From assembly GCA_963744145.1 (NCBI GenBank), contig CAVUSO010000001.1:5984001-6048000 (forward strand): DNA of 64,000 bases. The letters run 5' to 3'. This document shows, in pieces, positions 1-64,000 of the stretch. The DNA comes from an uncultured cyanobacterium. Its GTDB lineage: Bacteria > Cyanobacteriota > Cyanobacteriia > Cyanobacteriales > CAWUOF01. The notes below the pieces were generated by a model. That model searched no databases. It was not told where the DNA came from and worked only from the letters and a program-made list of their open reading frames with translations. Each line of letters starts with the position of its first letter. Within the stretch, counting starts at the first letter, position 1. The position numbers and the translations under genes are program-made.

Positions 1-360
1 GAATTCGGAATGTAATAAATTGCTGAAACCTTTATTCAAAATATCGCAAGTTCGGTAGAAAGGTAAATTGGGTTAGGGTGAATTTTTATGAACAGGACAA
101 CTTATATACTGGAGTTTAGACTAAGCAAAATTAGCCCTGTTGAACCCCACCACCCCAGATCACACAGCAATTTGCTGGCTTGGCAAGGTAAAAATGATCA
201 ACACCAACATTTAAGTGTACCTTAGCTATTTGGCATCTGAGGGCAATACTTATAATATATACTGAGTCGAACAAAAACATCTAAAAATTTCTTTGAGCAG
301 ACAGAAGAGCGATCGCCCAGACATCAATAGTATTCTTATCCTTAGACCCTATCAATATAT

Positions 361-2604
361 CCCACATTCCGCACCCTCACTGGCACATCTTAATAAAAGG
401 GTAAAAATTGGGGACGAAGAAAGTTGGCTCAAAAAGATCATAAATGAGATTAATGAGAATAAATTTTATTAAACTAGATTTATGAGCAGAAAGAGATCAT
501 GGGTTATTGAGAGATTAACCGTAGCAGAAGTCCGGAAAATGAAAGAGTAAAAAAATTAATTGCAATCGAGCCTAAAAATGCGATAATTGAACCAAAAATT
601 GGCTCGTTAAATTGGGTAACTATGGTAGACATAAACGATATTAAAATTCAGAATATCGACCATCTGGGGTTAGTAGCAGGAATAGTAGATACGATTGGAA
701 TAGTAGAAATAATTAATAATTTAATCGGGATAGAATCGGGAGAAAAAGTTACTGCTGGACAAGCAGTTAAAGCAATGATTATCAATGGGTTAGGATTTAT
801 TTCTAAACCATTATATATGTTTCCGAAATTTTTTGAATCAATTCCCTGTGAACATTTAATAGGAGCCGGGGTAAAGCCCGAATATTTAAATGACGATAAA
901 CTGGGAAGAGTGATGGATAAACTATATAGTAAAGGACTGGATACAATATTTTTAGCAATTACTTTAAATGCAGTTAAAAAGTTTGATATATCTTTAAATA
1001 CATCCCATCTAGACTCATCGTCAATTCACGTACATGGGGAATATCATCAAGAATTACCAGAGATAATATTTAGTCAGCCAGAATTGTCATACCAAGGAGA
1101 GCCCCAAATAAAATCGCGACAACCAATCAAAATAAATTACGGTTATTCCCGTGACCATAGACCTGATTTAAAACAATTTTTAATAGAATTAGTATGTACC
1201 GGGGATGGAGATATCCCAATATTTTTAAAAGCAGCGTCAGGAAATCAAGCCGACTCATCATGCTTTGCGAAGATAGCAATTGATTATAAAAATCAAATAA
1301 AAGTAGATAGTTTAATCGTAGCTGATTGTGCCTTATATACAGAAGATAATCTCAAATTAATGTCGGAAATTAAGTGGTTAAGCCGAGTACCGTTAAAGAT
1401 AAAATTAGCCCAAGAATTAGTAGCAAATTTGCCAGATTCAGAATTTACTAAAAGCAAATTAGTTGGATATTCATGGGCGGCAAAAGAGCAGACTTATGGT
1501 GGGATAAAGCAAAGATGGCTAGTTGTGGAAAGTCAAGAAAGAAGAGAATCAGATTTACGGAAATTATCACAGAAAATTAGTAAATCCGCCACCAAACTGA
1601 ACAGCGAATTAGGAAAATTATCCCAAGATAGATTTGCCTGTAAAGCTGATGCAGTCAAGGCATTAACTCACCTATCGAAATCCTTTAAATATCATCAAAT
1701 TGAACCAAAAGAAGTAAGGGAAATCAGACCAGATAAATTAGATAAAAGTCAAAAAAAGTGTTATCAAATTCTCGGCAGTTTTACCGAGGATAAAAGCCAA
1801 ATTGAACAAGAAACTAACAGTGCAGGTAGATTCATAATTGCGACGAACGTTTTAGCAGAAAGCGAAATTAGTAATGAGGCAATGCTGACTGAGTATAAGG
1901 CACAGCAATCCTGTGAAAGAGGATTTGGTTTTCTTAAAGATCCCACATTTTTTGCAGATAGTGTTTATCTGAAAAGTCCCGAACGCATCGAATCATTAGC
2001 AGCAATTATGGGGCTAGGTTTACTGGTTTATACCCTAGCACAAAGACAAATACGAGCCGCTTTATCAGCAGCAAAATCAACCATAAAAAATCAGTTAGGG
2101 AAAGCAACAGACCGTCCAACAGCTAAATGGATATTTCAATGCTTTCAAGCAATTCACCTGGTCACATTTCAACAACAACAACAAGTATCTAATTGGAGTA
2201 ATGAACGTGAATTTATCCTGACCCTGCTACCAGAAGATTGTCGGCGCTACTATAAATTTATCACTTAATCCTCTTGCTAATATAGCATAAATATATTTAG
2301 CTTGAATGAGTTCTTGAATTTAATTAAGAGCTAAGAATTAACCTATCTTAACTAGAGATTGTTCAGTTATTAACTAACAAAACTGAGTTAAGAGAGCTAG
2401 TCAACACCAAAATTTATTGAAAAAACGGGCCGAAATCCTCATTTTCTACTTATTGCTAATAATTATTAATAAACTAGAGATTGATGACCTGACCATCAAG
2501 GTTTAAAAACCTCTTTTTTGACGATAGTGGGCCAAAATTTCAGCTTTGATAGAGGTTTATTTCAGTAATTACGAATTGTGACAGTTCAGGGTGCGGAATG
2601 TGGG
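361..2604 (+). mobile_element. IS1634-family insertion sequence
   Basis: 17-bp perfect TIR CCCACATTCCGCACCCT (361..377 and 2588..2604); 6-bp target duplication ATATAT (355..360 and 2605..2610). Confidence 0.92.
622..2268 (+). CDS. IS1634-family DDE transposase
   Basis: 548 aa; DHLGLVAG N-terminus, HLDSSS, GYSRDHRPDLKQ, ERGFGFLKDP motifs. Confidence 0.93.
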   Translation: MVDINDIKIQNIDHLGLVAGIVDTIGIVEIINNLIGIESGEKVTAGQAVKAMIINGLGFISKPLYMFPKFFESIPCEHLIGAGVKPEYLNDDKLGRVMDKLYSKGLDTIFLAITLNAVKKFDISLNTSHLDSSSIHVHGEYHQELPEIIFSQPELSYQGEPQIKSRQPIKINYGYSRDHRPDLKQFLIELVCTGDGDIPIFLKAASGNQADSSCFAKIAIDYKNQIKVDSLIVADCALYTEDNLKLMSEIKWLSRVPLKIKLAQELVANLPDSEFTKSKLVGYSWAAKEQTYGGIKQRWLVVESQERRESDLRKLSQKISKSATKLNSELGKLSQDRFACKADAVKALTHLSKSFKYHQIEPKEVREIRPDKLDKSQKKCYQILGSFTEDKSQIEQETNSAGRFIIATNVLAESEISNEAMLTEYKAQQSCERGFGFLKDPTFFADSVYLKSPERIESLAAIMGLGLLVYTLAQRQIRAALSAAKSTIKNQLGKATDRPTAKWIFQCFQAIHLVTFQQQQQVSNWSNEREFILTLLPEDCRRYYKFIT

Positions 2605-2809
2605 ATATATGTATGTCAGCATGAATCGCAACCGAGAGAATTGGAAATGGTTTAGTCGAGTGGGAGTGGTTGGGTTTTAGGGGGTGATCGCAACGAAACT
2701 CAAAATGCGGTGATCGCTATCCTTTCCTATGCTACAATCCAGAAGAGAATTTCAAACAAAAGCGGTTTATATTAATTGTTGGGTGAATTCTGCACTCACT
2801 GTTTTTAGT

Positions 2810-3226
2810 ATGTCTGCCAAAGATATCTACCACAATGCCGTTAAAAATGCCTTAATTAAAGATGGTTGGAAAATTACGGCTGACCCCTACTTGATCAAAT
2901 ATGAGGATGCTGGGTTGTATGCGGATTTAGCAGCCGAAAAGCCGATTGCAGCCGAACGTCAGGGACAAAAGATAGTTGTTGAAATTAAGAGCTTTGTTGG
3001 ACGTTCGCTCATGCATGATTTTCATGCTGCCCTCGGTCAATACATTGTATACCGAAATCTTATTCAACTCACCGCGACCGAATACACGCTATATTTGGCA
3101 ATTGATGATGTTGTATACAAAGAGTTCTTTCAACGTAAGTCTGTACAAATAGTTACTCATCAGAATCAGCTTCTTTTAATAGTAGTTGAGATGGAAAAAG
3201 AGGAAATTAGGCAATGGATAAACTAG
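2810..3226 (+). CDS. xisH: XisH-family protein
   Basis: MSAKDIYHNAVKNALIKDGWKITADP and VEIKSF motifs; start moved to ATG 2810 to match the family N-terminus. Confidence 0.9.
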   Translation: MSAKDIYHNAVKNALIKDGWKITADPYLIKYEDAGLYADLAAEKPIAAERQGQKIVVEIKSFVGRSLMHDFHAALGQYIVYRNLIQLTATEYTLYLAIDDVVYKEFFQRKSVQIVTHQNQLLLIVVEMEKEEIRQWIN

Positions 3227-3567
3227 AATATTATCGCAGTACAATTAAAAAAATATTAACTCGATATTATGAAATGACGATCAAGGGATCGCTTACGTTA
3301 GATGAATTAGAGTCAGATAATCGCCTTGCATTTGACGAAGAACGAGATCAATATCTATGGTTTCACTCTGGCTGGGAAGGCAAACAACGGATACGCTATA
3401 TTACTATGTATCTTCGCATTAAAGATGGCAAAATCTGGGTTGAAGAAGATTGGACTGATTTGGGTGTAGTTGACGATTTATTAGCAGCAGAAATTCCTAA
3501 GAGTGATATTGTTTTAGGATTTCATCATCCTAGTAAACGACCTTTCACAGAATTTGCTACAGCTTGA
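3214..3567 (+). CDS. xisI: XisI-family protein
   Basis: MDKLEYYR, DGKIWVEEDWT, DIVLGFHHP motifs; overlaps the xisH 3' end. Confidence 0.9.
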   Translation: MDKLEYYRSTIKKILTRYYEMTIKGSLTLDELESDNRLAFDEERDQYLWFHSGWEGKQRIRYITMYLRIKDGKIWVEEDWTDLGVVDDLLAAEIPKSDIVLGFHHPSKRPFTEFATA

Positions 3568-3756
3568 TGAGAAACAAATATTTCAAAGCCCGATCAGATT
3601 CAATTGATTTTGATGGGAGGTGTTAATATGGGTCTAATTTTACCAGATTTGACCCTAAATTTCCGGTAGTGCCTGCAAGATAGTGCAGGTACGAAAAATC
3701 AATAGTTTCGTACTCTTCAACACCCAAACAAGGCTAGCCAGATCGACGATTTTCCC

Positions 3757-3782
3757 TAGGGGCGTATTGCAATACGCCCCTA
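3757..3782. repeat. REP-like 26-28 bp palindrome GTAGGGGCGTATTGCAATACGCCC(C/G)TAC
   Basis: Perfect palindrome; further copies at 7088..7115, 7765..7792, 9060..9085, degenerate copy at 21648..21675. Confidence 0.85.
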
Positions 3783-3845
3783 CCCTGGTTTTTCTCTCAG
3801 CACCTTGCTGGGCTAATTTTGCTTAGTCTAAACTCCAGTATATAC

Positions 3846-4005
3846 CAATCAGGTTCAGTTAAGAGAACTCTTGCAAAAATAACTAGGACAGTCAAGATGA
3901 CTGTCCCACAAGAGGTTTTTTCTAGTGGGACAGACATTTTGTCTGTCTCATAAATTGATTAAAATGGCGTCGAAGTAACATTTTTGTCTTAACTGAACCG
4001 AATTG
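3846..4005. mobile_element. Putative MITE (~160 bp)
   Basis: Imperfect TIR CAATCAGGTTCAGTTAAGA / TCTTAACTGAACCGAATTG (17 of 19 match); internal GGACAG..CTGTCC hairpins; related TTAACTGAA(C/T) ends near 18975, 45910, 58910 and 59157. Confidence 0.6.
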
Positions 4006-4046
4006 AATTATAAGTAGGTAGCTCTAGTAATAAGCGAGAATATTGA

Positions 4047-4787
4047 TTATTTTTTACCTTGGTAAATCGGTCTATCGGCTACTTTAATCAAAAGTTTTTG
4101 CAATGGCTGGTTATTATTTAAGATGATAATAATAGTAGATTTTGGGCAATCTAATTCAGCAAATAAACGCTTAAGTAATTTGTTTTCTTGCTCTTTTTTA
4201 TCAGTCTCCCAAAAACTAATACGACGGATCACACCTAAAACATACAAAGGTTTTTCTGGGAAATATTTGACTTTTTTTTGGACTAAAAATACTTCTTGTA
4301 TTTCGGGATAATGAAGAAATTGTTCCTGTAAATAGGTTACTTCTTTTGCCGCAAGTTCATGATGTTTAAACTGATCATTTACACTAATAGTAGAACGTTC
4401 TTCCTGAGCTTTAGCCAAGCATTTGTAATGTTCTTCGGCCCGCTGAATATACCGATTAGCTTGGCTCTCATTGTGCTGTTGTTTAAAAAAATTGTAAATT
4501 AACTCACATCCACTTAAAAATACATCTGAATCTTTTTTCATCGCAACTTCTAAATATGGAATACCTGTAATATCTTTTTGTGCTATGAGAATTGATCCGA
4601 GTAGATAATTAGCGTATACATGATCTCCTTGTGTTTTTAAAACCGACTCTAACAAAGGAATAGCTTCGCGATCGCCGATCACTTCTGCGGTTAAACGAGC
4701 CTGATCCCAAGCTTCTTTAAGAGAAAGTGATTGATTTAAAGCTTTTTGCTCCAAAGCTTGCAACGATAATCGAGAATTCTGAATATA
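4047..4787 (-). pseudogene. M48-family metallopeptidase, C-terminal fragment (cut by the IS5-type element)
   Basis: Joins in frame to the middle fragment (WKERYN|YIQNSRLSLQALEQK) once 4788..5941 is removed. Confidence 0.85.
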
Positions 4788-4789
4788 AT

Positions 4790-5940
4790 AGACATCTCCT
4801 AAAACTTATAAGCTAGTTATGGTAAGCATTTTAGCGTTTTTCCTGTTTAAATTTATCATCGCTGAAACGTATATTTTTCGTAGTTTTACTTCATTGATCC
4901 AATTTCAGGTTAAAACTATGACTCACTATGATCTCGATTTCTTTATCTATTTCTGACGGATTAACTACTTTAATAAGTAAAGCATTTATTCTTAATCTTA
5001 CTAACCCGCAAATCGTTAAAAATATTGATTTATATTTGATTTTACTTAATCTAAATCTCTCTTGCATTATCCTAAATATTTTGATAATTCTAATTAAATG
5101 TTCGACAAATATTCTCTCTGATGAGATCTCTTTATTTGTTTCTTTTTGTGATTGAGTTAATTCACCCCCTTTCGGTTTTTTGGCTGGTGTTTTAATTTGT
5201 TCTTCTCCTATGTAAGCTTTATCTCCACTAAATTTTTGGGTTTTTGAAAATTTACTTAAAGTTTCTCTACATATTTTTATGTCACTTGTAGGTCCTGGTT
5301 CTCCTGCTACTACATCGACAATATCTTTAGCTTTTGGTAGACTGATCACTTGGTTTTTAAAAGTATGATTTTTCTTTTTACCTGAGTAATATTTTTTCTG
5401 CTCCTCATAAGACAAAGCCCTTTCTATTGGCTGTTCTTCGCTGTCTACTATTAGTTCATAATCAGTAAGTTTTTCCAGGATTTCTGATGAATTTTCCTCA
5501 AACTTTTTTACTTGTTCTAATAGAGAACATGGCAAAGCTTCTCTTAATATTTGTTGCCAATAGTGAAAAATCTTATGAGCAGTTGATTCACTTACTTGAA
5601 ACATCAATCCTAATAATTGAAAATTTAGATGATGTCTAAGATAGACTAAGGTTAAAATGATTTGCTCTTTTTTTTCTAGTTTTGATTCTCTCCCTCCTCC
5701 TGATTTAATTATTCTTACTTTCTGTTCTTCTTGTTCTTGTTCTTTTTGGTCATGCAAAATTAAAGCATATTCTATCAACTGTTCTAATTGGTTATAATTA
5801 ATTCCCAATAATCGTTTAGTTTCCTTCTGGTTTTTTTGGATGTATTCCCAAGTATAATTACTCATTTTAGTAATTACTCCATTAATGTTCTAGATCATTA
5901 TACCATATTTTTGGTTTTTCATTATATTATGGAGATGTCT
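4790..5940 (-). mobile_element. IS5-family (DDE_Tnp_4 type) insertion sequence, 1151 bp
   Basis: TIR AGACATCTCC / GGAGATGTCT; AAT duplicated at 4787..4789 and 5941..5943; removal restores the host reading frame. Confidence 0.85.
4891..5865 (-). CDS. IS5-like DDE transposase
   Basis: 324 aa; N-terminal HTH (LVYLRHHLNFQLLGLMF), IVDSEEQPIERA, YSGKKK, GDKAYIG, RIFVEHLI motifs. Confidence 0.88.
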   Translation of the reverse strand: MSNYTWEYIQKNQKETKRLLGINYNQLEQLIEYALILHDQKEQEQEEQKVRIIKSGGGRESKLEKKEQIILTLVYLRHHLNFQLLGLMFQVSESTAHKIFHYWQQILREALPCSLLEQVKKFEENSSEILEKLTDYELIVDSEEQPIERALSYEEQKKYYSGKKKNHTFKNQVISLPKAKDIVDVVAGEPGPTSDIKICRETLSKFSKTQKFSGDKAYIGEEQIKTPAKKPKGGELTQSQKETNKEISSERIFVEHLIRIIKIFRIMQERFRLSKIKYKSIFLTICGLVRLRINALLIKVVNPSEIDKEIEIIVSHSFNLKLDQ

Positions 5941-5941
5941 A

Positions 5942-7017
5942 ATTATATCGTTCTTTCCACTGATAATTAACTGCGGTTTGCCAATCTTTACTTAATTGGG
6001 TAGTGATGTTTGCTAATTCTTTACCTAAAAACTTTTGAGCAGCAGTAATTTTTAGAGTTGTAGTATTAGCAGTAATGCGATCGCAACCCAAAGCCTTTAA
6101 TCGATCTGCTAAACAAGGGTGTGTATCAGCATTGCTAGTTTTTATAGCTAAGGCATCATCTAACCATTTTTGCATAATTTCTGGTTCTATCTCTGTTTTT
6201 AGTACCTGCTCTAATGTGCTGAAAATATTAGCTGGAGGATCGGGCAAATTATCTGCTTGTTTATAAATTTTATTCCAAAAATTTTGATCTAAAAACTGAG
6301 TTTTAACCCGGGAACTGACTAGGGCTCTTGCGGTTTCTTGATTTCCTACTAATTCAGCAGCACAACGATCGGCTTCATATTCATTAGCGCGGGCTAAAAC
6401 GAAAGTATAAGCATTAAAAAAAGGTGTATACCAATTAAAAAATCTATTAAATAAAATACCAGCTCCCGCATAATCGCTTTGATTAAGCCTGACTAAAATC
6501 TGCTCCCAAGTTTTTCGGACTCGATAAATCCAACCTGCAAAACGACCGTGATTTCCTGATAAATGTCCTAATTCATGGCAAAGAACAGCCTGAAATTCCA
6601 TGGGAGAAAGAGCTTGCAATAAAGGAAGTCCAAGCAGCAAATAGTTTTGTTGCCACCCTAACAAACCCAGACGGGGAACTTGCATAACTCCTGCATTAAA
6701 TTCAGTATTTAAAATAACCCGGTGAAATGGAGGAGATTGAAGGGTTTTTCGGATTTTATCTAAAAGAGAAAATAACTGAGGTGTTTGTTGTCGAGTTAAT
6801 TCTAATCCATGAGGAATCGGAATCCTGATCGAGAGCGCTTGCAAAATCACCAAAGCTGGTGCTAGTAATAAAATAGCTAACTTAATCATCCCAATATATA
6901 ACCGATGGTGATGAATAAGATCAAAAATAATAGCTAGAGACACCACTATTCCAAGTGCTAACAATAGGATTAATATTAAAAAAATATAACCATAGCCAAG
7001 AATTGCTAATAATCTCA
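5942..7017 (-). pseudogene. M48-family metallopeptidase, central fragment with the HExxH motif
   Basis: HELGH zinc motif, EYEADR, THP motif, N-terminal transmembrane helices; truncated at both ends by IS elements. Confidence 0.88.
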
Positions 7018-7078
7018 CCGAAAAACGTACAGGTCAGCCCCTGGCTTTAGACATGGGGAGGAAATGGACCAGGCGATT

Positions 7079-7516
7079 TTAATCGCCGTAGGGGCGTATT
7101 GCAATACGCCCGTACCCTGGTTTCCATTTCTGATTTTCAATATATTTCTTAACCACATCTAATGGCGCACCGCCAACGGTGACCACAAAATAAGAATTAG
7201 TCCATAAGGTAGGTAGTCTACTTTTGAGCCAAGGAAATTCTTGTCTCAAATAGCGAGATGATCGACCTTTCATGATTTTAACAACTTGCTGGACACCAAA
7301 TTGAGGATCAATGCTAATCAATAAATGAACATGATCTGGCATGACTTCAAGCTCAATGATTTCGCATTTCTTTTCTTGAGCTACTTCCTGAATAATTTCT
7401 TTCAGTCTAGTATCAACACCGTTGACTAACACTTTGCGTCGATATTTGGGACACCAAACAATGTGATATTGACAAACATATAAGATATTGTTATTTGATT
7501 TAAAGTGATTTGCCAT
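7079..7516 (-). CDS. tnpA: IS200/IS605 Y1 (HUH) transposase TnpA
   Basis: YHIVWCPKYRR, DHVHLL (HUH), LWTNSYF, KYIENQ; start moved to ATG 7516. Confidence 0.92.
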   Translation of the reverse strand: MANHFKSNNNILYVCQYHIVWCPKYRRKVLVNGVDTRLKEIIQEVAQEKKCEIIELEVMPDHVHLLISIDPQFGVQQVVKIMKGRSSRYLRQEFPWLKSRLPTLWTNSYFVVTVGGAPLDVVKKYIENQKWKPGYGRIAIRPYGD

Positions 7517-7571
7517 TGCTAGTATGTACTTGCCTACTGTATAATAGTGACATTGTTTAACTAATAAGTCA

Positions 7572-9024
7572 ATGCCTCGCCAATCTAGACCTACTAAGAC
7601 CCCATCATTTATTGTTGAGATACCTTTGGTAGTATCCGACAAAGATGCTGGGATTTTAAATTCTAGATTTGAAGCGGGTCGGCAACTTTATAACGCCTGC
7701 TTGGGGGAGGCAATGCGGCGACTAAAGCTGGTTAAACAATCTAAGAAATATCAAGAAGCCAGAAGTACGGGCGTATTGCAATACGCCCCTACCAAGGGCA
7801 AAGCCAGAACAGCAGCATTTAAAGAAGCAAATCAGACATATAAATATAGCGAATATGATTTGCATTCTTATTGTACGACTGTTCGTAATTCTTGGTTGAG
7901 CGAACATATTGACGCAAACACCGCGCAAAAATTAGCGACCCGTGCCTTCAATGCTTCTAGTCGTGTAGCTTTCGGTCCAAGCCAAGAAAGTTAGGTTTAA
8001 AGGTAAAAATCAACTTGATTCCTTAGAAGGCAAGACAAATAAGACGGGGATTAGATGGGTAAAAGAAACTTTGGTTTGGGGAAATATCCAACTCAAACCA
8101 TACTTAACCACTTACGACCCAGTAATAACTCATGGCTTAAACAGTCGAGTTAAATACGTTAGATTGGTGCGTCGTCGGGTTAATGGTAAAACCTTTTACT
8201 ACTCTCAATTAGTTTGTGAAGGTAAATCATTTCAAAAGCCTAAGAACAAAATTGGTAATGGTTCTGTTGGTTTAGATATAGGACCCTCTACCATTGCTAT
8301 TGTGGGAGATGATTCAGCCAAATTAACCTTGTTCGCATCAGAATTGCAGTCGAAGGATAAAGAAATTCGCCGATTACAAAGAAAGATGGAAAGGTCTAGA
8401 AGGGTGAATAATCCCCACAACTACAACCCGGATTTTTTTGATAAAAAAGGACAACAGAAAAAAGGAACTGTCAAAAAAGGATGTAGACGGTGGAATAATT
8501 CTAAAACCTATCTTCAAACCAGAACATCTAAGGGGAATCTAGAACGAGAATTAGCGGCTCATCGAAAGTCGTTACATGGAAAATTAGTTAATGAAATTCT
8601 CCGTCAAGGTAATACTGTTAAATTAGAAAAACTTTCCTACAAAGCTTTTCAGAAATTATTCGGCAAGTCGGTAGGAAAACGCGCACCAGGGGAATTTGTA
8701 TCGCATCTAAAGCGCAGGGCTGAAAGTGCTGGTGCTAAGGTGATTGAATTCTCAACTTTTTCAACTAAACTGTCGCAAACTTGTCCGTGCAACGTCAAGA
8801 AAAAAAAGCTTTCCGACAGAATCCATCAATGTGATTGTGGAATCCTTTGTCAGAGAGATTTATATTCAGCGTTTCTTGCCAAATTTGTTGATAATGAACT
8901 GCTCCAAGTAGACCTAGCTCAATTAGCTTGGTCAGGTTCGGAACCGATCCTGTTTGCGGCTTGGGAACAGGACACTAAAAAAGAAACTAACTTGCGAGTA
9001 GAAGGACGAGTTCCTTCTTCATGA
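7572..9024 (+). pseudogene. tnpB: RNA-guided endonuclease TnpB, frameshifted by one extra C at ~7977
   Basis: RuvC motifs GLDIG, VKLEKL, QRDLYSA and CPC..CDC zinc ribbon; deleting one C from GGTCCAA gives continuous FGQAKKVRFKGKNQ. Confidence 0.88.
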
Positions 9025-9178
9025 AAGGAAATTCCCAGAGTCAGAGCGAGTCGCAGCGAAGGGGCGTATTGCAATACGCCCGTACCAAAATTCTGATGCT
9101 AAGGTCTTGGATGTTGTACCAAATTGGGAGAGCCAAGAAGAGGCATTATTGCATTTTGAACCCCCGTCCCTTTAGGGC

Positions 9179-10668
9179 CTACGGTGTACACACAAGTTGA
9201 GATAGAGTAAGGAGAGAAGGGAAGTAAGGAGAAAAAAGTAGTGGAAAATCCAATTTTAATTCATGTGCAACAATGTGAGAGAACAGCATTCGGAGATCCA
9301 AGACTGGGAAAAAGAGGGGCTTCATTGTATGCAGCAATGGCACAACATCAATCAGTAAATATTCGGAAAATCAGTAAAAATCGAGCCGAGCAAGTTGGAT
9401 ATTACCGATTTTTAGGGAATGAGAATGTAAAAACTGGAGAATTAGTCGTAAGTTTAGGAGAGCATTGCGCCTTACAGGTAGATGGAAAACACCACGTCTT
9501 AGCGATAAGTGATAGTAGTGAAATTAACTTAGAGTCTCACAAAGGGAGATTGAAATCCGAGGGAATTGGAGTAGTAGGAAACAATCAAGATATCGGATTT
9601 TATATTCATCCCACACTGGTATTAGATGCAGAAAATGGATTCCCACTTGGATTAAGTACAGTGCAATTGTGGACAAGAGAACCTGACCATCAGGATCAGC
9701 ATGAAAGAAAATATAAAAACTTACCGATTGAAGAAAAAGAATCCTATAAATGGCTCAAGTCAGCCGCTCAAACCCGCACCTGTTTCAGCTGGTCTAATGT
9801 GAAAATGGTGACTCATATAGGCGATCGGGAAAGCGATATATTTGAAGAATTTGTCAGAGTACCTAATCAACAGCATCATCTCTTAATTAGAGTCGGACAG
9901 AACCGTCGGCTCAAAGAGCAGTCTGAGTCTCTGTATACCTATTTAAGTCAGCAACATTGTGAAGGAACTTATGCCATTGAAGTCCAGGCTGACTCACGGG
10001 TTGGACGAACAGCGAGAGAAGCATTCATGTTAGTACGTTGTGCCCTCGTTCAAATTCAGCGTCCTGAGCATTTATCTGCCGCAGATTATCCAGAAAGTGT
10101 CAATCTTTACGCAGTGGAAGCTGTAGAAGTCAATCCACCAAAAGGTCAACAACCGATTCACTGGCGATTACTCACTACACATAGAGTAGTTTGTATTGAA
10201 CAAGCATTACAAGTAATTGAATGGTACAAATGGCGCTGGCGGATTGAACAACTGTTTGCTACCCTCAAATCCGTTGGCTTAGATCTCGAAGCAACTCAAT
10301 TAGAGTCAATTAAATCTATTCAAAAATTGTGTGTTTTAGCTTTATCGGTAGCTGTCAGAATTTTGCAGTTAATTGTCGGGCGTGACCAGCCTGAATTACC
10401 TGCAACCTACGCATTCAATGATGAACAACAGCAATGTTTATCCCAGATTGCTCCCACTGTTTCCGGACCAACTTTAGCACAACAAAATCCTTATCCACCT
10501 CATTCTTTACCTTGGGCAACTTGGATTATTGCTCGACTGGGTGGTTGGTCTGGCTATCGGTCTCAAAAACCGCCAGGAATTACTACTTTAGTGCGCGGAC
10601 TAAGCCAATTTCAATCCTTTTTTGATGGCTGGAAACTCGCTCTAGGTATGGTTGTGTGTACACCGTAG
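9179..10668 (+). mobile_element. IS4-family (IS50/Tn5-like) insertion sequence
   Basis: 17-bp perfect TIR CTACGGTGTACACACAA (9179..9195 and 10652..10668); 11-bp target duplication CCCTTTAGGGC (9168..9178 and 10669..10679). Confidence 0.93.
9241..10668 (+). CDS. IS4-family transposase
   Basis: FGDPRL, GDRESDIFE, WRLLT, YKWRWRIEQLFATLK (YREK signature), IARLGGW. Confidence 0.93.
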   Translation: MENPILIHVQQCERTAFGDPRLGKRGASLYAAMAQHQSVNIRKISKNRAEQVGYYRFLGNENVKTGELVVSLGEHCALQVDGKHHVLAISDSSEINLESHKGRLKSEGIGVVGNNQDIGFYIHPTLVLDAENGFPLGLSTVQLWTREPDHQDQHERKYKNLPIEEKESYKWLKSAAQTRTCFSWSNVKMVTHIGDRESDIFEEFVRVPNQQHHLLIRVGQNRRLKEQSESLYTYLSQQHCEGTYAIEVQADSRVGRTAREAFMLVRCALVQIQRPEHLSAADYPESVNLYAVEAVEVNPPKGQQPIHWRLLTTHRVVCIEQALQVIEWYKWRWRIEQLFATLKSVGLDLEATQLESIKSIQKLCVLALSVAVRILQLIVGRDQPELPATYAFNDEQQQCLSQIAPTVSGPTLAQQNPYPPHSLPWATWIIARLGGWSGYRSQKPPGITTLVRGLSQFQSFFDGWKLALGMVVCTP

Positions 10669-10692
10669 CCCTTTAGGGCTGGGGTGGCTTCA

Positions 10693-10780
10693 GATACAAT
10701 TTATAACTAACCGGATTTTGTTGAGCATAATTTTCAACCTGCTTGACCAATAGATCAAATTTTTCTTTTGTCATGGCCAT
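10693..10780 (-). pseudogene. M48-family metallopeptidase, N-terminal fragment (MAMTKEKFDLLVKQVENYAQQNPVSYKLY)
   Basis: ATG at 10780 behind purine-rich AGAGAAG; joins the central fragment in frame. Confidence 0.8.
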
Positions 10781-10945
10781 ATACTTCTCTCGTTTTAATG
10801 AAAAAAATATTGATGGTATTGATGGGATTAAGCTTTGCGAAAACTTGATTTGCCTAAATTAGCTGATTGGGTTCAAACTATTTTTTTTAGCTCTAGTTAT
10901 TTTTCTGTTTTACTCAACTCTAAAAAATTTGTCAACTGATGATAT

Positions 10946-10975
10946 AAAAATAGGGGCAATTTTAAATTGCCCCTA
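10946..10975 (-). terminator. Intrinsic terminator after rbcS
   Basis: TAGGGGCAAT / ATTGCCCCTA stem followed by T5 on the minus strand. Confidence 0.75.
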
Positions 10976-11007
10976 CTTAATGTTTAAACTGTCCTAGAAC
11001 CGACCGA

Positions 11008-11343
11008 CTAGAAGCGGCTAGTGCTTGGTTTGTGGACAACAAAACTGAGAATTTGGCACTGTTTTATATTGTCAAAACCGACCACACGAACGAAATGATT
11101 ATTGTATTCAGAACGACAAGCTTGAACTTCACTGAGAACTTCTTGAGTAGTTCTGGCATTGAACAAAGGTAATTTCCACATTGTCCAATACAATTCCTCG
11201 GGTTTAGAATATTCATTGAACTCGATCGCTGGAATATATCCCTTATCAATGATGTACTGAATTTGCTTGGCAATTTGAGCGTCAGTCAAAGGGGGTAAAT
11301 AGGAGAAGGTTTCGTAACGACGCTCTTTCGGTAGAGTTTTCAT
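11008..11343 (-). CDS. rbcS: RuBisCO small subunit
   Basis: [29 protein letters not shown]. Confidence 0.98.
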
Positions 11344-11380
11344 GTCTTGTCTCGTTCTAAATGGATCTAAATTAACTTAA

Positions 11381-11782
11381 TCAGTTATCCAAGTTCGGCT
11401 CAATGCTAATTTCGCGTTCCGGATGGTCGGTGGACTCAGCCCAATTTAGTTGAGTCATTCGTTCCAGATGATCCTTTCGATGACTAATATTTGCCTGACT
11501 AATATTAGCCCGAACCATTTCCGGTAAAAATTCTGCTACTTCCTGAGCTAAATGTTCTCGCACAATCATCAGTCGAAACGCTAAATCTGGCTGTTCTTGA
11601 AGTAACTCTTGGAGATAAACTTCTCCATCTTGGATTTTTTCCGGAGCGGAAAAGCGACTTAGCCATAAAGCTAAGGGAGGATTAGTTTCACTCAACTGGG
11701 CCATTACGGTGCGTAATGCTTGATAGGTCAGATAGCTAGTGAGTACCTTAGCTGTATCTTTGGCGATTTGTTTTAAATCCAT
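11381..11782 (-). CDS. rbcX: RuBisCO assembly chaperone RbcX
   Basis: MDLKQIAKDTAKVLTSYLTYQA; lies between rbcL and rbcS. Confidence 0.97.
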   Translation of the reverse strand: MDLKQIAKDTAKVLTSYLTYQALRTVMAQLSETNPPLALWLSRFSAPEKIQDGEVYLQELLQEQPDLAFRLMIVREHLAQEVAEFLPEMVRANISQANISHRKDHLERMTQLNWAESTDHPEREISIEPNLDN

Positions 11783-12031
11783 TTTGTGAATCTTTGATAT
11801 TAACAGTTGTCTGCTACCAAAATTCTTTCTAGATCCTGGGTGTTCTAGCCGTTATTAGGTACAACACCATATCTTTGATCACCTCAAAAAACAGCTATTG
11901 GGGATACTAAGCTAGCCTAATGCACAGAATTTGGCTAAAAATAGTCAAGATTTGTGAATAGTTAGCCGATCCTCCTATCTGACCCCAGTTGAGTTTAAGT
12001 GCAGAGTGGGTTTAACACTCAAAAGCTTAAA

Positions 12032-13462
12032 TCAAACTGTATCCATTGCCTCAAACTCAAACTTGATTTCTTTCCAGAGTTCGCAAGCAACAGCCAATTC
12101 TGGAGACCAACGTGCCGCTTCACGGATCACGTCGTTACCTTCACGGGCTAAGTTCCGACCTTCATTACGTGCTTGGACACAAGCTTCCAAAGCGACGCGG
12201 TTAGCAGTTGCTCCAGGAGCATTACCCCAGGGGTGTCCCAAAGTACCACCACCGAATTGGAGTACGGAATCATCACCAAAGATTTCGACCAGCGCGGGCA
12301 TATGCCAGATATGGATACCACCAGAAGCTACAGCCATCACACCAGGCATAGAAGCCCAATCTTGAGTAAAGTAGATCCCGCGAGATTTGTCTTGTTCAAC
12401 ATAGTTTTCCCGCAACAGATCCACGAATCCCATGGTAATGCCGCGTTCACCTTCAAGTTTACCTACGACTGTACCAGTGTGGATGTGGTCACCACCGGAC
12501 ATCCGTAAGCATTTGGCTAATACCCGGAAGTGAATTCCGTGGTTTTTCTGACGATCGATTACAGCGTGCATCGCACGGTGAATGTGCAATAGTAAACCAT
12601 TGTCACGACACCAGCGAGCTAAGGTTGTGTTAGCGGTGAAACCAGCGGTCAGATAGTCGTGCATGATGATGGGCATTTTTAGTTCTTTAGCGAACTCAGC
12701 CCGTTTCAGCATTTCTTCGCAGGTAGGAGCGGTAACGTTGAGGTAGTGACCTTTGATTTCTCCAGTTTCTGCTTGCGATTTAGCGATCGCATCAGCTACG
12801 AATAAAAAGCGATCGCGCCACCGTTGGAATGGTGCCGAGTTAATATTTTCGTCATCTTTGGTGAAGTCTAAACCACCGCGCAGACATTCATATACAGCGC
12901 GACCATAGTTCTTTGCAGATAGACCCAATTTGGGTTTAATGGTGCAACCGAGGAGAGGGCGACCATATTTATTTAATTTGTCGCGTTCAACTTGGATACC
13001 GTGAGGAGGTCCTTGGAATGTCTTTAAATAAGCAATGGGAATCCGCAAGTCTTCTAGACGCAAAGCCCGTAGTGCTTTAAATCCAAACACGTTACCGACG
13101 ATCGAGGTCAACATGTTGGTAACAGAGCCTTCTTCAAATAGATCTAAAGGATAGGCAACATAGCAAATATACTGATTATCTTCACCAGCAACTGGCTCGA
13201 TATCATAGCAACGGCCTTTATAACGATCTAGATCAGTCAGGAGGTCAGTCCATACAGTTGTCCAAGTCCCGGTGGAAGATTCAGCAGCTACAGCAGCACC
13301 TGCTTCTTCTGGTGGAACTCCGGGCTGAGGGGTGACACGGAAAGCAGCCAGAATATCTGTATCTTTGGGTGTGTAATCTGGAGTGTAATAAGTTAGCCTA
13401 TAATCTTTTACCCCGGCTTGATACCCAGTTTTGCTCTGAGTTTTAGTTTGAGCGTATGACAT
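12032..13462 (-). CDS. rbcL: RuBisCO large subunit, form IB
   Basis: [11 protein letters not shown] active-site motif; 476 aa. Confidence 0.99.
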
Positions 13463-13856
13463 ATTTTCCTTCCTGAGGAGTTACTGCGATTGTCCCAGTT
13501 TTAGGGACAATTTCAAATATAACAGGAAAGCGATAATTTATATTTCAAATATACTATAGGTAAATATAACTAATTTTTATCAATCGGTATTTTGGTGATT
13601 TAGGTCACAGAAAGGGGCTAAAAACAACGAAAAACTGATATTCTCTAGCTAGGGATCAGAAAAGTAGACGTAAGAGCAACCGCAAATTATGGGAAAAAAG
13701 ATGTCACAAAAACAATATAATTGCAGGTTACGTTTTCGTAACAAACCATTATTTATTAATGAACAGCTTTTTTCTAACTACCAAAAAGTTCCAGTGTCAA
13801 GTTAAAATCTAAAAGCTATGGCCGTTTTACTCTAAACATATTAATTTGTAACGATT

Positions 13857-15635
13857 GTGCCTCAATCTACTGTGAGTGCCATTCACTGTATTAATCCAGA
13901 TTGTCCCTCTCCGATTTTGACAGATTGGGGCAATAATTTTTGTCAAAATTGTGGGGCACCCTTGCGGTTGAATAATCGCTATGTACCCTTACAACGTTTA
14001 GGTTCGGGAGGTTTTGCTGTCACCTATACGGTCTATGATATGCACAGCAAAATTGAGCGAGTGCTGAAGGTATTGGTCGAAAGTAGTCCCAAAGTCCTCG
14101 AACTCTTTGAGCAAGAAGCTCGGGTTTTAGCGAGTTTAAGACATCCAGGAATACCTAAAGTCGAAGCAGATAATTATTTTCAGATTTCCATTGGTTATCC
14201 ACCTCGACGAGTTCTCCCTTGTCTAGTGATGGAAAAAATTAATGGTCCCACTTTACAAGATATTCTTAGTCAATATCCCCAAGGATGTCCAGAATCTGAT
14301 GTGATTGACTGGTTAAAACAAGCTGTAGAGATATTACGTCAGTTACATACTTGTCACATTATTCATCGTGATCTTAAACCGGCAAATTTTATGCTGCGGA
14401 TGTCCCCTCGTTCTTATCAAGGTCCACAATGGGGTCAATTAGTCGCGATCGATTTTGGTGGAGTGAAACAGCTTGGTTCCCTGAAACCTCAAACAGATGT
14501 TAGTTCAACTCGGTTATTCTCTCCGGGTTATAGTCCACCGGAACAATTTGCGGGTGGTACAATTACTCCTGGAGCAGATTTTTATGCTTTGGGTCGGACA
14601 TTTATTCATTTGTTAACAGGTCGTTATCCGGTTGACTTAGAAAATCCACGCACAGGAGAGTTAGAATGGCGATCGCTAGTCAAAGTTACCCCAGCTTTGG
14701 CTGATTTACTCGATGAAATGGTCCAAGCTAATCTTAGCAAAAGACCGACTAATGCTGCTGAAGTTCAAAATCGTCTTGCCCGAATTTCTCGGAATTTAAT
14801 TAGAGCTAAAAAAAATCGTCTTTTCCCCAGCATTAAAATCCAGCAATCCTTGACAAATTGGTTGGGTTTATTGTTATATGCGATCGCAACTATCATCAAA
14901 TCAATCTTTTCTATAGTAATTTCTATTTATAAATTTATCTTCGGTATTATTTTTTCCTGTACTGATACTTTATGGGGGACAATTTTAGGTGGTATAGGTG
15001 CTGGTGGAGGAAGTTTAATTGGACTTGGTGTCTTTCAATTTTGCCGGGAATTTTTAAATAATTCTGAGTATGAATCAGATTTATTAAAATTAAATTCTTT
15101 GAGCTGTAAAATTAATTTTATATTTAATATTTGGCTTCCCCATCACCAAATCTCTTTTGGACCAGAAATATTTTTGTTTGGATTTGCTGGATTAGGGACA
15201 GCTTACGGTTTAACACTTTCTGGAAGTTTTCGTCAACAGCGAGAATTTTGGCTATCCGGATTTATGGGTAGCATTGGCTATTTATTTGGCATATTAATTT
15301 TATTTTTACAAATAGCTGATTTACCGACCAAATATTTAACATTTACATCCTTCGCGATCGGTTCTTTAACCCTAGGATTAGGTTTACCTAGTCATAATTT
15401 TATCCATGCTGTTTTTGCTACCATAATTACCACCATAATTTTATTAGGTTTAAGCCAAGGAATCGGGTTGAATCTCGATTGGTGGGTCATCTCCTGTCCA
15501 CTGGATGGACTTGATTCACCCCAAATTTTAACCGCTATGACTTTTTTGATTGTCTTAGGTAGCAGTATTGGTCTTAGTCTTGGGATTAGTTCTTATATTT
15601 TTATCCCTTTCCTGAGTTTTTTAGGTTTCCGTTAA
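13857..15635 (+). CDS. Ser/Thr protein kinase with N-terminal 4-Cys zinc ribbon and C-terminal multi-TM region
   Basis: CINPDC..FCQNCG, LGSGGF, HRDLKPAN, IDFG, GYSPPEQ. Confidence 0.92.
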   Translation: MPQSTVSAIHCINPDCPSPILTDWGNNFCQNCGAPLRLNNRYVPLQRLGSGGFAVTYTVYDMHSKIERVLKVLVESSPKVLELFEQEARVLASLRHPGIPKVEADNYFQISIGYPPRRVLPCLVMEKINGPTLQDILSQYPQGCPESDVIDWLKQAVEILRQLHTCHIIHRDLKPANFMLRMSPRSYQGPQWGQLVAIDFGGVKQLGSLKPQTDVSSTRLFSPGYSPPEQFAGGTITPGADFYALGRTFIHLLTGRYPVDLENPRTGELEWRSLVKVTPALADLLDEMVQANLSKRPTNAAEVQNRLARISRNLIRAKKNRLFPSIKIQQSLTNWLGLLLYAIATIIKSIFSIVISIYKFIFGIIFSCTDTLWGTILGGIGAGGGSLIGLGVFQFCREFLNNSEYESDLLKLNSLSCKINFIFNIWLPHHQISFGPEIFLFGFAGLGTAYGLTLSGSFRQQREFWLSGFMGSIGYLFGILILFLQIADLPTKYLTFTSFAIGSLTLGLGLPSHNFIHAVFATIITTIILLGLSQGIGLNLDWWVISCPLDGLDSPQILTAMTFLIVLGSSIGLSLGISSYIFIPFLSFLGFR

Positions 15636-15717
15636 ATTTGGTCTACTGGAAAATTTAAGCGATCGCCAAAAAATAATAAGTTAAGCCATAATAAGAATAA
15701 ATTCTAAATCTGTCACA

Positions 15718-16737
15718 ATGCGAACCATACTATTATACTTAAGCTTATTTGGGATCATATTTTCCCCATCTTTGGGACTAGCTCAGTCACTTCCTACTTC
15801 CCAAACCCCCAAATATGGACATGATGCTCCACCTCAAAACAGTCCTCTACCCCAGGAAAGCGTCCCAGAAGTAAATGATTATCGGATTACAGCTTTACAG
15901 AAAGATTTTTTAGGAAATCTTTGGGTAGGTTCTTGGCAAGGATTAGCGCAAATTAACCCAAATACTGGTAACATCATCAAAAGAATTACCCTTCCTAATA
16001 CTACGATCGGAGCATTAACCCAAGATAAATCTGGGAGAATTTGGGTAGGAACTTTTGAGGGTTTATTACGAGTTGATCCCCGAGTTAATAAGGTGACAGC
16101 CCAAAATATTAACTTACCTTCAGAACGGATTTTGTCACTTTTAATTGATCAACGTGGTTATTTGTGGGTAGGGGGAGATCGGGGGTTAGCTTTAGTTAGT
16201 CCAGATCAAGGTTTAACGATGACTACGGTCAAAAAATTACCTGGTGTCAGTGCTAATGCTCTCACATTAGATCGTAATGGTTCTGTTTGGGTTGGTACTC
16301 TAACTGGATTAGTCAAGATTAATAGTAGTAATGCTCTAATTCTGGATCAGGTTACTAACTTATCTGGGGTGACAGTCCAAGCTTTAGTAACAAGTCCTAA
16401 AGGTACAATTTGGGTGGGAACAACTAACAGTTTGCTAGAAATTGATCCTAATTCCGGCAATGTTTTACAATCAGTAGATGAATTAGCAGGTAGTAATATT
16501 AAATCGCTCCGTTTTGATAGTGCTGATAGTCTTTGGGTAGGTACAGATAATGGTTTATTTCGGTTTTTCCCCAGTGTGAAAAAAGTAGTTGGTCAAATTC
16601 CTAATCTTCCTTCTAGTCGGGTTTTATCTTTATCTCCAGATACAGGTAATAAATTATGGGTAGGAACAACAGAAGGACTTGCTTGGGTAAGTATGACAAC
16701 TTGGAAAGCTAAGTCACTTGTACCTTTTGCTCGTTGA
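15718..16737 (+). CDS. Secreted beta-propeller protein (two-component regulator propeller repeats)
   Basis: Signal peptide; repeated DxxGxLWVGTxxGL motifs. Confidence 0.85.
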   Translation: MRTILLYLSLFGIIFSPSLGLAQSLPTSQTPKYGHDAPPQNSPLPQESVPEVNDYRITALQKDFLGNLWVGSWQGLAQINPNTGNIIKRITLPNTTIGALTQDKSGRIWVGTFEGLLRVDPRVNKVTAQNINLPSERILSLLIDQRGYLWVGGDRGLALVSPDQGLTMTTVKKLPGVSANALTLDRNGSVWVGTLTGLVKINSSNALILDQVTNLSGVTVQALVTSPKGTIWVGTTNSLLEIDPNSGNVLQSVDELAGSNIKSLRFDSADSLWVGTDNGLFRFFPSVKKVVGQIPNLPSSRVLSLSPDTGNKLWVGTTEGLAWVSMTTWKAKSLVPFAR

Positions 16738-16796
16738 TCAGCATCGATCGGTTAAAATACAGCGTATTTGTGAATAACTAAGTTTTTGTTAAATTT

Positions 16797-17423
16797 ATGA
16801 AAATTGCAATCATTTCTGATATTCATGGAAATTGGTCTGGGTTGAGTACGGTGTTAGATGATATTAAATTACGTCAAATCGAGCAAATTATTTGTTTAGG
16901 TGATGTAGTTGATGGGGGAGATGAAAATGATACAGTTGTGGATTGGTTGAAAGCAAATAATATCTCTACTGTCCAAGGAAATCACGATCAGAGTTATGAT
17001 TGTCGTCTGTCACCAGAGAATAGAGATTGGTTAAGTCATCTTCCTCGAATAATTGTGAAAAATGATGTTTGCTTTACTCATATTTCTCCAAGAGTTAAGC
17101 AAACAAAAGTTACTAATAATATCGAAGCTTGGAATATATTTGATGAGACTGATTACCGATTATGTTTTATTGGACATATTCATTTTCCAGCTCTATTTGG
17201 AGCTGAAAATGAAGAATTTGGAGAATCCCGTTCCTACGAAGTTGATCAAGGTTATTACCATCTAAATTCAGCCGATCGCTATATCATTTCCTTTGGAGCG
17301 ATCGGCTATCCTCGTGGAGGTGGAAAATTTATTCGCTACGGGATTTTTGATTCTAATCAGAACAGTGTCGAATTTATTAAATTACAGGGAACACTTTTGC
17401 CTTATGGCTTATGTTCTTATTGA
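16797..17423 (+). CDS. Metallophosphoesterase (calcineurin-like)
   Basis: SDIHGN, LGDVVD, GNHD, GHIH motifs. Confidence 0.9.
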   Translation: MKIAIISDIHGNWSGLSTVLDDIKLRQIEQIICLGDVVDGGDENDTVVDWLKANNISTVQGNHDQSYDCRLSPENRDWLSHLPRIIVKNDVCFTHISPRVKQTKVTNNIEAWNIFDETDYRLCFIGHIHFPALFGAENEEFGESRSYEVDQGYYHLNSADRYIISFGAIGYPRGGGKFIRYGIFDSNQNSVEFIKLQGTLLPYGLCSY

Positions 17424-17442
17424 AAATATTAATTCTGGTAAA

Positions 17443-18603
17443 TTAGTATTCTTGCTCCCAATGATCAGAAAACCCATACTCTTCCAGCTTGCTATTGCGT
17501 CGAATATCACAAGTTGCACAGTGGAAAGAGCCACCAAAGCTATAAAAGTGTCGGAAATCAACCGGAATAACCTGAAATCCTAACTTTTGCAAAAGCTTCT
17601 GAGTTGCTTCTTCCTGTCTTTCGACAATAATCCGTTCTGGATCTAAACTGAGAATATTCATGCTCACCCACTTACTCGCGATCGGAAGGTGCCAATAGTC
17701 TGGAGTAGCTGGAGGTGCTGTCTCAATCAAATCCCAACCAGCTTTCTTAAACAGTTCACTATGTTCAGGAGGACGGATCGGATTAATCAAAGCTAATCCC
17801 GGTTTAAGTGGTACTAAGGAAGCGTCTATGTGCATCGGGTTGAAATCTTTGAACTTGATGATATGTACTCGGTACTGTTTACCTAAGTGCTGTCTCAACC
17901 AGGTGATCCCCATCATATTAGTGACATGACTACGCTGGACAAAAATATCACGCCCAAAACGGACCAGATCAGCCGCATCAAAACAGGGTTCAAACTCAGT
18001 AGTTACATACTTACCTTTGCTCACTAATAATTCTTGCTCTTCTGGAGACATGGCGGCAAACTCAAAATCGTAGAGTTCGTCAGACATCAAAGGTTTCGGT
18101 GCAGTTGTCCATCTAGCTCCTGTTAAAAGATACTCCTTCATTAAAGAACGGTAAGCTCGGTATTCAAAAAATCGCGATCGCCATGCCATTGGTGCTTCAA
18201 TAATTTCATTTCCAATCACAATTAACAGATCGCGGGGCATAGCTGCGTACATTCCTGTAGCAGCAAAATCTGGAGTTTGATAAGTTTGAGAAAAGTCGAT
18301 TAGAGCTGGTCGTCGAACCGTAACTCCTTCTTCTGCTAAGATATGGCAAAACTCATCTAATTCCCGTGACGCTGCTTTTACCAGTTCTTCAGGAAAAGGA
18401 CGCCCACCTTGCTTTTGAAAAAACTCCCAGTATTTAGAAGGGGCATCTACCTTAACATTGGCTTCAAAATGAGGTATAGTAGCGCCTTCAACGTGACCAA
18501 CAATTACTTCTTGGAGAGTATCCCATTCGTTATAACTGTTGACGATCGGCAGTTTCTGGGTGAAACCTGTTACTTTAATTTCGGCAGAATAATTTGTTGG
18601 CAA
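17443..18603 (-). CDS. Amidinotransferase (glycine amidinotransferase / CyrA-like family)
   Basis: NSYNEWDTLQEVIVG, MPRD, RSRFFEYRAYR, FDAAD, MHID, GGSFHCATCD (catalytic Asp/His/Cys). Confidence 0.92.
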   Translation of the reverse strand: MPTNYSAEIKVTGFTQKLPIVNSYNEWDTLQEVIVGHVEGATIPHFEANVKVDAPSKYWEFFQKQGGRPFPEELVKAASRELDEFCHILAEEGVTVRRPALIDFSQTYQTPDFAATGMYAAMPRDLLIVIGNEIIEAPMAWRSRFFEYRAYRSLMKEYLLTGARWTTAPKPLMSDELYDFEFAAMSPEEQELLVSKGKYVTTEFEPCFDAADLVRFGRDIFVQRSHVTNMMGITWLRQHLGKQYRVHIIKFKDFNPMHIDASLVPLKPGLALINPIRPPEHSELFKKAGWDLIETAPPATPDYWHLPIASKWVSMNILSLDPERIIVERQEEATQKLLQKLGFQVIPVDFRHFYSFGGSFHCATCDIRRNSKLEEYGFSDHWEQEY

Positions 18604-18881
18604 ATTAATATTCCCGACAAATCCATTATTAGTAGTTATACAATACTCCGGACACTTTGCTGAGAGAAAATGGTTTATAGGTATAATTGACCAACCAATG
18701 ATTTTTGGCTAATAGTCAAAAATCAGACTTGAGCCACTGAGATCACCAAAAAAATATCGATCGTGAGAGAATAAACCCATGTAAATTCGACCCGACCGAT
18801 AATCATGAATTTTCTAGAAAACATCTTAACTCGACTCGCCGGGATTAGTAAAGCCCAAACCAAATTTTTCTGTAGGGCAAA

Positions 18882-18926
18882 CTTCGACTACGCGAGCAGG
18901 TAAACGAGCGGGTAAACTCAGGGTAA
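18882..18926. repeat. Small dispersed repeat CTTCGACTACG|CTCAGGGTAA interrupted by two 12-nt units
   Basis: CTTCGACTACG[CGAGCAGGTAAA][CGAGCGGGTAAA]CTCAGGGTAA; related to 59067..59114. Confidence 0.6.
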
Positions 18927-19019
18927 TCGTTTCAGCAATTATTTACTTGCCGAAACGCTCCCATCTCCTACATTTAACTGAACTGTATTGATCTATATTA
19001 TCTATAAAACTATCTTTGT

Positions 19020-20354
19020 CTAATTAGGGTTTACTCCTGATGCGCTATCAACAGCCATTGTTCTCCGCTCAATCATTTCTAATAACAAGTATCTGCTTAG
19101 ATATGATTTAATCTTAGGTTGGATAACCAGCTCTAGAAAACTTGATAATGATATTGTGATCATAATCCAAATTAATAAACCTAGTAAAAAACTCAAACCT
19201 GTTCCCTGCCAAGGCAAGTATTTATTCATTAGGATCGCGATCGGCATATGTAATAGATAGAAAGCATAAGAGATCCGACCCATAAAAGTCATTTTTTTTA
19301 AGCTGTTAACTGATGTATCATATTTAACCAATATAATTGCAAGTATAGTGGCCAAAGATGCTACTACCAATTGTGGACTTTGAAAAACATATCCCTTCCA
19401 AATTATCCAAACCAGGTAAAAGATAGGCAGCAAGAAACAGAGTAAACGCCAATAAATAAAACCATAAAAATAGCGACCTGTGATTTCACAGATTATTAAT
19501 ATACAGATTGGTAGAATTGTGAGGTCAGCCAGACTGACCATACCAGAAAAAACTGGATAGTTTAAAATCAATTTACATGTGAAAAAATGATTGGTAGCAT
19601 GAAATAATAAAATATAGCTAATCAGAGGAAAAAAGGATTTTTTCTGACTAGAAGGTGGTACTTTCCATGATAATAATAATCCACTCAACCAAAAAATCCA
19701 TCCGGACGCATAACTAGAAATAAATTGTGGAAATGACGGCAGAAACCAGCCAATAACACTGATGAGAAGAGTACCTAAAAATAAATCTAAGATTTTAGGT
19801 CGCAACCACCAGACTAAAATAAAGACAAAGTAATATAGAATTTCGTAATTTAAACTCCATACAGCTACATTACTTGCTAAAGGAGGTAGGGAAAAAGAAA
19901 AGTATTTATCAAAATTTTGTAAGAAAAATAAATTTCCTAAAACTAGGTTTAATTTTTCATTCGGTTTAGCTAATACTGCCAAACAAATAGCAATGAAATA
20001 AATTGGTAAAATTCTCATGGCACGGCGTAATATATAATTATGAACCTGCTGAATTGAGAACTCTTTTGTGGTCGTTAAGCCAATGACATAGCCGGAGAGA
20101 ACAAAGAATAGTAAAACCGCACTATGTGCTGCTGGTAAGTAGCCAAAATAAATATTGGGATGGTAGGTAGGGTCTAAAAAATTTTTGAGAAATAAAACAT
20201 GAAATAATGCCACTGATAATGCAGCAAGTCCTCTAATACCCTCTAAGTTAAAGTCATAGCTTGAATTTTTTTCTAAGGAGCAATCACTTCTATTATTAGG
20301 TTCTATTTTTGCATTAATTTTCAGATTTTGCAACCAAGTTTTAAACGTTTTCAT
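19020..20354 (-). CDS. Acyltransferase family 3 (membrane O-acyltransferase)
   Basis: LEGIRGLAALSVALFH, VLLFFVLSGYVI, WSLNYEILYY, GRISYAFYLLH; start uncertain (ATG 20354, or 20390 per ORF track). Confidence 0.88.
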   Translation of the reverse strand: MKTFKTWLQNLKINAKIEPNNRSDCSLEKNSSYDFNLEGIRGLAALSVALFHVLFLKNFLDPTYHPNIYFGYLPAAHSAVLLFFVLSGYVIGLTTTKEFSIQQVHNYILRRAMRILPIYFIAICLAVLAKPNEKLNLVLGNLFFLQNFDKYFSFSLPPLASNVAVWSLNYEILYYFVFILVWWLRPKILDLFLGTLLISVIGWFLPSFPQFISSYASGWIFWLSGLLLSWKVPPSSQKKSFFPLISYILLFHATNHFFTCKLILNYPVFSGMVSLADLTILPICILIICEITGRYFYGFIYWRLLCFLLPIFYLVWIIWKGYVFQSPQLVVASLATILAIILVKYDTSVNSLKKMTFMGRISYAFYLLHMPIAILMNKYLPWQGTGLSFLLGLLIWIMITISLSSFLELVIQPKIKSYLSRYLLLEMIERRTMAVDSASGVNPN

Positions 20355-20579
20355 GAATTGAGCCAGGATTGAGAACAATGTATTTATCAATGGGGCGATC
20401 GCCTAAGATTCAGCAAAAACTATAACAGCATCAAGTACCAAGGCATAAACTGCAACATTGCGAGGATAATCAAGGTGTGATATGATGTCAAGGGCTGAGT
20501 CCTAATTCATCAAATCTAGTCTCAGCTTTTTTTTCGGCTTTGTCTAGTCTGTGAAACTAATTTTAAATAAGGAGGTAGG

Positions 20580-21497
20580 ATGAATAACCTAAATATAGAA
20601 AATATTTATGCCTCGCGCGTCAATTCAAAATTTACCATTATCGATCGCCAAGAGCCAATTATCTACAGCAATAATCTACCACCTGCATCGTTAAAGCCGG
20701 AACAAGTCCAGTTCTACTCTGACAACGGATTCCTTTTGATGGAAGGTTTTTTTAGTTCTCAAGAGGTAGAGATTTTCCGTCGAGAAGTGGAGCAACTAGC
20801 TACTTGTGAGGAAATCAAAAAGGCAGGAATAAGATTTACTGAAGGTGAAAGCGATATCCTGCGGTCTATCTATTGGATCCACGAACTTAGTCACCTATTC
20901 AAGCAGTTATCCCTAGATAAACGTATCCTTGATATTGTCTACTATTTTCTCAATGATCGGGTGTATATTCATCAGTCACGTATCAATTTCAAGCCAGCTT
21001 TTTCAGGTGGAAATTTCTACTGGCATTCGGATTTTGAAACCTGGCATGTCGAGGATGGAATGCCAAAAATGCGTGCAGTGAGTGCGATGATTACACTGAC
21101 CGAAAATACAGAACTTAATGCTCCATTAATGGTAATTCCCGGTTCTCACAAAAAGTACATCAGCTGTGTGGGAGCCACACCAGCAGAATACTATAAAGAG
21201 TCGTTGAAGTCGATGAAACGAGAAGATTATGGTGTTCCCGACCAAGCTAGTATCACACAACTGGCTGAAGAAAATGGTATTGTAGCCATAAAAGCAGCCG
21301 CAGGTTCCCTCATCTTTTTCGATTGCAACATTCTACATGGGTCAAATAACAACATCTCCCCCTATCCGCGTACTAATCTTTTCTTTATCTATAATAGTCT
21401 GGAGAACGCGTTGCAAAAACCATTTGGGGGACTCAAACCAAGACCTGAATTTCTCGCCACAAGAGAAAACATTAAACCTCTAAATAATTTAACTTGA
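20580..21497 (+). CDS. Ectoine-hydroxylase-like Fe(II)/2-oxoglutarate dioxygenase (PhyH superfamily)
   Basis: Full EctD signature FYWHSDFETWHVEDGMP and HGSNNNISPYPR; strong SD AAGGAGG. Confidence 0.88.
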   Translation: MNNLNIENIYASRVNSKFTIIDRQEPIIYSNNLPPASLKPEQVQFYSDNGFLLMEGFFSSQEVEIFRREVEQLATCEEIKKAGIRFTEGESDILRSIYWIHELSHLFKQLSLDKRILDIVYYFLNDRVYIHQSRINFKPAFSGGNFYWHSDFETWHVEDGMPKMRAVSAMITLTENTELNAPLMVIPGSHKKYISCVGATPAEYYKESLKSMKREDYGVPDQASITQLAEENGIVAIKAAAGSLIFFDCNILHGSNNNISPYPRTNLFFIYNSLENALQKPFGGLKPRPEFLATRENIKPLNNLT

Positions 21498-21541
21498 TGA
21501 TATCCTTGGAGCCATAACAATTTACTTGTCAAAATCTCGCA

Positions 21542-21592
21542 TAATGGTTAAGCTTTGATCCATTGTATAAGCTAACCAAAACTTAACCATTA
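21542..21592. repeat. Intergenic inverted repeat (possible stem-loop inside the cluster transcript)
   Basis: TAATGGTTAAGCTTTG / CAAAACTTAACCATTA, 15 of 16 complementary. Confidence 0.5.
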
Positions 21593-21800
21593 AGCTAGTA
21601 TTCAAAAAACTTCGGTGACGCGAATGTTCAATTTGACAGATATTTTTGTAGGGGCGTATTGCTATACGCTCATACTTGATCGTTTACTGATTCAATCAAT
21701 GCTCTTTTTCTGAGAGGTTTGAGGATAAATCTGTCAAAACCAACTTGATCAGCATGGAAAAAAGCCACAATTAATTTTTTATTAAAAAAGGAGGGTAATT

Positions 21801-22820
21801 GTGATCTTAGCTCAAGCAGAAACTGTGGGAATTTCCGCAATTGGTTACTATATTCCTGAAAAAAGAATGACTTGTGAAGATATTGCCAAGTTAGCCAATA
21901 TACCTGTTTCTATGATAATCGAAGAGGTGGGGGTAGAAAAAAAACCAATTGCTGCTGAAAATGAGCATCCCAGTGATATGGGGGTCAAAGCAGCACAGGA
22001 TGCGATCAAAAAAGCGGGAATTAAACCAGAAGAAATCGATCTAATTGCCTATTGTGGTGCAGGAGACTATGATTATAGACATTGGTCACCCTCTGCTAAA
22101 ATTCAGAATGAAATTGGTGCCAAAAATGCTGTCCATGCTTTTGAAATCAGAAATGGTTGCCAAAGTGGGATATTAGGTATTTATATTTGTCAGAATCTAT
22201 TACTAGCAGATCCTGAAATAAATTGCGCTCTAGTCATTTGTAGTGATAAATTTTCCCATAACATGATTGATTATTCTGATCTAGAATTTTTAGATCAGTT
22301 TCGCTGTGCTGATGGGGCTATAGCAGTTATCCTAAAAAAAGGAGAAGGAAATAATAGAATTCTTGGTTACTCTGCGATCGTTCAGGGAGAATATGCTGAT
22401 GGACAGTGTATCCAGTTAGGAGGAACTAAGTTTAATTGGAAAGATTACAACAACAAAAGTGGTTACCTAAAACAACTGGTCAAAACAGATGAAATAAAAA
22501 CTGGGATAATTTTTTTACTAAATTACATTAAGGTAATTCAAAAAGTTCTTGAGAAAAGTAAATATACAAAAGCAGATATTGATTGGTTATTTACTAATCA
22601 AATTTCTGTCAATTTATCTCAGCAAATAATAAGTGCGATGGGATTAAAGATTGAACAAACAATGTTGTCTATGAGAGAATACGGTCATTTAGGAGCAGGA
22701 GATCCCTTGTTTGGCTTGGTAAAAATGATCGAGGTTAATCAAATAAAACCAGGAAATTTGGTGGTATTAGCTAGTAGTGGTAATAGAGTATCCTGGGGAG
22801 CAATGACAATTAAATTTTAA
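21801..22820 (+). CDS. KAS-III (FabH)-like condensing / acyl-transfer enzyme
   Basis: GISAIGYYIP, NGCQSG catalytic Cys, DGAIAV, GNRVSWGAM; GTG start after SD AGGAG. Confidence 0.88.
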   Translation: MILAQAETVGISAIGYYIPEKRMTCEDIAKLANIPVSMIIEEVGVEKKPIAAENEHPSDMGVKAAQDAIKKAGIKPEEIDLIAYCGAGDYDYRHWSPSAKIQNEIGAKNAVHAFEIRNGCQSGILGIYICQNLLLADPEINCALVICSDKFSHNMIDYSDLEFLDQFRCADGAIAVILKKGEGNNRILGYSAIVQGEYADGQCIQLGGTKFNWKDYNNKSGYLKQLVKTDEIKTGIIFLLNYIKVIQKVLEKSKYTKADIDWLFTNQISVNLSQQIISAMGLKIEQTMLSMREYGHLGAGDPLFGLVKMIEVNQIKPGNLVVLASSGNRVSWGAMTIKF

Positions 22821-22857
22821 TTTTTGACTTGTAATAGATTGATTCTAGAGGAACAAT

Positions 22858-23106
22858 ATGACAGAAATAAAAGCCCAAATTCGCCAAATAGTGATTGAAA
22901 TACTGCCCCAAGTTAAAGATGCAGAAAATCTAGATGAACTAGATATTTTTAGTCAAGGATTAACTTCGATCAATGCGATGAGCTTGGTGGTAAAATTGCA
23001 AAATTTATTTGGGATTCAATTTGATGCCAATGAAATTAATATAGAAGACTTTAAAACTATAGTCAATATGGTAAATTTGGTTGAGCAAAAACAAAAGATT
23101 AGGTAA
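22858..23106 (+). CDS. Acyl / peptidyl carrier protein
   Basis: 82 aa acidic protein; GLTSINAMSL phosphopantetheine-site-like motif; between KAS-III and AMP-ligase. Confidence 0.85.
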   Translation: MTEIKAQIRQIVIEILPQVKDAENLDELDIFSQGLTSINAMSLVVKLQNLFGIQFDANEINIEDFKTIVNMVNLVEQKQKIR

Positions 23107-23151
23107 TTACAAATAAATCGAGGAAAAAAATTAGATATTGGGGAAATTATT

Positions 23152-24678
23152 GTGCTGAATCAAATGTTAAAAAAGACCGTAGCTCGGTTTCCCGAAAAAA
23201 TTGCGTTGGTTTGTGGGGAGTTAAGGATAACTTATGGAGAGCTTGACAATCAAGTTGAAAGATTTAGTCAGGGTTTGACTGAAATAGGAGTTAAGCACTC
23301 TGATTGTGTGGCTTTAATTCTACCCAACTGCCCAGAGTTCGTGATTAGTTTCTATGGGATTGCCAGAATAGGTGCGATCGCCCTGTTCCTTAATCCCTCC
23401 TGCAAAGAAAATGAACTCGAAAATTACATCTGCGATAGTAACCCGATCGCGATCATTACTGATATTACTAGAGCTGCCATTTGCAGTCATTTAATTTCTC
23501 AACTCGATCGCCAAGTTCATTTAATTGTAGTAGGGGGAGAGCATCCATTAGGTCATACCTTTAATGATCTGCTTGTCCGGGAAGTAGAAATATTTGAGCA
23601 ACCGCAGTTCCATGAAGGTGATGTTCTCTACCAATACTCATCAGGATCGACTGGAAAACCCAAAAGAGTCTGTCGTACTCAAAAAAACATCTTCCATGAA
23701 GCAAATAACTGTTTCCTGACCCAAAAAATTACTGAATTTGACAATATTTTTTGCCTTGTACCCTTTTATCATGCTTACGGATTTGGACAATGCCTACTAG
23801 CAGCCACTTATTCAGGAGCAACTTTGGTAATTTTAGAACCATGTTGGCAAAATGGCAAGATCATAGAGCAACCATTTATTTTTAGACAAGCTCGGGTATT
23901 GGAGGTGATCGCGCAAGAGAAAATTACAATTTTGCCTGCTATTCCTTATATCTATAGTGTTTTAGCAGCAATCCCTGCAAGTACACCAACAGACTTATCG
24001 ACCTTAAGATTATGTATTTCAGCTGGTAATTTTCTGCCCAAAGATATTTTCGATCGATTCTATACCCGATTTGGAATTACGATCCGACAGCTTTATGGCT
24101 GTACCGAAGCTGGTGCTGTTGCCATTAATATGCAGAATGGAGCTAATATTAAATACGATTCCATTGGTTTGCCGATGAAAAACGTAGAAATCAAGATCAT
24201 GGATGAAGCCGAACAGGAGTTACCAACAGGAACAGTAGGAGAAATAGCGCTCAAAAGTCAAACCCTGACCCTTAGTTATGATCATCATCCCGATGCTAGC
24301 CAAGCAGCATTCAAAAATGGCTACTTTTTGACAGGCGATTTAGGTAAAAAAGATGAAGATGGTTATCTCTACATTACAGGTCGCAAAAAGTTTTTAATTG
24401 ATACAGGAGGATATAAAGTCAATCCCTTAGAAGTAGAAACTGTTTTAATAGAGCATCCCAAAATTAGTGAAGTGGTTGTGGTCGGAGTTGCTACTCCTCA
24501 TACAGGACAATTGGTAAAAGCGGTTATTGTTGCTAAAGGAGATTGCCGAGAACAAGATATTTTTGACTACTGTCAGGATAAGTTAGCAGAGTTCAAAGTT
24601 CCTAAGATAGTTGAATTTCGTCAGGAAATTCCTAAGAGCCCGATGGGAAAGATTTTGAGAGAAAAGCTGTCTAGTTAA
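23152..24678 (+). CDS. Class I adenylate-forming enzyme (acyl-AMP / CoA ligase)
   Basis: YSSGSTGKPK, YGCTE, TGDLG, GRKK, PKSPMGKILR. Confidence 0.92.
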   Translation: MLNQMLKKTVARFPEKIALVCGELRITYGELDNQVERFSQGLTEIGVKHSDCVALILPNCPEFVISFYGIARIGAIALFLNPSCKENELENYICDSNPIAIITDITRAAICSHLISQLDRQVHLIVVGGEHPLGHTFNDLLVREVEIFEQPQFHEGDVLYQYSSGSTGKPKRVCRTQKNIFHEANNCFLTQKITEFDNIFCLVPFYHAYGFGQCLLAATYSGATLVILEPCWQNGKIIEQPFIFRQARVLEVIAQEKITILPAIPYIYSVLAAIPASTPTDLSTLRLCISAGNFLPKDIFDRFYTRFGITIRQLYGCTEAGAVAINMQNGANIKYDSIGLPMKNVEIKIMDEAEQELPTGTVGEIALKSQTLTLSYDHHPDASQAAFKNGYFLTGDLGKKDEDGYLYITGRKKFLIDTGGYKVNPLEVETVLIEHPKISEVVVVGVATPHTGQLVKAVIVAKGDCREQDIFDYCQDKLAEFKVPKIVEFRQEIPKSPMGKILREKLSS

Positions 24679-24680
24679 AT

Positions 24681-26231
24681 CTAACGAACAAGTCCTTCCA
24701 GCAACTCAATCACCGCTGCAACTGCTGTATACATTGCACCCTGAATCGAAGCATGATTAATAGCCAAATGTTCTCCAGCAAAAAAAACACGAGGCTTTTC
24801 TAGAGGATAAGACTGACATAGCAGACTTTGATAGCGCTCTTGTTCTCCAGGTGCAAAAAAAGCATAAGCTCCTGAACCTACTTGAGTTTTTTCATCCCAA
24901 ATACAATGAATCACGTCATCAACATAACGATCAATTTGGGAATGTAGTTGTTTAACCTCAGCTAAAGTCAAGTCAGTTCGTTTACCCTCTTCAAGAGATA
25001 GAAAATGCCGTACATTACTATCCCAACGGTAAGCAGCAGTAAAAGCTGTTGGTTGATGGGAAATTTCCGGATCTTGCGCTACCCAGCACAACTTTTCTGT
25101 CTGGGAGTCTGCTAAAATAGCATTATCCGAAGGATACCAGCATTTTTCCATTGGCAAATCCGTAAAACTGCCCCCACCATAAATATGATCGTAAAGTTCC
25201 CAAGGACGAGCAGTACAGTGAAAGATTGTTTTAGCTGCATTGCTGTAACCCAGACCACAAATAGCCTGTATTTTATTTGCTGGGAGAGGAGGATAGAACT
25301 CTATTCTTGCTAGAGCAGTAGCGGGAACTGTACAAATCACATAGTCAAATTCTTGCTCTTTCTTGCTACCCAAATTATCCCAACCAACTCGAACTCCTTG
25401 GTCGGTCATCTGCAATAGATTTACCTTAGCATTACGCTCAATTTTTCCTGGTAAACGTTCTACAAAAGCTTTTACCAAGGTTTCCATACCACCAACAAGC
25501 TGATATTGTTCAGCCTGATACCAAGCAAAGAAATCAATTAATCCACTCCAGACAGAAATTTCGTCATAATAAATCATTCCCGTCGCACGACCTACCAGTT
25601 CAAAAGCATCAGGAGAAAGGCGATCGCGAAAATATTGGCTAAAAGTTAGCCTATTATATTCCTTTAATTTACCACTGGTAAAAGTTGGCGAAAATATTTC
25701 CCACTTTTCTCGATCAGAAAGACAATCTAATAATTCCTTTAAAATATTTTCATACAAAACTCGAGGATCAATAGATTCGGCTGGGTCGAGATGGTAAACT
25801 GAAAAAAGTTTTTGAAACTGATTAAGACGAGCTTTTTGACCGCGCAAATAATAAAAAGCATTGGGATTGTAATTGACAAAACTACCCTTGGATAAATTAA
25901 ATTTTTCCACATAATGTAGCACACAGCTATGATTGATCGGAATACGCATCGCTCCGAGTTCCCCATAGCTTCCATCAGAAAAATAATGGGTATAAATGCG
26001 CCCTCCCAAACGATGAGAAGCTTCTAAAATGGTTACCTCATAACTCAGTTGACTTAATTCATAAGCCGCAGTCAGCCCAGCAATACCACCCCCAATAATA
26101 CCAACTTGCAAGCGATCGCCACCAGGGTCTTTTGCCTTGAGAGAATTTGGGTGTTGATAGAGTTCAGCAAAGGAAAAAGGGTGATCGGGCTTTTGGGTAT
26201 GACGATAGATATGAAAATTTGATGAGGACAT
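24681..26231 (-). CDS. Flavin amine / L-amino-acid oxidase family
   Basis: GGGIAGL dinucleotide fold, LEASHRLGGR, ELGAMRIP, FAGEH; ATG 26231 chosen as start (uncertain). Confidence 0.88.
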   Translation of the reverse strand: MSSSNFHIYRHTQKPDHPFSFAELYQHPNSLKAKDPGGDRLQVGIIGGGIAGLTAAYELSQLSYEVTILEASHRLGGRIYTHYFSDGSYGELGAMRIPINHSCVLHYVEKFNLSKGSFVNYNPNAFYYLRGQKARLNQFQKLFSVYHLDPAESIDPRVLYENILKELLDCLSDREKWEIFSPTFTSGKLKEYNRLTFSQYFRDRLSPDAFELVGRATGMIYYDEISVWSGLIDFFAWYQAEQYQLVGGMETLVKAFVERLPGKIERNAKVNLLQMTDQGVRVGWDNLGSKKEQEFDYVICTVPATALARIEFYPPLPANKIQAICGLGYSNAAKTIFHCTARPWELYDHIYGGGSFTDLPMEKCWYPSDNAILADSQTEKLCWVAQDPEISHQPTAFTAAYRWDSNVRHFLSLEEGKRTDLTLAEVKQLHSQIDRYVDDVIHCIWDEKTQVGSGAYAFFAPGEQERYQSLLCQSYPLEKPRVFFAGEHLAINHASIQGAMYTAVAAVIELLEGLVR

Positions 26232-26239
26232 TGAGAAAA

Positions 26240-27196
26240 ATGAAAATCCTTTTATGTACGAAGCGTGATTCTTTTCTAGTAGATTTACTAGCATCCCAAT
26301 TATCAGATTGTCAAATTATAGCTTGCTCTACTGACACCGCGATCGAGCATTTAGATGGTGTGGATGTAATCATTCCATACTTTGCTACTATTGATGCCTT
26401 AATGATTAATTCTGGAAAATTCGGGTTAATTCAGCAGTTTGGTGTAGGTTTAGATGCTGTAAATATTGAAGCTGCTACCCATGCAGGGGTATGGGTAGCA
26501 AGAGTACCGGGAAAGATTTCTGGCAATGCCGATTCCGTTGCTGAATACGCCATCATGCTAATGTTAATGCTATCACGACCAATAACCATAGTGAGGCCAA
26601 GATTAAACTCTAATAAATGGAGTCAACAAAAAAGCATTGCCTTATTTAAAAAAACAGCCTGCATTGTGGGACTCGGTGATATTGGTACAGCACTAGCAGT
26701 ACGTCTAAAAGCTTTTGGAATGCGTCTAGTTGCTGTTCGACAACACTCCGAACGCGGAGCATCTCCAGAAACAGGAATAGAACGAGTTTATGGAGCTGAT
26801 GCTCTGACCGAAGCTTTATCAGATGCTGACTATGTAATCTTGTGTGCTTACTATCAAAAAAATAATCATCATTTGATTAATAGTGTCACCCTGGCAGCCA
26901 TGAAACCAGGAGCATTTCTGATCAACGTGGCTCGTGGTGGTTTAGTAGATACAGATGCTTTGTCAGCGGCACTAGCAAGGGGTCATTTGGCAGGTGCAGG
27001 TCTTGATCTAGTTGACTCTCCCACAGATGCTCTTTTCCAACACAACGTCATTGTTACTCCTCATATTGCTGGTGTTACTGACTTGGCTGACCAAGGAATA
27101 ACGGCTGTGGTAGTTGATAACATTAAACGCTATATCCGAGGAGAACAGCCATTGTATGCAGTTAACGCACCTGATCATCTGCGACGCTTGTTATGA
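26240..27196 (+). CDS. D-isomer-specific 2-hydroxyacid dehydrogenase
   Basis: GVGLDAVN, SVAEY, GLGDIG, NVARGG, TPHIAG; start moved to MKILLCT. Confidence 0.9.
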   Translation: MKILLCTKRDSFLVDLLASQLSDCQIIACSTDTAIEHLDGVDVIIPYFATIDALMINSGKFGLIQQFGVGLDAVNIEAATHAGVWVARVPGKISGNADSVAEYAIMLMLMLSRPITIVRPRLNSNKWSQQKSIALFKKTACIVGLGDIGTALAVRLKAFGMRLVAVRQHSERGASPETGIERVYGADALTEALSDADYVILCAYYQKNNHHLINSVTLAAMKPGAFLINVARGGLVDTDALSAALARGHLAGAGLDLVDSPTDALFQHNVIVTPHIAGVTDLADQGITAVVVDNIKRYIRGEQPLYAVNAPDHLRRLL

Positions 27197-27268
27197 TTAT
27201 TTAGCAAGGTTTTGGACTTGCTTGAGCTCGTCCCAGTTTCTTCCACCTTTTTTTTCAGAGCAATACCG

Positions 27269-28222
27269 ATGAACGATCTAGTAGACAAGTCTCAAAACTC
27301 CTGGCTTACCCTAACAACAATAAAAGCGATCGCTGCTTTAGCGATTACACAGCTAGCGATCGGTTCAGTGCCAGTTCTCATTAGATTATCAGAAGATGAA
27401 ATTAGCCCAAATGCGACTATTTTTAACCGACTACTGATTGGGACAGCCTTGTTAGCGCTGTGGAATGTTTTATTTAAGATCGGTCGTAAATTTTTAGGCA
27501 ATCAGCCCATAGAAGCAACCCAACAATCATACTCAAAGGAGGTAATATGGCTATTACTAGCACTAGGATTTTGTATTGCGGGCTATCAAATAGTTTGGGC
27601 TTGGTCTCTCACTCAGACCAGTATTGCTAATTCAGCATTGATGCACAGTTTACTTCCTTTGTTCACTGCTTCAATTGGTATCCTTTTCTTCAGTCAGCAA
27701 TTAGATCGCCCCTTAGCCCTGGGCACAACAATTGCGATCGCTGGAGCTTTCGGTGTCGCACTCAACGATCTGCAAATTGACCCTGACAAACTCCTAGGTG
27801 ATGCGATTGCGTTAATGTCAGCTTTACTAACTGCCTTATGTCTGTTAATTGCAGAACAACTGCAAAAAAAATTAAACACGACCACAATAGTGAGCTGGTC
27901 TTGTGCAATTGGAACTATATTAAATCTACCTCTTGTTATCCTAATTGGAGATGAAATCTTTCCTTCTTCTTGGAGTGGATGGAGCGAAGTAATTGGTTTA
28001 GCTTTAACCCTTGTAATCAGTCAAGGATTAGTCATCTATAGCTTAAAAAGATTATCGCCAAGTTTTGTTGCTGTAGCCTTTCTGTTCGATCCAGCTATTG
28101 CTGCTATCCTTGGCTGGACAATTTTTTCAGAAAGTTTAAATTCCTATAATCTCTTAGGTTTTATTATCGTGTTGTTAGGGATGTATATAACCACCTTAAG
28201 CAAATATGCACTTAAGGTTTAA
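27269..28222 (+). CDS. DMT / EamA-family transporter
   Basis: About 10 hydrophobic segments in two EamA-like halves; LLGDAIAL; start moved to ATG 27269. Confidence 0.88.
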   Translation: MNDLVDKSQNSWLTLTTIKAIAALAITQLAIGSVPVLIRLSEDEISPNATIFNRLLIGTALLALWNVLFKIGRKFLGNQPIEATQQSYSKEVIWLLLALGFCIAGYQIVWAWSLTQTSIANSALMHSLLPLFTASIGILFFSQQLDRPLALGTTIAIAGAFGVALNDLQIDPDKLLGDAIALMSALLTALCLLIAEQLQKKLNTTTIVSWSCAIGTILNLPLVILIGDEIFPSSWSGWSEVIGLALTLVISQGLVIYSLKRLSPSFVAVAFLFDPAIAAILGWTIFSESLNSYNLLGFIIVLLGMYITTLSKYALKV

Positions 28223-28268
28223 TCGCTTTCCCAATCCTCTTATTCAAGTAGAATTCCCTTGAGTATAC

Positions 28269-29333
28269 TCAAGGGTTGCCATCCATACAGCTAACATATT
28301 TCAAGACATATCCAATTACCAAATTTGTCGGATCGACTTGGAAATCAACAGATTCTTTTTTAATAATTTCAAATCCAGCGCTAGTAAAAATTTCAGTCCA
28401 TTTCTGATCAGTAGCTAGTTTTTGGTTGGTGAATGAATGGAGTAAGAAATAAGGGTTATAAAATCCTAGCCCTACTGGAGATTTCATCACTTCTTCATTA
28501 TCAATTGCATAATCAACCTCAATTACATGAAGATAGCTGTGGGGAAACTTTTTGCCAATATTGCGAATAAATTCAATCAAAATATCTTCTCCTGCTTGAC
28601 CATATATTTCTTGGAGAACAAACCAAAATAAAATAAAGTCAGGAATCTCATTCATTTCATAATCAAGAGCAGCACTATTCACTAAAATTATCCGATCTTG
28701 CATTTTCTTTTCGATCACCAAATTGAGTCCAGCTTGATATGCTCCCTCATCAGGCTCAATACCAATTGCTTTAATATTTGGATTTTGGTGACAAAATTCA
28801 CATAATCCCAAGGCACTACCACAACCATAATCAATGATCAAACTGGTGGTAGGTTTGATTTCCGCCATCATTTTTTTAGCCAAAGGAAAGACATCATTTT
28901 GAGAAATTTGGCAAGCACCAATTCCGACCCATTTACCATTTCTTGATACATAGTTTGTGCCATGTTTTAAAATATTAGAAATATTAGAAAATATCGGTGA
29001 ATAACCTCCGACCAACAGATGAAAAAATCCCTGATAGTAAATACTAATTTGGTCACCATAATGAGAAATACGAAAACTGATTTGGTCATTTTCTAAGGTA
29101 CTTTTCTCTAAAATTCCTTCTAGTGCTAGATATTCAAACAAGGCTCGCAATAGGTTAGGGTCAAATCCTTTTTCTTCTGCAATAGTCTTGATATCTAATC
29201 CATCTTTCAACATGGAAAAAATTCCTTCTTTGAGCAGATCGTAAATTACTTGACTAGCTACAAAACCTCTGAGATAGCCAAGAGATTTCTCTAAACCAGG
29301 AAGGAAATCATTACTAATTATCATCTTAGACAT
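28269..29333 (-). CDS. SAM-dependent methyltransferase resembling 2-ketoarginine C-methyltransferases (MrsA / ArgN type)
   Basis: IDYGCGS SAM motif; LLVGGY, GIGACQISQNDVFP, FVLQEI and GLGFYNPYFLLH match my recollection of that family (not searched). Confidence 0.72.
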   Translation of the reverse strand: MSKMIISNDFLPGLEKSLGYLRGFVASQVIYDLLKEGIFSMLKDGLDIKTIAEEKGFDPNLLRALFEYLALEGILEKSTLENDQISFRISHYGDQISIYYQGFFHLLVGGYSPIFSNISNILKHGTNYVSRNGKWVGIGACQISQNDVFPLAKKMMAEIKPTTSLIIDYGCGSALGLCEFCHQNPNIKAIGIEPDEGAYQAGLNLVIEKKMQDRIILVNSAALDYEMNEIPDFILFWFVLQEIYGQAGEDILIEFIRNIGKKFPHSYLHVIEVDYAIDNEEVMKSPVGLGFYNPYFLLHSFTNQKLATDQKWTEIFTSAGFEIIKKESVDFQVDPTNLVIGYVLKYVSCMDGNP

Positions 29334-29335
29334 TA

Positions 29336-30124
29336 TTATTTTTCCTTAGATTCAGGATATTGTCCGGTTCTAACTTCGAGCGCAAATTGGGCGATCGCTT
29401 GCTCAATTATTTCTCGTAAATTAGCATAAGCTTTAGCAAAGGGAGGTAGATGATCCGAAAACCCTAATAAATCGTGGGTAACTAGGATTTGACCATCGCA
29501 ATGGGGTCCAGCACCGATTCCGATCGTCGGGATCGTTAATTTTTGGGTAATTTCTAATCCTAATTCATCCGGAATATGTTCTAAAACGAGCGCAAAAGCA
29601 CCTGCTTGTTCTAAAGCGATCGCTTCGGTTAAAATTCGTTCTCCAGCTTCTTTAGTTTTTCCTTGTTGACGATAACCGAGTTTATGGACAGATTGGGGAG
29701 TTAATCCCAGATGTCCTAACACAGGTATCCCAACTTCTACTAGCTGATTGACCGTTTCGGCGATCGCGGGATATCCACCTTCTAATTTTACTGCTTGTGC
29801 GCCAGTTTCTTTTAATACTCGACCGGCGGAATGTTTAGCTTGTTCAATACTTTCTTGATAGGTTAAAAACGGTAAATCTACTACTAATAATGCCTGATTG
29901 ACTCCCCGTCGAACTGCTTTAGCATGGTGGAGCATCTCTTCGAGAGTTAAGGGTAAGGTAGTTTTCATCCCTAACGCTACCATCGCGAGAGAATCTCCAA
30001 CTAAAATCAAGTCAACACCTGCTCGATCTAATAATTGCGCGATCGCATAATCCCAAGCAGTTAGTGCTACAATCGAGCGTCCTTGCTGTTTCCATTGAAT
30101 AAGTTGCTGGGTGGTGATAGTCAT
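29336..30124 (-). CDS. panB: 3-methyl-2-oxobutanoate hydroxymethyltransferase
   Basis: [32 protein letters not shown]. Confidence 0.97.
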
Positions 30125-30282
30125 TAGCTATTGCACTATGTGATACTCTATTGGCCCTGGTCTGATTGGGAATTACTAAGGGCGAATCTAACCCCTGGCA
30201 AAATTATCTTAGAAAAATTTACTCATCAACGCTTCACCAATCAAGGGTCATAATATAATTATAGAAAATAAAAAGCTTACAT

Positions 30283-30308
30283 AAAAAATCAGAGCTATGT
30301 AGCTCTGA
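30283..30308 (-). terminator. Intrinsic terminator
   Basis: Minus strand TCAGAGCT-ACAT-AGCTCTGA followed by TTTTTT. Confidence 0.75.
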
Positions 30309-30725
30309 CTTTTCCAGAAATTTGGATTAATTGAATAATTGCTAAAAGTGGCCAACGAGCAGCCTGCCCGATTAGCTAAAAATAGCTTAACTACAGCTAA
30401 CTAAATTGGTTGAGTAGCCTAAAAACGTAGTAAAGCGGAGCTAAACAGCGTAATTAGTTCATTTTCCGAGACTCCTCTGTAGTCGCTTCCCTCAGCCAAT
30501 TGGATGCTAGATCCGACCAATGAGAGCGTAGTTCAGTAGGAATCTATTAGGCAGTCTACCCTAGCCTAGTACAATCAAAGTGGCGTGGTTAGCCGTTCTA
30601 GTTTGATTAGCACACCTTGAGTATTACTACTCTAGGCTTTGAAAAGCTTTTTCATTAGTCGGTCAACTTCCTACAAGCCAATAGAGAGCGAATCTTACTA
30701 TCTGCCGTCTGACCGAAAGGTAATT
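30283..30725 (-). ncRNA. Candidate structured non-coding RNA (~440 nt)
   Basis: No ORF of 60 aa or more; several helices including a GUAA-tetraloop hairpin; TAATAT -10-like box near 30740; terminator at the 3' end. Confidence 0.4.
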
Positions 30726-30784
30726 GCAGATCTCTATATTAGTAAGTTTTACTGCTTTTTGCTACCTTTTACTACGATTTTTCG

Positions 30785-30988
30785 CTATCTGTTGATATGA
30801 CGAGAAACAAGTTTTTCACAATGAGCTTGTGTTTGGTGTAACAATTGCTCACGACTATCTGCTGTCTTAGTCAGTGTAGGAACCAAGTTGCGAGCTTGTA
30901 GAGCCATGTGAAGCTGTAAATGGGCCACATACTCACTAATATCTTCACGCAATGGACAAGATGGATATTGATTTGAACGGGACTTCAA
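30785..30988 (-). CDS. Small hypothetical protein (67 aa)
   Basis: TTG start behind a strong SD (AGGAAGGAG); helical protein-like sequence YVAHLQLHMALQARNL. Confidence 0.7.
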   Translation of the reverse strand: MKSRSNQYPSCPLREDISEYVAHLQLHMALQARNLVPTLTKTADSREQLLHQTQAHCEKLVSRHINR

Positions 30989-31247
30989 AGCGTTCTCCTT
31001 CCTTAAATCGGCACACCAAAAGAGATTATCACCACTTTTCCTGATCTCTGCAATTTGTAATAAAGGTTAACTATTCAGAATTGGGATCTGAATGTCGTTC
31101 AGTAGGGACTTTGGTACTTGCAGATTGGAGATCAATCTTTGGATATTTTTTTGTCACTACAAACACTACTTATTGTACATATAGAAATTTGGTCTCATAA
31201 CTAAAGTATAACATTTTTCAGGTAGATTCTGATCAAATAGATTCATG

Positions 31248-31308
31248 ACAATAGCTAGGAATTAACCAATGGTTCTGCAACTTACTCTCCCCCAAAAAAA
31301 AGAACCTG
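31248..31308 (+). repeat. Direct repeat, copy 1 (partner at 38167..38225)
   Basis: 40 identical bp ACAATAGCTAGGAATTAACCAATGGTTCTGCAACTTACTC, then shared CAAAAAAAAGAACCTG. Confidence 0.9.
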
Positions 31309-31730
31309 TTATTTTCCGATTACATAGAAGGAATTTTAGCTAAATTCTGGAGCTATTAAACATTAAATTCCCATTAAAACGATTGCCACTAATGTCTTTC
31401 GAGCCTAGTATCCTAACTTTCGATCAGATATCATGATGGCTGATCGATATAGATTAAAACTTAGCTAATGTTAGGTGTAAATATTGATTAGTGATATTTA
31501 AATAAATTTAATATAATATTATAGTGCCAAAAGTAATATGTATACTTATGGCAAATAGAGAAAATGACTTACTCGCTGAGTAGACCATTTTTTCGTGGAA
31601 TCTGAAAAACAGGAAGTTCTTGAAAAATATTCCATCCAAAACATTATGCTCACCTGTTTAAAATCTTTGCTAAAGAACCCGAAGTAGTAAACTGCAACTC
31701 TCAACTATATTTTATTTACAGGTTTGGCCT

Positions 31731-33083
31731 ATGGAATCTTCCAATATACCCAATAAAACCGAAAAAATTTCCCAGCAAGATGGACATAATACTAAGGCTA
31801 TTCTTGAACTTGAGAATCCTGCTGTTCCAGTAGTTTCTCCTAGGACCCAACCTGAACCGAGCCATTTCTCTCCCGGCAAATTCATCATTTTGAGTCTGTT
31901 AGGAGTTGGAGTTGTAATTGCAGTCATTTTCGGATTTCGCTGGTGGCATTATGCCCAAATTCATGAGGAAACAGACAATGCCTATACAACGGGACATATA
32001 AATCCGGTAACTGCTAGGATTTCCGGTACTGTGACCCAAATCTTGGTGGATGACAATCAGACAGTCTCTCAAGGGGCACTCTTGGTAAAGCTTGATCCCA
32101 ACGATTATCAGGTAAGTTTGCAGCAAGCTCAAGCAGCATTAGAAGCTTCGGTTCGACAAGCAGACGTGGCGAAAACTAATATTGGTGTAGGAGCAACTAA
32201 TGCTCAAGGACAAACAACTACTGCTCAGGGAAACATTGATGCAGCAGCAGCAGTTATAGCAACGAATCAGGCTGCCCTAGCAGAAGCCCAAGCAGGGGTG
32301 CCAGTGGTGCAAGCACAGTTAGCTGGGGTGGAAGCTAATCTTACCAAAGCGCAGTTGGACTATCAACGATATGCAGAACTTGTTGAGGAAGGAGCAGTGT
32401 CACGGCAACAGTATGATTCAGCCAAAGCCACCTATGAGGCATTGATCGCCCAACGAGATGCCATGAAGGAACAGGTTAATCAAGCCCGGGCGAGGGTAGC
32501 CCAAGCACAAGAAAACCTGACTAATGCCCAAGCAAAGCTGGAATCTTCCAAAGGTGGCTTACAGCAAGCAGACGCGACCAACCAGCAGACATTAGCCAGC
32601 CAGCAGCAGTATAAAGTAGCTCTCGCCGCGATCGCCCAAGCCCAAACTCAAGTAAAAAATGCTCAACTACAGTTGAGCTATACCATCATCACTGCACCAG
32701 TAGCTGGCATAATTGGCAACAAAACGGTAGAAATTGGTCAACGCGTACAACCGGGTCAAACTCTACTGTCTGTGGTTCAGGAACAGCCCTGGGTCGTTGC
32801 CAACTTTAAGGAAACGCAATTAGAGAAGATGCAGCCCAATCAAGAAGTTGAGATTAAGCTCGACGCATTCCCTCAACACATATTTAAAGGCAAGGTAAAT
32901 AGTATGGCTCCAGCTTCAGGGGCAAAATTTGCCCTACTGCCACCTGATAATTCTACAGGCAATTTCACTAAAATTGTCCAGCGTATCCCGATCAAAATTG
33001 TGTTTGAGCCTGAGAGCATCAAGGGCTATGAGGCGCGTATTACACCTGGTATGTCAGCAATTGTAACGGTCGAGACACGTTAA
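31731..33083 (+). CDS. HlyD / EmrA-family membrane fusion protein
   Basis: TDNAY, long coiled coil, ANFKETQL, PPDNSTGNFTKIVQRIP. Confidence 0.93.
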   Translation: MESSNIPNKTEKISQQDGHNTKAILELENPAVPVVSPRTQPEPSHFSPGKFIILSLLGVGVVIAVIFGFRWWHYAQIHEETDNAYTTGHINPVTARISGTVTQILVDDNQTVSQGALLVKLDPNDYQVSLQQAQAALEASVRQADVAKTNIGVGATNAQGQTTTAQGNIDAAAAVIATNQAALAEAQAGVPVVQAQLAGVEANLTKAQLDYQRYAELVEEGAVSRQQYDSAKATYEALIAQRDAMKEQVNQARARVAQAQENLTNAQAKLESSKGGLQQADATNQQTLASQQQYKVALAAIAQAQTQVKNAQLQLSYTIITAPVAGIIGNKTVEIGQRVQPGQTLLSVVQEQPWVVANFKETQLEKMQPNQEVEIKLDAFPQHIFKGKVNSMAPASGAKFALLPPDNSTGNFTKIVQRIPIKIVFEPESIKGYEARITPGMSAIVTVETR

Positions 33084-33108
33084 CAAATCATCATTCTCTC
33101 CCATACCT

Positions 33109-34695
33109 GTGACTACTACAAATTTAACCCATCGATCCACTACTAAGCTATCACCCCAATTAAGTACCAAAGACTGGATTGGTGTACTATCTACGCTCTT
33201 AGGAGCATTCATGGCAGTGCTGGATATCCAGATTACGAATGCCTCCTTGAATGATATTACTGGAGCTTTAGGTGCCACCATTGATGAAGGGTCTTGGATC
33301 TCTACAGGCTATCTGGTCGCTGAGATTATAGTGATTCCTCTGACTGGATGGCTATCCCAGATATTTTCTGTGCGACGCTACTTGCTGGTAAATGCGATCT
33401 TGTTTCTGCTGTTCTCTGTTGCTTGTGCCTGGGCTAGCAGTTTGCCAATCATGATTTTATTCCGGGCTGGCCAGGGATTTACCGGTGGAGTGCTGATTCC
33501 AATGGCATTTACGGTTATTTTGACTACTCTACCACCTGCAAAACAGCCGATCGGTTTAGCACTGTTTGCAATTACAGCAACTTTTGCCCCTTCAATTGGT
33601 CCGACAGTCGGAGGTTGGCTAACTGATAACTATAGCTGGCAATATATTTTTTATCTAAATGTGATTCCTGGATTGGCTTTGATTGCAGGCGTTTGGTATG
33701 CAATTCCATCCAAACCCATGCAACTAGAATTATTGAAACGTGGCGATTGGTGGGGCATTGCCACTATGGCGATCGGTCTGGCTTCGCTAGAGTTTTTTTT
33801 AGAGGAGGGCAATCGCAAGGATTGGCTTGGCTCTGAAGAGATCCAGCAAGCTGGGATCATTACTAGCTTGACTTTACCCCTCTTTATTTGGATTCAGTTT
33901 AGCCGGAAGCAACCCTTGCTCAATTTACGATTGCTAGGACAACGGAACTTTGGCATATCTATATTAGTTAATCTAGCAACTGGTTTGGGTCTCTACGGTT
34001 CTGTTTATATCTTGCCCCTATTCTTAGCCCAAATTGCAGGCTACAATGCCATGACCATTGGTGAAACCATCATGTGGGCAGGTATTCCTCAGTTGTTTAT
34101 TATTCCCTTCATGCCTCGGGTAATGCAGCGATTCGATCTACGCATCCTAATCGCTATGGGACTGATCTTGTTTGGGATTAGTTGTTTTATGAATTCATCA
34201 TTGACCTACGATACTGGACTGGATCAATTACGTTGGTCTCAGATTGTGCGAGCTTTAGGTCAACCGTTTGTTATTACTCCGCTTTCCAGTGTAGCTACTG
34301 CTGGGATTGAGCCTAAGCAAATTGGTTCTGCTTCTGCTGTATTTAACGTCTCTCGTAACTTGGGAGGTTCGCTCGGCATTGCTATTTTAGGCACCCTTCA
34401 ATCTGTCCGGGAACGCTTTCACTCCAATAGATTAGTTGAAGCAATTTCTTTGAGCAACCCAATTACTCGCGATCGCCTAGATCAACTCACCCAGTTTTTC
34501 CTAACTAAGAACGGCGATCCGGTTATGGCTCAAAATCAAGCCTATTCAATGCTCGACAAACTTACACGCCGAGAAGCTAATGTGATGGCATATAACGACT
34601 GCTTTTTCTTTATGGGCTGCGCTTTAGTTGCTGCGGCCCTATTAACATTATGCTTCAAGAAGGTGAAGCCAACCGGAGGAGCTGTTGGGCATTAA
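33109..34695 (+). CDS. DHA2 / EmrB-family MFS efflux permease
   Basis: FMAVLDIQITN, WISTGYL, APSIGPTVGGWL, RNLGGSLG. Confidence 0.93.
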   Translation: MTTTNLTHRSTTKLSPQLSTKDWIGVLSTLLGAFMAVLDIQITNASLNDITGALGATIDEGSWISTGYLVAEIIVIPLTGWLSQIFSVRRYLLVNAILFLLFSVACAWASSLPIMILFRAGQGFTGGVLIPMAFTVILTTLPPAKQPIGLALFAITATFAPSIGPTVGGWLTDNYSWQYIFYLNVIPGLALIAGVWYAIPSKPMQLELLKRGDWWGIATMAIGLASLEFFLEEGNRKDWLGSEEIQQAGIITSLTLPLFIWIQFSRKQPLLNLRLLGQRNFGISILVNLATGLGLYGSVYILPLFLAQIAGYNAMTIGETIMWAGIPQLFIIPFMPRVMQRFDLRILIAMGLILFGISCFMNSSLTYDTGLDQLRWSQIVRALGQPFVITPLSSVATAGIEPKQIGSASAVFNVSRNLGGSLGIAILGTLQSVRERFHSNRLVEAISLSNPITRDRLDQLTQFFLTKNGDPVMAQNQAYSMLDKLTRREANVMAYNDCFFFMGCALVAAALLTLCFKKVKPTGGAVGH

Positions 34696-34719
34696 ATTAA
34701 CCCTATGGCTTTGATAGAT

Positions 34720-34938
34720 TTAGGGACGTGGAATTAAATCATTAAGATCGATTCCTAACCCAATCAACCGCTCACACTCTGGACAGTCATAGGTAGTTGG
34801 CGGACGCTCCATCGGTGGTAACTGATTTCCACAAGTTAAACAAGTTTTTGTGAACCGAGGCATTACACTTCGAGTCGTCGTCAGTACCATAATCTGGGTA
34901 AGTATACCAAGCCCAATTAGAATAAGCGCAGTAATCAT
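34720..34938 (-). CDS. Small membrane-anchored protein with CxxC..CxxC zinc ribbon
   Basis: Hydrophobic N-terminus; CLTCG and CPEC; start moved to ATG 34938. Confidence 0.55.
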   Translation of the reverse strand: MITALILIGLGILTQIMVLTTTRSVMPRFTKTCLTCGNQLPPMERPPTTYDCPECERLIGLGIDLNDLIPRP

Positions 34939-35048
34939 ATATATTACCGGAAAGGTATTTCTTAAAATATTAATATAAAATAGAAGCCCGCGCACCTGTT
35001 GAGAAAATACTTAATCTAGTCTAAATTTTTATTAAGAGTATGGAATGC

Positions 35049-36446
35049 TCAAGAATTTGTCAATGGTAAGCAAACGGTAAATCGCGTTCTGCCAGGTTTC
35101 GACTCAAAGGTAATTGTGCCATGATGGCGATTCTCTACAATTCGCCTGGTGGTTTCTAGTCCTAGTCCAGATCCCTGACCAACAGGTTTAGTAGTAAAGA
35201 AAGGTTCAAAAATTCGGGTTTGAATTTCCGGAGGGATGCCACTGCCAGAGTCAATGATATCTACTCGAGCCAATTGACCGCAATGCTGAGTTGTAATTTC
35301 TAGCAACCCTTTTCCTGCCATAGCATCGATCGCATTATCAATTAAGTTTGTCCACACCTGGTTCAGTTCGCTGCCATAGGCAAATAACTTTGGTAACTGG
35401 AGATCGTAATGGCGTTGGATCTGGATACCATATTTAAGTTTGTGTGTCAATAACCTTAATGTATCTTCTAGTCCTTGATGTAGGTTCACCTCTTGTTGTA
35501 CGCCCTGATCCAAATAGGAGTAAGACTTCATAGCCTGCACTAAATCTGCAATCCGTTCGGCACCATGCAATCCATGTTTAATCATCGACATCACTTCAAA
35601 GGAGAGCGCTAGCCAGTGCAAACCCATTTCCCGCAATTCAGTGGGATCATCTCGCCATCGTTCCATCAGCTGATCTAAAGTGGCGATCGCTACGCCCCCT
35701 TCCGCTAAGGGTAGGGCTAGTTTCCATGCTTGTTCCACACCATAGTCTTCTAACCAGGTGAGTAATTCATCTTCCCGATCGCTTAAGGTCGCTGGATCGA
35801 GGCGATCGTTGAGAATAACATCATATCCCCGATCGCGCGTCTGTACCCATTGCTCTGTATGGGCTGCTTCAACTTGGCGTTGCCCATAAACCAGGTTGAT
35901 GCGCTGAAGTTCTTGATTAGCCGCAGGCATTTTTCGCAAAGCACGAACTAATGCCGCCGCAGGATTATTAAGTTCATGGGCTAGACCCGCAGCCAGGGTG
36001 CCTAGGGCAGCCATTTTCTCCCTACCACGAATAAATGATTCTAGTCGGCGTGTGCGATCTTGCATAATCCGAAAGACGATGCGCTCAAAATCTCGGCACT
36101 CATGTAGTAGAGTCAGAAAATCATCGCCGACAATTTCATAAAGTCTACAGTCCCTAATAGCCCGGAAAGTTACAAGCCAAGGCTCATCAGTAAGAACGGG
36201 AATTTCGCCAAAGAATGAGGGTGCTTCATGTTGTCCGATGGGAATGTCATTACCTCCACTGCGACGGGTAATACTCAGTTGACCTGCCATCAAGATCAGT
36301 ATGCCCCGGGGTGCATCACCTTCCTGGATGAGAATTTCTCCAGGACCCAGGGCGATCGCTTGAGAACGATCGCACAGCCACTCTAGTCGATGCAGTGGAA
36401 GTTGATTAAAGGGTTCCAGTTTGATTAAATCTTCTGTACAAAGCAT
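35049..36446 (-). CDS. cNMP-domain sensor histidine kinase
   Basis: N-terminal cNMP fold (FFGEIP); AHELNNP, NLIDNA, DSGSG, FFTTK, GSGLGL. Confidence 0.92.
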   Translation of the reverse strand: MLCTEDLIKLEPFNQLPLHRLEWLCDRSQAIALGPGEILIQEGDAPRGILILMAGQLSITRRSGGNDIPIGQHEAPSFFGEIPVLTDEPWLVTFRAIRDCRLYEIVGDDFLTLLHECRDFERIVFRIMQDRTRRLESFIRGREKMAALGTLAAGLAHELNNPAAALVRALRKMPAANQELQRINLVYGQRQVEAAHTEQWVQTRDRGYDVILNDRLDPATLSDREDELLTWLEDYGVEQAWKLALPLAEGGVAIATLDQLMERWRDDPTELREMGLHWLALSFEVMSMIKHGLHGAERIADLVQAMKSYSYLDQGVQQEVNLHQGLEDTLRLLTHKLKYGIQIQRHYDLQLPKLFAYGSELNQVWTNLIDNAIDAMAGKGLLEITTQHCGQLARVDIIDSGSGIPPEIQTRIFEPFFTTKPVGQGSGLGLETTRRIVENRHHGTITFESKPGRTRFTVCLPLTNS

Positions 36447-36464
36447 TCAGATCGTCTCCTGATG

Positions 36465-38129
36465 CTAACTTTTAGCCAGATAGCGATGGATAAGTTGCAC
36501 TGCGATCGCGCCTTCACCTACGCTAGATGCGACTCGTTTGATGGAGCCAGCACGCACATCTCCAGCAGCAAAAATTCCTGGAACACTGCTTTCTAGCAAG
36601 AAAGGAGGGCGATCGAGTTTCCAGCCTCGTAGAACTTTTCCAGTTTGCATCAAATCAGATCCTGTCAAGATAAACCCCTGAGCATCTCGTTCAACGATAC
36701 CCTCTAGCCAATCAGTTTTAGGAATGGCTCCAATAAAGATAAAAAGTGATTGAGCTGGGACGGTTTCAGTTGTGCCTAGTCTGCCATCTGCAATCACAAT
36801 TGCTTCCAAGTGCTGCTCTCCCTTTACCTCAACCACACTACAACAAGTGCAAACCTGGATGTTTTCAGTGGCAGCAATCTGGTCAATCAAATACTGGGAC
36901 ATATTAGCAGAAAGGGATTCACCTCGCACCAGCATGATGACTTTCCGGGCATATTTGGCAAAGTGCATCGCAGCTTGTCCAGCGGAGTTAGCCCCGCCAA
37001 CGAGATAGACATCTTCATTACGACAGGAGATCGCTTCGGTGATCGCCGCACCGTAATAGATACCTGCCCCTGTAAGTTTCTCAGCTCCAGGTATATTTAA
37101 CCAACGGTAGGAAACACCTGTGGCCACAAGTAGAGCATGGCAATTCAGTTCGTTGCCATCTGCAAATTGTAAAATTCGGTATGGATCTTTAAGCCTCATC
37201 CCGATGACGGTTTGAGGGGTCAAAATCTCTACTCCAAAACGTCTAGCCTGAGTGACTGCTCGTCTAGCTAAATCACTACCACTTAAGCCCACGGGAAACC
37301 CTAAATAGTTTTCAATGCGGGAACTAGAACCAGCTTGTCCTCCTGGTGCTTCGCGCTCAATTAAAACTGTGCTTAAGCCCTCAGAGGCACCATAGACAGC
37401 AGCAGCCAGTCCAGCTGGACCACCCCCGACAATCGCTAGGTCATAAAATGGTTGCTCTGCATGAGTTTTCAAGCCAATCTTTTCGGCGATCGCCATGTTA
37501 GATGGTTGAAGGAGACGGAAACCATCGGGAAATAAAACTAGGGGCAACTTTTGTTGATCGTCAGTTTCCACATCCTCCAGCAGTTTTCCGGCTTCTGGCT
37601 CCAATTCCAGATCTAACCACTCATAGGGAATTTGATTCCGTGCCAAAAAGTTTTTGATCTGATGGGAGGAGGGAGACCAGCGATGCCCTACTACCCGAAT
37701 CCCCTCAAAAGATGGACGGAAATTGGCTAACCAATCTTCCAGTAAGTCATCTAAAACTGGATAAAGCCGTTCTTCAGGTGGGTCCCAAGGTTTAAGCAGG
37801 TAGTAATCTAGTCGGGCACTATTGATCGACTGAATCGCTGTATCCGTATCAGCATAAGCAGTAAGTAACACCCGTTTTGCTAGGGGAAAAAGCTCTTTTG
37901 CTTGTTCAATGAACTCCACCCCACCCATCGAAGGCATCCGTTGATCGACCAGAAATAGGGCAACAGGTTCATTTCGCAATTTTAGTTTCTGCAATACATC
38001 CAAAGCGACAATACCAGACTCAGCTCTGACAATGCGAAAGCGATCGCCATATTGATACCGCAAATCCTGGGAGACCGCTTGCAAAACGTCTGGATCATCA
38101 TCAACTGTAAGGACGACAGGTTTAGCCAT
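36465..38129 (-). CDS. Response-regulator receiver fused to a thioredoxin-reductase-like FAD oxidoreductase
   Basis: VDDD..DQRMP..KPW receiver; GGGPAG, IENYLGFP, GGANSAG, GIFAAGD. Confidence 0.92.
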   Translation of the reverse strand: MAKPVVLTVDDDPDVLQAVSQDLRYQYGDRFRIVRAESGIVALDVLQKLKLRNEPVALFLVDQRMPSMGGVEFIEQAKELFPLAKRVLLTAYADTDTAIQSINSARLDYYLLKPWDPPEERLYPVLDDLLEDWLANFRPSFEGIRVVGHRWSPSSHQIKNFLARNQIPYEWLDLELEPEAGKLLEDVETDDQQKLPLVLFPDGFRLLQPSNMAIAEKIGLKTHAEQPFYDLAIVGGGPAGLAAAVYGASEGLSTVLIEREAPGGQAGSSSRIENYLGFPVGLSGSDLARRAVTQARRFGVEILTPQTVIGMRLKDPYRILQFADGNELNCHALLVATGVSYRWLNIPGAEKLTGAGIYYGAAITEAISCRNEDVYLVGGANSAGQAAMHFAKYARKVIMLVRGESLSANMSQYLIDQIAATENIQVCTCCSVVEVKGEQHLEAIVIADGRLGTTETVPAQSLFIFIGAIPKTDWLEGIVERDAQGFILTGSDLMQTGKVLRGWKLDRPPFLLESSVPGIFAAGDVRAGSIKRVASSVGEGAIAVQLIHRYLAKS

Positions 38130-38166
38130 TAAATTTACCCGTTATTTCTAATAAAATAGACTCGTT

Positions 38167-38225
38167 ACAATAGCTAGGAATTAACCAATGGTTCTGCAAC
38201 TTACTCCTACAAAAAAAAGAACCTG
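38167..38225 (+). repeat. Direct repeat, copy 2 (partner at 31248..31308)
   Basis: Same 40-bp core and A8GAACCTG tail. Confidence 0.9.
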
Positions 38226-38345
38226 ATCTACTCTTGTAGCTTTATCCTCTTGATTTTCCGAGGTTTTCGGACTATATTTTCGGGATTCTGCTGATTTTTT
38301 TCTGGAGATTTTTTGGTGGTTTTTCGAGGTGATTCGCTACAATAT

Positions 38346-39566
38346 TTAATTGCTCCCAGCTACTGGTATCTGAGATGCTTCAGTTAAATTAGTATGTCTC
38401 CAACCCTGATTAAACCCTCTATTTTCATACCAAATTTCGTGAATTTGCCCATCTGTACCTCGGTAAACTATATGCTGACTTCCCAATACATAACCAAAAG
38501 GATTTCCTGCTGCTGCTGGTGCTTTGGCTGACTGAGTTAAATTATCATAACGCCACTTACTATTAAACAGACTATGATCAAACCATAATTCATTAATATT
38601 GCCATCGGCACTAAGATAAACCAGATGTAAACTTCTCAACGAATAAGCACTTGGTTGTCCGATCGCTAAAGGTGCTTTAGTTTCTGTGGTTAAATCAGTA
38701 TGACGCCACTTTTGACTAAACCCTTGAGTATTAAACCAAAGTTCATGGATATGATGATCTATTCCTCGGTAAATTACGTGCAGATTTTCTAACACATATC
38801 CAATTGGTTCTGATGCTGCTAATGGTGCTTGAGCTTCTGCTGTAATATTCGAGTGTTGCCATTTATTTCGATCGAACCAAACTTCATGAATCTGATGATC
38901 TACAGCTCGATAGACAACGTGCAAAGTCCCTAAGGAATATCCCGATGGATTACCTACTGCTAAAGGTGCTTTAGCTTCCTCAGTAATATTTTCATGTTTC
39001 CATTGATTCCCTTCAAACCAGATTTCGTGGATATGATCATCTATTCCCCGATAAATAACGTGCAAACTATTCAGGACATAACCAACAGGTTCCCCTTTAC
39101 TCAAGGGTGCTTGAGCTGCTTGGGTTAAATCAACATGAATCCATTTACCATGATCAAACCAGATTTCGTGAATGTGATGATCTATGCCTTGGTAAACTAT
39201 GTGCAAACTACCGAGGGAATAACCATAAGGATTCCCAATGATTGGTGGAGCGTTACTTTCCTGGGTCAAATCAGCTTGTTTCCACTTCCCACCATCAAAC
39301 CAAATTTCGTGGATGTGACTATCTGGACCTCGATAAAGGACGTGCTGACTTCCGAGAGAATAACCCAATGGATCTCCCAGAACTGGCTCAGGATTGACCA
39401 CTGAAACGCGATCGCGATGATCTTGACTTAACCAACTAGGATGAGACCCACTCAATGCAGCTAATGTAACTTTCGTTACTGCCAACGGTGGGAATAAGCC
39501 CATATAAATAACCAGAAGCGTAGCAGTACAAGATTGACCTAATCTAGCCAGAAGCAGTTTATTCAT
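38346..39566 (-). CDS. Secreted seven-repeat beta-propeller protein, lectin-like
   Basis: Seven ~47-51 aa repeats PxGY..HVxYRGxDxHIHEIWF..W.H.DLT..AP; hydrophobic leader; start moved to ATG 39566. Confidence 0.8.
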   Translation of the reverse strand: MNKLLLARLGQSCTATLLVIYMGLFPPLAVTKVTLAALSGSHPSWLSQDHRDRVSVVNPEPVLGDPLGYSLGSQHVLYRGPDSHIHEIWFDGGKWKQADLTQESNAPPIIGNPYGYSLGSLHIVYQGIDHHIHEIWFDHGKWIHVDLTQAAQAPLSKGEPVGYVLNSLHVIYRGIDDHIHEIWFEGNQWKHENITEEAKAPLAVGNPSGYSLGTLHVVYRAVDHQIHEVWFDRNKWQHSNITAEAQAPLAASEPIGYVLENLHVIYRGIDHHIHELWFNTQGFSQKWRHTDLTTETKAPLAIGQPSAYSLRSLHLVYLSADGNINELWFDHSLFNSKWRYDNLTQSAKAPAAAGNPFGYVLGSQHIVYRGTDGQIHEIWYENRGFNQGWRHTNLTEASQIPVAGSN

Positions 39567-39745
39567 AAATATGTTAAAAGTCTTTCTGAGTAAAGGGATG
39601 AGTACCAGATCAGAGCAGGCGATCGGCAAAAAAAGATTGGCATCTTTCCGATCTTAATATCTTCTTTACAAGACAATTTGCGGGATCGGGCTAACCTTAA
39701 GTCAATTATCATTTACGAAAAATACACAATTCCCCAAGAAATCTT

Positions 39746-41173
39746 ATGACACAGCAGAGCTTTGGTGTAATTGGGCTAGCCGTTATGGGCGAAAATCTAG
39801 CACTAAATGTGGAGCGCAATGGTTTTCCCATCTCAGTCTATAACCGCTCAAGTGATAAAACTGAAGCCTTTATGGCAACAAGGGCCCAGGGCAAAAATGC
39901 TAAAGGAACCTATTCGATCGAAGAATTTGTCCAATCCCTGGAACGTCCCCGCAAAATTTTGATTATGGTGAAAGCGGGGGCTCCAGTTGATGCGGTGATT
40001 GAACAATTAAAACCTTTGCTCGATGAGGGTGACATTATCATTGATGGGGGTAATTCTCTCTATGAAGATACTGCCCGTCGGACTCGTGCTTTAGAATCTG
40101 CTAAGTTCAGATTTATCGGGATGGGTGTTAGTGGTGGTGAAGAAGGGGCTCTCTATGGACCCAGTTTAATGCCCGGAGGAACCAAAAGTTCCTATGAATA
40201 TTTAGCACCAATTCTGACCAAGATTGCGGCTCAGGTTGATGATGGTCCCTGTGTGACTTATATTGGCCCTGAAGGTGCGGGTCATTATGTGAAGATGGTC
40301 CATAATGGGATTGAGTATGGTGATATGCAACTAATTGCAGAAGCTTATGACCTACTCAAAAATGCCCTGGGATTGGATCATAATCAGTTACATGAAGTAT
40401 TTGCAGAATGGAATCAAACGGAGGAACTCAATTCCTATTTGATTGAAATTACGGCTGATATCTTTAAGGTGATTGATCCAGATACGGGTAAACCCATTGT
40501 TGATCTGATTCTGGATGCGGCTGGACAAAAAGGGACTGGTCGCTGGACGGTGCAAAGTGCTTTAGAATTGGGTGTGTCGATTCCGACTATTATTGCCGCA
40601 GTAAATGGTCGGATCATTTCTAGTTACAAACAAGAGCGAGTAGCTGCGTCTAAGCTTTTAACTGGTCCGAGTGGTCAGTATCAAGGGGATAGTAAAGCTT
40701 TTATCAATATGATTCGGGATGCGCTCTATTGCTCGAAAATTTGTTCCTACGCTCAAGGAATGGCTCTATTAAGCACAGCATCCAATGTCTATCACTATGA
40801 TCTGAATCTGAGCGAAATTTCCCGGATTTGGAAAGGTGGTTGTATTATTCGCGCTGGATTTTTGAATAAAATCAAACACGCTTTTAATGAGAATCCAGCT
40901 TTACCGAATTTATTGTTAGCTCCCGAGTTTAAACAGACCATCTTAGATCGTCAAGATGCTTGGAGAGAAGTATTAGCTCAAGCAGCTAAATTGGGAATTC
41001 CTGTTCCAGCATTCAGTGCTTCCCTCGATTATTTTGACAGCTATCGTCGCGATCGCTTACCTCAAAATCTCACTCAAGCACAACGTGATTATTTTGGGGC
41101 TCATACCTATGAGCGGATTGATAAACCTGGTTCTTTCCATACAGAATGGATTGCTAGCAGTCACGAAACTTGA
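39746..41173 (+). CDS. gndA: 6-phosphogluconate dehydrogenase (decarboxylating)
   Basis: [32 protein letters not shown]. Confidence 0.98.
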
Positions 41174-41253
41174 TCCAATTCCACACCTCAAGGATATCAA
41201 GCTAAAAAGTCTCTAGAAACCCTTAGTTATACTAAGAGTTAAATCATTTAATC

Positions 41254-41284
41254 ACCCGTTTCTTCTGAGAATACGGGTTTTTTT
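41254..41284 (+). terminator. Intrinsic terminator after gnd
   Basis: ACCCGT-TTCT..AGAA-T-ACGGGT stem followed by a T run. Confidence 0.65.
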
Positions 41285-41429
41285 AATCTCAATAACTCTT
41301 GTTAATCACTAATTTGCAAAGATTTTTAAGGATGCGGTGAACCTGGTATAATTCGTTACCACGATGGCGAAGTTCAAATATATTTGATGTAGTATAATGG
41401 GGTATTTCTCCGTTGACTAATTTGGTCTA

Positions 41430-42866
41430 TTACTGTGCTTTCCAAACCCCATGAAATCCGATCGGAATAACACTAGGTAAACCTAACTTGCAAACAGGTT
41501 CATCATCTAGTCGATCGCGATCAAAAATCCAAACTTCACTAGCATCTCGATTACCATTATAAACCACAGTCAACACCCAACTTTGACTAGGATTTAAACG
41601 ATCGATCACATAAATTGGTTCGACTGGATAATAATTTTCTCCAAATTTAGCAATAGTCAGAGTCTGAGTTTGGGTATCAAAACGAGCGATCGTATTATAT
41701 AACTCATGAGTAGCATCAACCTCGGTCGTATGTACACACAAATAAGTAGAGCGAGCATATTGCCCTATTTCTAACTGCGACACAACGGGAAATTCACAAG
41801 AATAATCTAAGATTTCCTCAATTCTGATTACTTTTGAGTTTTGTACATCTAAACATACTTGCCATAACGTAGCCAAAGCCTTAGTATGAGTTTGTCCAGT
41901 AGCGATCTCTTGTAAACGTTGATTAATGGCAAAATCTTCATAACGCACTACATCCACAATCACATTACCATTTGGTGCCACATAACCATTACTAAAATGC
42001 CATTGAAACCAAGGTTCTGTTTCTATTTGACTAACTAATGATAGACTTTCTTGATCAAAGATTAAAATCCTTGTTCCTAGACTTGGTTTCCATTCTAAAC
42101 AATGGCTATAAGAACCTAATCCAGCTAGGAGTGGTAGTATATTTAACTGGATGGGGGATATAAAAAATACTAAATATGGTCCAGCTAAAACGAAATCGTG
42201 ACAGAGGGGAATTCCTTTTAGGGAAAAAGCTGATTGTTGGACAATTTTACCATCAGGATTACTTTGATAAAGATGGAGTTGACTATTGCTGTTTTTAATA
42301 GTCATCCCAAAATTAAATATTTTGCCAGTAACTGGATCGCGTTTATAATGAGCAGAATAGGAAAAGTTATTCTTTAATCCCCCTAAATCATCTTCTCCCC
42401 AAGTCGTCAAAGTTTGTAAATCTAAAGCATAAGGTTTACCACCTTCCCATAATGCTAACAATTTATTTGGTAAAGCCATCACAGAAGTATTAGCGGAATT
42501 TTTGGGTGGTTTACCCCAGCGTTCCCAAATACTTGGCGCAATCATGCCATAATTACTATAGAGATATTTTCCCGCTTTCGATTCCTTGAGATAACCCTCG
42601 GTTTCCACATAACGATAGATTCCAGTTACTCCTTCATCGGTAAAATGGAGAGCCAGAATTGCCCCATCTCCATCAAACCAATGTCCCACAGAAGTTGTTC
42701 CTCTGGTTAAACGTCCCGGTCCATTCCGATAAAGAGTTCCCCGTAATCCCAAGGGAATTATACCGCTAATAATTTCTATAGGAGTCAGGGGAAACTCGGA
42801 CGCAGATTGGGATATAGCTTTTGACCAAGCTTTTCGATGGGAGGGTTGAGTTTGGGTTGGTGACAT
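41430..42866 (-). CDS. Carotenoid oxygenase (RPE65-family dioxygenase)
   Basis: YRNGPG, HWFDGDG, four iron-ligand His (SAH, CHDF, WHF, GFHG), EFP. Confidence 0.93.
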   Translation of the reverse strand: MSPTQTQPSHRKAWSKAISQSASEFPLTPIEIISGIIPLGLRGTLYRNGPGRLTRGTTSVGHWFDGDGAILALHFTDEGVTGIYRYVETEGYLKESKAGKYLYSNYGMIAPSIWERWGKPPKNSANTSVMALPNKLLALWEGGKPYALDLQTLTTWGEDDLGGLKNNFSYSAHYKRDPVTGKIFNFGMTIKNSNSQLHLYQSNPDGKIVQQSAFSLKGIPLCHDFVLAGPYLVFFISPIQLNILPLLAGLGSYSHCLEWKPSLGTRILIFDQESLSLVSQIETEPWFQWHFSNGYVAPNGNVIVDVVRYEDFAINQRLQEIATGQTHTKALATLWQVCLDVQNSKVIRIEEILDYSCEFPVVSQLEIGQYARSTYLCVHTTEVDATHELYNTIARFDTQTQTLTIAKFGENYYPVEPIYVIDRLNPSQSWVLTVVYNGNRDASEVWIFDRDRLDDEPVCKLGLPSVIPIGFHGVWKAQ

Positions 42867-43127
42867 ATATTGATTTAGATGTGCAAATTAGACATCAGCT
42901 ATTTTTAGCTATTTTTGGCTGGAATAGAGATTTTCAATGTGATCTAGTTCACAAATTTTAGTTATCGACCTATGTTAACTTAGTATCTACAGATAAAAAA
43001 AAACAACTATTAGCACTACCCCATGCTAGTTCAGCCTAATTATAATATAGCATACTTAATGCTACTTTAAATTAGTTGACGACTTGGACAACAGTACAAT
43101 TGTAATAGTATCATCAAACGGTTAATC

Positions 43128-43547
43128 ATGAACTCTGGTTACAACACTTATCAAATGATTACTGAAATATTTAGAGTAACAATGGAACGCTATCGGATAT
43201 CTGCTAAACAGCTATCAAAAGTGTCAGGAGTTAGTGAAAATCATATATCTGAGTTTCGTCGTCATAAAACTGGAATTTCGACGGAAGTATTAGGAAAACT
43301 ACTAGATGCAATGGAAGAAATCCAACCAGGATCTCGGGCTTACTTTTGTTCTAGATTAGCAAATGGGAATGATGCAGAAATTACTAACCAAAAGTCTGCT
43401 CCAAAAGAATTAGAGTCTCTGTGGGAAATTCAAAATCTAGTTGATGGATTATCAGATAACCAATTAGCATTACTCCTGATGGTGATTGCAACAAGAATCA
43501 AAGCTAATGCTTTAGCAAGTGTTAAAGGAATGGAGCGCATTGGTTAA
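43128..43547 (+). CDS. XRE-type HTH transcriptional regulator
   Basis: SAKQLSKVSGVSENHISEF helix-turn-helix. Confidence 0.75.
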   Translation: MNSGYNTYQMITEIFRVTMERYRISAKQLSKVSGVSENHISEFRRHKTGISTEVLGKLLDAMEEIQPGSRAYFCSRLANGNDAEITNQKSAPKELESLWEIQNLVDGLSDNQLALLLMVIATRIKANALASVKGMERIG

Positions 43548-43709
43548 TCATTGCCCGATTATCTTTATTGGTGATCAACCCAATTAATTAGGATGGGATT
43601 AAATTTCGCTAATTTTTAATCAATAGCAATTTTTATCCGGCTAAATTTTGATCAAAAAAGACTTTAGCGTAAACTATAATCATCAGCAGAAGCTTAACCA
43701 ATATTAACC

Positions 43710-45812
43710 ATGACCAATCGCTTAATCCAATCCCAAAGCTTATACCTTCGCAAACACGCGGAAAATCCAATTGATTGGTGGTTCTGGTGTGAGGAAGCTT
43801 TAGAAACTGCACATCAACAGAATAAACCGATTTTCCTGTCGATCGGCTATTCTAGCTGTCATTGGTGTACCGTGATGGAAGGAGAAGCATTTTCTGATCG
43901 GGCGATCGCTGAATATATGAATGCTAATTTTATCCCGATTAAAGTAGATCGGGAAGAACGTCCAGATTTAGATAGTATTTATATGCAAGCGTTGCAAATG
44001 ATGACTGGACAAGGTGGATGGCCATTAAATATTTTTCTGACTCCGGAAGATCGAGTACCATTTTATGGTGGTACTTACTTTCCGATCGAACCCCGCTACA
44101 ATCGTCCCGGTTTTTTACAAGTGCTCCAAGCAATTCGTCGTTATTACGACCAAGAAAAAATTAAACTCCAAGAATTCAAAGTCGAAATTATTAGCTCCCT
44201 CCAACAAGCAGCATTATTAGGAATAACTGAATCAACCCATCAGGAGATCAAAATTGAGCAATGGAAACGTGGGTTAGAAGTAAATATAGGTGCGATCGCA
44301 GTTGAAGAGGGTGGACCGAATTTTCCCATGATTCCTTACGCGGAAGTAAGTTTAAGAGCAAGTCGATTTCTTCCTGGTAGTCGTTGGGGAGAAAAACCCT
44401 TTAAATATGATCCTCAACAAGTCAGTAAAAAACGAGGTTTAGCTTTAGCTTTAGGGGGAATTTATGATCATGTTGCGGGTGGATTTCATCGCTATACAGT
44501 TGATGAGAATTGGACTGTACCCCATTTTGAAAAAATGCTCTATGATAATGGTCAAATTCTCGAATATTTGGCAAATTTATGGAGTACAGGATACCATGAA
44601 CCAGCTTTGGAGCGTGCAGTATTAGGAACAGTTCAATGGTTAAAAAGAGAAATGACTTCTCCTCAAGGTTTCTTTTATGCTGCTCAAGATGCTGATAGTT
44701 TCACTCAACCAACAGCCAAGGAACCGGAAGAAGGAGCTTTTTATGTCTGGAGCTATCAAGAATTAGCCCAAATTCTCAATGATGCAGAATTGACTGAACT
44801 CCAAGCTCAATTTACAGTTACTCCTCATGGTAATTTTGAAAATTTTAATGTTTTGCAGCGGTTACATCCTGGTAAACTGAGTGAGAATCTAGAAGCTATT
44901 CTCGCTCAACTTTTTCAAGTTCGCTATGGGACAGCTCCACAGGATTTATTAACATTTCCTCCAGCTTATAATAGTCAAGAAGCTAAAACTAGGTCATGGT
45001 TAGGGAGAATTCCGACCGTGACAGATCCAAAAATGATTGTAGCTTGGAATAGTTTGATGATTTCTGGTTTAGCTAGAGCTTATAGTGTTTTTGGTAATCG
45101 GGAATATTTAGAATTAGCAGTGAATGCAGCTAACTTTATTTTAGCTAATCAATGGCAAGAAAAACGATTTCATCGACTCAATTATGACGGTCATCCTGCG
45201 GTGTTAGCTCAATCCGAAGATTATGCTTTATTTATGAAAGCTTTGTTAGATTTACAGCAAGCATCCTTAGTCAATAGCGATCAGTCAATTTCTGGAATCC
45301 ACGCTAGTTTTTGGTTAGAAAAAGCGATCGCAATCCAAGCCGAATTCGATCAATTACTATGGAATCAGGAATTAGGTGGATACTATAATAATGAAGATAG
45401 TCAAGATTTATTAGTCAGAGAACGTAGTTATATCGATCATGCTACTCCTGCACCTAATGGAGTCGCGATCGCTAATTTAATTCGATTAGCAATCTTAACT
45501 AATGATCTCAAATATCTAGACCAAGCTCAACAAGGACTACAAGCTTTTAGCAGTATCATCAATCGTTCTCCCCAAGCTTGTCCAAGTCTATTTACAGCTC
45601 TAGATTGGTATCATCATCATTATCTCGTCCAGACTTCAAGTGATGCGATCGCTCAACTAAGTCGTAACTATTTACCCACAGCTATTTTAGCTTTAGAAAC
45701 TAACTTACCTAAAGATACAGTTGGATTAGTCTGTCAAGGATTAACTTGTCAAGAACCAGCTCTGAGTTATGAGCAATTATGGGAACAAGTGCAAAAAATC
45801 AGTAACCTGTAG
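43710..45812 (+). CDS. Thioredoxin-domain protein, YyaL / SPATA20 family
   Basis: GYSSCHWCTVME, VDREERPDLD, GGWPL, PHFEKMLYDN. Confidence 0.93.
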   Translation: MTNRLIQSQSLYLRKHAENPIDWWFWCEEALETAHQQNKPIFLSIGYSSCHWCTVMEGEAFSDRAIAEYMNANFIPIKVDREERPDLDSIYMQALQMMTGQGGWPLNIFLTPEDRVPFYGGTYFPIEPRYNRPGFLQVLQAIRRYYDQEKIKLQEFKVEIISSLQQAALLGITESTHQEIKIEQWKRGLEVNIGAIAVEEGGPNFPMIPYAEVSLRASRFLPGSRWGEKPFKYDPQQVSKKRGLALALGGIYDHVAGGFHRYTVDENWTVPHFEKMLYDNGQILEYLANLWSTGYHEPALERAVLGTVQWLKREMTSPQGFFYAAQDADSFTQPTAKEPEEGAFYVWSYQELAQILNDAELTELQAQFTVTPHGNFENFNVLQRLHPGKLSENLEAILAQLFQVRYGTAPQDLLTFPPAYNSQEAKTRSWLGRIPTVTDPKMIVAWNSLMISGLARAYSVFGNREYLELAVNAANFILANQWQEKRFHRLNYDGHPAVLAQSEDYALFMKALLDLQQASLVNSDQSISGIHASFWLEKAIAIQAEFDQLLWNQELGGYYNNEDSQDLLVRERSYIDHATPAPNGVAIANLIRLAILTNDLKYLDQAQQGLQAFSSIINRSPQACPSLFTALDWYHHHYLVQTSSDAIAQLSRNYLPTAILALETNLPKDTVGLVCQGLTCQEPALSYEQLWEQVQKISNL

Positions 45813-46247
45813 GGGCGAAGCATTCGGGCGATAATTCACCACTTAAATCCATTAATTTTATATCCGAATGCTTCGCCCGGTTCTTCGTCGGGATCTCCAA
45901 AAAAAAATCTTAACTGAATGTATTTTAATATCTAATGGGAACAAGTGCAAAAAATCAGTAACCTGTAGGGGCGAAGCATTCGGGCGATAATTCACCACTT
46001 AAATTCATTAATTTTATATCCGAATGCTTCGCCCGGTTCTTCGTCGGGATCTCCAAAAAAAAAATCTTAACTGAATGTATTTTAATATCTAATGGGAACA
46101 AGTGCAAAAAATCAGTAACCTGTAGGGGCGAAGCATTCGGGCGATAATTCACCACTTAAATCCATTAATTTTATATCCGAATGCTTCGCCCGGTTCTTCG
46201 TCGGGATCTCCAAAAAAAAATCTTAACTGAATGTATTTTAATATCTA
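45779..46247 (+). repeat. Three tandem ~156-bp units, each containing the 3' end of the yyaL-like gene and a GGGCGAAGCATTCG..CGAATGCTTCGCCC palindrome
   Basis: Units start at 45779, 45935 and 46092; near-identical apart from poly-A length and a point change. Confidence 0.93.
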
Positions 46248-46347
46248 GTTGATCTGTTGATTGCATAGATGGCGAGGGCAAAGCATTTCGGTAATATTAT
46301 TCTTCGTTTAAGCAATCATTTATTCGCCGAAATGCTTTGCCCCTACG
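46215..46347. repeat. Dispersed composite palindromic repeat; inverted copy at ~58797..58927
   Basis: GGGCAAAGCATTTCGG..CCGAAATGCTTTGCCC stem plus shared flank (TTAACTGAAT..GTTGATCTGTTG..GCATAGATG). Confidence 0.8.
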
Positions 46348-46400
46348 GTTAACTTTTTTGTTGTGGGACAGACATCTTTTCTGTTCAATAAATTGATCAA

Positions 46401-48278
46401 CTACTCCTTAATTTTTTGACTTGGGATAATTTTTTCCAAACCAATTAAAGCTTCCATCACTGATTTAACTACTGGTGCTGCTACAGTTGCTCCAGCTCCA
46501 CCTTGAGGTTCATCGACTACAGCTAAAACGACATAACGAGGAGAATTGATGGGAAAAATGCCCACAAAACTGGTAATTTTAGCATAGTCAGAATAACCAC
46601 CCGTATCATTATTAGCTTTTTGAGCGGTTCCGGTTTTACCAGCAATCCGATAACCAGGAATTTGAGCTGGTTTCCCAGTACCTTCGGTTACCACCTTTTC
46701 CATCATTTCTAATACAGCTTGAGTATTTTTCTGGGAAAAAACTTGTCTTGGTGCTGGTAAATTAGGTTGCCAATAAAGTTGTCCCTCGCTGTCAAACAGA
46801 CCCTGAACAACATGGGGTGTTACCAATTTGCCTCCATTAGCTAGAGTAGCATGGAGTTGAGCCATCTGGATTGGCGTTAAAGCAACACCTTGACCAAAAG
46901 CAGTAGTCGCAGCATCAATATGTGATCCTTGATATTGCTCACGAGATTTGAGCTGACTTGGAGCTTCAAAGGGTAAATCAATCCCAGATGTTTGTCCGAG
47001 TCCTAATCTTTCTAACCAATCATGGTAAATTTCTGGTTTCAAGGTTTGCACAATATGCACCATTCCCACATTGCTCGAATATTTGATAATATCCGTCACA
47101 CTTAAGGGTCCATGACCTCCAGCATAATCAAAATCATAGTTTTGAATTGGCCAACCATCAATATAGATTTGACCCTCATCGTTAAATACACTATCAGGTT
47201 TAATCTTTCCTGCTTCTAGTGCGATCGCGACATTGATCGGTTTAAAGGTCGAACCCGGTTCATAAGTATCCGATAGAGCCCAATTTTTAAAGTTCTCGGC
47301 ATTTTTGACTTGGAAATAGTAATTTGGATCGTAGGTAGGTTCACAAACTAAAGATAATAACGAACCATCTTTCGCATCCATGACAATAACTGTGCCACGT
47401 TTGGCATGAAACAGTTGCATTTGCTGTTTTAAGGCGTTACGTGCTGCACGTTGTAAGCGATGATCAATAGTAAGTTGTAAACGCAGATCGTCTAAATGCA
47501 GAAACCCTCCGGGCATTTGATCTGGTATCCAAGCACCCAGACTACTGAGGGTAAAACTAATTTCGGGTACTGCTCTTTCTAGGATATTTTGTTGGCTATA
47601 TTCTAAACCGGCTTGACCTTTTCGATCTAAATTCACATAACCCACAACTTCTGCACCGATCTCTTGATGAGGATAGATCCGTTGTTGTTCGGGTACTAGT
47701 TCTAATCCATCTAAATAGAGATTAGCAATTCGATTAGCCAGATTTTCTGGTAAAGAAAATTCGATTCTAATTCCACTATCCCTAGTTTGAAATTGTTTGA
47801 CTAAGTCGGTCACGGTCAGACCTAAAATTGGCCCGATTTGGCTAGCGATCGCTTCTGGTGTTTTCTTAAATAGTTTCGGGTGGGCATATAATGTATAAAC
47901 TTGTTGGTCGATCGCTAAAGCATTGCCATTGCGGTCTATAATTGGTCGGCGAGGTACAAAGGGACGCATGGTAGTTTGCTGCTGACTTTTAGCCAGTTCT
48001 CGCAATTCCCGACCCTGAAGTATTTGTAATCGAAATAAATTGAGACACAGTCCCAATACTCCGACCAATAATATTCCTCCCACTAAGGCTAATCTGAATC
48101 TTGATGCTTGAGCATTAATATTGATGGTTTTTAAGCGCCGATCGCGTGAGGATACCTGGGAAGGTGGAGATCGCTTAATTTGGGGATGACTAGCAGGATT
48201 TCCCCGAGGAGATTTGGGGGGAAGGGGTCGAGAACGACGACGGAAACGGTCAAAGGTTGAACCTTTGGTCATAATCAA
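46401..48278 (-). CDS. ftsI: Class B penicillin-binding protein (FtsI-like)
   Basis: EPGSTFK (SxxK), SSN (SxN), KTGT motifs; downstream of an ftsL-like gene. Confidence 0.85.
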   Translation of the reverse strand: MIMTKGSTFDRFRRRSRPLPPKSPRGNPASHPQIKRSPPSQVSSRDRRLKTININAQASRFRLALVGGILLVGVLGLCLNLFRLQILQGRELRELAKSQQQTTMRPFVPRRPIIDRNGNALAIDQQVYTLYAHPKLFKKTPEAIASQIGPILGLTVTDLVKQFQTRDSGIRIEFSLPENLANRIANLYLDGLELVPEQQRIYPHQEIGAEVVGYVNLDRKGQAGLEYSQQNILERAVPEISFTLSSLGAWIPDQMPGGFLHLDDLRLQLTIDHRLQRAARNALKQQMQLFHAKRGTVIVMDAKDGSLLSLVCEPTYDPNYYFQVKNAENFKNWALSDTYEPGSTFKPINVAIALEAGKIKPDSVFNDEGQIYIDGWPIQNYDFDYAGGHGPLSVTDIIKYSSNVGMVHIVQTLKPEIYHDWLERLGLGQTSGIDLPFEAPSQLKSREQYQGSHIDAATTAFGQGVALTPIQMAQLHATLANGGKLVTPHVVQGLFDSEGQLYWQPNLPAPRQVFSQKNTQAVLEMMEKVVTEGTGKPAQIPGYRIAGKTGTAQKANNDTGGYSDYAKITSFVGIFPINSPRYVVLAVVDEPQGGAGATVAAPVVKSVMEALIGLEKIIPSQKIKE

Positions 48279-48283
48279 TCTCC

Positions 48284-48811
48284 TTAGTATCCCAAAGGTG
48301 TAGCAGGATTAATCGCTCTATGATTGGTTTGGCGATCGGGATTGGGTGGGACTGGACGCGGGGGAGCTGGAGCTAAAAAGACCAAATGGTCAGGTTTTTG
48401 CGGTACTAACCCGGAATGAGGATTTTCGGCTTCTTGGGCCATTTGTTTTTTCAGTAGTTCACTTGCAGTGCTTAATTGTCGCTCTTGTCGTTGGAGGCTT
48501 TCTAATTTCTGGTATTCTTGGCTCCATAACCTTTGGGAATATACAGTCCAGCTATACATGGTCAGGGTCACCACTATGACCAGAAAGGTAATTCCAGAGG
48601 TAGGTTGTTCGATTTTTTGTAGCGATCGCAACCACCACGGCATAATTTGCGGTGATGGCATGATTTTGAGATTTTGTTGGTTTTTTGACTGATTTGGTCT
48701 GCTAGTACGATTTTTAGCGTTGATCGATGTGATTTTGGTTGAACTTGAGGAGCCACTTTGAGGTTTTCTAGTCCCGGGAGAAGTGTTAAGAGCAACTGAC
48801 ATAAATTTCAC
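48284..48811 (-). CDS. FtsL-like single-TM coiled-coil protein
   Basis: One TM followed by a coiled coil; 5 bp upstream of ftsI. Confidence 0.6.
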   Translation of the reverse strand: MKFMSVALNTSPGTRKPQSGSSSSTKITSINAKNRTSRPNQSKNQQNLKIMPSPQIMPWWLRSLQKIEQPTSGITFLVIVVTLTMYSWTVYSQRLWSQEYQKLESLQRQERQLSTASELLKKQMAQEAENPHSGLVPQKPDHLVFLAPAPPRPVPPNPDRQTNHRAINPATPLGY

Positions 48812-48894
48812 AGATAAAGGTATTTAGCCTAATTTCCAGACAGCAAGATTTATTTTTTGTCTAGAGGATCGGCCATTTTATTCCCATCCTAACA

Positions 48895-51000
48895 TTAGGG
48901 ATTTGGTTGATTGTAATAATTTACAGGGATTTCAATGATAAATTCCGTGCCCTTTTGTGGTGTTGAGTTACAGATTAATTTTCCTTGATGTTGATTGACG
49001 ATGGTTTGATAGCTAACTGTTAAGCCCAATCCACTCCCGCTCCCAATCCCTTTAGTCGTAAAAAAAGGATCGAAAATTTTTGATTGAATTTCCTGATTAA
49101 TTCCCGGACCGTTATCCGCGATCGCAATTCTTACCCAATCCCTATTTGGTTCGAGCCCTGGGATCATCTCAGTACGGATCGTTAAGGTTTTTGGCTCAAT
49201 CGGGTAATTTTTGAGAGCTTCGATCGCGTTGAGCAGGATATTCATAAATACTTGATTAAGCTGACTGGGGTAACATTCCACTGGAGGTAATTTTGCATAA
49301 TTCCGAATTATCTGAATATTTTTTTTAATTGTCCCTTCCAAAATTAGCAAGGTACTTTCTAATCCGGTATGAATATCAACCGATTTATGTTCAGCTTCAT
49401 CTAAGCGAGAAAAATTTCGTAGTGCTAAAACAATCTCACGAATGCGCTCTGCACCTGTATTCATTGATTTTAAGATTAAAGGCAGATCGCGGAGTAAAAA
49501 ATCTATTTCTACTTCTTGGGAAATACTAACTAATTCCGGTTGGGGCTGAGGATAGTAGGTTTGATATCCTACGAGTAACCGGATTAAATCATTCACATAG
49601 CGTTCAATATAAGGGATATTGCCATAAATAAAGCTGACTGGATTGTTAATTTCGTGAGCAACTCCAGCTACGAGTTGTCCTAAGCTGGAGAGTTTTTCAC
49701 TTTGGATTAACTGTGCTTGAGTTAGTTGTAATTCCCGGAGTGTTTTTGCGAGGTATTCTGCTTGAGCTGCACTAGCAGCAGCTTGTTTTTGGGTTTGAGC
49801 GTATAATTTTGCTTGTTGAATGGAAATTGCTAGTTGATCTGCTACTGCTTCAGCTAGTTCTTGATCGTTTTTTGACCAGTAGCGAACGTGAGAACATTGA
49901 TTCAGATAAAGAATAGCATGGAGTTGTTCATTTGCTTGAACTGGGAGGACTAAAGAAGAACGGATTTGCGCTTTTTGATATTCTGGTTGATTTGGACCAA
50001 TGCGCGGATCTTGGGTAATATCAGAAATAATTACTGGTTGACGATTTTCGATTACCCATTCAGTAATTGGTCCGTGAGGATCAAAATCATTGATGGTGGA
50101 AGGAAAAGGTTCTTGATATACTTCAAATAGGTGCTGACGACGAAAAACTTCTGATAATTCATTGACTTCTTCGACTAAATGCACTAAACATCTGTCTACT
50201 TGTAAAGCTTGTAAGAGTTGGGCGATCGCTTGGGTTAAGATCGTTTCTAGATCGAAACTTTGGCGAGTTTGATTGGTAATTTGATTGACTAGTTTTTCTT
50301 TGGCTGCTTGTTTTTGGGTTTGTTCATATAATTGTGCTTGATGGATCGCGATTTCTAATTGTTGTGCGATCGATTGCATAAATTCTATTTCCCCACTAGA
50401 CCATTCCCTAGCATGGTTAGATAAGCAAGATATAAATCCAATTTGATCCGGTTGAGCTTTGACTGGTACTAATAAATAAGCTGGTGCTTCTAACCGGGAT
50501 AAATTTCCCAAGCATTCCCAAAGTTGCGGATTGACTCTCTCTAAGTTTTGCAGATTTTCCCCATCTTGATGATCAACACTATTTTTAATTACTAATTCTC
50601 CTTGCGCGATCGCTGGTGCGACACTCCCAAATAGGGCTAATGGATAATATTTTGGTTGAGCTGGGTGCCCATGATTCCAATTTTCTTGATCGCTGTTAAT
50701 TGGGGGATGATTTGGTATTGCTAAATCCTTTAATTCGATTACGTTTAAAAGTGGATTCTTATGGATAACCTCATCGGCAATTTGGACTCGATTTGTATCC
50801 GCAAAATACCAAAAAAAACTGCATCGATCTAAATTTAATAAGCTGGCTGTTTCTGCGACAGCTGTTTTGATCACAACTTTTAACTCTAATGAGTTCCGAA
50901 TGCGGTCAACTATTTTCCGCAATAACGAGCTTTGATAGGTTGAATTTTGATTGAGTGACAATTTTGATGCTAAGGTGTCAATGGGTAATATTTTTGGCAT
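48895..51000 (-). CDS. Two-GAF sensor histidine kinase
   Basis: Two GAF-like segments (DRC..QLxIxIxQAxLY); AHEINNP, DNGPG, FFTTK. Confidence 0.92.
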   Translation of the reverse strand: MPKILPIDTLASKLSLNQNSTYQSSLLRKIVDRIRNSLELKVVIKTAVAETASLLNLDRCSFFWYFADTNRVQIADEVIHKNPLLNVIELKDLAIPNHPPINSDQENWNHGHPAQPKYYPLALFGSVAPAIAQGELVIKNSVDHQDGENLQNLERVNPQLWECLGNLSRLEAPAYLLVPVKAQPDQIGFISCLSNHAREWSSGEIEFMQSIAQQLEIAIHQAQLYEQTQKQAAKEKLVNQITNQTRQSFDLETILTQAIAQLLQALQVDRCLVHLVEEVNELSEVFRRQHLFEVYQEPFPSTINDFDPHGPITEWVIENRQPVIISDITQDPRIGPNQPEYQKAQIRSSLVLPVQANEQLHAILYLNQCSHVRYWSKNDQELAEAVADQLAISIQQAKLYAQTQKQAAASAAQAEYLAKTLRELQLTQAQLIQSEKLSSLGQLVAGVAHEINNPVSFIYGNIPYIERYVNDLIRLLVGYQTYYPQPQPELVSISQEVEIDFLLRDLPLILKSMNTGAERIREIVLALRNFSRLDEAEHKSVDIHTGLESTLLILEGTIKKNIQIIRNYAKLPPVECYPSQLNQVFMNILLNAIEALKNYPIEPKTLTIRTEMIPGLEPNRDWVRIAIADNGPGINQEIQSKIFDPFFTTKGIGSGSGLGLTVSYQTIVNQHQGKLICNSTPQKGTEFIIEIPVNYYNQPNP

Positions 51001-51302
51001 AATAGAAAAAAGAGCAATACTGAGTAAACTTGAACCATAATTTTAATTACTCGTGTTGTCAACGAACTTCCACCTGTACTATTTTTCTACCTCCTGTAGA
51101 GCAAATATGTTCTAACCAAGAGTTGCTGATTGCAATAAATTTCAATGATTAATCAGACTTTTGATTTGGATGAAAATTTTTCTAAATGTATTTAGACAAC
51201 ACTTAGATGCAATTAAAGCATAAAACTATTGGCATTTTTTGTATCTTATCATACCGTTTCCTGTTAAATTAATTGTGCTCTGAGCATCGGGATTAAATCG
51301 AC

Positions 51303-53087
51303 TTAAGGAACAAATGCTAATACACCAACCGGAGAACCCGAACCACCGGAGAGACGAAGAACTCCGATCGCTAAGGTAATTTCCTGAGTAGGTAGCTGAT
51401 CTAAATTAGTTAAATTTTCCAAAACAATACGAGGTTTTGCCAATACTAAACGATTGCTGATAAAAGTTAAATCTTGTCCTCCATCTATCCCATGAGTATC
51501 AATTCCTATCCCAGCGATTTGGCGTTCTTGGAGCAGAAATTCTGTGCTATAATTTTCTATCCCTGGAAAATGTAATCCCCCTAATTTATCCTGATTAAAG
51601 AATGTACTTTGATCAGTCCATTTATCTTGCCATCCGGTATAAATTAACACTAAACTTCCCCTAGGAATTAACCCATAATTCTGCTCCCAATTCATAATAT
51701 CAGCGATCGTAAGGAGATAATCAGGATTGGCGGCTGATTGCTGTCTAATATCAATGACGATCGCTGGTAAAATCAATGAATCGGCAGCATATTCTTCGAT
51801 TCCTATTCCTGTACTATGAAAACTTTTTGGTGCATTAATATGAGTAGCACTATGTTCTCCTATGGTAAATTGCTGCAAATAATAACCATCTTTTTCTAAT
51901 TTTGCTATCGTGGTAAATTCTACGGGTGGATCTCCTGCCCATTGGGGAATATTTGGGGTAATTATATGGCTTAAATGAATTACTTTTGAATAGCTAATCA
52001 TTTTTTGTTTGGGAGGAGAACAAGTTAATTTGGCTAAGGTAGCTGACATTACTTCTTTCGTTTGACCAGTAACAGTAAATACTAAAGCTTCTCGATAAAT
52101 ACGTTGAGCAGCGTGAGATTGAGAAAGAGCAGCACCACTAGAAACAGTAACAGCAGCATGAGCGCACCGGACGGCTAATTCAATTGTCCAAGCTCTCAAT
52201 TCTAGCTGGTCTGTCAATTTCATATTGGTGTTTTTTTGCGCTTGTCGAATTGCCTGTTTACAGCGAATATATTCATCTTTGAAAGATTGTACTGCTCCAT
52301 CAATAAAAGATAAAGATTTCTGAGTCGCTGTTATTTCTAAAATATTAATACTAGCTAAAATACATCCTAAAGTCAAAGCAGTTGATTGTAAAACTTTCCT
52401 TTGATCATTTTGATGAATCCACCCTATAGGTTGAATTGTAACTACTTCTTCTTGTGATAAAAACCAGTTGTTAAAAGTAGCAGTAACCGTATTAGTTGAG
52501 GTCATCGCAGCCAATAACATTGGCTCACTAAAGTTGAGTATTCCTCCTGAATTTTGAGTGGTTTGAGTAAATGGTACTAACCCAAATATCGCCTGACCAT
52601 CGGGTAAATATGCACCAACAATAAATTTATGAAATAAACCCCAACCGGTTAACCATGGCACAATTCCATCTAGATAATAACCTCCATCTACAGGTACAGC
52701 TTTTACAGCTACTTTTCCCTGATGTCGCAGTTGGGAAAAACCAATAGCTATCAATATTTCACCTTTATTCATGCGCGGCAAATATTCAGACTGAAGTGCA
52801 GAATTTGTGCTTTCTAGCAAAATATTCGCTGCACTCCGATGTTGGATTTGTAAGAAAGCTAAAGCTCCTGAGTATTTGGCTAATAATTCTGTAAAACTTT
52901 GCCAAGGATCATTAACACCTAAACCACCTAATGCTTCAGGAATTTGCACAGCTAATAAGCCTAATTTACCCAGTCCTTCCAGAGCAGATTTTAAGCTGTC
53001 TGAGTTAAGATCAATTTCATTCGCTAAGGGAGCCACCGATTTTTGTAGATAAGATTCGCAGATCTCTAATAAATGTGATATTGGCAT
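51303..53087 (-). CDS. Acyl-CoA-dehydrogenase-like domain fused to a cyclase (kynurenine formamidase-like) domain
   Basis: N-terminal ACAD fold (GGLG, PWLTG, AQRIYRE); C-terminal EHSATHINAP, GIDTHGID, LENL, GGSGSP. Confidence 0.82.
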   Translation of the reverse strand: MPISHLLEICESYLQKSVAPLANEIDLNSDSLKSALEGLGKLGLLAVQIPEALGGLGVNDPWQSFTELLAKYSGALAFLQIQHRSAANILLESTNSALQSEYLPRMNKGEILIAIGFSQLRHQGKVAVKAVPVDGGYYLDGIVPWLTGWGLFHKFIVGAYLPDGQAIFGLVPFTQTTQNSGGILNFSEPMLLAAMTSTNTVTATFNNWFLSQEEVVTIQPIGWIHQNDQRKVLQSTALTLGCILASINILEITATQKSLSFIDGAVQSFKDEYIRCKQAIRQAQKNTNMKLTDQLELRAWTIELAVRCAHAAVTVSSGAALSQSHAAQRIYREALVFTVTGQTKEVMSATLAKLTCSPPKQKMISYSKVIHLSHIITPNIPQWAGDPPVEFTTIAKLEKDGYYLQQFTIGEHSATHINAPKSFHSTGIGIEEYAADSLILPAIVIDIRQQSAANPDYLLTIADIMNWEQNYGLIPRGSLVLIYTGWQDKWTDQSTFFNQDKLGGLHFPGIENYSTEFLLQERQIAGIGIDTHGIDGGQDLTFISNRLVLAKPRIVLENLTNLDQLPTQEITLAIGVLRLSGGSGSPVGVLAFVP

Positions 53088-53409
53088 ATTTGCATACAGA
53101 ATACTTTACATAGATTATGATATACTTAATTTTGCCAATCATCCCGAAATTCAAATTATCAAAAACTGATCCTAATTCATAATGAAGGTATACTTCAATA
53201 CTTCGGTTAAATAAGAATTAGATATACTGAATTTATCTTTACCGATTAAATACTAAAATAGTTAGAATCAACTGAACAAGGATGATTAATTAAATTATGA
53301 ATCCGATCGCAAACTTGTGATTATATCAAATAATAGAGTAATTGTCTATAGGTAATCGTACTATAGTCGCTCCAATATTCAAAAATATCTAATCCAGGAG
53401 ACATAAGTT

Positions 53410-56400
53410 ATGACAATGATCAGCAATTTATCCGGTTACAAAATAACAGAGAAAATCTATCAGGGTACGCGCACTCTTGTCTATCGTGGTCTACGAAACA
53501 ATGATCAACAGCCTGTTGTGATCAAATTATTACGAAATAAATATCCCGACTTTCATGAACTCCTCCAGTTTCGCAATCAATATACAATTGGCAAAAATCT
53601 TCACTTTTCTAATATTATTCAGCATCTAACTTTAGAAATATATCACAATAACTATGCCTTAGTTATGGAAGACTTTGGTGGAGTTTCCCTATCTGCTTAT
53701 GTCCAGAACACAACCCCTCAAAGCCAAATTTATAAATCTTTATCCTTAGCCGAATTTCTGAACATTGCCATTCAAATTACCGATAGTCTTCACTATCTCT
53801 ACCAAAACCTGGTGATTCACAAAGATATCAACCCCACGAATATTCTGATTAACCCAGATACGAAACAAGTTAAATTAATTGACTTTAGTATTTCTTCCCT
53901 GCTGCCACGAGAAACTCAAGAAATCCAAAATCCCAATGTCTTAGAGGGAACATTAGCTTATATTTCTCCAGAACAAACTGGGAGAATGAATCGAGGGATT
54001 GACTATCGCAGTGACTTCTATTCTCTAGGAGTTACCTGCTATCAATTATTAACAGGAAAATTACCATTTAGCTCAGAAGATGCCATGGAATTGGTGCATT
54101 GTCATTTAGCTAAACACCCAATTCCCATTGATCAAATTAATTCAGAAATCCCCTTAAGCTTATCAGAAATAGTTAGCAAACTCATGGCAAAGAATGCAGA
54201 AGACCGTTATCAAACCGCCTTGGGAATCAAGCATGATTTAAAGATTTGTTTAGCACAATTGCAAACAACAGGTCAAATCGAAATATTTAAACTAGGAGAG
54301 CGAGAATCTTAGCGATCGCTTCCTGATCCCCGAAAAACTCTATGGTCGGGAGCCAGAAGTTAACCAACTATTAACAGCCTTTAAAAGAGTGAGTACGGTT
54401 AGTACAGAAATGATGTTAGTTGCAGGGTTCTCAGGGATTGGGAAAACTGCGGTGGTAAATGAGGTACATAAACCCATTGCTAGACAGCGAGGTTACTTCA
54501 TTAAAGGTAAATACGACCAGTTTCAACGTGATATTCCCTTTTCTGGTTTTGTGCAAGCTTTCCGAGATTTAATCGGACAATTGCTAGCAGAATCGGATAC
54601 TCAATTAGAAGTTTGGAAAACTCAGATTCTCACCGCATTGGGAGATAATGGACAAGTTTTGATTGAGGTGATTCCTGAATTAGAAAATATTATTGGTAAA
54701 CAGCCACTAGCTACAGAACTATCAGGAACTGCTGCTCAAAATCGCTTTAATCTCCTATTTCAAAAATTTGTGGAGGTTTTTACCACACCAGAGCATCCCT
54801 TAGTGATATTTTTGGATGATTTGCAGTGGGCTGATTCGGCATCGTTGAAACTATTGCAACTATTAATGCAGGATACAGGGAGTTTATTAGTGTTAGGTGC
54901 CTATCGAGATAATGAAGTTTCGAGCGTGCATCCATTTATATTGACAGTAGATGAAATTGTTAAAACTGGAGTAGTGGTTCATACAATTTACCTCCAACCT
55001 TTAGAGCTAAAGGATATGAATCAGTTAGTAGCAGATACCCTTAATTGTCAATCATCTCTCGCCCAACCTTTAACAGAATTGATGTATAGAAAAACCAAGG
55101 GCAATCCATTTTTTGCAACGCGATTTCTTAAGGTACTCCATGAAGATGGGCAAATTACTTTTAATTCGGATATTTGTCATTGGCAGTGTGATATTGCCAA
55201 AGTTCAAGCTTTGACTATTACAGATGATATTGTACAGTTTATGGCACTTCAACTACAGAAGTTACCCCAAGAAACTCAGAATGTTCTTAAACTAGCTGCT
55301 TGTATTGGGGCACAGTTTGATTTGCAGACTTTGGCAATCATCAGCGAAAGTTCATTAGAGATGACAGCTACAGCATTGTGGATCGCTCTCCAAGAGGGTT
55401 TAATTGTTCCGAATACGGAAAACTATAAATTCTTTATCGAATCCGATCGGGGGTTGACTGGTGATTTAGTAGCTAATGCAGCTTATCGATTTTTGCACGA
55501 TCGCATTCAACAAGCCGCCTACTTACTAATTCCGCTAGACCAGAAACAGCTGACTCATAATCGAATTGGAAACTTGCTCCTCGATAATTTATCACAGGTA
55601 GATCAAGGACAGCTTTTTTTTGAAATTGTCGGTCATCTTAATATTGGCAGTTCCTTCCTGGTTGACCCATCTAAACGTGAAGAACTAGCCCAGTTAAATT
55701 TAACCGCAGGAAATAAAGCTAGAAACTCTACCGCTTATGAATCTGCTGCTAATTACTTTGCTAATGGTATTAATTTATTAGCTCCAGATTATTGGAAAAA
55801 ACAGTATCAACTAGCACTGAAATTATTTCTAGGAAGGGCAGAAGTTGAAACTATTGTGGGTCATTTTGAATCAGCATCTAATTTAATTGAAACAACTCTG
55901 AAGGAAACAGATAACTTACTCGATCAATGTGCAGCTTATGAGCTAAAGATCCGGATGAATATTCTCTGTGGAGAACATGAGACAGCAATCGATATAGCCT
56001 TAGTTGCGCTCAACCTATTAGATATTACCCTAGAATCCGAACCTCCTATCAGTATTGATTTCGATCAACTATTGAACCTACCGGATATCGGTGATCCTAC
56101 CAAGCTCAAAGGAATAGAAATTCTAGCTTCGGTCCTTGGTGCTGCCTATCAGGCCCAACCCGAACTAATGTTGCCTATAACCATTACCATGCTTAAACTA
56201 TGTATTCAGTATGGCAATTCGCCAATTGCTGCCACGGTCTATGCTTTCTATGGTTTCTTGCTTTGTGGGTTTATGGGCAATATTGAATTGGGTTACCAAT
56301 TTGGTCTGCTTTCTCTCAAAATCCTTGATAAATACAATGCTCATTGCTTCAAAAGTAATGTATATCATCACTTCTATGCACATATATGTGCTTGGAAAGA

Positions 56401-58753
56401 GCCAGTTTCCGCTACTATTGATGGTTTGCTAGAGGCTGTTCAAAGCGGATTAGAAACCGGAGATATAGAGTATGCTATGTACACCTTAAAAGATTACTGT
56501 AATTATTATTTTCTCACGGGTGCATTTCTTGATGATGTAGATGCAATATACGAAAAATATAAAAATCTAAGCCGCAGCATGGAGGTAGTATATCATGATC
56601 TGGTAATCTGGCAACAAATAGGGTTAAACCTAAAGAATTTCCATGAGAGAGATATCTTGATTAGCCTGCCAAATCTTAGTGATAAAGATACCTTTCAGTA
56701 CCTGCAAGAAAAACACCACAATATGGCTTTGTTTGGTGCTTACTTTGGTAAATGTCAGCTTTATTACTTTAAAGGTGATTATGCAGAAGCTGTTGAAAAT
56801 GGTAACAATGCTAACAATTATATCAACTTTGTAGTTGGTAAAATATATCCTACGTTTAATAATTTTTATTTATCTCTGGCATTATTAGGACTTGCCCAAA
56901 CGTTAGAACCAGAGCAGCGATTGGTAGCTCTCAATCAAGTTGAAGAGAATCAAGCTCAATTACAAAGATGGGCTAATCATGCCCCAAGTAATTTTCTACA
57001 CAAATTTTATTTAGTCAAAGCTGAGATTTGCCGAGTTCTGGGAGATAAAAGCGAAGCGATCGACTTCTATGATCTGGCAATTTCAGGAGCCAAAGAAAAC
57101 AGCTATATCCAAGAAGAAGCATTAGCTAATGAACTTGCTGCTAAATTCTACCTCAACTGGGGTAAAGAAAAAGTTGCCGCAGGTTATATGCAAGAAGCAT
57201 ACTATTGTTATGCTTCCTGGGGGGCTAAAGCCAAAGCTATTGATTTAGAAAAACGTTATCCCCAACTCCTTGCACCGATTCTACAACAACCTGACGCTAC
57301 TGACTTTTTCAAGAAAACATTTGCCTTCGGAAAGATTACTTCTCAACAAACCTCTACCAGTGTCAGTGAAGCACTAGACTTGGCAACTTTACTGAAAGCA
57401 TCTCAAGCAATTTCTGAAGAAATTGAACTCAATAAACTTCTGATTACCTTATTGAAAATCGTCATTGTCAATGCTGGGGCGAGTAAATGTGTTTTGCTCC
57501 TTAAACAAGATAGTTCGTTAAAAGTGGTAGCTCTGGTAGCCGAGACACAGTCACCGCAACTATTACCATCAATTCCCCTAGAATCAAGTCTAGATGTGCC
57601 AATTAGTTTGGTGAATAAGGTTAAACGAAATTTGGCACCTGTGTTATTAGCAGATGCGCGGATAAATTCTCAGTTTACGGCTGATAGTTACATCCAAAAA
57701 AAACAGCCTAAAAGCGTTTTTTGCAGCCCAATTTTGTATCAAGGACAATTAATTGGAGTTTTATATCTAGAAAATAATCTGATTGTGGATGCTTTTACAA
57801 GCGATCGCGTGGAAGTTCTGAATTTAATTTGCGCTCAAGCTGCTATTTCCTTAGAAAATGCTCGTCTGTATCAACAGTCTCAAAAGAAGACTCAAGAACT
57901 TGAACAAGCTCTCCAAGAACTCCAAAAGACCCAAATTCAATTGATTCAAGGAGAAAAAATGTCGGCATTAGGAAATTTAGTAGCGGGGGTTGCCCACGAA
58001 ATCAATAATCCCCTAGGTTTCCTTGGCGGTAATATTCAACCTGCCTTAGATTATATCAATAGTCTTTTTGGATTGCTCGATCTATTTCAAGCGAAATATC
58101 CTCAATTACATCCAGAAATTCAAGCCGAAATGGAAAATATCGATCTTAATTACATTCGGGAAGATTTACCAAAATTAGTTAGCTCGATGCGGGAAGGAGT
58201 GAACCGAATTAAAGAGATCAGCACTAGCTTAAGAACCTTCTCTCGTGGGGATACTAACCATCCGGTTGCCTGCAATATTCACGATGGGATTGATAGTACC
58301 ATTATGATCCTGAAACATCGCCTGAAGGCTAAGGAGAATCGCCCCGAAATCAAAGTGGTTAAAGACTATGGAAATTTACCTCAAATCAAATGTTATGTTG
58401 GACAGTTAAATCAGGTATTTATGAATTTACTCAGTAATGCTATTGATGCCCTAGAAGACTCAAATCAAGGGCATAAATATGCAGAAATTGCCAATCAAAT
58501 CACTGTAAAAACCGAGTTATCAACCGAACAAAAACAGGTAATAGTTAGGATTCAAGATAATGGAATTGGGATGAATGTCGAGGTACAGTCCCAGATTTTT
58601 GAGCATTTATTTACAACCAAAGAAGTCGGAAAAGGGACAGGATTGGGATTGGCGATCGCGCGGCAAATTATCGTCGAAAAACATCAAGGTAGCATTAGTG
58701 TTAATTCAGAAATTGGTGTAGGGACAGAATTTATAATATCCCTGCCCATTTAA
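53410..58753 (+). pseudogene. HstK-type Ser/Thr kinase - AAA ATPase - GAF - histidine kinase, split by a +1 frameshift at ~54305
   Basis: Kinase ORF 53410..54312 and ORF 54389..58753 (GFSGIGKT, LDDLQWAD, AHEINNP); deleting one A from CGAGAATCTT gives the typical GERDLSDRFLIPEKLYGRE. Confidence 0.85.
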
Positions 58754-58796
58754 TAGTAAATAACCTGCATCTACATAGAAGATACTGCAATCCGGT

Positions 58797-59175
58797 GTAG
58801 GGGCAAAGCATTTCGGCGCATAAATGATAGCTTAAGTGAAGAATAATATTACCGAAATGCTTTGCCCTTGTCATCTATGCAGCCAACAGATCAACTATAT
58901 ATTAAAATCCATTCAGTTAAGATTTTTGGGGATATCTCGGCTTTAAAAGGGTGAAGCATTCGGATCTAAATTAACGGACCTTCGACTTCCAATACGGTTC
59001 GTTTAAGGATATTTTGGGAGATATCGACGCAGAAGAAGGGTGAAGCATTCGGGTCTAATGCTACTCCCCTTCGACTACGCCCTTCGGCTACGCTCAGGGT
59101 AAACTCAGGGTAAAACTTCAGTGTTTAATTGTCGCCCGAATGCTTCACCCCTACAGTTAACTGAACCGGATTGGA
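58797..59175. repeat. Cluster of REP-like palindromes, MITE-like ends and nested small repeats
   Basis: GTAGGGGCAAAGCATTTCGG..CCGAAATGCTTTGCCC; GGGTGAAGCATTCGG..CGAATGCTTCACCCC; CAATACGGTTCGTTTAA / TTAACTGAACCGGATTG ends. Confidence 0.75.
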
Positions 59176-59217
59176 ATATACTGCATCTTATCCCAATTTA
59201 ATATGAAGCAATAATCA

Positions 59218-60735
59218 ATGTCAATCCATCATTATCCCGATCGCCCATTAGGAAAAATCGTCATCATTGGAGCTGGAATTGGTGGTTTAACCGCAGGAGC
59301 ACTATTAGCACATCGGGGTTATAGCGTTTTAATTTTAGATCAAGCTTTAGTTCCGGGAGGATGCGCTTCAACTTTTACGAGAAAAGGATTTACCTTTGAT
59401 GTGGGTGCTACTCAAGTTGCTGGATTAGAACCAGGTGGAATTCATCATCGAATTTTTTCAGAGTTAGACATTATACCACCATTAGCAACAATTTGTAATC
59501 CAGCTTGTGCTGTATATTTACCTGGTGAAACTAAACCAATTAATGTTTGGCATCATCCCCAACAATGGCAAATAGAAAGACAGCAACAGTTTCCTGGGAG
59601 TGAACCTTTTTGGGAATTACTAGGAAAATTATTTACAGCAAGTTGGCAGTTTCAAAGTCGCGATCCGATCTTACCACCTCGAAATTTATGGGATTTAGAG
59701 CAATTAATTAAAGCGGTACGTCCGGATACTTTAATTACCTTACCCTTTACTTTTTTAACTGTTGGTGATACTTTACGAGGTTATGGATTAAATCAAGATT
59801 TACGATTAAAGACTTTTTTAGATTTACAATTAAAACTGTATTCCCAAGTAAATGCAGATGAGACCGCGTTACTTTATGCAGCAACAGCTTTGGGAATTTC
59901 CCAAGCACCCCAGGGATTATACCATCTTCAGGGTAGTATGCAGGTATTGAGCGATCGCTTAAGAACTAGCTTAGAGCGAGATGGGGGAAAACTCCTGATG
60001 CGTCATACCGTAGAAAGGATTCAAACTAAGAATGGTAAAGCGACAGGTGTAGTAATTCGCAATCAAAAAACTGATGAAATTTGGACAGAATCAGCCGACC
60101 ATATTATTGCTAACGTCACTGTCCAAAATTTGGTGAAATTATTAGGAGAACAAACACCAAGCGGTTATCGAAAACGGGTAGAACAATTACCATCAGCATC
60201 AGGATCTTTTGTCCTATATTTAGGAGTTGATCACCAAGCAATTCCTCCTGACTGTCCACCACATTTGCAATTTCTTTATGATTACGATCGCGAAATTGGC
60301 GAAAATAACTCTTTATTTGTTTCTGTCAGTCATCCGGTCGATGGTCGCGCTCCAGCAGGAAAAGCAACTATTACCGCATCTTCCTTTACCGATGTGAAAA
60401 AATGGTGGGATGGGATAGATTATCAAGAGATGAAACGTCAATATACCAAGGATGCGATCGCTAGACTTGGACAATATTTTGATCTCAAACCAGAGAACAT
60501 TGTTTATACTGAAGCTGCTACACCACGGACTTATGCTCATTTTACCGGTCGGGATTTGGGTGTGGTCGGGGGGATTGGTCAACGAGTATCCACCTTTGGA
60601 CCATTTGGTTTTGCGAATCGTACTCCAGTTAAATCTTTATGGTTAGTGGGTGACTCAACCCATCCGGGGGAAGGGACCGCAGGGGTGAGCTATTCTGCTT
60701 TGACTGTAGTTCGACAAATTGGTGCAGATTTTTAA
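59218..60735 (+). CDS. crtD: C-3',4' carotenoid desaturase
   Basis: GAGIGGL, FDVGATQVAGLEPGGIH, GDSTHPGEGTAGVSYSA, as in cyanobacterial CrtD. Confidence 0.85.
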   Translation: MSIHHYPDRPLGKIVIIGAGIGGLTAGALLAHRGYSVLILDQALVPGGCASTFTRKGFTFDVGATQVAGLEPGGIHHRIFSELDIIPPLATICNPACAVYLPGETKPINVWHHPQQWQIERQQQFPGSEPFWELLGKLFTASWQFQSRDPILPPRNLWDLEQLIKAVRPDTLITLPFTFLTVGDTLRGYGLNQDLRLKTFLDLQLKLYSQVNADETALLYAATALGISQAPQGLYHLQGSMQVLSDRLRTSLERDGGKLLMRHTVERIQTKNGKATGVVIRNQKTDEIWTESADHIIANVTVQNLVKLLGEQTPSGYRKRVEQLPSASGSFVLYLGVDHQAIPPDCPPHLQFLYDYDREIGENNSLFVSVSHPVDGRAPAGKATITASSFTDVKKWWDGIDYQEMKRQYTKDAIARLGQYFDLKPENIVYTEAATPRTYAHFTGRDLGVVGGIGQRVSTFGPFGFANRTPVKSLWLVGDSTHPGEGTAGVSYSALTVVRQIGADF

Positions 60736-60798
60736 CAATTTTAGTGTAAGTTTTGAAAGGGAATTCCCTCATAACTCACCACCACTTCGCACCCGAAT

Positions 60799-62625
60799 TT
60801 GACCATGACCCCATCCCTAACTAGCCCGATCATTGAAGTTATTGTTCAGCAGTATCAAAAAGATGGTGCTAATGAATCAGTTGTGACCTTAGTCCGTCAA
60901 ATTCGGAGACAACTAGCAGAATTTTGGTTAGCAACACCCGATGAAATTTTGTCAACCACCTATTTAGAGGATGTGGGTAAAGCTCATCACATATTAGCCA
61001 ATAGTGGCATTAAAGACGAACCATTAACTGAAAGTGAAAAAGCTTTTGTCCAGGATTTAATTGCCCATATTTCCCAAGGATTTAGTGCTACCAATGCACT
61101 TCAATATTTGCTAGCAGGTTGGCTATATTGTCGGGCAGATCAACTCCCATTGCAATATCAAGGAGCAGGAATTCCCAAATGGTTAATTGATGATTTATTA
61201 AGATTCATGATCCAATGGCCTGCTTATTTTCAAGAGTTAGGAGAAGTGGAGAAATATTATCTCTATATGAAAAAATTAGTAGATTTTCTCCATGATAATA
61301 TTTTTCGTAATTTTAATTCGCGAAATTGGCAAGAAATTGCTTTAACTTTTAGTAATAATGTGAATTTTGTGCCGCTTTATTTTAGCACGCAAAATTTAAA
61401 AGATATCTATACTAAACGTTCTGATATCATGGAATTTGCCTTAAGAGGTGTAGGTAATAAAATCGATTATTCTTTTCCGGAACGACCTCAAGATAGAAAA
61501 AAGATTCGGTTAGGGATTCTCAAAATTACTTATGCTCCTGGTCCAGAGACTTTTGCCGCTATTTCCGTATTTGAATATTTAGATCGAAATAAATTTGAAA
61601 TCATTTTATATATTCTTAATCCCACCAACTATCCCCTGGAAAAATATGCTTATAGTTGTGCCGATCGGGTGGTTATTTTAAAAAATAAAGACCTACCTGA
61701 ACAAGTCCAAATGATTCGGAACGATAATGTGGATATTTTATTTATTGGTTCAATTTTGAGTAATGCAATTCATCGAATTTTGTTAATATCCCTACATCGA
61801 TTAGCAAGAGTTCAGTTAACTTTTTTTGCTTCTCCAGTCACCACAGGAATCAGAAATATTGATTATTTTATTTCGGGAAAGTTATCGGAACCATTAGAAA
61901 ATTACGCTGACCATTATCGAGAAAAATTAATCAATTTAGATGGGACAGGTTTTTGTTTTTCTTATCCAATTACCCATCCACCGACAGTGATACCTACTCG
62001 TCACAGCTTGGGTATACCCGAAGACTCAGTTATGTTTATTTCGGGTGCAAATCTTTATAAGATCATCCCCGAAGTTCGAGAAACTTGGGCAAAAATCATC
62101 GCTACAGTTCCCAATTCAGTTTTGGTATTACTTCCTTTTGGTCCGAGTTGGAGTAACTCTTATCCAGAAATACCCTTTACTCAGAAAATGCAGGAAATTT
62201 TTCATAAATACGGTATTGCTAGTAGTCAGTTATTCATCTTAAAATCTTTACCAAGTCGGGTAGAATTAAAAGAACTGTTTAAACAAGGTGATGTGTATTT
62301 GAATGCTTATCCTTATGGAGGGTCAACTTCCATTATCGATCCCCTAGAAGTGGGATTACCAACTGTAGTTCAGGATGGTAATTCTTTGCGATCGCGTATG
62401 GGTGCAGCATTATTACGAGATTTAAAAATAGAGGAATTAATTGCAGATACTGAGGAGGAATATATTCAGTTAAGTATATCACTAGGGAAAGATCGGGGAT
62501 TACGTCAACATTATCGAGAAATAATTTTGCAGAAGATGCAGAATAAACCTAGATTTTTGGATAGTCAATATTATTCTGGACAGATGGGAGAAGTCTTGGA
62601 ACAGTTGTTTCTAAGACATAGTTAA
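60799..62625 (+). CDS. GT41-family (SPINDLY / HMW1C-like) glycosyltransferase
   Basis: KIRLGI, RLARVQ, SPVTTG..IDYFIS, YPYGGSTS..DPLEVGLP. Confidence 0.82.
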   Translation: MTMTPSLTSPIIEVIVQQYQKDGANESVVTLVRQIRRQLAEFWLATPDEILSTTYLEDVGKAHHILANSGIKDEPLTESEKAFVQDLIAHISQGFSATNALQYLLAGWLYCRADQLPLQYQGAGIPKWLIDDLLRFMIQWPAYFQELGEVEKYYLYMKKLVDFLHDNIFRNFNSRNWQEIALTFSNNVNFVPLYFSTQNLKDIYTKRSDIMEFALRGVGNKIDYSFPERPQDRKKIRLGILKITYAPGPETFAAISVFEYLDRNKFEIILYILNPTNYPLEKYAYSCADRVVILKNKDLPEQVQMIRNDNVDILFIGSILSNAIHRILLISLHRLARVQLTFFASPVTTGIRNIDYFISGKLSEPLENYADHYREKLINLDGTGFCFSYPITHPPTVIPTRHSLGIPEDSVMFISGANLYKIIPEVRETWAKIIATVPNSVLVLLPFGPSWSNSYPEIPFTQKMQEIFHKYGIASSQLFILKSLPSRVELKELFKQGDVYLNAYPYGGSTSIIDPLEVGLPTVVQDGNSLRSRMGAALLRDLKIEELIADTEEEYIQLSISLGKDRGLRQHYREIILQKMQNKPRFLDSQYYSGQMGEVLEQLFLRHS

Positions 62626-62661
62626 GGTGGTGAGAAAAATAGAGGAAAAATTGGAGAGAAT

Positions 62662-64000
62662 ATGTCTAATTTATGGATCGGATACGCGGAAGCAATTAAT
62701 CTGCACCAACAAGGAAAATTTGCAGCAGCAGAACAGAAATATCAACAGGTTTTAGCTCAAGAGCAAAATAACTCTTATATTTGGCATAATCTTGGTACTC
62801 TTTATTATGAAATGAAGCAATATGAAAAAGCATTAAATATTTTGACCCACTGTTTACAGTTAAACAAGTCCCAATATCTCTCCTATTATACTTTGGGATT
62901 AATTCTAGAAAAAACTAATCAGCTCCATGCTGCAATTTCTGCTTATCAGCAAACGATCGCACTTCATCCCCAGTTTATTTCCGCTTATACTAATTTGGGT
63001 AGAATCTTCACAGATGTGGGTAATCTGGATGAAGCGATCGGCTGTTATCAAAAAGCATTAGGTTTAAAAAATAATGACCCGGATCTCCTCTATGGTTTAG
63101 GAAATGCGTTTGCTCAGAAAGGGAAAGATTATGAAATTCAAGCATCTTTTTATCTGGGATTTTCCTTCTACCGAAAAGGTAAATATAAACTAGCGATTCA
63201 GCAATATCAAAAATTTTTAGCAATTTCCGACAAAAAACTCCATATTAGTAATATCAAAAGAGTTTATATATTTTTACTGAAATGTTTTCAGGAATTAAAT
63301 CAAGCAGAAGGACAAATCGAAGTTTATCAAAAATTAAAAACTTTGTCTGAGCAGGAAGGAGAATTAACCTGGATCTATGAAGAATTAATGGTAAATTTAC
63401 ATAGGTGTGGACGTACTACAGAAGCGATCGCAATTGCGACTGAAGCAGCACAATTATTTCCCAATCAATTATTTTTTAAACGTCAAAAGCATCTCTTAGT
63501 ACCAATTATCTATGATAGTCCTGAAGAAATTTGTTATTACCGACATCGTTTTACCAGAGGATTAGCAAATTTAATTGCAGAAATACCCATCACCTCTAAG
63601 GACTTGAAGATATTGGAAGCGATCGGAATCTGCACCAACTTTTATTTGCAATATCAAGGTAGAAATGATCGGGATTTGCAAATGCAGTATGGTCAATTTA
63701 TCCATAGAATTATGACTGCAAATTATCCAGAATTTACCCAAATTTTACCGATACCTCCTTGGACAGAAGATGGAAGAATTAGAGTTGGGTATATTTCTGC
63801 TTATATGAAAATTCATTCCGTTGCTAAAACATCTTTGGGCTGGATTAAATATTGCGATCGCCAGAAATTTCAAGTATATTGCTATCATCTCGGTCAAAAT
63901 TATGATGGAGTTACTGCTCAGTTCCAAGCTCACAGTGATATATTTCGACATTTACCTCATGGTGGGGACTTAAATCCAACTTTTATCCAAAATGTTGGTA
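62662..64000 (+). CDS. TPR-repeat GT41-family glycosyltransferase, partial (runs off the window)
   Basis: Open frame from ATG 62662 (SD GGAGAG) to the window end; TPR repeats (WHNLG, AYTNLG), TNFYLQYQG, RIRVGYIS..HSV; absent from the ORF track, presumably because no stop falls in the window. Confidence 0.85.
   Translation, partial: MSNLWIGYAEAINLHQQGKFAAAEQKYQQVLAQEQNNSYIWHNLGTLYYEMKQYEKALNILTHCLQLNKSQYLSYYTLGLILEKTNQLHAAISAYQQTIALHPQFISAYTNLGRIFTDVGNLDEAIGCYQKALGLKNNDPDLLYGLGNAFAQKGKDYEIQASFYLGFSFYRKGKYKLAIQQYQKFLAISDKKLHISNIKRVYIFLLKCFQELNQAEGQIEVYQKLKTLSEQEGELTWIYEELMVNLHRCGRTTEAIAIATEAAQLFPNQLFFKRQKHLLVPIIYDSPEEICYYRHRFTRGLANLIAEIPITSKDLKILEAIGICTNFYLQYQGRNDRDLQMQYGQFIHRIMTANYPEFTQILPIPPWTEDGRIRVGYISAYMKIHSVAKTSLGWIKYCDRQKFQVYCYHLGQNYDGVTAQFQAHSDIFRHLPHGGDLNPTFIQNVG

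What the first reader, a model, noticed from the sequence alone, without database searches (positions are those of the whole stretch)
17443..29333. Unassigned guanidino-acid biosynthetic cluster without NRPS/PKS megasynthases
Seen: ten contiguous genes - amidinotransferase, acyltransferase-3, EctD-like dioxygenase, KAS-III-like enzyme, ACP, AMP-ligase, flavin amino-acid oxidase, 2-hydroxyacid dehydrogenase, DMT exporter and a 2-ketoarginine-type methyltransferase. Known: amidinotransferases act in the cylindrospermopsin (CyrA), saxitoxin (SxtG) and phaseolotoxin (AmtA) pathways; MrsA / ArgN methylate C3 of 2-ketoarginine. Inference: three enzymes point to guanidine or amidine substrates. A plausible route makes a modified guanidino acid, adenylates it onto the ACP, transfers it via the KAS-III-like enzyme to an acceptor, then hydroxylates, acylates and exports the product. 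The gene set matches no cyanobacterial pathway I can recall.
Basis: partly seen in the sequence, partly recalled or inferred. Interest (0 to 1): 0.85.

Follow-up and report, generated by a model that had tools for sequence, protein, structure and literature searches.

The report
Orphan cyanobacterial guanidino-acid gene cluster
Ten small enzyme genes, inserted together in one cyanobacterial genome, probably make and export a methylated, guanidine-bearing hydroxy acid joined to a second acid; no described pathway has this gene set and the product is unknown.

Summary
All ten genes exist at the stated coordinates with the stated families. No NRPS or PKS lies in the 64 kb window. The block is an insertion: in 7 of 28 relatives' loci the flanking beta-propeller gene sits directly beside panB.

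The whole gene set was not found together elsewhere. Only two pairs recur.

1. The amidinotransferase plus the MrsA-like C-methyltransferase, which form the two ends of the block, are neighbours in a Fischerella MAG (78% and 77% identity), a Solibacter MAG and a Desulfuromusa MAG. There they sit with a class I/II aminotransferase. In the window an L-amino-acid oxidase and a D-2-hydroxyacid dehydrogenase stand in its place.

2. The AMP-ligase and ACP belong to a cyanobacterial family that sits beside chorismate lyase or a chorismatase in 8 of 8 loci examined, which marks it as a hydroxybenzoate-loading family.

So the guanidino reading is supported, but loading of the guanidino acid onto the ACP is not favoured. 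The KAS-III-like enzyme has Cys-Asn-His instead of Cys-His-Asn. The EctD-type enzyme is a true ectoine-hydroxylase-type protein in a genome without ectoine synthase.

Best reading: a mosaic, lineage-specific biosynthetic cluster. Main rival: neighbouring but unrelated units. I rate it a new variant of a known kind, of moderate interest.

The parts
16797..17423 (+). Metallophosphoesterase. It lies inside the inserted segment (between the beta-propeller gene and panB). Its role in the pathway is unknown.
   Evidence: Pfam Metallophos_2 E 1e-15; position relative to the propeller-panB synteny.
17443..18603 (-). AGAT-type L-arginine amidinotransferase, at the left end of the cluster.
   Evidence: E 1.3e-143 to human AGAT. 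By my own count from the printed alignment, identity is about 62% over 367 residues. The NPMHID loop and the FHC cysteine motif are kept. 78% identical to the Fischerella MAG copy in L006.
18639..18999 (.). Intergenic dispersed repeat, MITE-like. Further repeat pieces lie at 20469-20567 and 21472-21656.
   Evidence: At least 7 further genome copies at 90-92% identity for a 135-base piece, and dozens of weaker copies.
19020..20390 (-). Membrane acyltransferase of the Acyl_transf_3 family; putative O-acylation step.
   Evidence: Pfam PF01757 E 4.5e-15; no NCBIfam hit.
20580..21497 (+). Orphan EctD-type Fe(II)/2-oxoglutarate hydroxylase.
   Evidence: TIGR02408 345.3 bits against a cut-off of 336.5. 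E 6.4e-89 to ectoine hydroxylase 4mhr, with FYWHSDFETWHVEDGMP conserved. No EctC in the genome.
21801..22820 (+). KAS-III-like thiolase-fold enzyme with Cys120, Asn266 and His296.
   Evidence: Pfam ACP_syn_III and ACP_syn_III_C. Alignment to FabH structures places Asn at the His position and His at the Asn position. Conserved in 110, 108 and 106 of 110 relatives respectively.
22858..23106 (+). Stand-alone acyl/aryl carrier protein.
   Evidence: PP-binding E 4e-9. 42-50% identical to the ACPs next to the ligase relatives in 6 loci.
23152..24678 (+). Adenylate-forming ligase of the cyanobacterial hydroxybenzoate:carrier-protein ligase family, with an altered set of conserved residues.
   Evidence: AMP-binding E 6e-76. 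Its 52-58% relatives sit beside chorismate lyase or chorismatase in 8 of 8 loci. 35 positions that are invariant in those relatives differ here. Best PDB hit is anthranilate-CoA ligase.
24681..26294 (-). FAD-dependent L-amino-acid oxidase. Takes the place of the aminotransferase of related cassettes.
   Evidence: Amino_oxidase E 2.4e-55. L-amino-acid oxidases are the best PDB hits.
26147..27196 (+). D-isomer-specific 2-hydroxyacid dehydrogenase; reduces a 2-oxo acid. The real start is probably downstream of 26147.
   Evidence: 2-Hacid_dh_C E 1e-42. A 34% relative lies two ORFs downstream of the methyltransferase in L009.
27212..28222 (+). EamA/DMT transporter; putative exporter.
   Evidence: EamA E 3.7e-30, two repeats.
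28269..29333 (-). MrsA/ArgN-like 2-oxo-acid C3-methyltransferase, at the right end of the cluster.
   Evidence: TIGR04543 310.7 bits, below the 425 cut-off. 8r4z E 1.1e-65; by my own count about 37% identity. 77-79% identical to Fischerella copies.
29336..30124 (-). panB, a housekeeping gene and not part of the pathway. It marks the right border; the methyltransferase starts 2 bases after its stop.
   Evidence: TIGR00222 361.7 bits. Single copy in the genome. Present in 39 of 41 relatives searched.

Best explanation
The region is a lineage-specific, mosaic biosynthetic cluster of discrete enzymes, inserted between a beta-propeller gene and panB.

Its two end genes, the AGAT-type amidinotransferase and the MrsA-like C-methyltransferase, are the signature pair of a small cassette seen in Fischerella, Acidobacteriota and Desulfuromonadota.

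Proposed route (all steps inferred):
1. The amidinotransferase moves the amidino group of arginine to an amine, most likely lysine, giving homoarginine. Alternatively arginine itself enters.
2. The L-amino-acid oxidase makes the 2-oxo acid.
3. The methyltransferase methylates C3.
4. The D-2-hydroxyacid dehydrogenase reduces C2, giving a 3-methyl-2-hydroxy guanidino acid.
5. Separately, the ligase loads a second acid onto the ACP. Judging by its family this is an aryl acid, but not plain 4-hydroxybenzoate.
6. The KAS-III-like Cys-Asn-His enzyme takes that acyl group and passes it on, most simply to the 2-hydroxyl as an ester.
7. The EctD-type hydroxylase and the Acyl_transf_3 protein tailor the product, and EamA exports it.

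Shown: the gene identities, the insertion, and the two recurring pairs. Inferred: all substrates, the order of steps, and the join between the two halves.
For: - The genes are confirmed.
- The segment is an insertion: a beta-propeller homologue lies within 1.5 kb of panB in 7 of 28 relatives' loci, and panB is single-copy here.
- The two end genes are 78% and 77% identical to adjacent genes of a Fischerella MAG. The pair also recurs in a Solibacter MAG and a Desulfuromusa MAG, so in 3 of 14 loci.
- A class I/II aminotransferase adjoins the methyltransferase in 9 of 11 annotated loci and lies one gene away, beyond the amidinotransferase, in a tenth (L010). The eleventh has a DAO-type oxidase instead. 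An oxidase can therefore fill that slot.
- L009 also carries a 2-hydroxyacid dehydrogenase and an EamA gene.
- The amidinotransferase keeps AGAT's catalytic motifs. Lysine-to-homoarginine amidinotransferases are documented (PMC4887976, abstract; PMC12833800, passages).
- Ligase and ACP are adjacent in 6 of 6 loci with enough flank (L031, L116-L120), and chorismate lyase or chorismatase is present in 8 of 8 loci.
- Cys120 is invariant in the KAS-III-like family.
- Rare accessory genes are packed with gaps of 2-416 bases and no housekeeping gene lies between them.
- Base composition is native: GC 37.8% against 39.4 +/- 1.65%, and tetranucleotide distance is at the genome median.
Against: - The full set was not found together in any other genome or contig searched.
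- The KAS-III-like relatives in two other cyanobacteria stand alone in unrelated contexts.
- Among the 120 ligase and 120 KAS-III relatives listed, the only shared longest-contig length is that of the window's own contig (a weak, indirect test).
- The genes lie in at least five transcription units of alternating direction, and dispersed repeats fill three intergenic gaps.
- No gene for an aryl acid lies in the cluster, and no BGC-type chorismate lyase was found in the genome at E 1e-8.
- The methyltransferase scores below the equivalog cut-off.
- The 57% EctD relative lies in a genuine ectoine locus.
- There are no expression data.
Confidence: 0.45

Rival explanations
1. Neighbouring but unrelated units in an insertion hot spot:
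(a) the amidinotransferase, oxidase, dehydrogenase, EamA and methyltransferase make and export a small methylated guanidino hydroxy acid on their own;
(b) the KAS-III-like enzyme, ACP and ligase serve a separate aryl or acyl pathway;
(c) the orphan EctD hydroxylates imported ectoine, and Acyl_transf_3 acetylates a surface glycan.
For: - Only the pairs recur elsewhere.
- Related cassettes in Fischerella, Solibacter and Desulfuromusa lack the ligase, ACP, KAS-III, EctD and Acyl_transf_3 genes.
- The EctD gene is bracketed by dispersed repeats, and its 57% relative is in an ectoine locus.
- The genes lie in five or more transcription units.
Against: - The two genes of the conserved pair lie at opposite ends of the block, so the other genes sit inside the cassette.
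- There is no housekeeping gene between them.
- Ten accessory genes, at least five of them rare in the phylum, lie in 12 kb.
- No ectoine synthase was found.
Confidence: 0.27
2. One reading: the modified guanidino acid itself is adenylated and loaded onto the ACP. The KAS-III-like enzyme then uses guanidino-acyl-ACP, either as a starter condensed with malonyl-ACP or as an acyl donor.
For: - The ligase differs from the 7 chorismate-lyase-linked relatives at 35 positions that are invariant in them, including 183 F->C, 205 H->Y and 285 F->I. These changes are shared with its closer 60-78% relatives.
- No aryl-acid supply gene lies in the cluster or was found in the genome.
- Guanidinobutyrate activation by an acyl-CoA ligase for polyketide starters is a precedent that I recall (azalomycin-type pathways); I did not check it here.
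Against: - All 8 relatives with known context are linked to chorismate-derived hydroxybenzoates.
- The best solved relative is an anthranilate ligase.
- None of the changes shared with the closest relatives adds an acidic residue that would suit a guanidinium. Only G350E, seen in the window and its nearest relative, adds one.
Confidence: 0.18
3. A catabolic or salvage island for arginine and other guanidino compounds: the oxidase gives 2-ketoarginine, followed by reduction and export, with no specialised product.
For: An arginine oxidase route to 2-ketoarginine is discussed for cyanobacteria (PMC2242806; search listing and abstract only).
Against: A C-methyltransferase, an ACP, an adenylating enzyme, a KAS-III-like enzyme and an exporter are biosynthetic, not catabolic, parts. 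No guanidinobutyrase or ureohydrolase is present.
Confidence: 0.04

Closest known systems
MrsA/MrsB (3-methylarginine, Pseudomonas syringae) and ArgN/ArgM (arginomycin): aminotransferase plus 2-ketoarginine C3-methyltransferase
   Same: The methyltransferase is homologous to the solved 2-ketoarginine methyltransferase (E 1.1e-65, about 37% identity). The logic is the same: make the 2-oxo acid, then methylate C3. Enzyme names and pathways are recalled.
   Different: It scores below the NCBIfam equivalog cut-off (310.7 against 425). There is no partner aminotransferase; an L-amino-acid oxidase and a D-2-hydroxyacid dehydrogenase stand there instead, so a hydroxy acid is expected rather than an amino acid. 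It is paired with an amidinotransferase, which the known systems lack.
Uncharacterised amidinotransferase-aminotransferase-methyltransferase cassette of Fischerella (L006; protein cluster includes Fischerella sp. PCC 9605)
   Same: The amidinotransferase and methyltransferase are 78% and 77% identical. They are the nearest relatives found among 5.8 billion proteins.
   Different: The Fischerella cassette has an aminotransferase, a PLP decarboxylase, a second methyltransferase and an SMR pump. It lacks the ligase, ACP, KAS-III, EctD, Acyl_transf_3, oxidase and dehydrogenase genes. I found no paper that describes it.
Ambigol-type hydroxybenzoate loading module (chorismate lyase, stand-alone ligase, ACP, C-T-TE, halogenases) of cyanobacteria
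   Same: The ligase is 52-58% and the ACP 42-50% identical to members of this module, and the two genes are adjacent in both.
   Different: The window has no chorismate lyase, DAHP synthase, C-T-TE or halogenase. The gene order is ACP then ligase. 35 positions that are invariant in the module's ligases are changed.
Oroidin (oro) genes of sponges: OroA amidinotransferase, OroE decarboxylase, OroD CoA ligase, OroG acyltransferase (PMC12833800; passages read)
   Same: It works alike: an AGAT-type enzyme builds a homoarginine-derived unit, and a ligase plus an acyltransferase join a separately activated (hetero)aryl acid to it, without an NRPS.
   Different: That system is animal, not bacterial. 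It forms an amide to homoagmatine, not a putative ester to a hydroxy acid. It has no C-methylation, ACP or thiolase-fold enzyme. Homology beyond the amidinotransferase family was not tested.
Cylindrospermopsin (CyrA) and saxitoxin (SxtG) pathways
   Same: Both use an AGAT-type amidinotransferase in a cyanobacterium. SxtG matches at E 4e-101.
   Different: There is no CyrB- or SxtA-type megasynthase in the 64 kb window. The enzyme is closer to vertebrate AGAT (E 1e-143) than to SxtG.
EctD ectoine hydroxylase
   Same: It passes the equivalog cut-off, matches 4mhr at E 6.4e-89 (identity was not computed here), and keeps the signature motif.
   Different: No ectoine synthase was found in the genome. 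It is embedded among guanidino-acid genes.

Membership tests
AGAT-type amidinotransferase | Full-length homology, with the catalytic Cys-His-Asp residues (human AGAT C407, H303, D254; numbering recalled). | tested here: met
   E 1.3e-143 over residues 10-376. The motifs FDAAD, NPMHID and FHC all align with the human enzyme.
AGAT-type amidinotransferase | Acceptor specificity (glycine, lysine or another amine). | not testable with these tools
   The Asn and Met of the NPMHID loop are as in AGAT. The link between these residues and specificity is recalled from work on CyrA. An enzyme assay is needed.
2-ketoarginine C3-methyltransferase (TIGR04543; MrsA/ArgN) | Score at or above the curated equivalog cut-off of 425 bits. 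| tested here: not met
   310.7 bits. It is homologous (8r4z, E 1.1e-65) but not an equivalog by NCBI's criterion.
2-ketoarginine C3-methyltransferase (TIGR04543; MrsA/ArgN) | Adjacent partner aminotransferase (MrsB/ArgM type). | tested here: not met
   None in the window. One adjoins the methyltransferase in 9 of 11 annotated related loci and lies one gene away in a tenth.
Ectoine hydroxylase EctD (TIGR02408) | Score above the curated cut-off, plus the signature motif. | tested here: met
   345.3 against 336.5 bits. FYWHSDFETWHVEDGMP is identical to 4mhr apart from the first two residues' context. The consensus itself is recalled.
Ectoine hydroxylase EctD (TIGR02408) | An ectoine supply (ectABC) in the same genome. 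| tested here: not met
   PF06339 found nothing in the genome, although that search also rang in none of the control genomes. A tblastn with the EctC of L129 also found nothing at E 1e-8.
FabH / KAS III | Cys-His-Asn catalytic triad. | tested here: not met
   Cys120 is kept. Asn266 aligns with the FabH His, and His296 with the FabH Asn. This holds in 108 and 106 of 110 relatives.
FabH / KAS III | NCBIfam FabH cut-off. | tested here: not met
   TIGR00747 138.9 against 292.1 bits. The best model, PRK06840, scores 254.2 against 315.
Hydroxybenzoate:carrier-protein ligase module (ambigol type) | Ligase and ACP adjacent. | tested here: met
   The genes lie 45 bases apart. The same pairing is seen in L031 and L116-L120.
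Hydroxybenzoate:carrier-protein ligase module (ambigol type) | Adjacent chorismate lyase or chorismatase, and a C-T-TE release enzyme. | tested here: not met
   Absent from the window. No hit to the lyases of L117 or L118 in the genome.
Cylindrospermopsin / saxitoxin clusters | A PKS or NRPS partner (CyrB, SxtA) near the amidinotransferase. | tested here: not met
   No such domains in any ORF of 450 aa or more in the window.

The most novel reading that the evidence does not exclude
The cluster encodes an NRPS- and PKS-independent assembly line for a new class of cyanobacterial guanidino depsides. A thiolase-fold enzyme with a swapped Cys-Asn-His triad esterifies a carrier-bound aryl acid to a 3-methyl-2-hydroxy-homoarginine-derived acid. 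An ectoine-hydroxylase-type enzyme has been recruited to hydroxylate a guanidine- or amidine-bearing intermediate instead of ectoine.

Beside this, the amidinotransferase plus MrsA-like methyltransferase pair would define an undescribed pathway to beta-methylated guanidino acids that is shared by several bacterial phyla.
Probability: 0.15. Interest if true: 0.8.

Novelty: new variant of a known kind. Interest (0 to 1): 0.5.

Why it matters
- Amidinotransferases were found in only 0.42% of cyanobacterial biosynthetic clusters in one preprint survey (10.64898/2026.09.06.749771, abstract). The described ones feed toxin megasynthases. This would be a route built only from discrete enzymes.
- The work also uncovers a recurring, undescribed pairing of an amidinotransferase with a 2-oxo-acid C-methyltransferase. 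It occurs in three phyla counting this genome (two cyanobacteria plus a Solibacter and a Desulfuromusa MAG). In Nannocystis and a Pseudomonadota MAG, argininosuccinate synthase/lyase homologues stand in its place.
- It shows that a whole family of KAS-III-like proteins has the His and Asn of the triad swapped.
- If the product is found, it offers new enzymes for beta-methylated guanidino acids, and a test case for how cyanobacteria assemble clusters from modules.
- The product and its activity are unknown.

Tried and rejected
- RNA evidence: no RNA holder was listed for window 19500-29400, so co-expression could not be examined and read laying was not used.
- Riboswitches: no Rfam family reached its gathering score in the window, L006, L009 or L010. 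Only one chance-level hit appeared in 16500-31800, so no guanidine riboswitch was seen.
- Promoter and terminator scans gave counts equal to shuffled sequence.
- No direct repeats flank the block.
- Island composition is native, so recent foreign origin is not supported.
Only 3 close loci came back.
- The Atlas look-up of the KAS-III-like protein gave only generic names.
- An earlier-findings look-up by place found nothing. The look-up by words gave unrelated amidinotransferase loci.
- Literature searches for the gene combination found nothing relevant.
- panB as a pathway member was rejected: it is single-copy and near-universal.
- MppJ-type phenylpyruvate methylation was rejected: MppJ matches at E 1e-4 against 1e-65 for the ketoarginine enzyme.
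- Supplements of the papers were not opened.

Full report
OBSERVATION

- The amidinotransferase (17443-18603, minus strand) matches human L-arginine:glycine amidinotransferase at E 1.3e-143. It also matches SxtG (4e-101), HsvA (1e-93) and StrB1 (6.6e-69). By my count from the printed alignment it is about 62% identical to the human enzyme over 367 residues. The motifs FDAAD, NPMHID and FHC are kept; the residue numbers D254, H303 and C407 are recalled.
- The other nine are: Acyl_transf_3; a PhyH/EctD-type dioxygenase; a KAS-III-like protein; a PP-binding carrier protein; an AMP-binding ligase; a flavin amine oxidase whose best solved relatives are L-amino-acid oxidases; a D-2-hydroxyacid dehydrogenase; an EamA transporter; and a methyltransferase whose only strong relatives are 2-ketoarginine methyltransferases (TIGR04543 310.7 bits; PDB 8r4z E 1.1e-65).
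- No ORF of 450 aa or more in the 64 kb window has NRPS or PKS domains. The phrase "without megasynthases" holds for the window.

BORDERS

- panB (29336-30124) passes its equivalog cut-off, is single-copy in the genome, and was found in 39 of 41 relatives searched. It is a housekeeping gene.
- I compared 28 loci of relatives, each holding panB with about 1.5 kb on either side. A homologue of the window's beta-propeller gene (15718-16737) lies next to panB in 7 of them: L134, L135, L137, L138, L139, L143 and L147.
- In this genome 12.6 kb separate the two genes. The segment 16797-29333 (a metallophosphoesterase plus the ten genes) is therefore an insertion.
- Its base composition is that of the genome. 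GC is 37.8% against 39.4 +/- 1.65% for windows of the same size, and 41% of genome windows are at least as far from the genome's tetranucleotide profile. It is not a recent foreign arrival.
- Three intergenic gaps hold dispersed repeats with many genome copies.

RARITY

Among sampled genomes of the same phylum:
- the methyltransferase was found in 0 of 400 others;
- the KAS-III-like protein at E<=1e-60 in 2 of 400, and in 1 of 150 of an order-level sample;
- the ligase at E<=1e-140 in 5 of 400;
- an EctD-type protein at 57% identity in 1 of 400, with five further hits at only 37-39%;
- the oxidase at E<=1e-50 in 1 of 190.

The only other genome of the same family shares nothing with the block except panB.

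WHAT RECURS ELSEWHERE: THE GUANIDINO HALF

- A search of 5.8 billion proteins gave 29 relatives of the methyltransferase. The nearest (79%) comes from Fischerella; the rest are at 53% or below.
- A scan of one genome per prokaryote species gave 14 loci. A tblastn of all window proteins against them found the amidinotransferase next to the methyltransferase in three: a Fischerella MAG (L006, 78% and 77%), a Solibacter MAG (L009) and a Desulfuromusa MAG (L010).
- None of the 14 loci holds a relative of the ligase, ACP, KAS-III-like protein, EctD-type protein, Acyl_transf_3 or oxidase.
- I annotated 11 of the 14 loci with Pfam; L013-L015 were not annotated. In 9 of the 11 a class I/II aminotransferase adjoins the methyltransferase. 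In L010 it lies one gene away, beyond the amidinotransferase. The eleventh, a Methanosarcinales MAG, has a DAO-type oxidase nearby instead. This is the known MrsB/MrsA or ArgM/ArgN arrangement (names recalled).
- In two Nannocystis genomes and a Pseudomonadota MAG, argininosuccinate synthase (and lyase) homologues follow the pair. These are another way to build a guanidino group.
- L009 also has an EamA gene and a 2-hydroxyacid dehydrogenase, 34% identical over 62% of the window's.
- The Fischerella cassette reads: SMR pump, amidinotransferase, aminotransferase, methyltransferase, PLP decarboxylase, second methyltransferase.
- In the window the amidinotransferase and the methyltransferase are the first and last genes of the block, and the aminotransferase is missing. 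An L-amino-acid oxidase and a D-2-hydroxyacid dehydrogenase are present instead. The expected output of this half is therefore a 2-hydroxy acid rather than an amino acid.

WHICH GUANIDINO ACID?

- The repeated pairing with an amidinotransferase argues that the substrate is not simply arginine.
- The enzyme keeps AGAT's loop.
- AGAT-type enzymes that turn lysine into homoarginine are documented: AmtA (PMC4887976, abstract), human AGAT (PMC9213308, abstract) and sponge OroA (PMC12833800, passages).
- The last paper cites a 2024 Toxicon report of a homoarginine gene in Fischerella sp. PCC 9339, which I did not read.
- I therefore favour homoarginine, with arginine as the fallback. This is inference.

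WHAT RECURS ELSEWHERE: THE CARRIER HALF

- The ligase has many cyanobacterial relatives at 52-78%.
- Context could be read for eight of them: three metagenome contigs (L031-L033) and five genomes (L116-L120).
- In seven the ligase sits beside a chorismate pyruvate-lyase. In four of those seven (L031, L116, L117, L119) a C-T-TE protein and a halogenase follow, and a DAHP synthase is present in five that were scanned. In the eighth (L120) the ligase is fused to an FkbO/Hyg5-type chorismatase domain.
- An ACP 42-50% identical to the window's is adjacent in all six loci with enough flank.
- The best solved relative is anthranilate-CoA ligase.
- This family therefore loads chorismate-derived hydroxybenzoates onto a free-standing carrier protein.
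- The window's ligase differs from the seven lyase-linked ligases at 35 positions that are invariant in them. These include 183 F->C, 205 H->Y and 285 F->I, and the changes are shared with its closer 60-78% relatives. From recall of 4-chlorobenzoate:CoA ligase, positions 183 and 205 line the aryl pocket; I did not test this.
- No BGC-type chorismate lyase was found in the genome.
- So the loaded acid is probably aryl, or at least not a guanidino acid, and it is not plain 4-hydroxybenzoate.

THE KAS-III-LIKE ENZYME

- Its best relatives reach only 56% identity.
- In the two other cyanobacterial genomes where it was found, it stands alone: next to hydrogenase genes in one, and next to sugar genes and a peptidase gene in the other.
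- Alignment to FabH structures keeps the catalytic Cys, but places Asn where FabH has His and His where FabH has Asn.
- Across 110 relatives the counts are Cys 110, Asn 108 and His 106.
- The window's copy has Ser where 107 of 110 relatives have Lys, three residues after the Asn.
- It fails all the FabH models.
- A thiolase-fold enzyme with an intact Cys next to an ACP gene most simply takes the acyl group from the ACP and passes it on. I cannot decide between transfer to an oxygen nucleophile and condensation with malonyl-ACP.

THE EctD-TYPE ENZYME

- It passes NCBI's ectoine-hydroxylase cut-off (345.3 against 336.5 bits), aligns over its full length with 4mhr, and has the signature FYWHSDFETWHVEDGMP.
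- The residues I recall as ectoine ligands (Gln127, Thr149, Trp150 and Arg280 of the Sphingopyxis enzyme) are conserved in that alignment.
- Its one 57% relative in the sample lies beside ectoine synthase and ectoine-degradation-like genes.
- This genome has no ectoine synthase by two searches. The first of these had no positive control.
- It is therefore either a passenger acting on imported ectoine, or it has been recruited for an ectoine-like cyclic amidine or guanidine.

ONE PATHWAY OR SEVERAL?

For one pathway:
- the conserved pair brackets the block;
- no housekeeping gene lies inside it;
- at least five phylum-rare genes sit within 12 kb;
- the chemistry fits together: a 2-hydroxy acid acceptor, an activated acid, an acyl-transferring thiolase-fold enzyme, a hydroxylase, an O-acyltransferase and an exporter.

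Against:
- the full set is seen nowhere else;
- there are at least five transcription units;
- repeats fill the gaps;
- no expression data exist (one search listed no RNA holder).

The remainder is for something I have not thought of, including a described cluster that I could not find.

COMPARISON AND NOVELTY

- It works like the MrsA/MrsB logic joined to an ambigol-type loading pair. In overall logic it resembles the sponge oroidin genes (amidinotransferase, ligase, acyltransferase).
- It is not a member of the cyr or sxt clusters. By NCBI's cut-off its methyltransferase is not an equivalog of the 2-ketoarginine enzyme.
- No paper with this gene set was found. The 2025 review of cyanobacterial guanidine pathways (outline, one section and search passages read) covers none like it.
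- MIBiG could not be queried.
- Verdict: a new variant of a known kind, with interest 0.5.

Noticed in passing
window 18639-18999, 20469-20567, 21472-21656: Dispersed intergenic repeats. A 135-base piece has at least 7 other genome copies at 90-92% identity, and dozens of weaker copies exist. They are probably MITE-like elements, and they bracket the EctD-type gene.
   Followed up: partly
window 21801-22820 and 110 relatives (P0030-P0149): A whole family of KAS-III-like proteins (cyanobacteria, methanotrophs and others) has Asn at the FabH His position and His at the FabH Asn position (108 and 106 of 110). I found no paper on this.
   Followed up: partly
L005 10300-14526, L007 11199-13094, L004 11945-13177: In two Nannocystis genomes and a Pseudomonadota MAG, the aminotransferase plus MrsA-like methyltransferase pair is followed by argininosuccinate synthase (and lyase) homologues. 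In L005 these are fused in one 1408-aa ORF. This suggests a second route to a methylated guanidino acid.
   Followed up: no
L006 5510-11151: The Fischerella MAG carries a compact operon: SMR pump, amidinotransferase, aminotransferase, MrsA-like methyltransferase, PLP decarboxylase and a second methyltransferase. It probably makes a methylated (homo)agmatine-type amine. I found no paper that describes it.
   Followed up: partly
L129 8667-16248: A cyanobacterial genome (G158) carries ectoine synthase and ectoine hydroxylase together with an ABC transporter and genes resembling the ectoine-degradation enzymes (an M24 creatinase-like protein and an AstE/AspA-like protein).
   Followed up: no
L160 771-9312: The only 57% relative of the oxidase (G137) lies near an Orn/Lys/Arg-decarboxylase-like gene, three methyltransferases, a cupin, a proline-3-hydroxylase-like gene and a transposase fragment. 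This is another small basic-amino-acid tailoring locus.
   Followed up: no
window 30125-31730: About 1.6 kb to the right of panB has no ORF of 70 aa or more on either strand, and no Rfam match.
   Followed up: partly
window 59218-60735: A second flavin amine-oxidase-family gene lies 33 kb from the cluster, beside a GT41-like glycosyltransferase.
   Followed up: no
window 26147-26294: The longest ORFs of the divergent oxidase and dehydrogenase genes overlap by 148 bases. Internal Met codons would leave only a few bases between the two starts, so the two promoters must lie inside each other's coding region.
   Followed up: no

Follow-up and report, generated by a model that had tools for sequence, protein, structure and literature searches.

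A lineage-specific gene island of an uncultured cyanobacterium for the probable synthesis of an undescribed methylated hydroxy acid that may carry a guanidino group

In the genome of an uncultured cyanobacterium of the CAWUOF01 lineage (GCA_963744145.1), we detected a 12.6-kb island of predicted biosynthetic genes, the product of which is probably a methylated hydroxy acid not described before and possibly a guanidino compound. The stretch of DNA analyzed here, referred to as the window, comprises 64,000 nt of contig CAVUSO010000001.1 (positions 5,984,001-6,048,000), and all coordinates below are those of the window. The block that holds all genes of interest spans positions 16797-29333, between the RegProp gene and panB, and includes the four-gene segment 24681-29333 encoding an LAAO-family flavoenzyme, a D-2-hydroxyacid dehydrogenase, an EamA transporter and an MrsA-family methyltransferase. 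The family assignments, the absence of an aminotransferase, the island itself and the recurrence of gene pairs in other genomes are established. The features of the block and its flank are as follows:

16797..17423, + strand: metallophosphoesterase (PF12850 and PF00149), the first gene of the block
17443..18603, - strand: AGAT-type L-arginine:amine amidinotransferase (human AGAT 1jdw, 481 bits)
18639..18871, no strand assigned: MITE-like repeat between the amidinotransferase and acyltransferase genes
19020..20390, - strand: membrane acyltransferase of the Acyl_transf_3 family (PF01757, 56 bits)
20580..21497, + strand: EctD-like Fe/2-oxoglutarate hydroxylase (TIGR02408)
21801..22820, + strand: KAS III-like enzyme (PF08541 and PF08545)
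22858..23106, + strand: stand-alone acyl carrier protein, ACP (PF00550, 37 bits, E-value 4e-9)
23152..24678, + strand: AMP-dependent acid-ACP (or acid-CoA) ligase (PF00501, 256 bits)
24681..26231 (longest ORF to 26294), - strand: LAAO-family flavin amino-acid oxidase (PF01593; P0030)
26240..27196 (longest ORF from 26147), + strand: D-isomer-specific 2-hydroxyacid dehydrogenase (PF02826 and PF00389; P0150)
27212..28222, + strand: EamA-family transporter (PF00892, 105 bits)
28269..29333, - strand: predicted MrsA-family 2-oxo acid C3-methyltransferase (TIGR04543; 8r4z)
29336..30124, - strand: panB (TIGR00222, 361.7 bits), housekeeping flank

In two relatives (L056 and L057), RegProp and panB are located on one strand with a gap of only 217-272 bp, as opposed to 12.6 kb in the window, and in at least 10 of the 40 relatives panB lies within 3 kb of RegProp or of the gene preceding it. 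The four genes belong to a lineage-specific biosynthetic island that is absent from relatives. This neighborhood is more than a product of chance: the relatives lack the block, and a search of 400 other genomes of the phylum gave no methyltransferase of this kind. The genes for the oxidase, the dehydrogenase, the EamA protein and the methyltransferase are on alternating strands and hence do not form a single operon. The MITE-like repeat has five further copies in the same genome (88-92% identity). The stop codon of panB is 2 bp from the methyltransferase start; as a candidate member of the cluster, this gene was ruled out because it is the sole copy in the 7.7-Mb genome and adjoins RegProp in relatives without the island.

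The methyltransferase matches TIGR04543, the 2-ketoarginine methyltransferase family, with an E-value of 1.1e-92 (310.7 bits, compared with 25.6 bits for the next family), and its residues 12-345 align with residues 16-348 of the solved 2-ketoarginine methyltransferase 8r4z, the structure of MrsA (225 bits; the runner-up structure, MppJ, scores 25 bits); these scores rule out a generic O- or N-methyltransferase. The first-pass annotation had described this protein as MrsA-like and named the family model as a means of checking it; the family assignment held, with the qualification that the score lies below the curated equivalog cut-off of 425 bits. The same is true of all 13 relatives that were scored (243-337 bits), so the window protein and its relatives form a sister clade to the equivalog, and the match to TIGR04543 does not fix the substrate of this clade. 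The window protein has Gln241 in its FVL[H/Q]E motif; Gln is present in 13 of the 21 aligned relatives, and His in the other 8 and in MrsA. His299 of the LLH motif is invariant in the alignment. The His residues of the FVLHE and LLH motifs are putative counterparts of the SgvM metal ligands H244 and H296 (PMC10502145). A word-indexed search of 5.8 billion proteins yielded 29 relatives of the methyltransferase. The closest methyltransferase (77% identity) is encoded in a Fischerella MAG (locus L009).

A class I/II aminotransferase gene is located directly upstream of the methyltransferase gene, on the same strand, in 45 of the 46 loci of methyltransferase relatives on genome contigs, including all seven genome loci with the Gln241-type motif (L007-L011, L014 and L022). 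The window is a genuine exception to this partner rule. As had been claimed from the sequence at first reading, the cluster lacks an aminotransferase: none is encoded among the 20 ORFs from 13.8 to 42.9 kb of the window, the nearest of the 21 genomic matches to PF00155 is about 262 kb away with none in the window, and the aminotransferase that accompanies the closest methyltransferase has no ortholog in the genome, its top match there showing 27% identity. In the sole exception among the 46 loci (L006), a gene for a DAO-family flavin oxidase is found about 1 kb upstream of the methyltransferase; thus, both the window and L006, which lack the aminotransferase, have a nearby flavin oxidoreductase of a family with predicted amino-acid oxidase function. 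No homologs of the window oxidase or dehydrogenase were detected at an E-value of 1e-8 in the 46 loci, and a methyltransferase of this family together with either enzyme was seen at no locus other than the window.

The LAAO-family oxidase and the D-2-hydroxyacid dehydrogenase, which the first-pass annotation had also placed near the methyltransferase, were both recovered by domain searches. According to the gene calls of the protein collection, the oxidase consists of 516 aa with the start at 26231 (P0030); it is encoded by a single-copy gene and matches the Amino_oxidase profile PF01593 with 189 bits. Among solved structures, L-amino-acid oxidases of vertebrate or ancestral type match it best (146-159 bits), compared with 72-82 bits for oxidase/monooxygenase structures and about 55 bits for monoamine oxidases, so that it is nearer to the L-amino-acid oxidases than to the monoamine oxidases. 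Clusters with look-alikes of this protein include those of the L-Trp oxidase RebO and of Trp 2-monooxygenase. The dehydrogenase (318 aa, start at 26240 in the same gene calls; P0150) matches PF02826 with 146 bits and PF00389 with 58.5 bits. Its catalytic pair, Arg232 and His275, is invariant among 15 aligned sequences; the Glu that usually partners the catalytic His is not conserved in this clade, and the loop is shorter than that of glyoxylate reductases.

Oxidase and reductase genes recur together elsewhere. In a cyanobacterial metagenome (L068), homologs of the oxidase (66% identity) and the dehydrogenase (66.7%) are encoded side by side, and in two further loci (L069 and L071) the oxidase gene (54% and 52% identity, respectively) is followed on the same strand by a gene for an Ldh_2-family reductase, in L071 also with an EamA gene. 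A 69%-identical oxidase in genome G298 is encoded next to an EamA protein that is 45% identical to that of the window. For three HADH relatives, the length of the longest contig equals that given for a listed relative of the oxidase (3,018,501, 81,719 and 5,697 bases). A reductase gene is adjacent in only 3 of the 13 close oxidase loci; the others contain genes for TauD dioxygenases and sulfotransferases.

The link to guanidino compounds is provided by the amidinotransferase. Its alignment with human AGAT (1jdw) is gapless, with an offset of 45 residues, such that N255, M257, H258, D260 and C362 correspond to human N300, M302, H303, D305 and C407, and the catalytic Cys-His-Asp residues of the human enzyme, C407, H303 and D254, have their counterparts in C362, H258 and D209. 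In the Fischerella locus L009, a 77.6%-identical amidinotransferase is encoded in an operon of overlapping or closely spaced frames for an SMR exporter, the amidinotransferase, an aminotransferase, the methyltransferase, a PLP decarboxylase and a second methyltransferase. Amidinotransferases with about 76% identity are also encoded in two other cyanobacteria that lack the methyltransferase. The retention of this gene in the island makes an arginine homolog, such as homoarginine, a likelier substrate than arginine itself.

The trio of oxidase, methyltransferase and reductase on which the first-pass annotation had built a pathway is present; as an account of the island it is incomplete, leaving out six genes, namely those for the KAS III-like enzyme, the ACP, the acid-ACP ligase, the EctD-like hydroxylase, the Acyl_transf_3 protein and the metallophosphoesterase. 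The hydroxylase exceeds the TIGR02408 cut-off (345.3 versus 336.5 bits) and matches the EctD structure 4mhr with 301 bits; ectoine synthase (PF06339) has no match in the genome, and control genomes are equally silent. Comparison of the KAS III-like enzyme with FabH (4ryb) points to an atypical Cys-Asn-His arrangement, with Cys120 retained, Asn266 in the position of the FabH His and His296 in that of the FabH Asn. The nearest context found for the ligase is a cluster that encodes DAHP synthase, chorismate lyase, a ligase with 56% identity and, after it, an ACP, a C-T-TE protein and a halogenase. In the window, the ligase gene ends 2 bp from the convergent oxidase gene.

Taking the island as the basis, we tentatively propose a route that we consider a realistic possibility, if somewhat short of probable: the amidinotransferase, the oxidase, the methyltransferase and the dehydrogenase would act in this order, followed by further processing. 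The AGAT-type enzyme would make a guanidino amino acid that is otherwise absent from the cell, the most economical guess being L-homoarginine from L-lysine. The flavoenzyme, standing in for the MrsB-type aminotransferase that nearly all methyltransferase relatives carry, would irreversibly oxidize the alpha-amino group to give the 2-oxo acid, which the methyltransferase would then methylate at C3. Because the partner aminotransferase is missing, the methylated 2-oxo acid would, in place of re-amination, undergo reduction by the D-2-hydroxyacid dehydrogenase, giving a D-2-hydroxy-3-methyl guanidino acid. This product might be exported by the EamA protein or, likelier, processed further, with the ligase loading it onto the ACP, the KAS III-like enzyme condensing or esterifying it, the EctD-like enzyme hydroxylating it and Acyl_transf_3 acylating it. 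We infer the substrate, the order of the steps, the direction of the dehydrogenase, the final product and every step past the hydroxy acid. The oxidation-methylation-reduction core, as originally suggested, is rendered plausible by the membership in the MrsA family, the missing aminotransferase, the recurring oxidase-reductase pairs, the amidinotransferase-linked relative and the location of the genes in one block. The points that speak against the route are the below-cut-off scores of the methyltransferase clade, the lack of any other locus uniting the methyltransferase with the oxidase or dehydrogenase, the small share of oxidase loci with an adjacent reductase gene, the Trp-directed look-alikes of the oxidase, the non-conserved Glu of the dehydrogenase clade, the alternating strands, and the amidinotransferases that occur in cyanobacteria without the methyltransferase. 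The more specific version, in which the oxidase replaces a reversible MrsB-type aminotransferase and thereby commits a methylated guanidino 2-oxo acid to reduction, with the product loaded onto the ACP, joined by the KAS III-like enzyme into an undescribed guanidino ester or ketide and then hydroxylated by the orphan EctD-like enzyme, would be a novel use of keto-acid C-methylation and is rather unlikely.

Conceivably, though with a fairly low probability, the island is a mosaic in which the methyltransferase cooperates with a housekeeping aminotransferase to yield a beta-methylated amino acid (an antimetabolite resembling 3-methylarginine, cf. Pseudomonas syringae), and the oxidase, dehydrogenase and EamA genes comprise a separate module for the synthesis or export of a D-2-hydroxy acid derived from another amino acid. 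Such an arrangement would fit the oxidase-dehydrogenase pair without the methyltransferase in L068, the methyltransferase-amidinotransferase pair without the oxidase in L009, the PF00155 matches elsewhere in the genome, and the coupling of the methyltransferase to panB, on the strand opposite to the dehydrogenase and EamA genes. However, nearly all relatives have a dedicated aminotransferase upstream, which would make dependence on a general enzyme atypical; in L006, the other exception, a flavin oxidase is likewise nearby, and all the genes arrived as one block. A lack of any common pathway, the genes being chance neighbors or in decay, is highly improbable: the alternating strands and the MITE-like repeat within the block would be compatible with it, but all ORFs of the island are intact and full-length compared with their families, catalytic residues are kept where checked, and gene pairs recur in other genomes.

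Other readings retain a common pathway and change its chemistry. The oxidase might supply a carboxylic-acid starter, the 2-oxo acid (methylated or not) losing CO2 via H2O2 or a decarboxylating monooxygenase activity to give an acid of the guanidino-butyrate/-valerate type that the ligase would pass to the ACP and the KAS III-like enzyme, with the dehydrogenase acting elsewhere. 4-Guanidinobutyrate is a starter unit in actinomycete polyketides. The convergent ligase and oxidase genes nearly abut, the oxidase look-alikes include Trp 2-monooxygenase clusters, and in the nearest context of the ligase a small acid is loaded on a stand-alone ACP. Moreover, H2O2 turns 2-ketoarginine into 4-guanidinobutyrate non-enzymatically (PMC2242806). 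We nevertheless regard this as quite unlikely because the oxidase scores far higher with true oxidases than with oxidase/monooxygenases, the island encodes no amidase and the recurrent oxidase-reductase pairing would be left unexplained. A decidedly doubtful possibility is that the trio acts on a non-guanidino (aromatic or aliphatic) amino acid to give a beta-methyl aryl- or alkyl-lactate and that the amidinotransferase modifies another amine of the pathway. RebO-type clusters are among those of the nearest oxidase look-alikes, the closest context of the ligase lies beside a gene for chorismate pyruvate-lyase and would involve loading of the acid expected from that lyase, 4-hydroxybenzoate, the scores of the methyltransferase clade fall short of the 2-ketoarginine equivalog cut-off, and MppJ, which methylates phenylpyruvate, is a distant relative of the methyltransferase. 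On the other hand, the methyltransferase has about nine times as many bits with the 2-ketoarginine enzyme as with MppJ, its nearest relative is encoded in an operon with an amidinotransferase, and the oxidase-dehydrogenase cluster of L068 includes a gene of the Orn/Lys/Arg-decarboxylase family.

Keto-acid C-methyltransferases are rare. They are wanted as biocatalysts for asymmetric alkylation (PMC10502145), and a review from 2025 on guanidine natural products of cyanobacteria makes no mention of methylarginine, keto acid or oxidase (PMC12371840). If the route from the guanidino amino acid through oxidation, methylation and reduction is correct, the island would offer a ready three-enzyme path by which L-amino acids are turned into beta-methyl alpha-hydroxy acids, exemplify how the swap of one partner enzyme changes the end product of a pathway, and probably yield a new cyanobacterial guanidino metabolite.

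MrsA/MrsB of Pseudomonas syringae and ArgM/ArgN of arginomycin biosynthesis are pathways of the 3-methylarginine type, and the island is predicted to share with them a SAM-dependent C3-methyltransferase of the same family acting on an amino-acid-derived 2-oxo acid. It differs from both in the lack of a dedicated aminotransferase, and hence of partner re-amination, in the presence of a flavin oxidase, a D-2-hydroxyacid dehydrogenase and a linked amidinotransferase, and in a methyltransferase that scores below the cut-off and has Gln in place of His in FVL[H/Q]E. The Fischerella locus L009, where the methyltransferase and the amidinotransferase both have their nearest relatives, retains the canonical aminotransferase and lacks the oxidase, dehydrogenase, KAS III, ACP and ligase; with its additional decarboxylase and second methyltransferase, it would be expected to make an amine. 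McyI of the microcystin cluster (8wph, 9jnq) is a distant member of the same dehydrogenase family (95-103 bits) and reportedly oxidizes a hydroxy acid, the opposite of the direction proposed for the island enzyme. The Synechococcus elongatus AoxA, a flavin L-amino-acid oxidase specific for basic amino acids, converts L-arginine to 2-ketoarginine (PMC2242806), so the proposed first step would be known chemistry in the phylum; AoxA is catabolic and lies outside any biosynthetic cluster. L068 has adjacent oxidase and dehydrogenase genes as in the island, without an MrsA-family methyltransferase or an amidinotransferase, and their neighbors there encode a second FAD oxidoreductase, a class II aldolase, an Orn/Lys/Arg-decarboxylase-family enzyme and a TPMT-like methyltransferase.

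The interval 24681–29333, for which the first-pass annotation had proposed that arginine or a homologue is oxidised to the 2-oxo acid, methylated at C3 and reduced to a 2-hydroxy-3-methyl guanidino acid, encompasses four genes, all of which are intact:

24681–26231, minus strand: LAAO-family flavoenzyme (start from the gene call P0030 of the protein collection, 516 aa; the longest open reading frame extends to 26294)
26240–27196, plus strand: D-isomer-specific 2-hydroxyacid dehydrogenase (start from the collection's gene call P0150, 318 aa)
27212–28222, plus strand: EamA transporter
28269–29333, minus strand: MrsA-family methyltransferase

The start codons of the divergent oxidase and dehydrogenase genes are 8 bp apart according to the collection gene calls (26231–26240), so that each promoter must sit within the other gene.

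A search of the methyltransferase against the NCBIfam 2-ketoarginine methyltransferase model TIGR04543 gave a match of 310.7 bits (E 1.1e-92), compared to 25.6 bits for the next family, and the solved 2-ketoarginine methyltransferase 8r4z aligns with it over the full length at 225 bits, as opposed to 25 bits for MppJ. These scores rule out a generic O- or N-methyltransferase and to this extent vindicate the MrsA-like assignment; nevertheless, the match does not reach the equivalog cut-off of the model (425 bits), and neither do those of the 13 relatives scored (243–337 bits in all 13). Judging by sequence, the enzyme groups in a clade sister to the characterised MrsA, and homology does not settle its substrate. 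No homolog was detected in any of the 400 other sampled genomes of the phylum (E 1e-20), and a word-indexed search of 5.8 billion proteins yielded 29 relatives at E 1e-10.

A scan at one genome per species provided 46 loci with relatives of the methyltransferase, in 45 of which a class I/II aminotransferase gene is located directly upstream on the same strand (Pfam-confirmed in seven). The sole exception is a locus in an archaeal MAG (L006, 7893–11047) that encodes a 53% identical methyltransferase and a TrmB regulator, with a divergent gene for a DAO-family FAD oxidoreductase approximately 1 kb upstream. The claim that the cyanobacterial cluster contains no aminotransferase was borne out as well: there is none among the 20 annotated ORFs at 13.8–42.9 kb, all 21 PF00155 matches of the genome fall outside the window, and the entire genome lacks an ortholog of the partner aminotransferase, with only 27% identity for the best match. 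Both loci without the aminotransferase have a flavin oxidoreductase from an amino-acid-oxidase-type family nearby; among the comparative evidence, this speaks most strongly for the original proposal that the 2-oxo acid is produced by the oxidase.

The best solved relatives of the oxidase, a single-copy gene in this genome, are L-amino-acid oxidases (146–159 bits); the scores are 82 bits with oxidase/monooxygenases, 72 bits with lysine oxidases and about 55 bits with monoamine oxidases. Cyanobacteria commonly encode members of this family, at 58–73% identity. A metagenome scan with the single oxidase protein retrieved no loci and one with an oxidase alignment retrieved 79, only one of which (L068) includes the dehydrogenase. 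We surveyed 13 loci of close homologs (49–69% identity), namely one from a sequenced genome (L051 in G298) and twelve from metagenomes; these are partly non-independent, L059 being almost the same as L058 and L067 similar to L051. Four short oxidase loci (L062, L066, L070 and L073) were screened by tblastn only. A reductase adjoins the oxidase in three of the 13: in L068, a D-2-hydroxyacid dehydrogenase 66.7% identical to that of the window, and in L069 and L071, a reductase of the unrelated Ldh_2 family directly downstream on the same strand. Because two unrelated reductase families recur beside the oxidase, these observations suggest that its product, either the 2-oxo acid or a cyclic imine derived from it, is commonly reduced. 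L051 and L071 also carry an EamA gene with the oxidase, the L051 transporter being 45% identical to that of the window; at other oxidase loci, TauD dioxygenases, cupins and sulfotransferases are found instead. The dehydrogenase retains the catalytic Arg232 and His275, whereas no Glu partner is conserved in its clade. For each of three relatives of the dehydrogenase, the listed length of the longest contig equals that of a listed relative of the oxidase. In L051 (9838–13653), the 69% identical oxidase is followed by XisH, XisI, a 94-residue oxidase fragment and EamA, an arrangement that looks like an insertion with partial duplication; the order oxidase-XisH-XisI is also seen in L067.

The link to guanidino compounds comes from the amidinotransferase gene at 17443–18603, the product of which aligns without gaps to human AGAT (481 bits) and keeps the residues aligned with C407, H303, D254 and the N300/M302 pair, which we take to be residues of functional meaning. 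The methyltransferase has its nearest relative (77% identical) in a Fischerella MAG (L009, 5510–11151), encoded within an operon of overlapping or closely spaced reading frames for an SMR exporter (SugE-like), an amidinotransferase (77.6% identical to that of the window), an aminotransferase, the methyltransferase, a PLP decarboxylase (histidine-decarboxylase-like) and a second, daptide-type methyltransferase; its product is probably an N-methylated β-methyl guanidino amine. Given that the amidinotransferase would serve no purpose if arginine were the substrate, a homoarginine-like homologue is the more economical guess. Amidinotransferases with about 76% identity also turn up in unrelated gene neighborhoods of two other cyanobacteria, and the guanidino link is therefore only moderate. 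A connection between amidinotransferase and oxidase through shared TauD neighbors was rejected because the TauD protein that neighbors the G298 amidinotransferase shows no relationship to those beside the oxidase homologs.

The stop codon of panB, the only copy in the 7.7-Mb genome, lies 2 bp from the start of the methyltransferase gene. In two relatives (loci L056 and L057), panB and a propeller-repeat gene are 217–272 bp apart on one strand, and in at least 10 of 40 relatives panB is located within 3 kb of the propeller-repeat gene or the gene before it. In the window, by contrast, the propeller-repeat gene (15718–16737) and panB are on opposite strands and separated by 12.6 kb, which indicates that the block 16797–29333 is lineage-specific and that panB was inverted together with it. 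Being single-copy and syntenic in relatives, panB was rejected as an enzyme of the cluster. The GC content of the block is the same as that of its surroundings, and a search for flanking repeats or att-like sites at its borders yielded only short, chance-level matches. In L056 (G020), which comes from a relative that lacks the island, the gene directly downstream of panB (2972–3907) encodes another D-2-hydroxyacid dehydrogenase, with 32% identity.

Other components of the block include:

within 16797–29333: metallophosphoesterase
within 16797–29333: Acyl_transf_3 membrane acyltransferase
within 16797–29333: stand-alone ACP

In addition, the block encodes an EctD-like hydroxylase that scores above the ectoine-hydroxylase cut-off (ectoine synthase was not found in the genome, with control genomes silent too); a KAS III-like protein (21801–22820) in which the His and Asn positions of FabH are exchanged (Cys120, Asn266, His296); and an AMP-dependent ligase, for which the nearest context found is a ligase-ACP pair accompanied by DAHP synthase, chorismate pyruvate-lyase, a C-T-TE protein and a halogenase. 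The latter locus (L138, 2240–12865, in G402) also encodes an FAD monooxygenase and a cupin, its ligase being an acid-ACP ligase, and resembles ambigol-type clusters. A 50% identical homolog of the KAS III-like protein adjoins an M24 peptidase and galactokinase in the relative G316. With these further genes in the island, the trio can account for only part of the pathway. The analysis establishes the enzyme families, the lack of an aminotransferase, the island as such and the recurrence of gene pairs.

Of the mechanisms considered, we tentatively favor one in which the amidinotransferase would supply a guanidino amino acid, which the oxidase would convert irreversibly to the 2-oxo acid; the methyltransferase would then methylate C3, and the dehydrogenase would reduce the methylated 2-oxo acid to a D-2-hydroxy acid. 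EamA might export this acid; alternatively, the ligase, ACP and KAS III-like enzyme might take it over, and tailoring would consist of hydroxylation and acylation. We infer the substrate, the order of steps, the direction of the dehydrogenase reaction and all downstream steps. Two observations count against this route: strands alternate across the oxidase, dehydrogenase, EamA and methyltransferase genes, and at none of the 46 loci of its relatives is the methyltransferase united with the oxidase or the dehydrogenase; the KAS III-like protein and the ligase are likewise missing from all 46.

The methyltransferase could instead belong to a separate module and, together with a housekeeping aminotransferase, yield a β-methyl amino acid, which appears rather unlikely. 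In another reading, which we regard as improbable, decarboxylation of the oxo acid would provide the ligase and ACP with a guanidino carboxylic acid as starter unit; a paper covering AoxA, a cyanobacterial basic-amino-acid oxidase, reports that H2O2 decarboxylates 2-ketoarginine (PMC2242806). RebO-like clusters among the oxidase look-alikes would fit a non-guanidino substrate for the trio, which we consider quite improbable, and a chance neighborhood seems very improbable.

The enzyme families of the island are already known, as is C3-methylation of 2-oxo acids, according to a paper on keto-acid C-methyltransferases (PMC10502145). The new element, if the oxidase route is correct, is the replacement of the aminotransferase by an oxidase and a reductase, with a hydroxy-acid product within a larger guanidino cluster. 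A 2025 review of cyanobacterial guanidine natural products (PMC12371840) contains none of the terms methylarginine, keto acid or oxidase, a cluster of this kind is absent from the accessible portion of a 2026 preprint survey of amidinotransferases from cyanobacterial gene clusters, and literature searches on ketoarginine methyltransferase yielded nothing relevant.

Scanning the window for Rfam families and tRNA genes gave no matches. Between the amidinotransferase and acyltransferase genes there is a MITE-like element (18639–18871; about 230 bp), of which the genome has five other copies (88–92% identity). Upstream of panB, a 230-bp stretch (30411–30640) has one further genomic copy (88%) and is also present in the relative G418 (85%), and about 155 nt (30798–30952) kept at 72–81% in many relatives overlap a 67-aa ORF (30785–30988, minus strand) and are probably part of a small conserved protein gene. 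At 35049–38129, a response-regulator receiver domain is fused to a pyridine-nucleotide-disulphide oxidoreductase, beside a cNMP-binding protein with a histidine-kinase-type ATPase.
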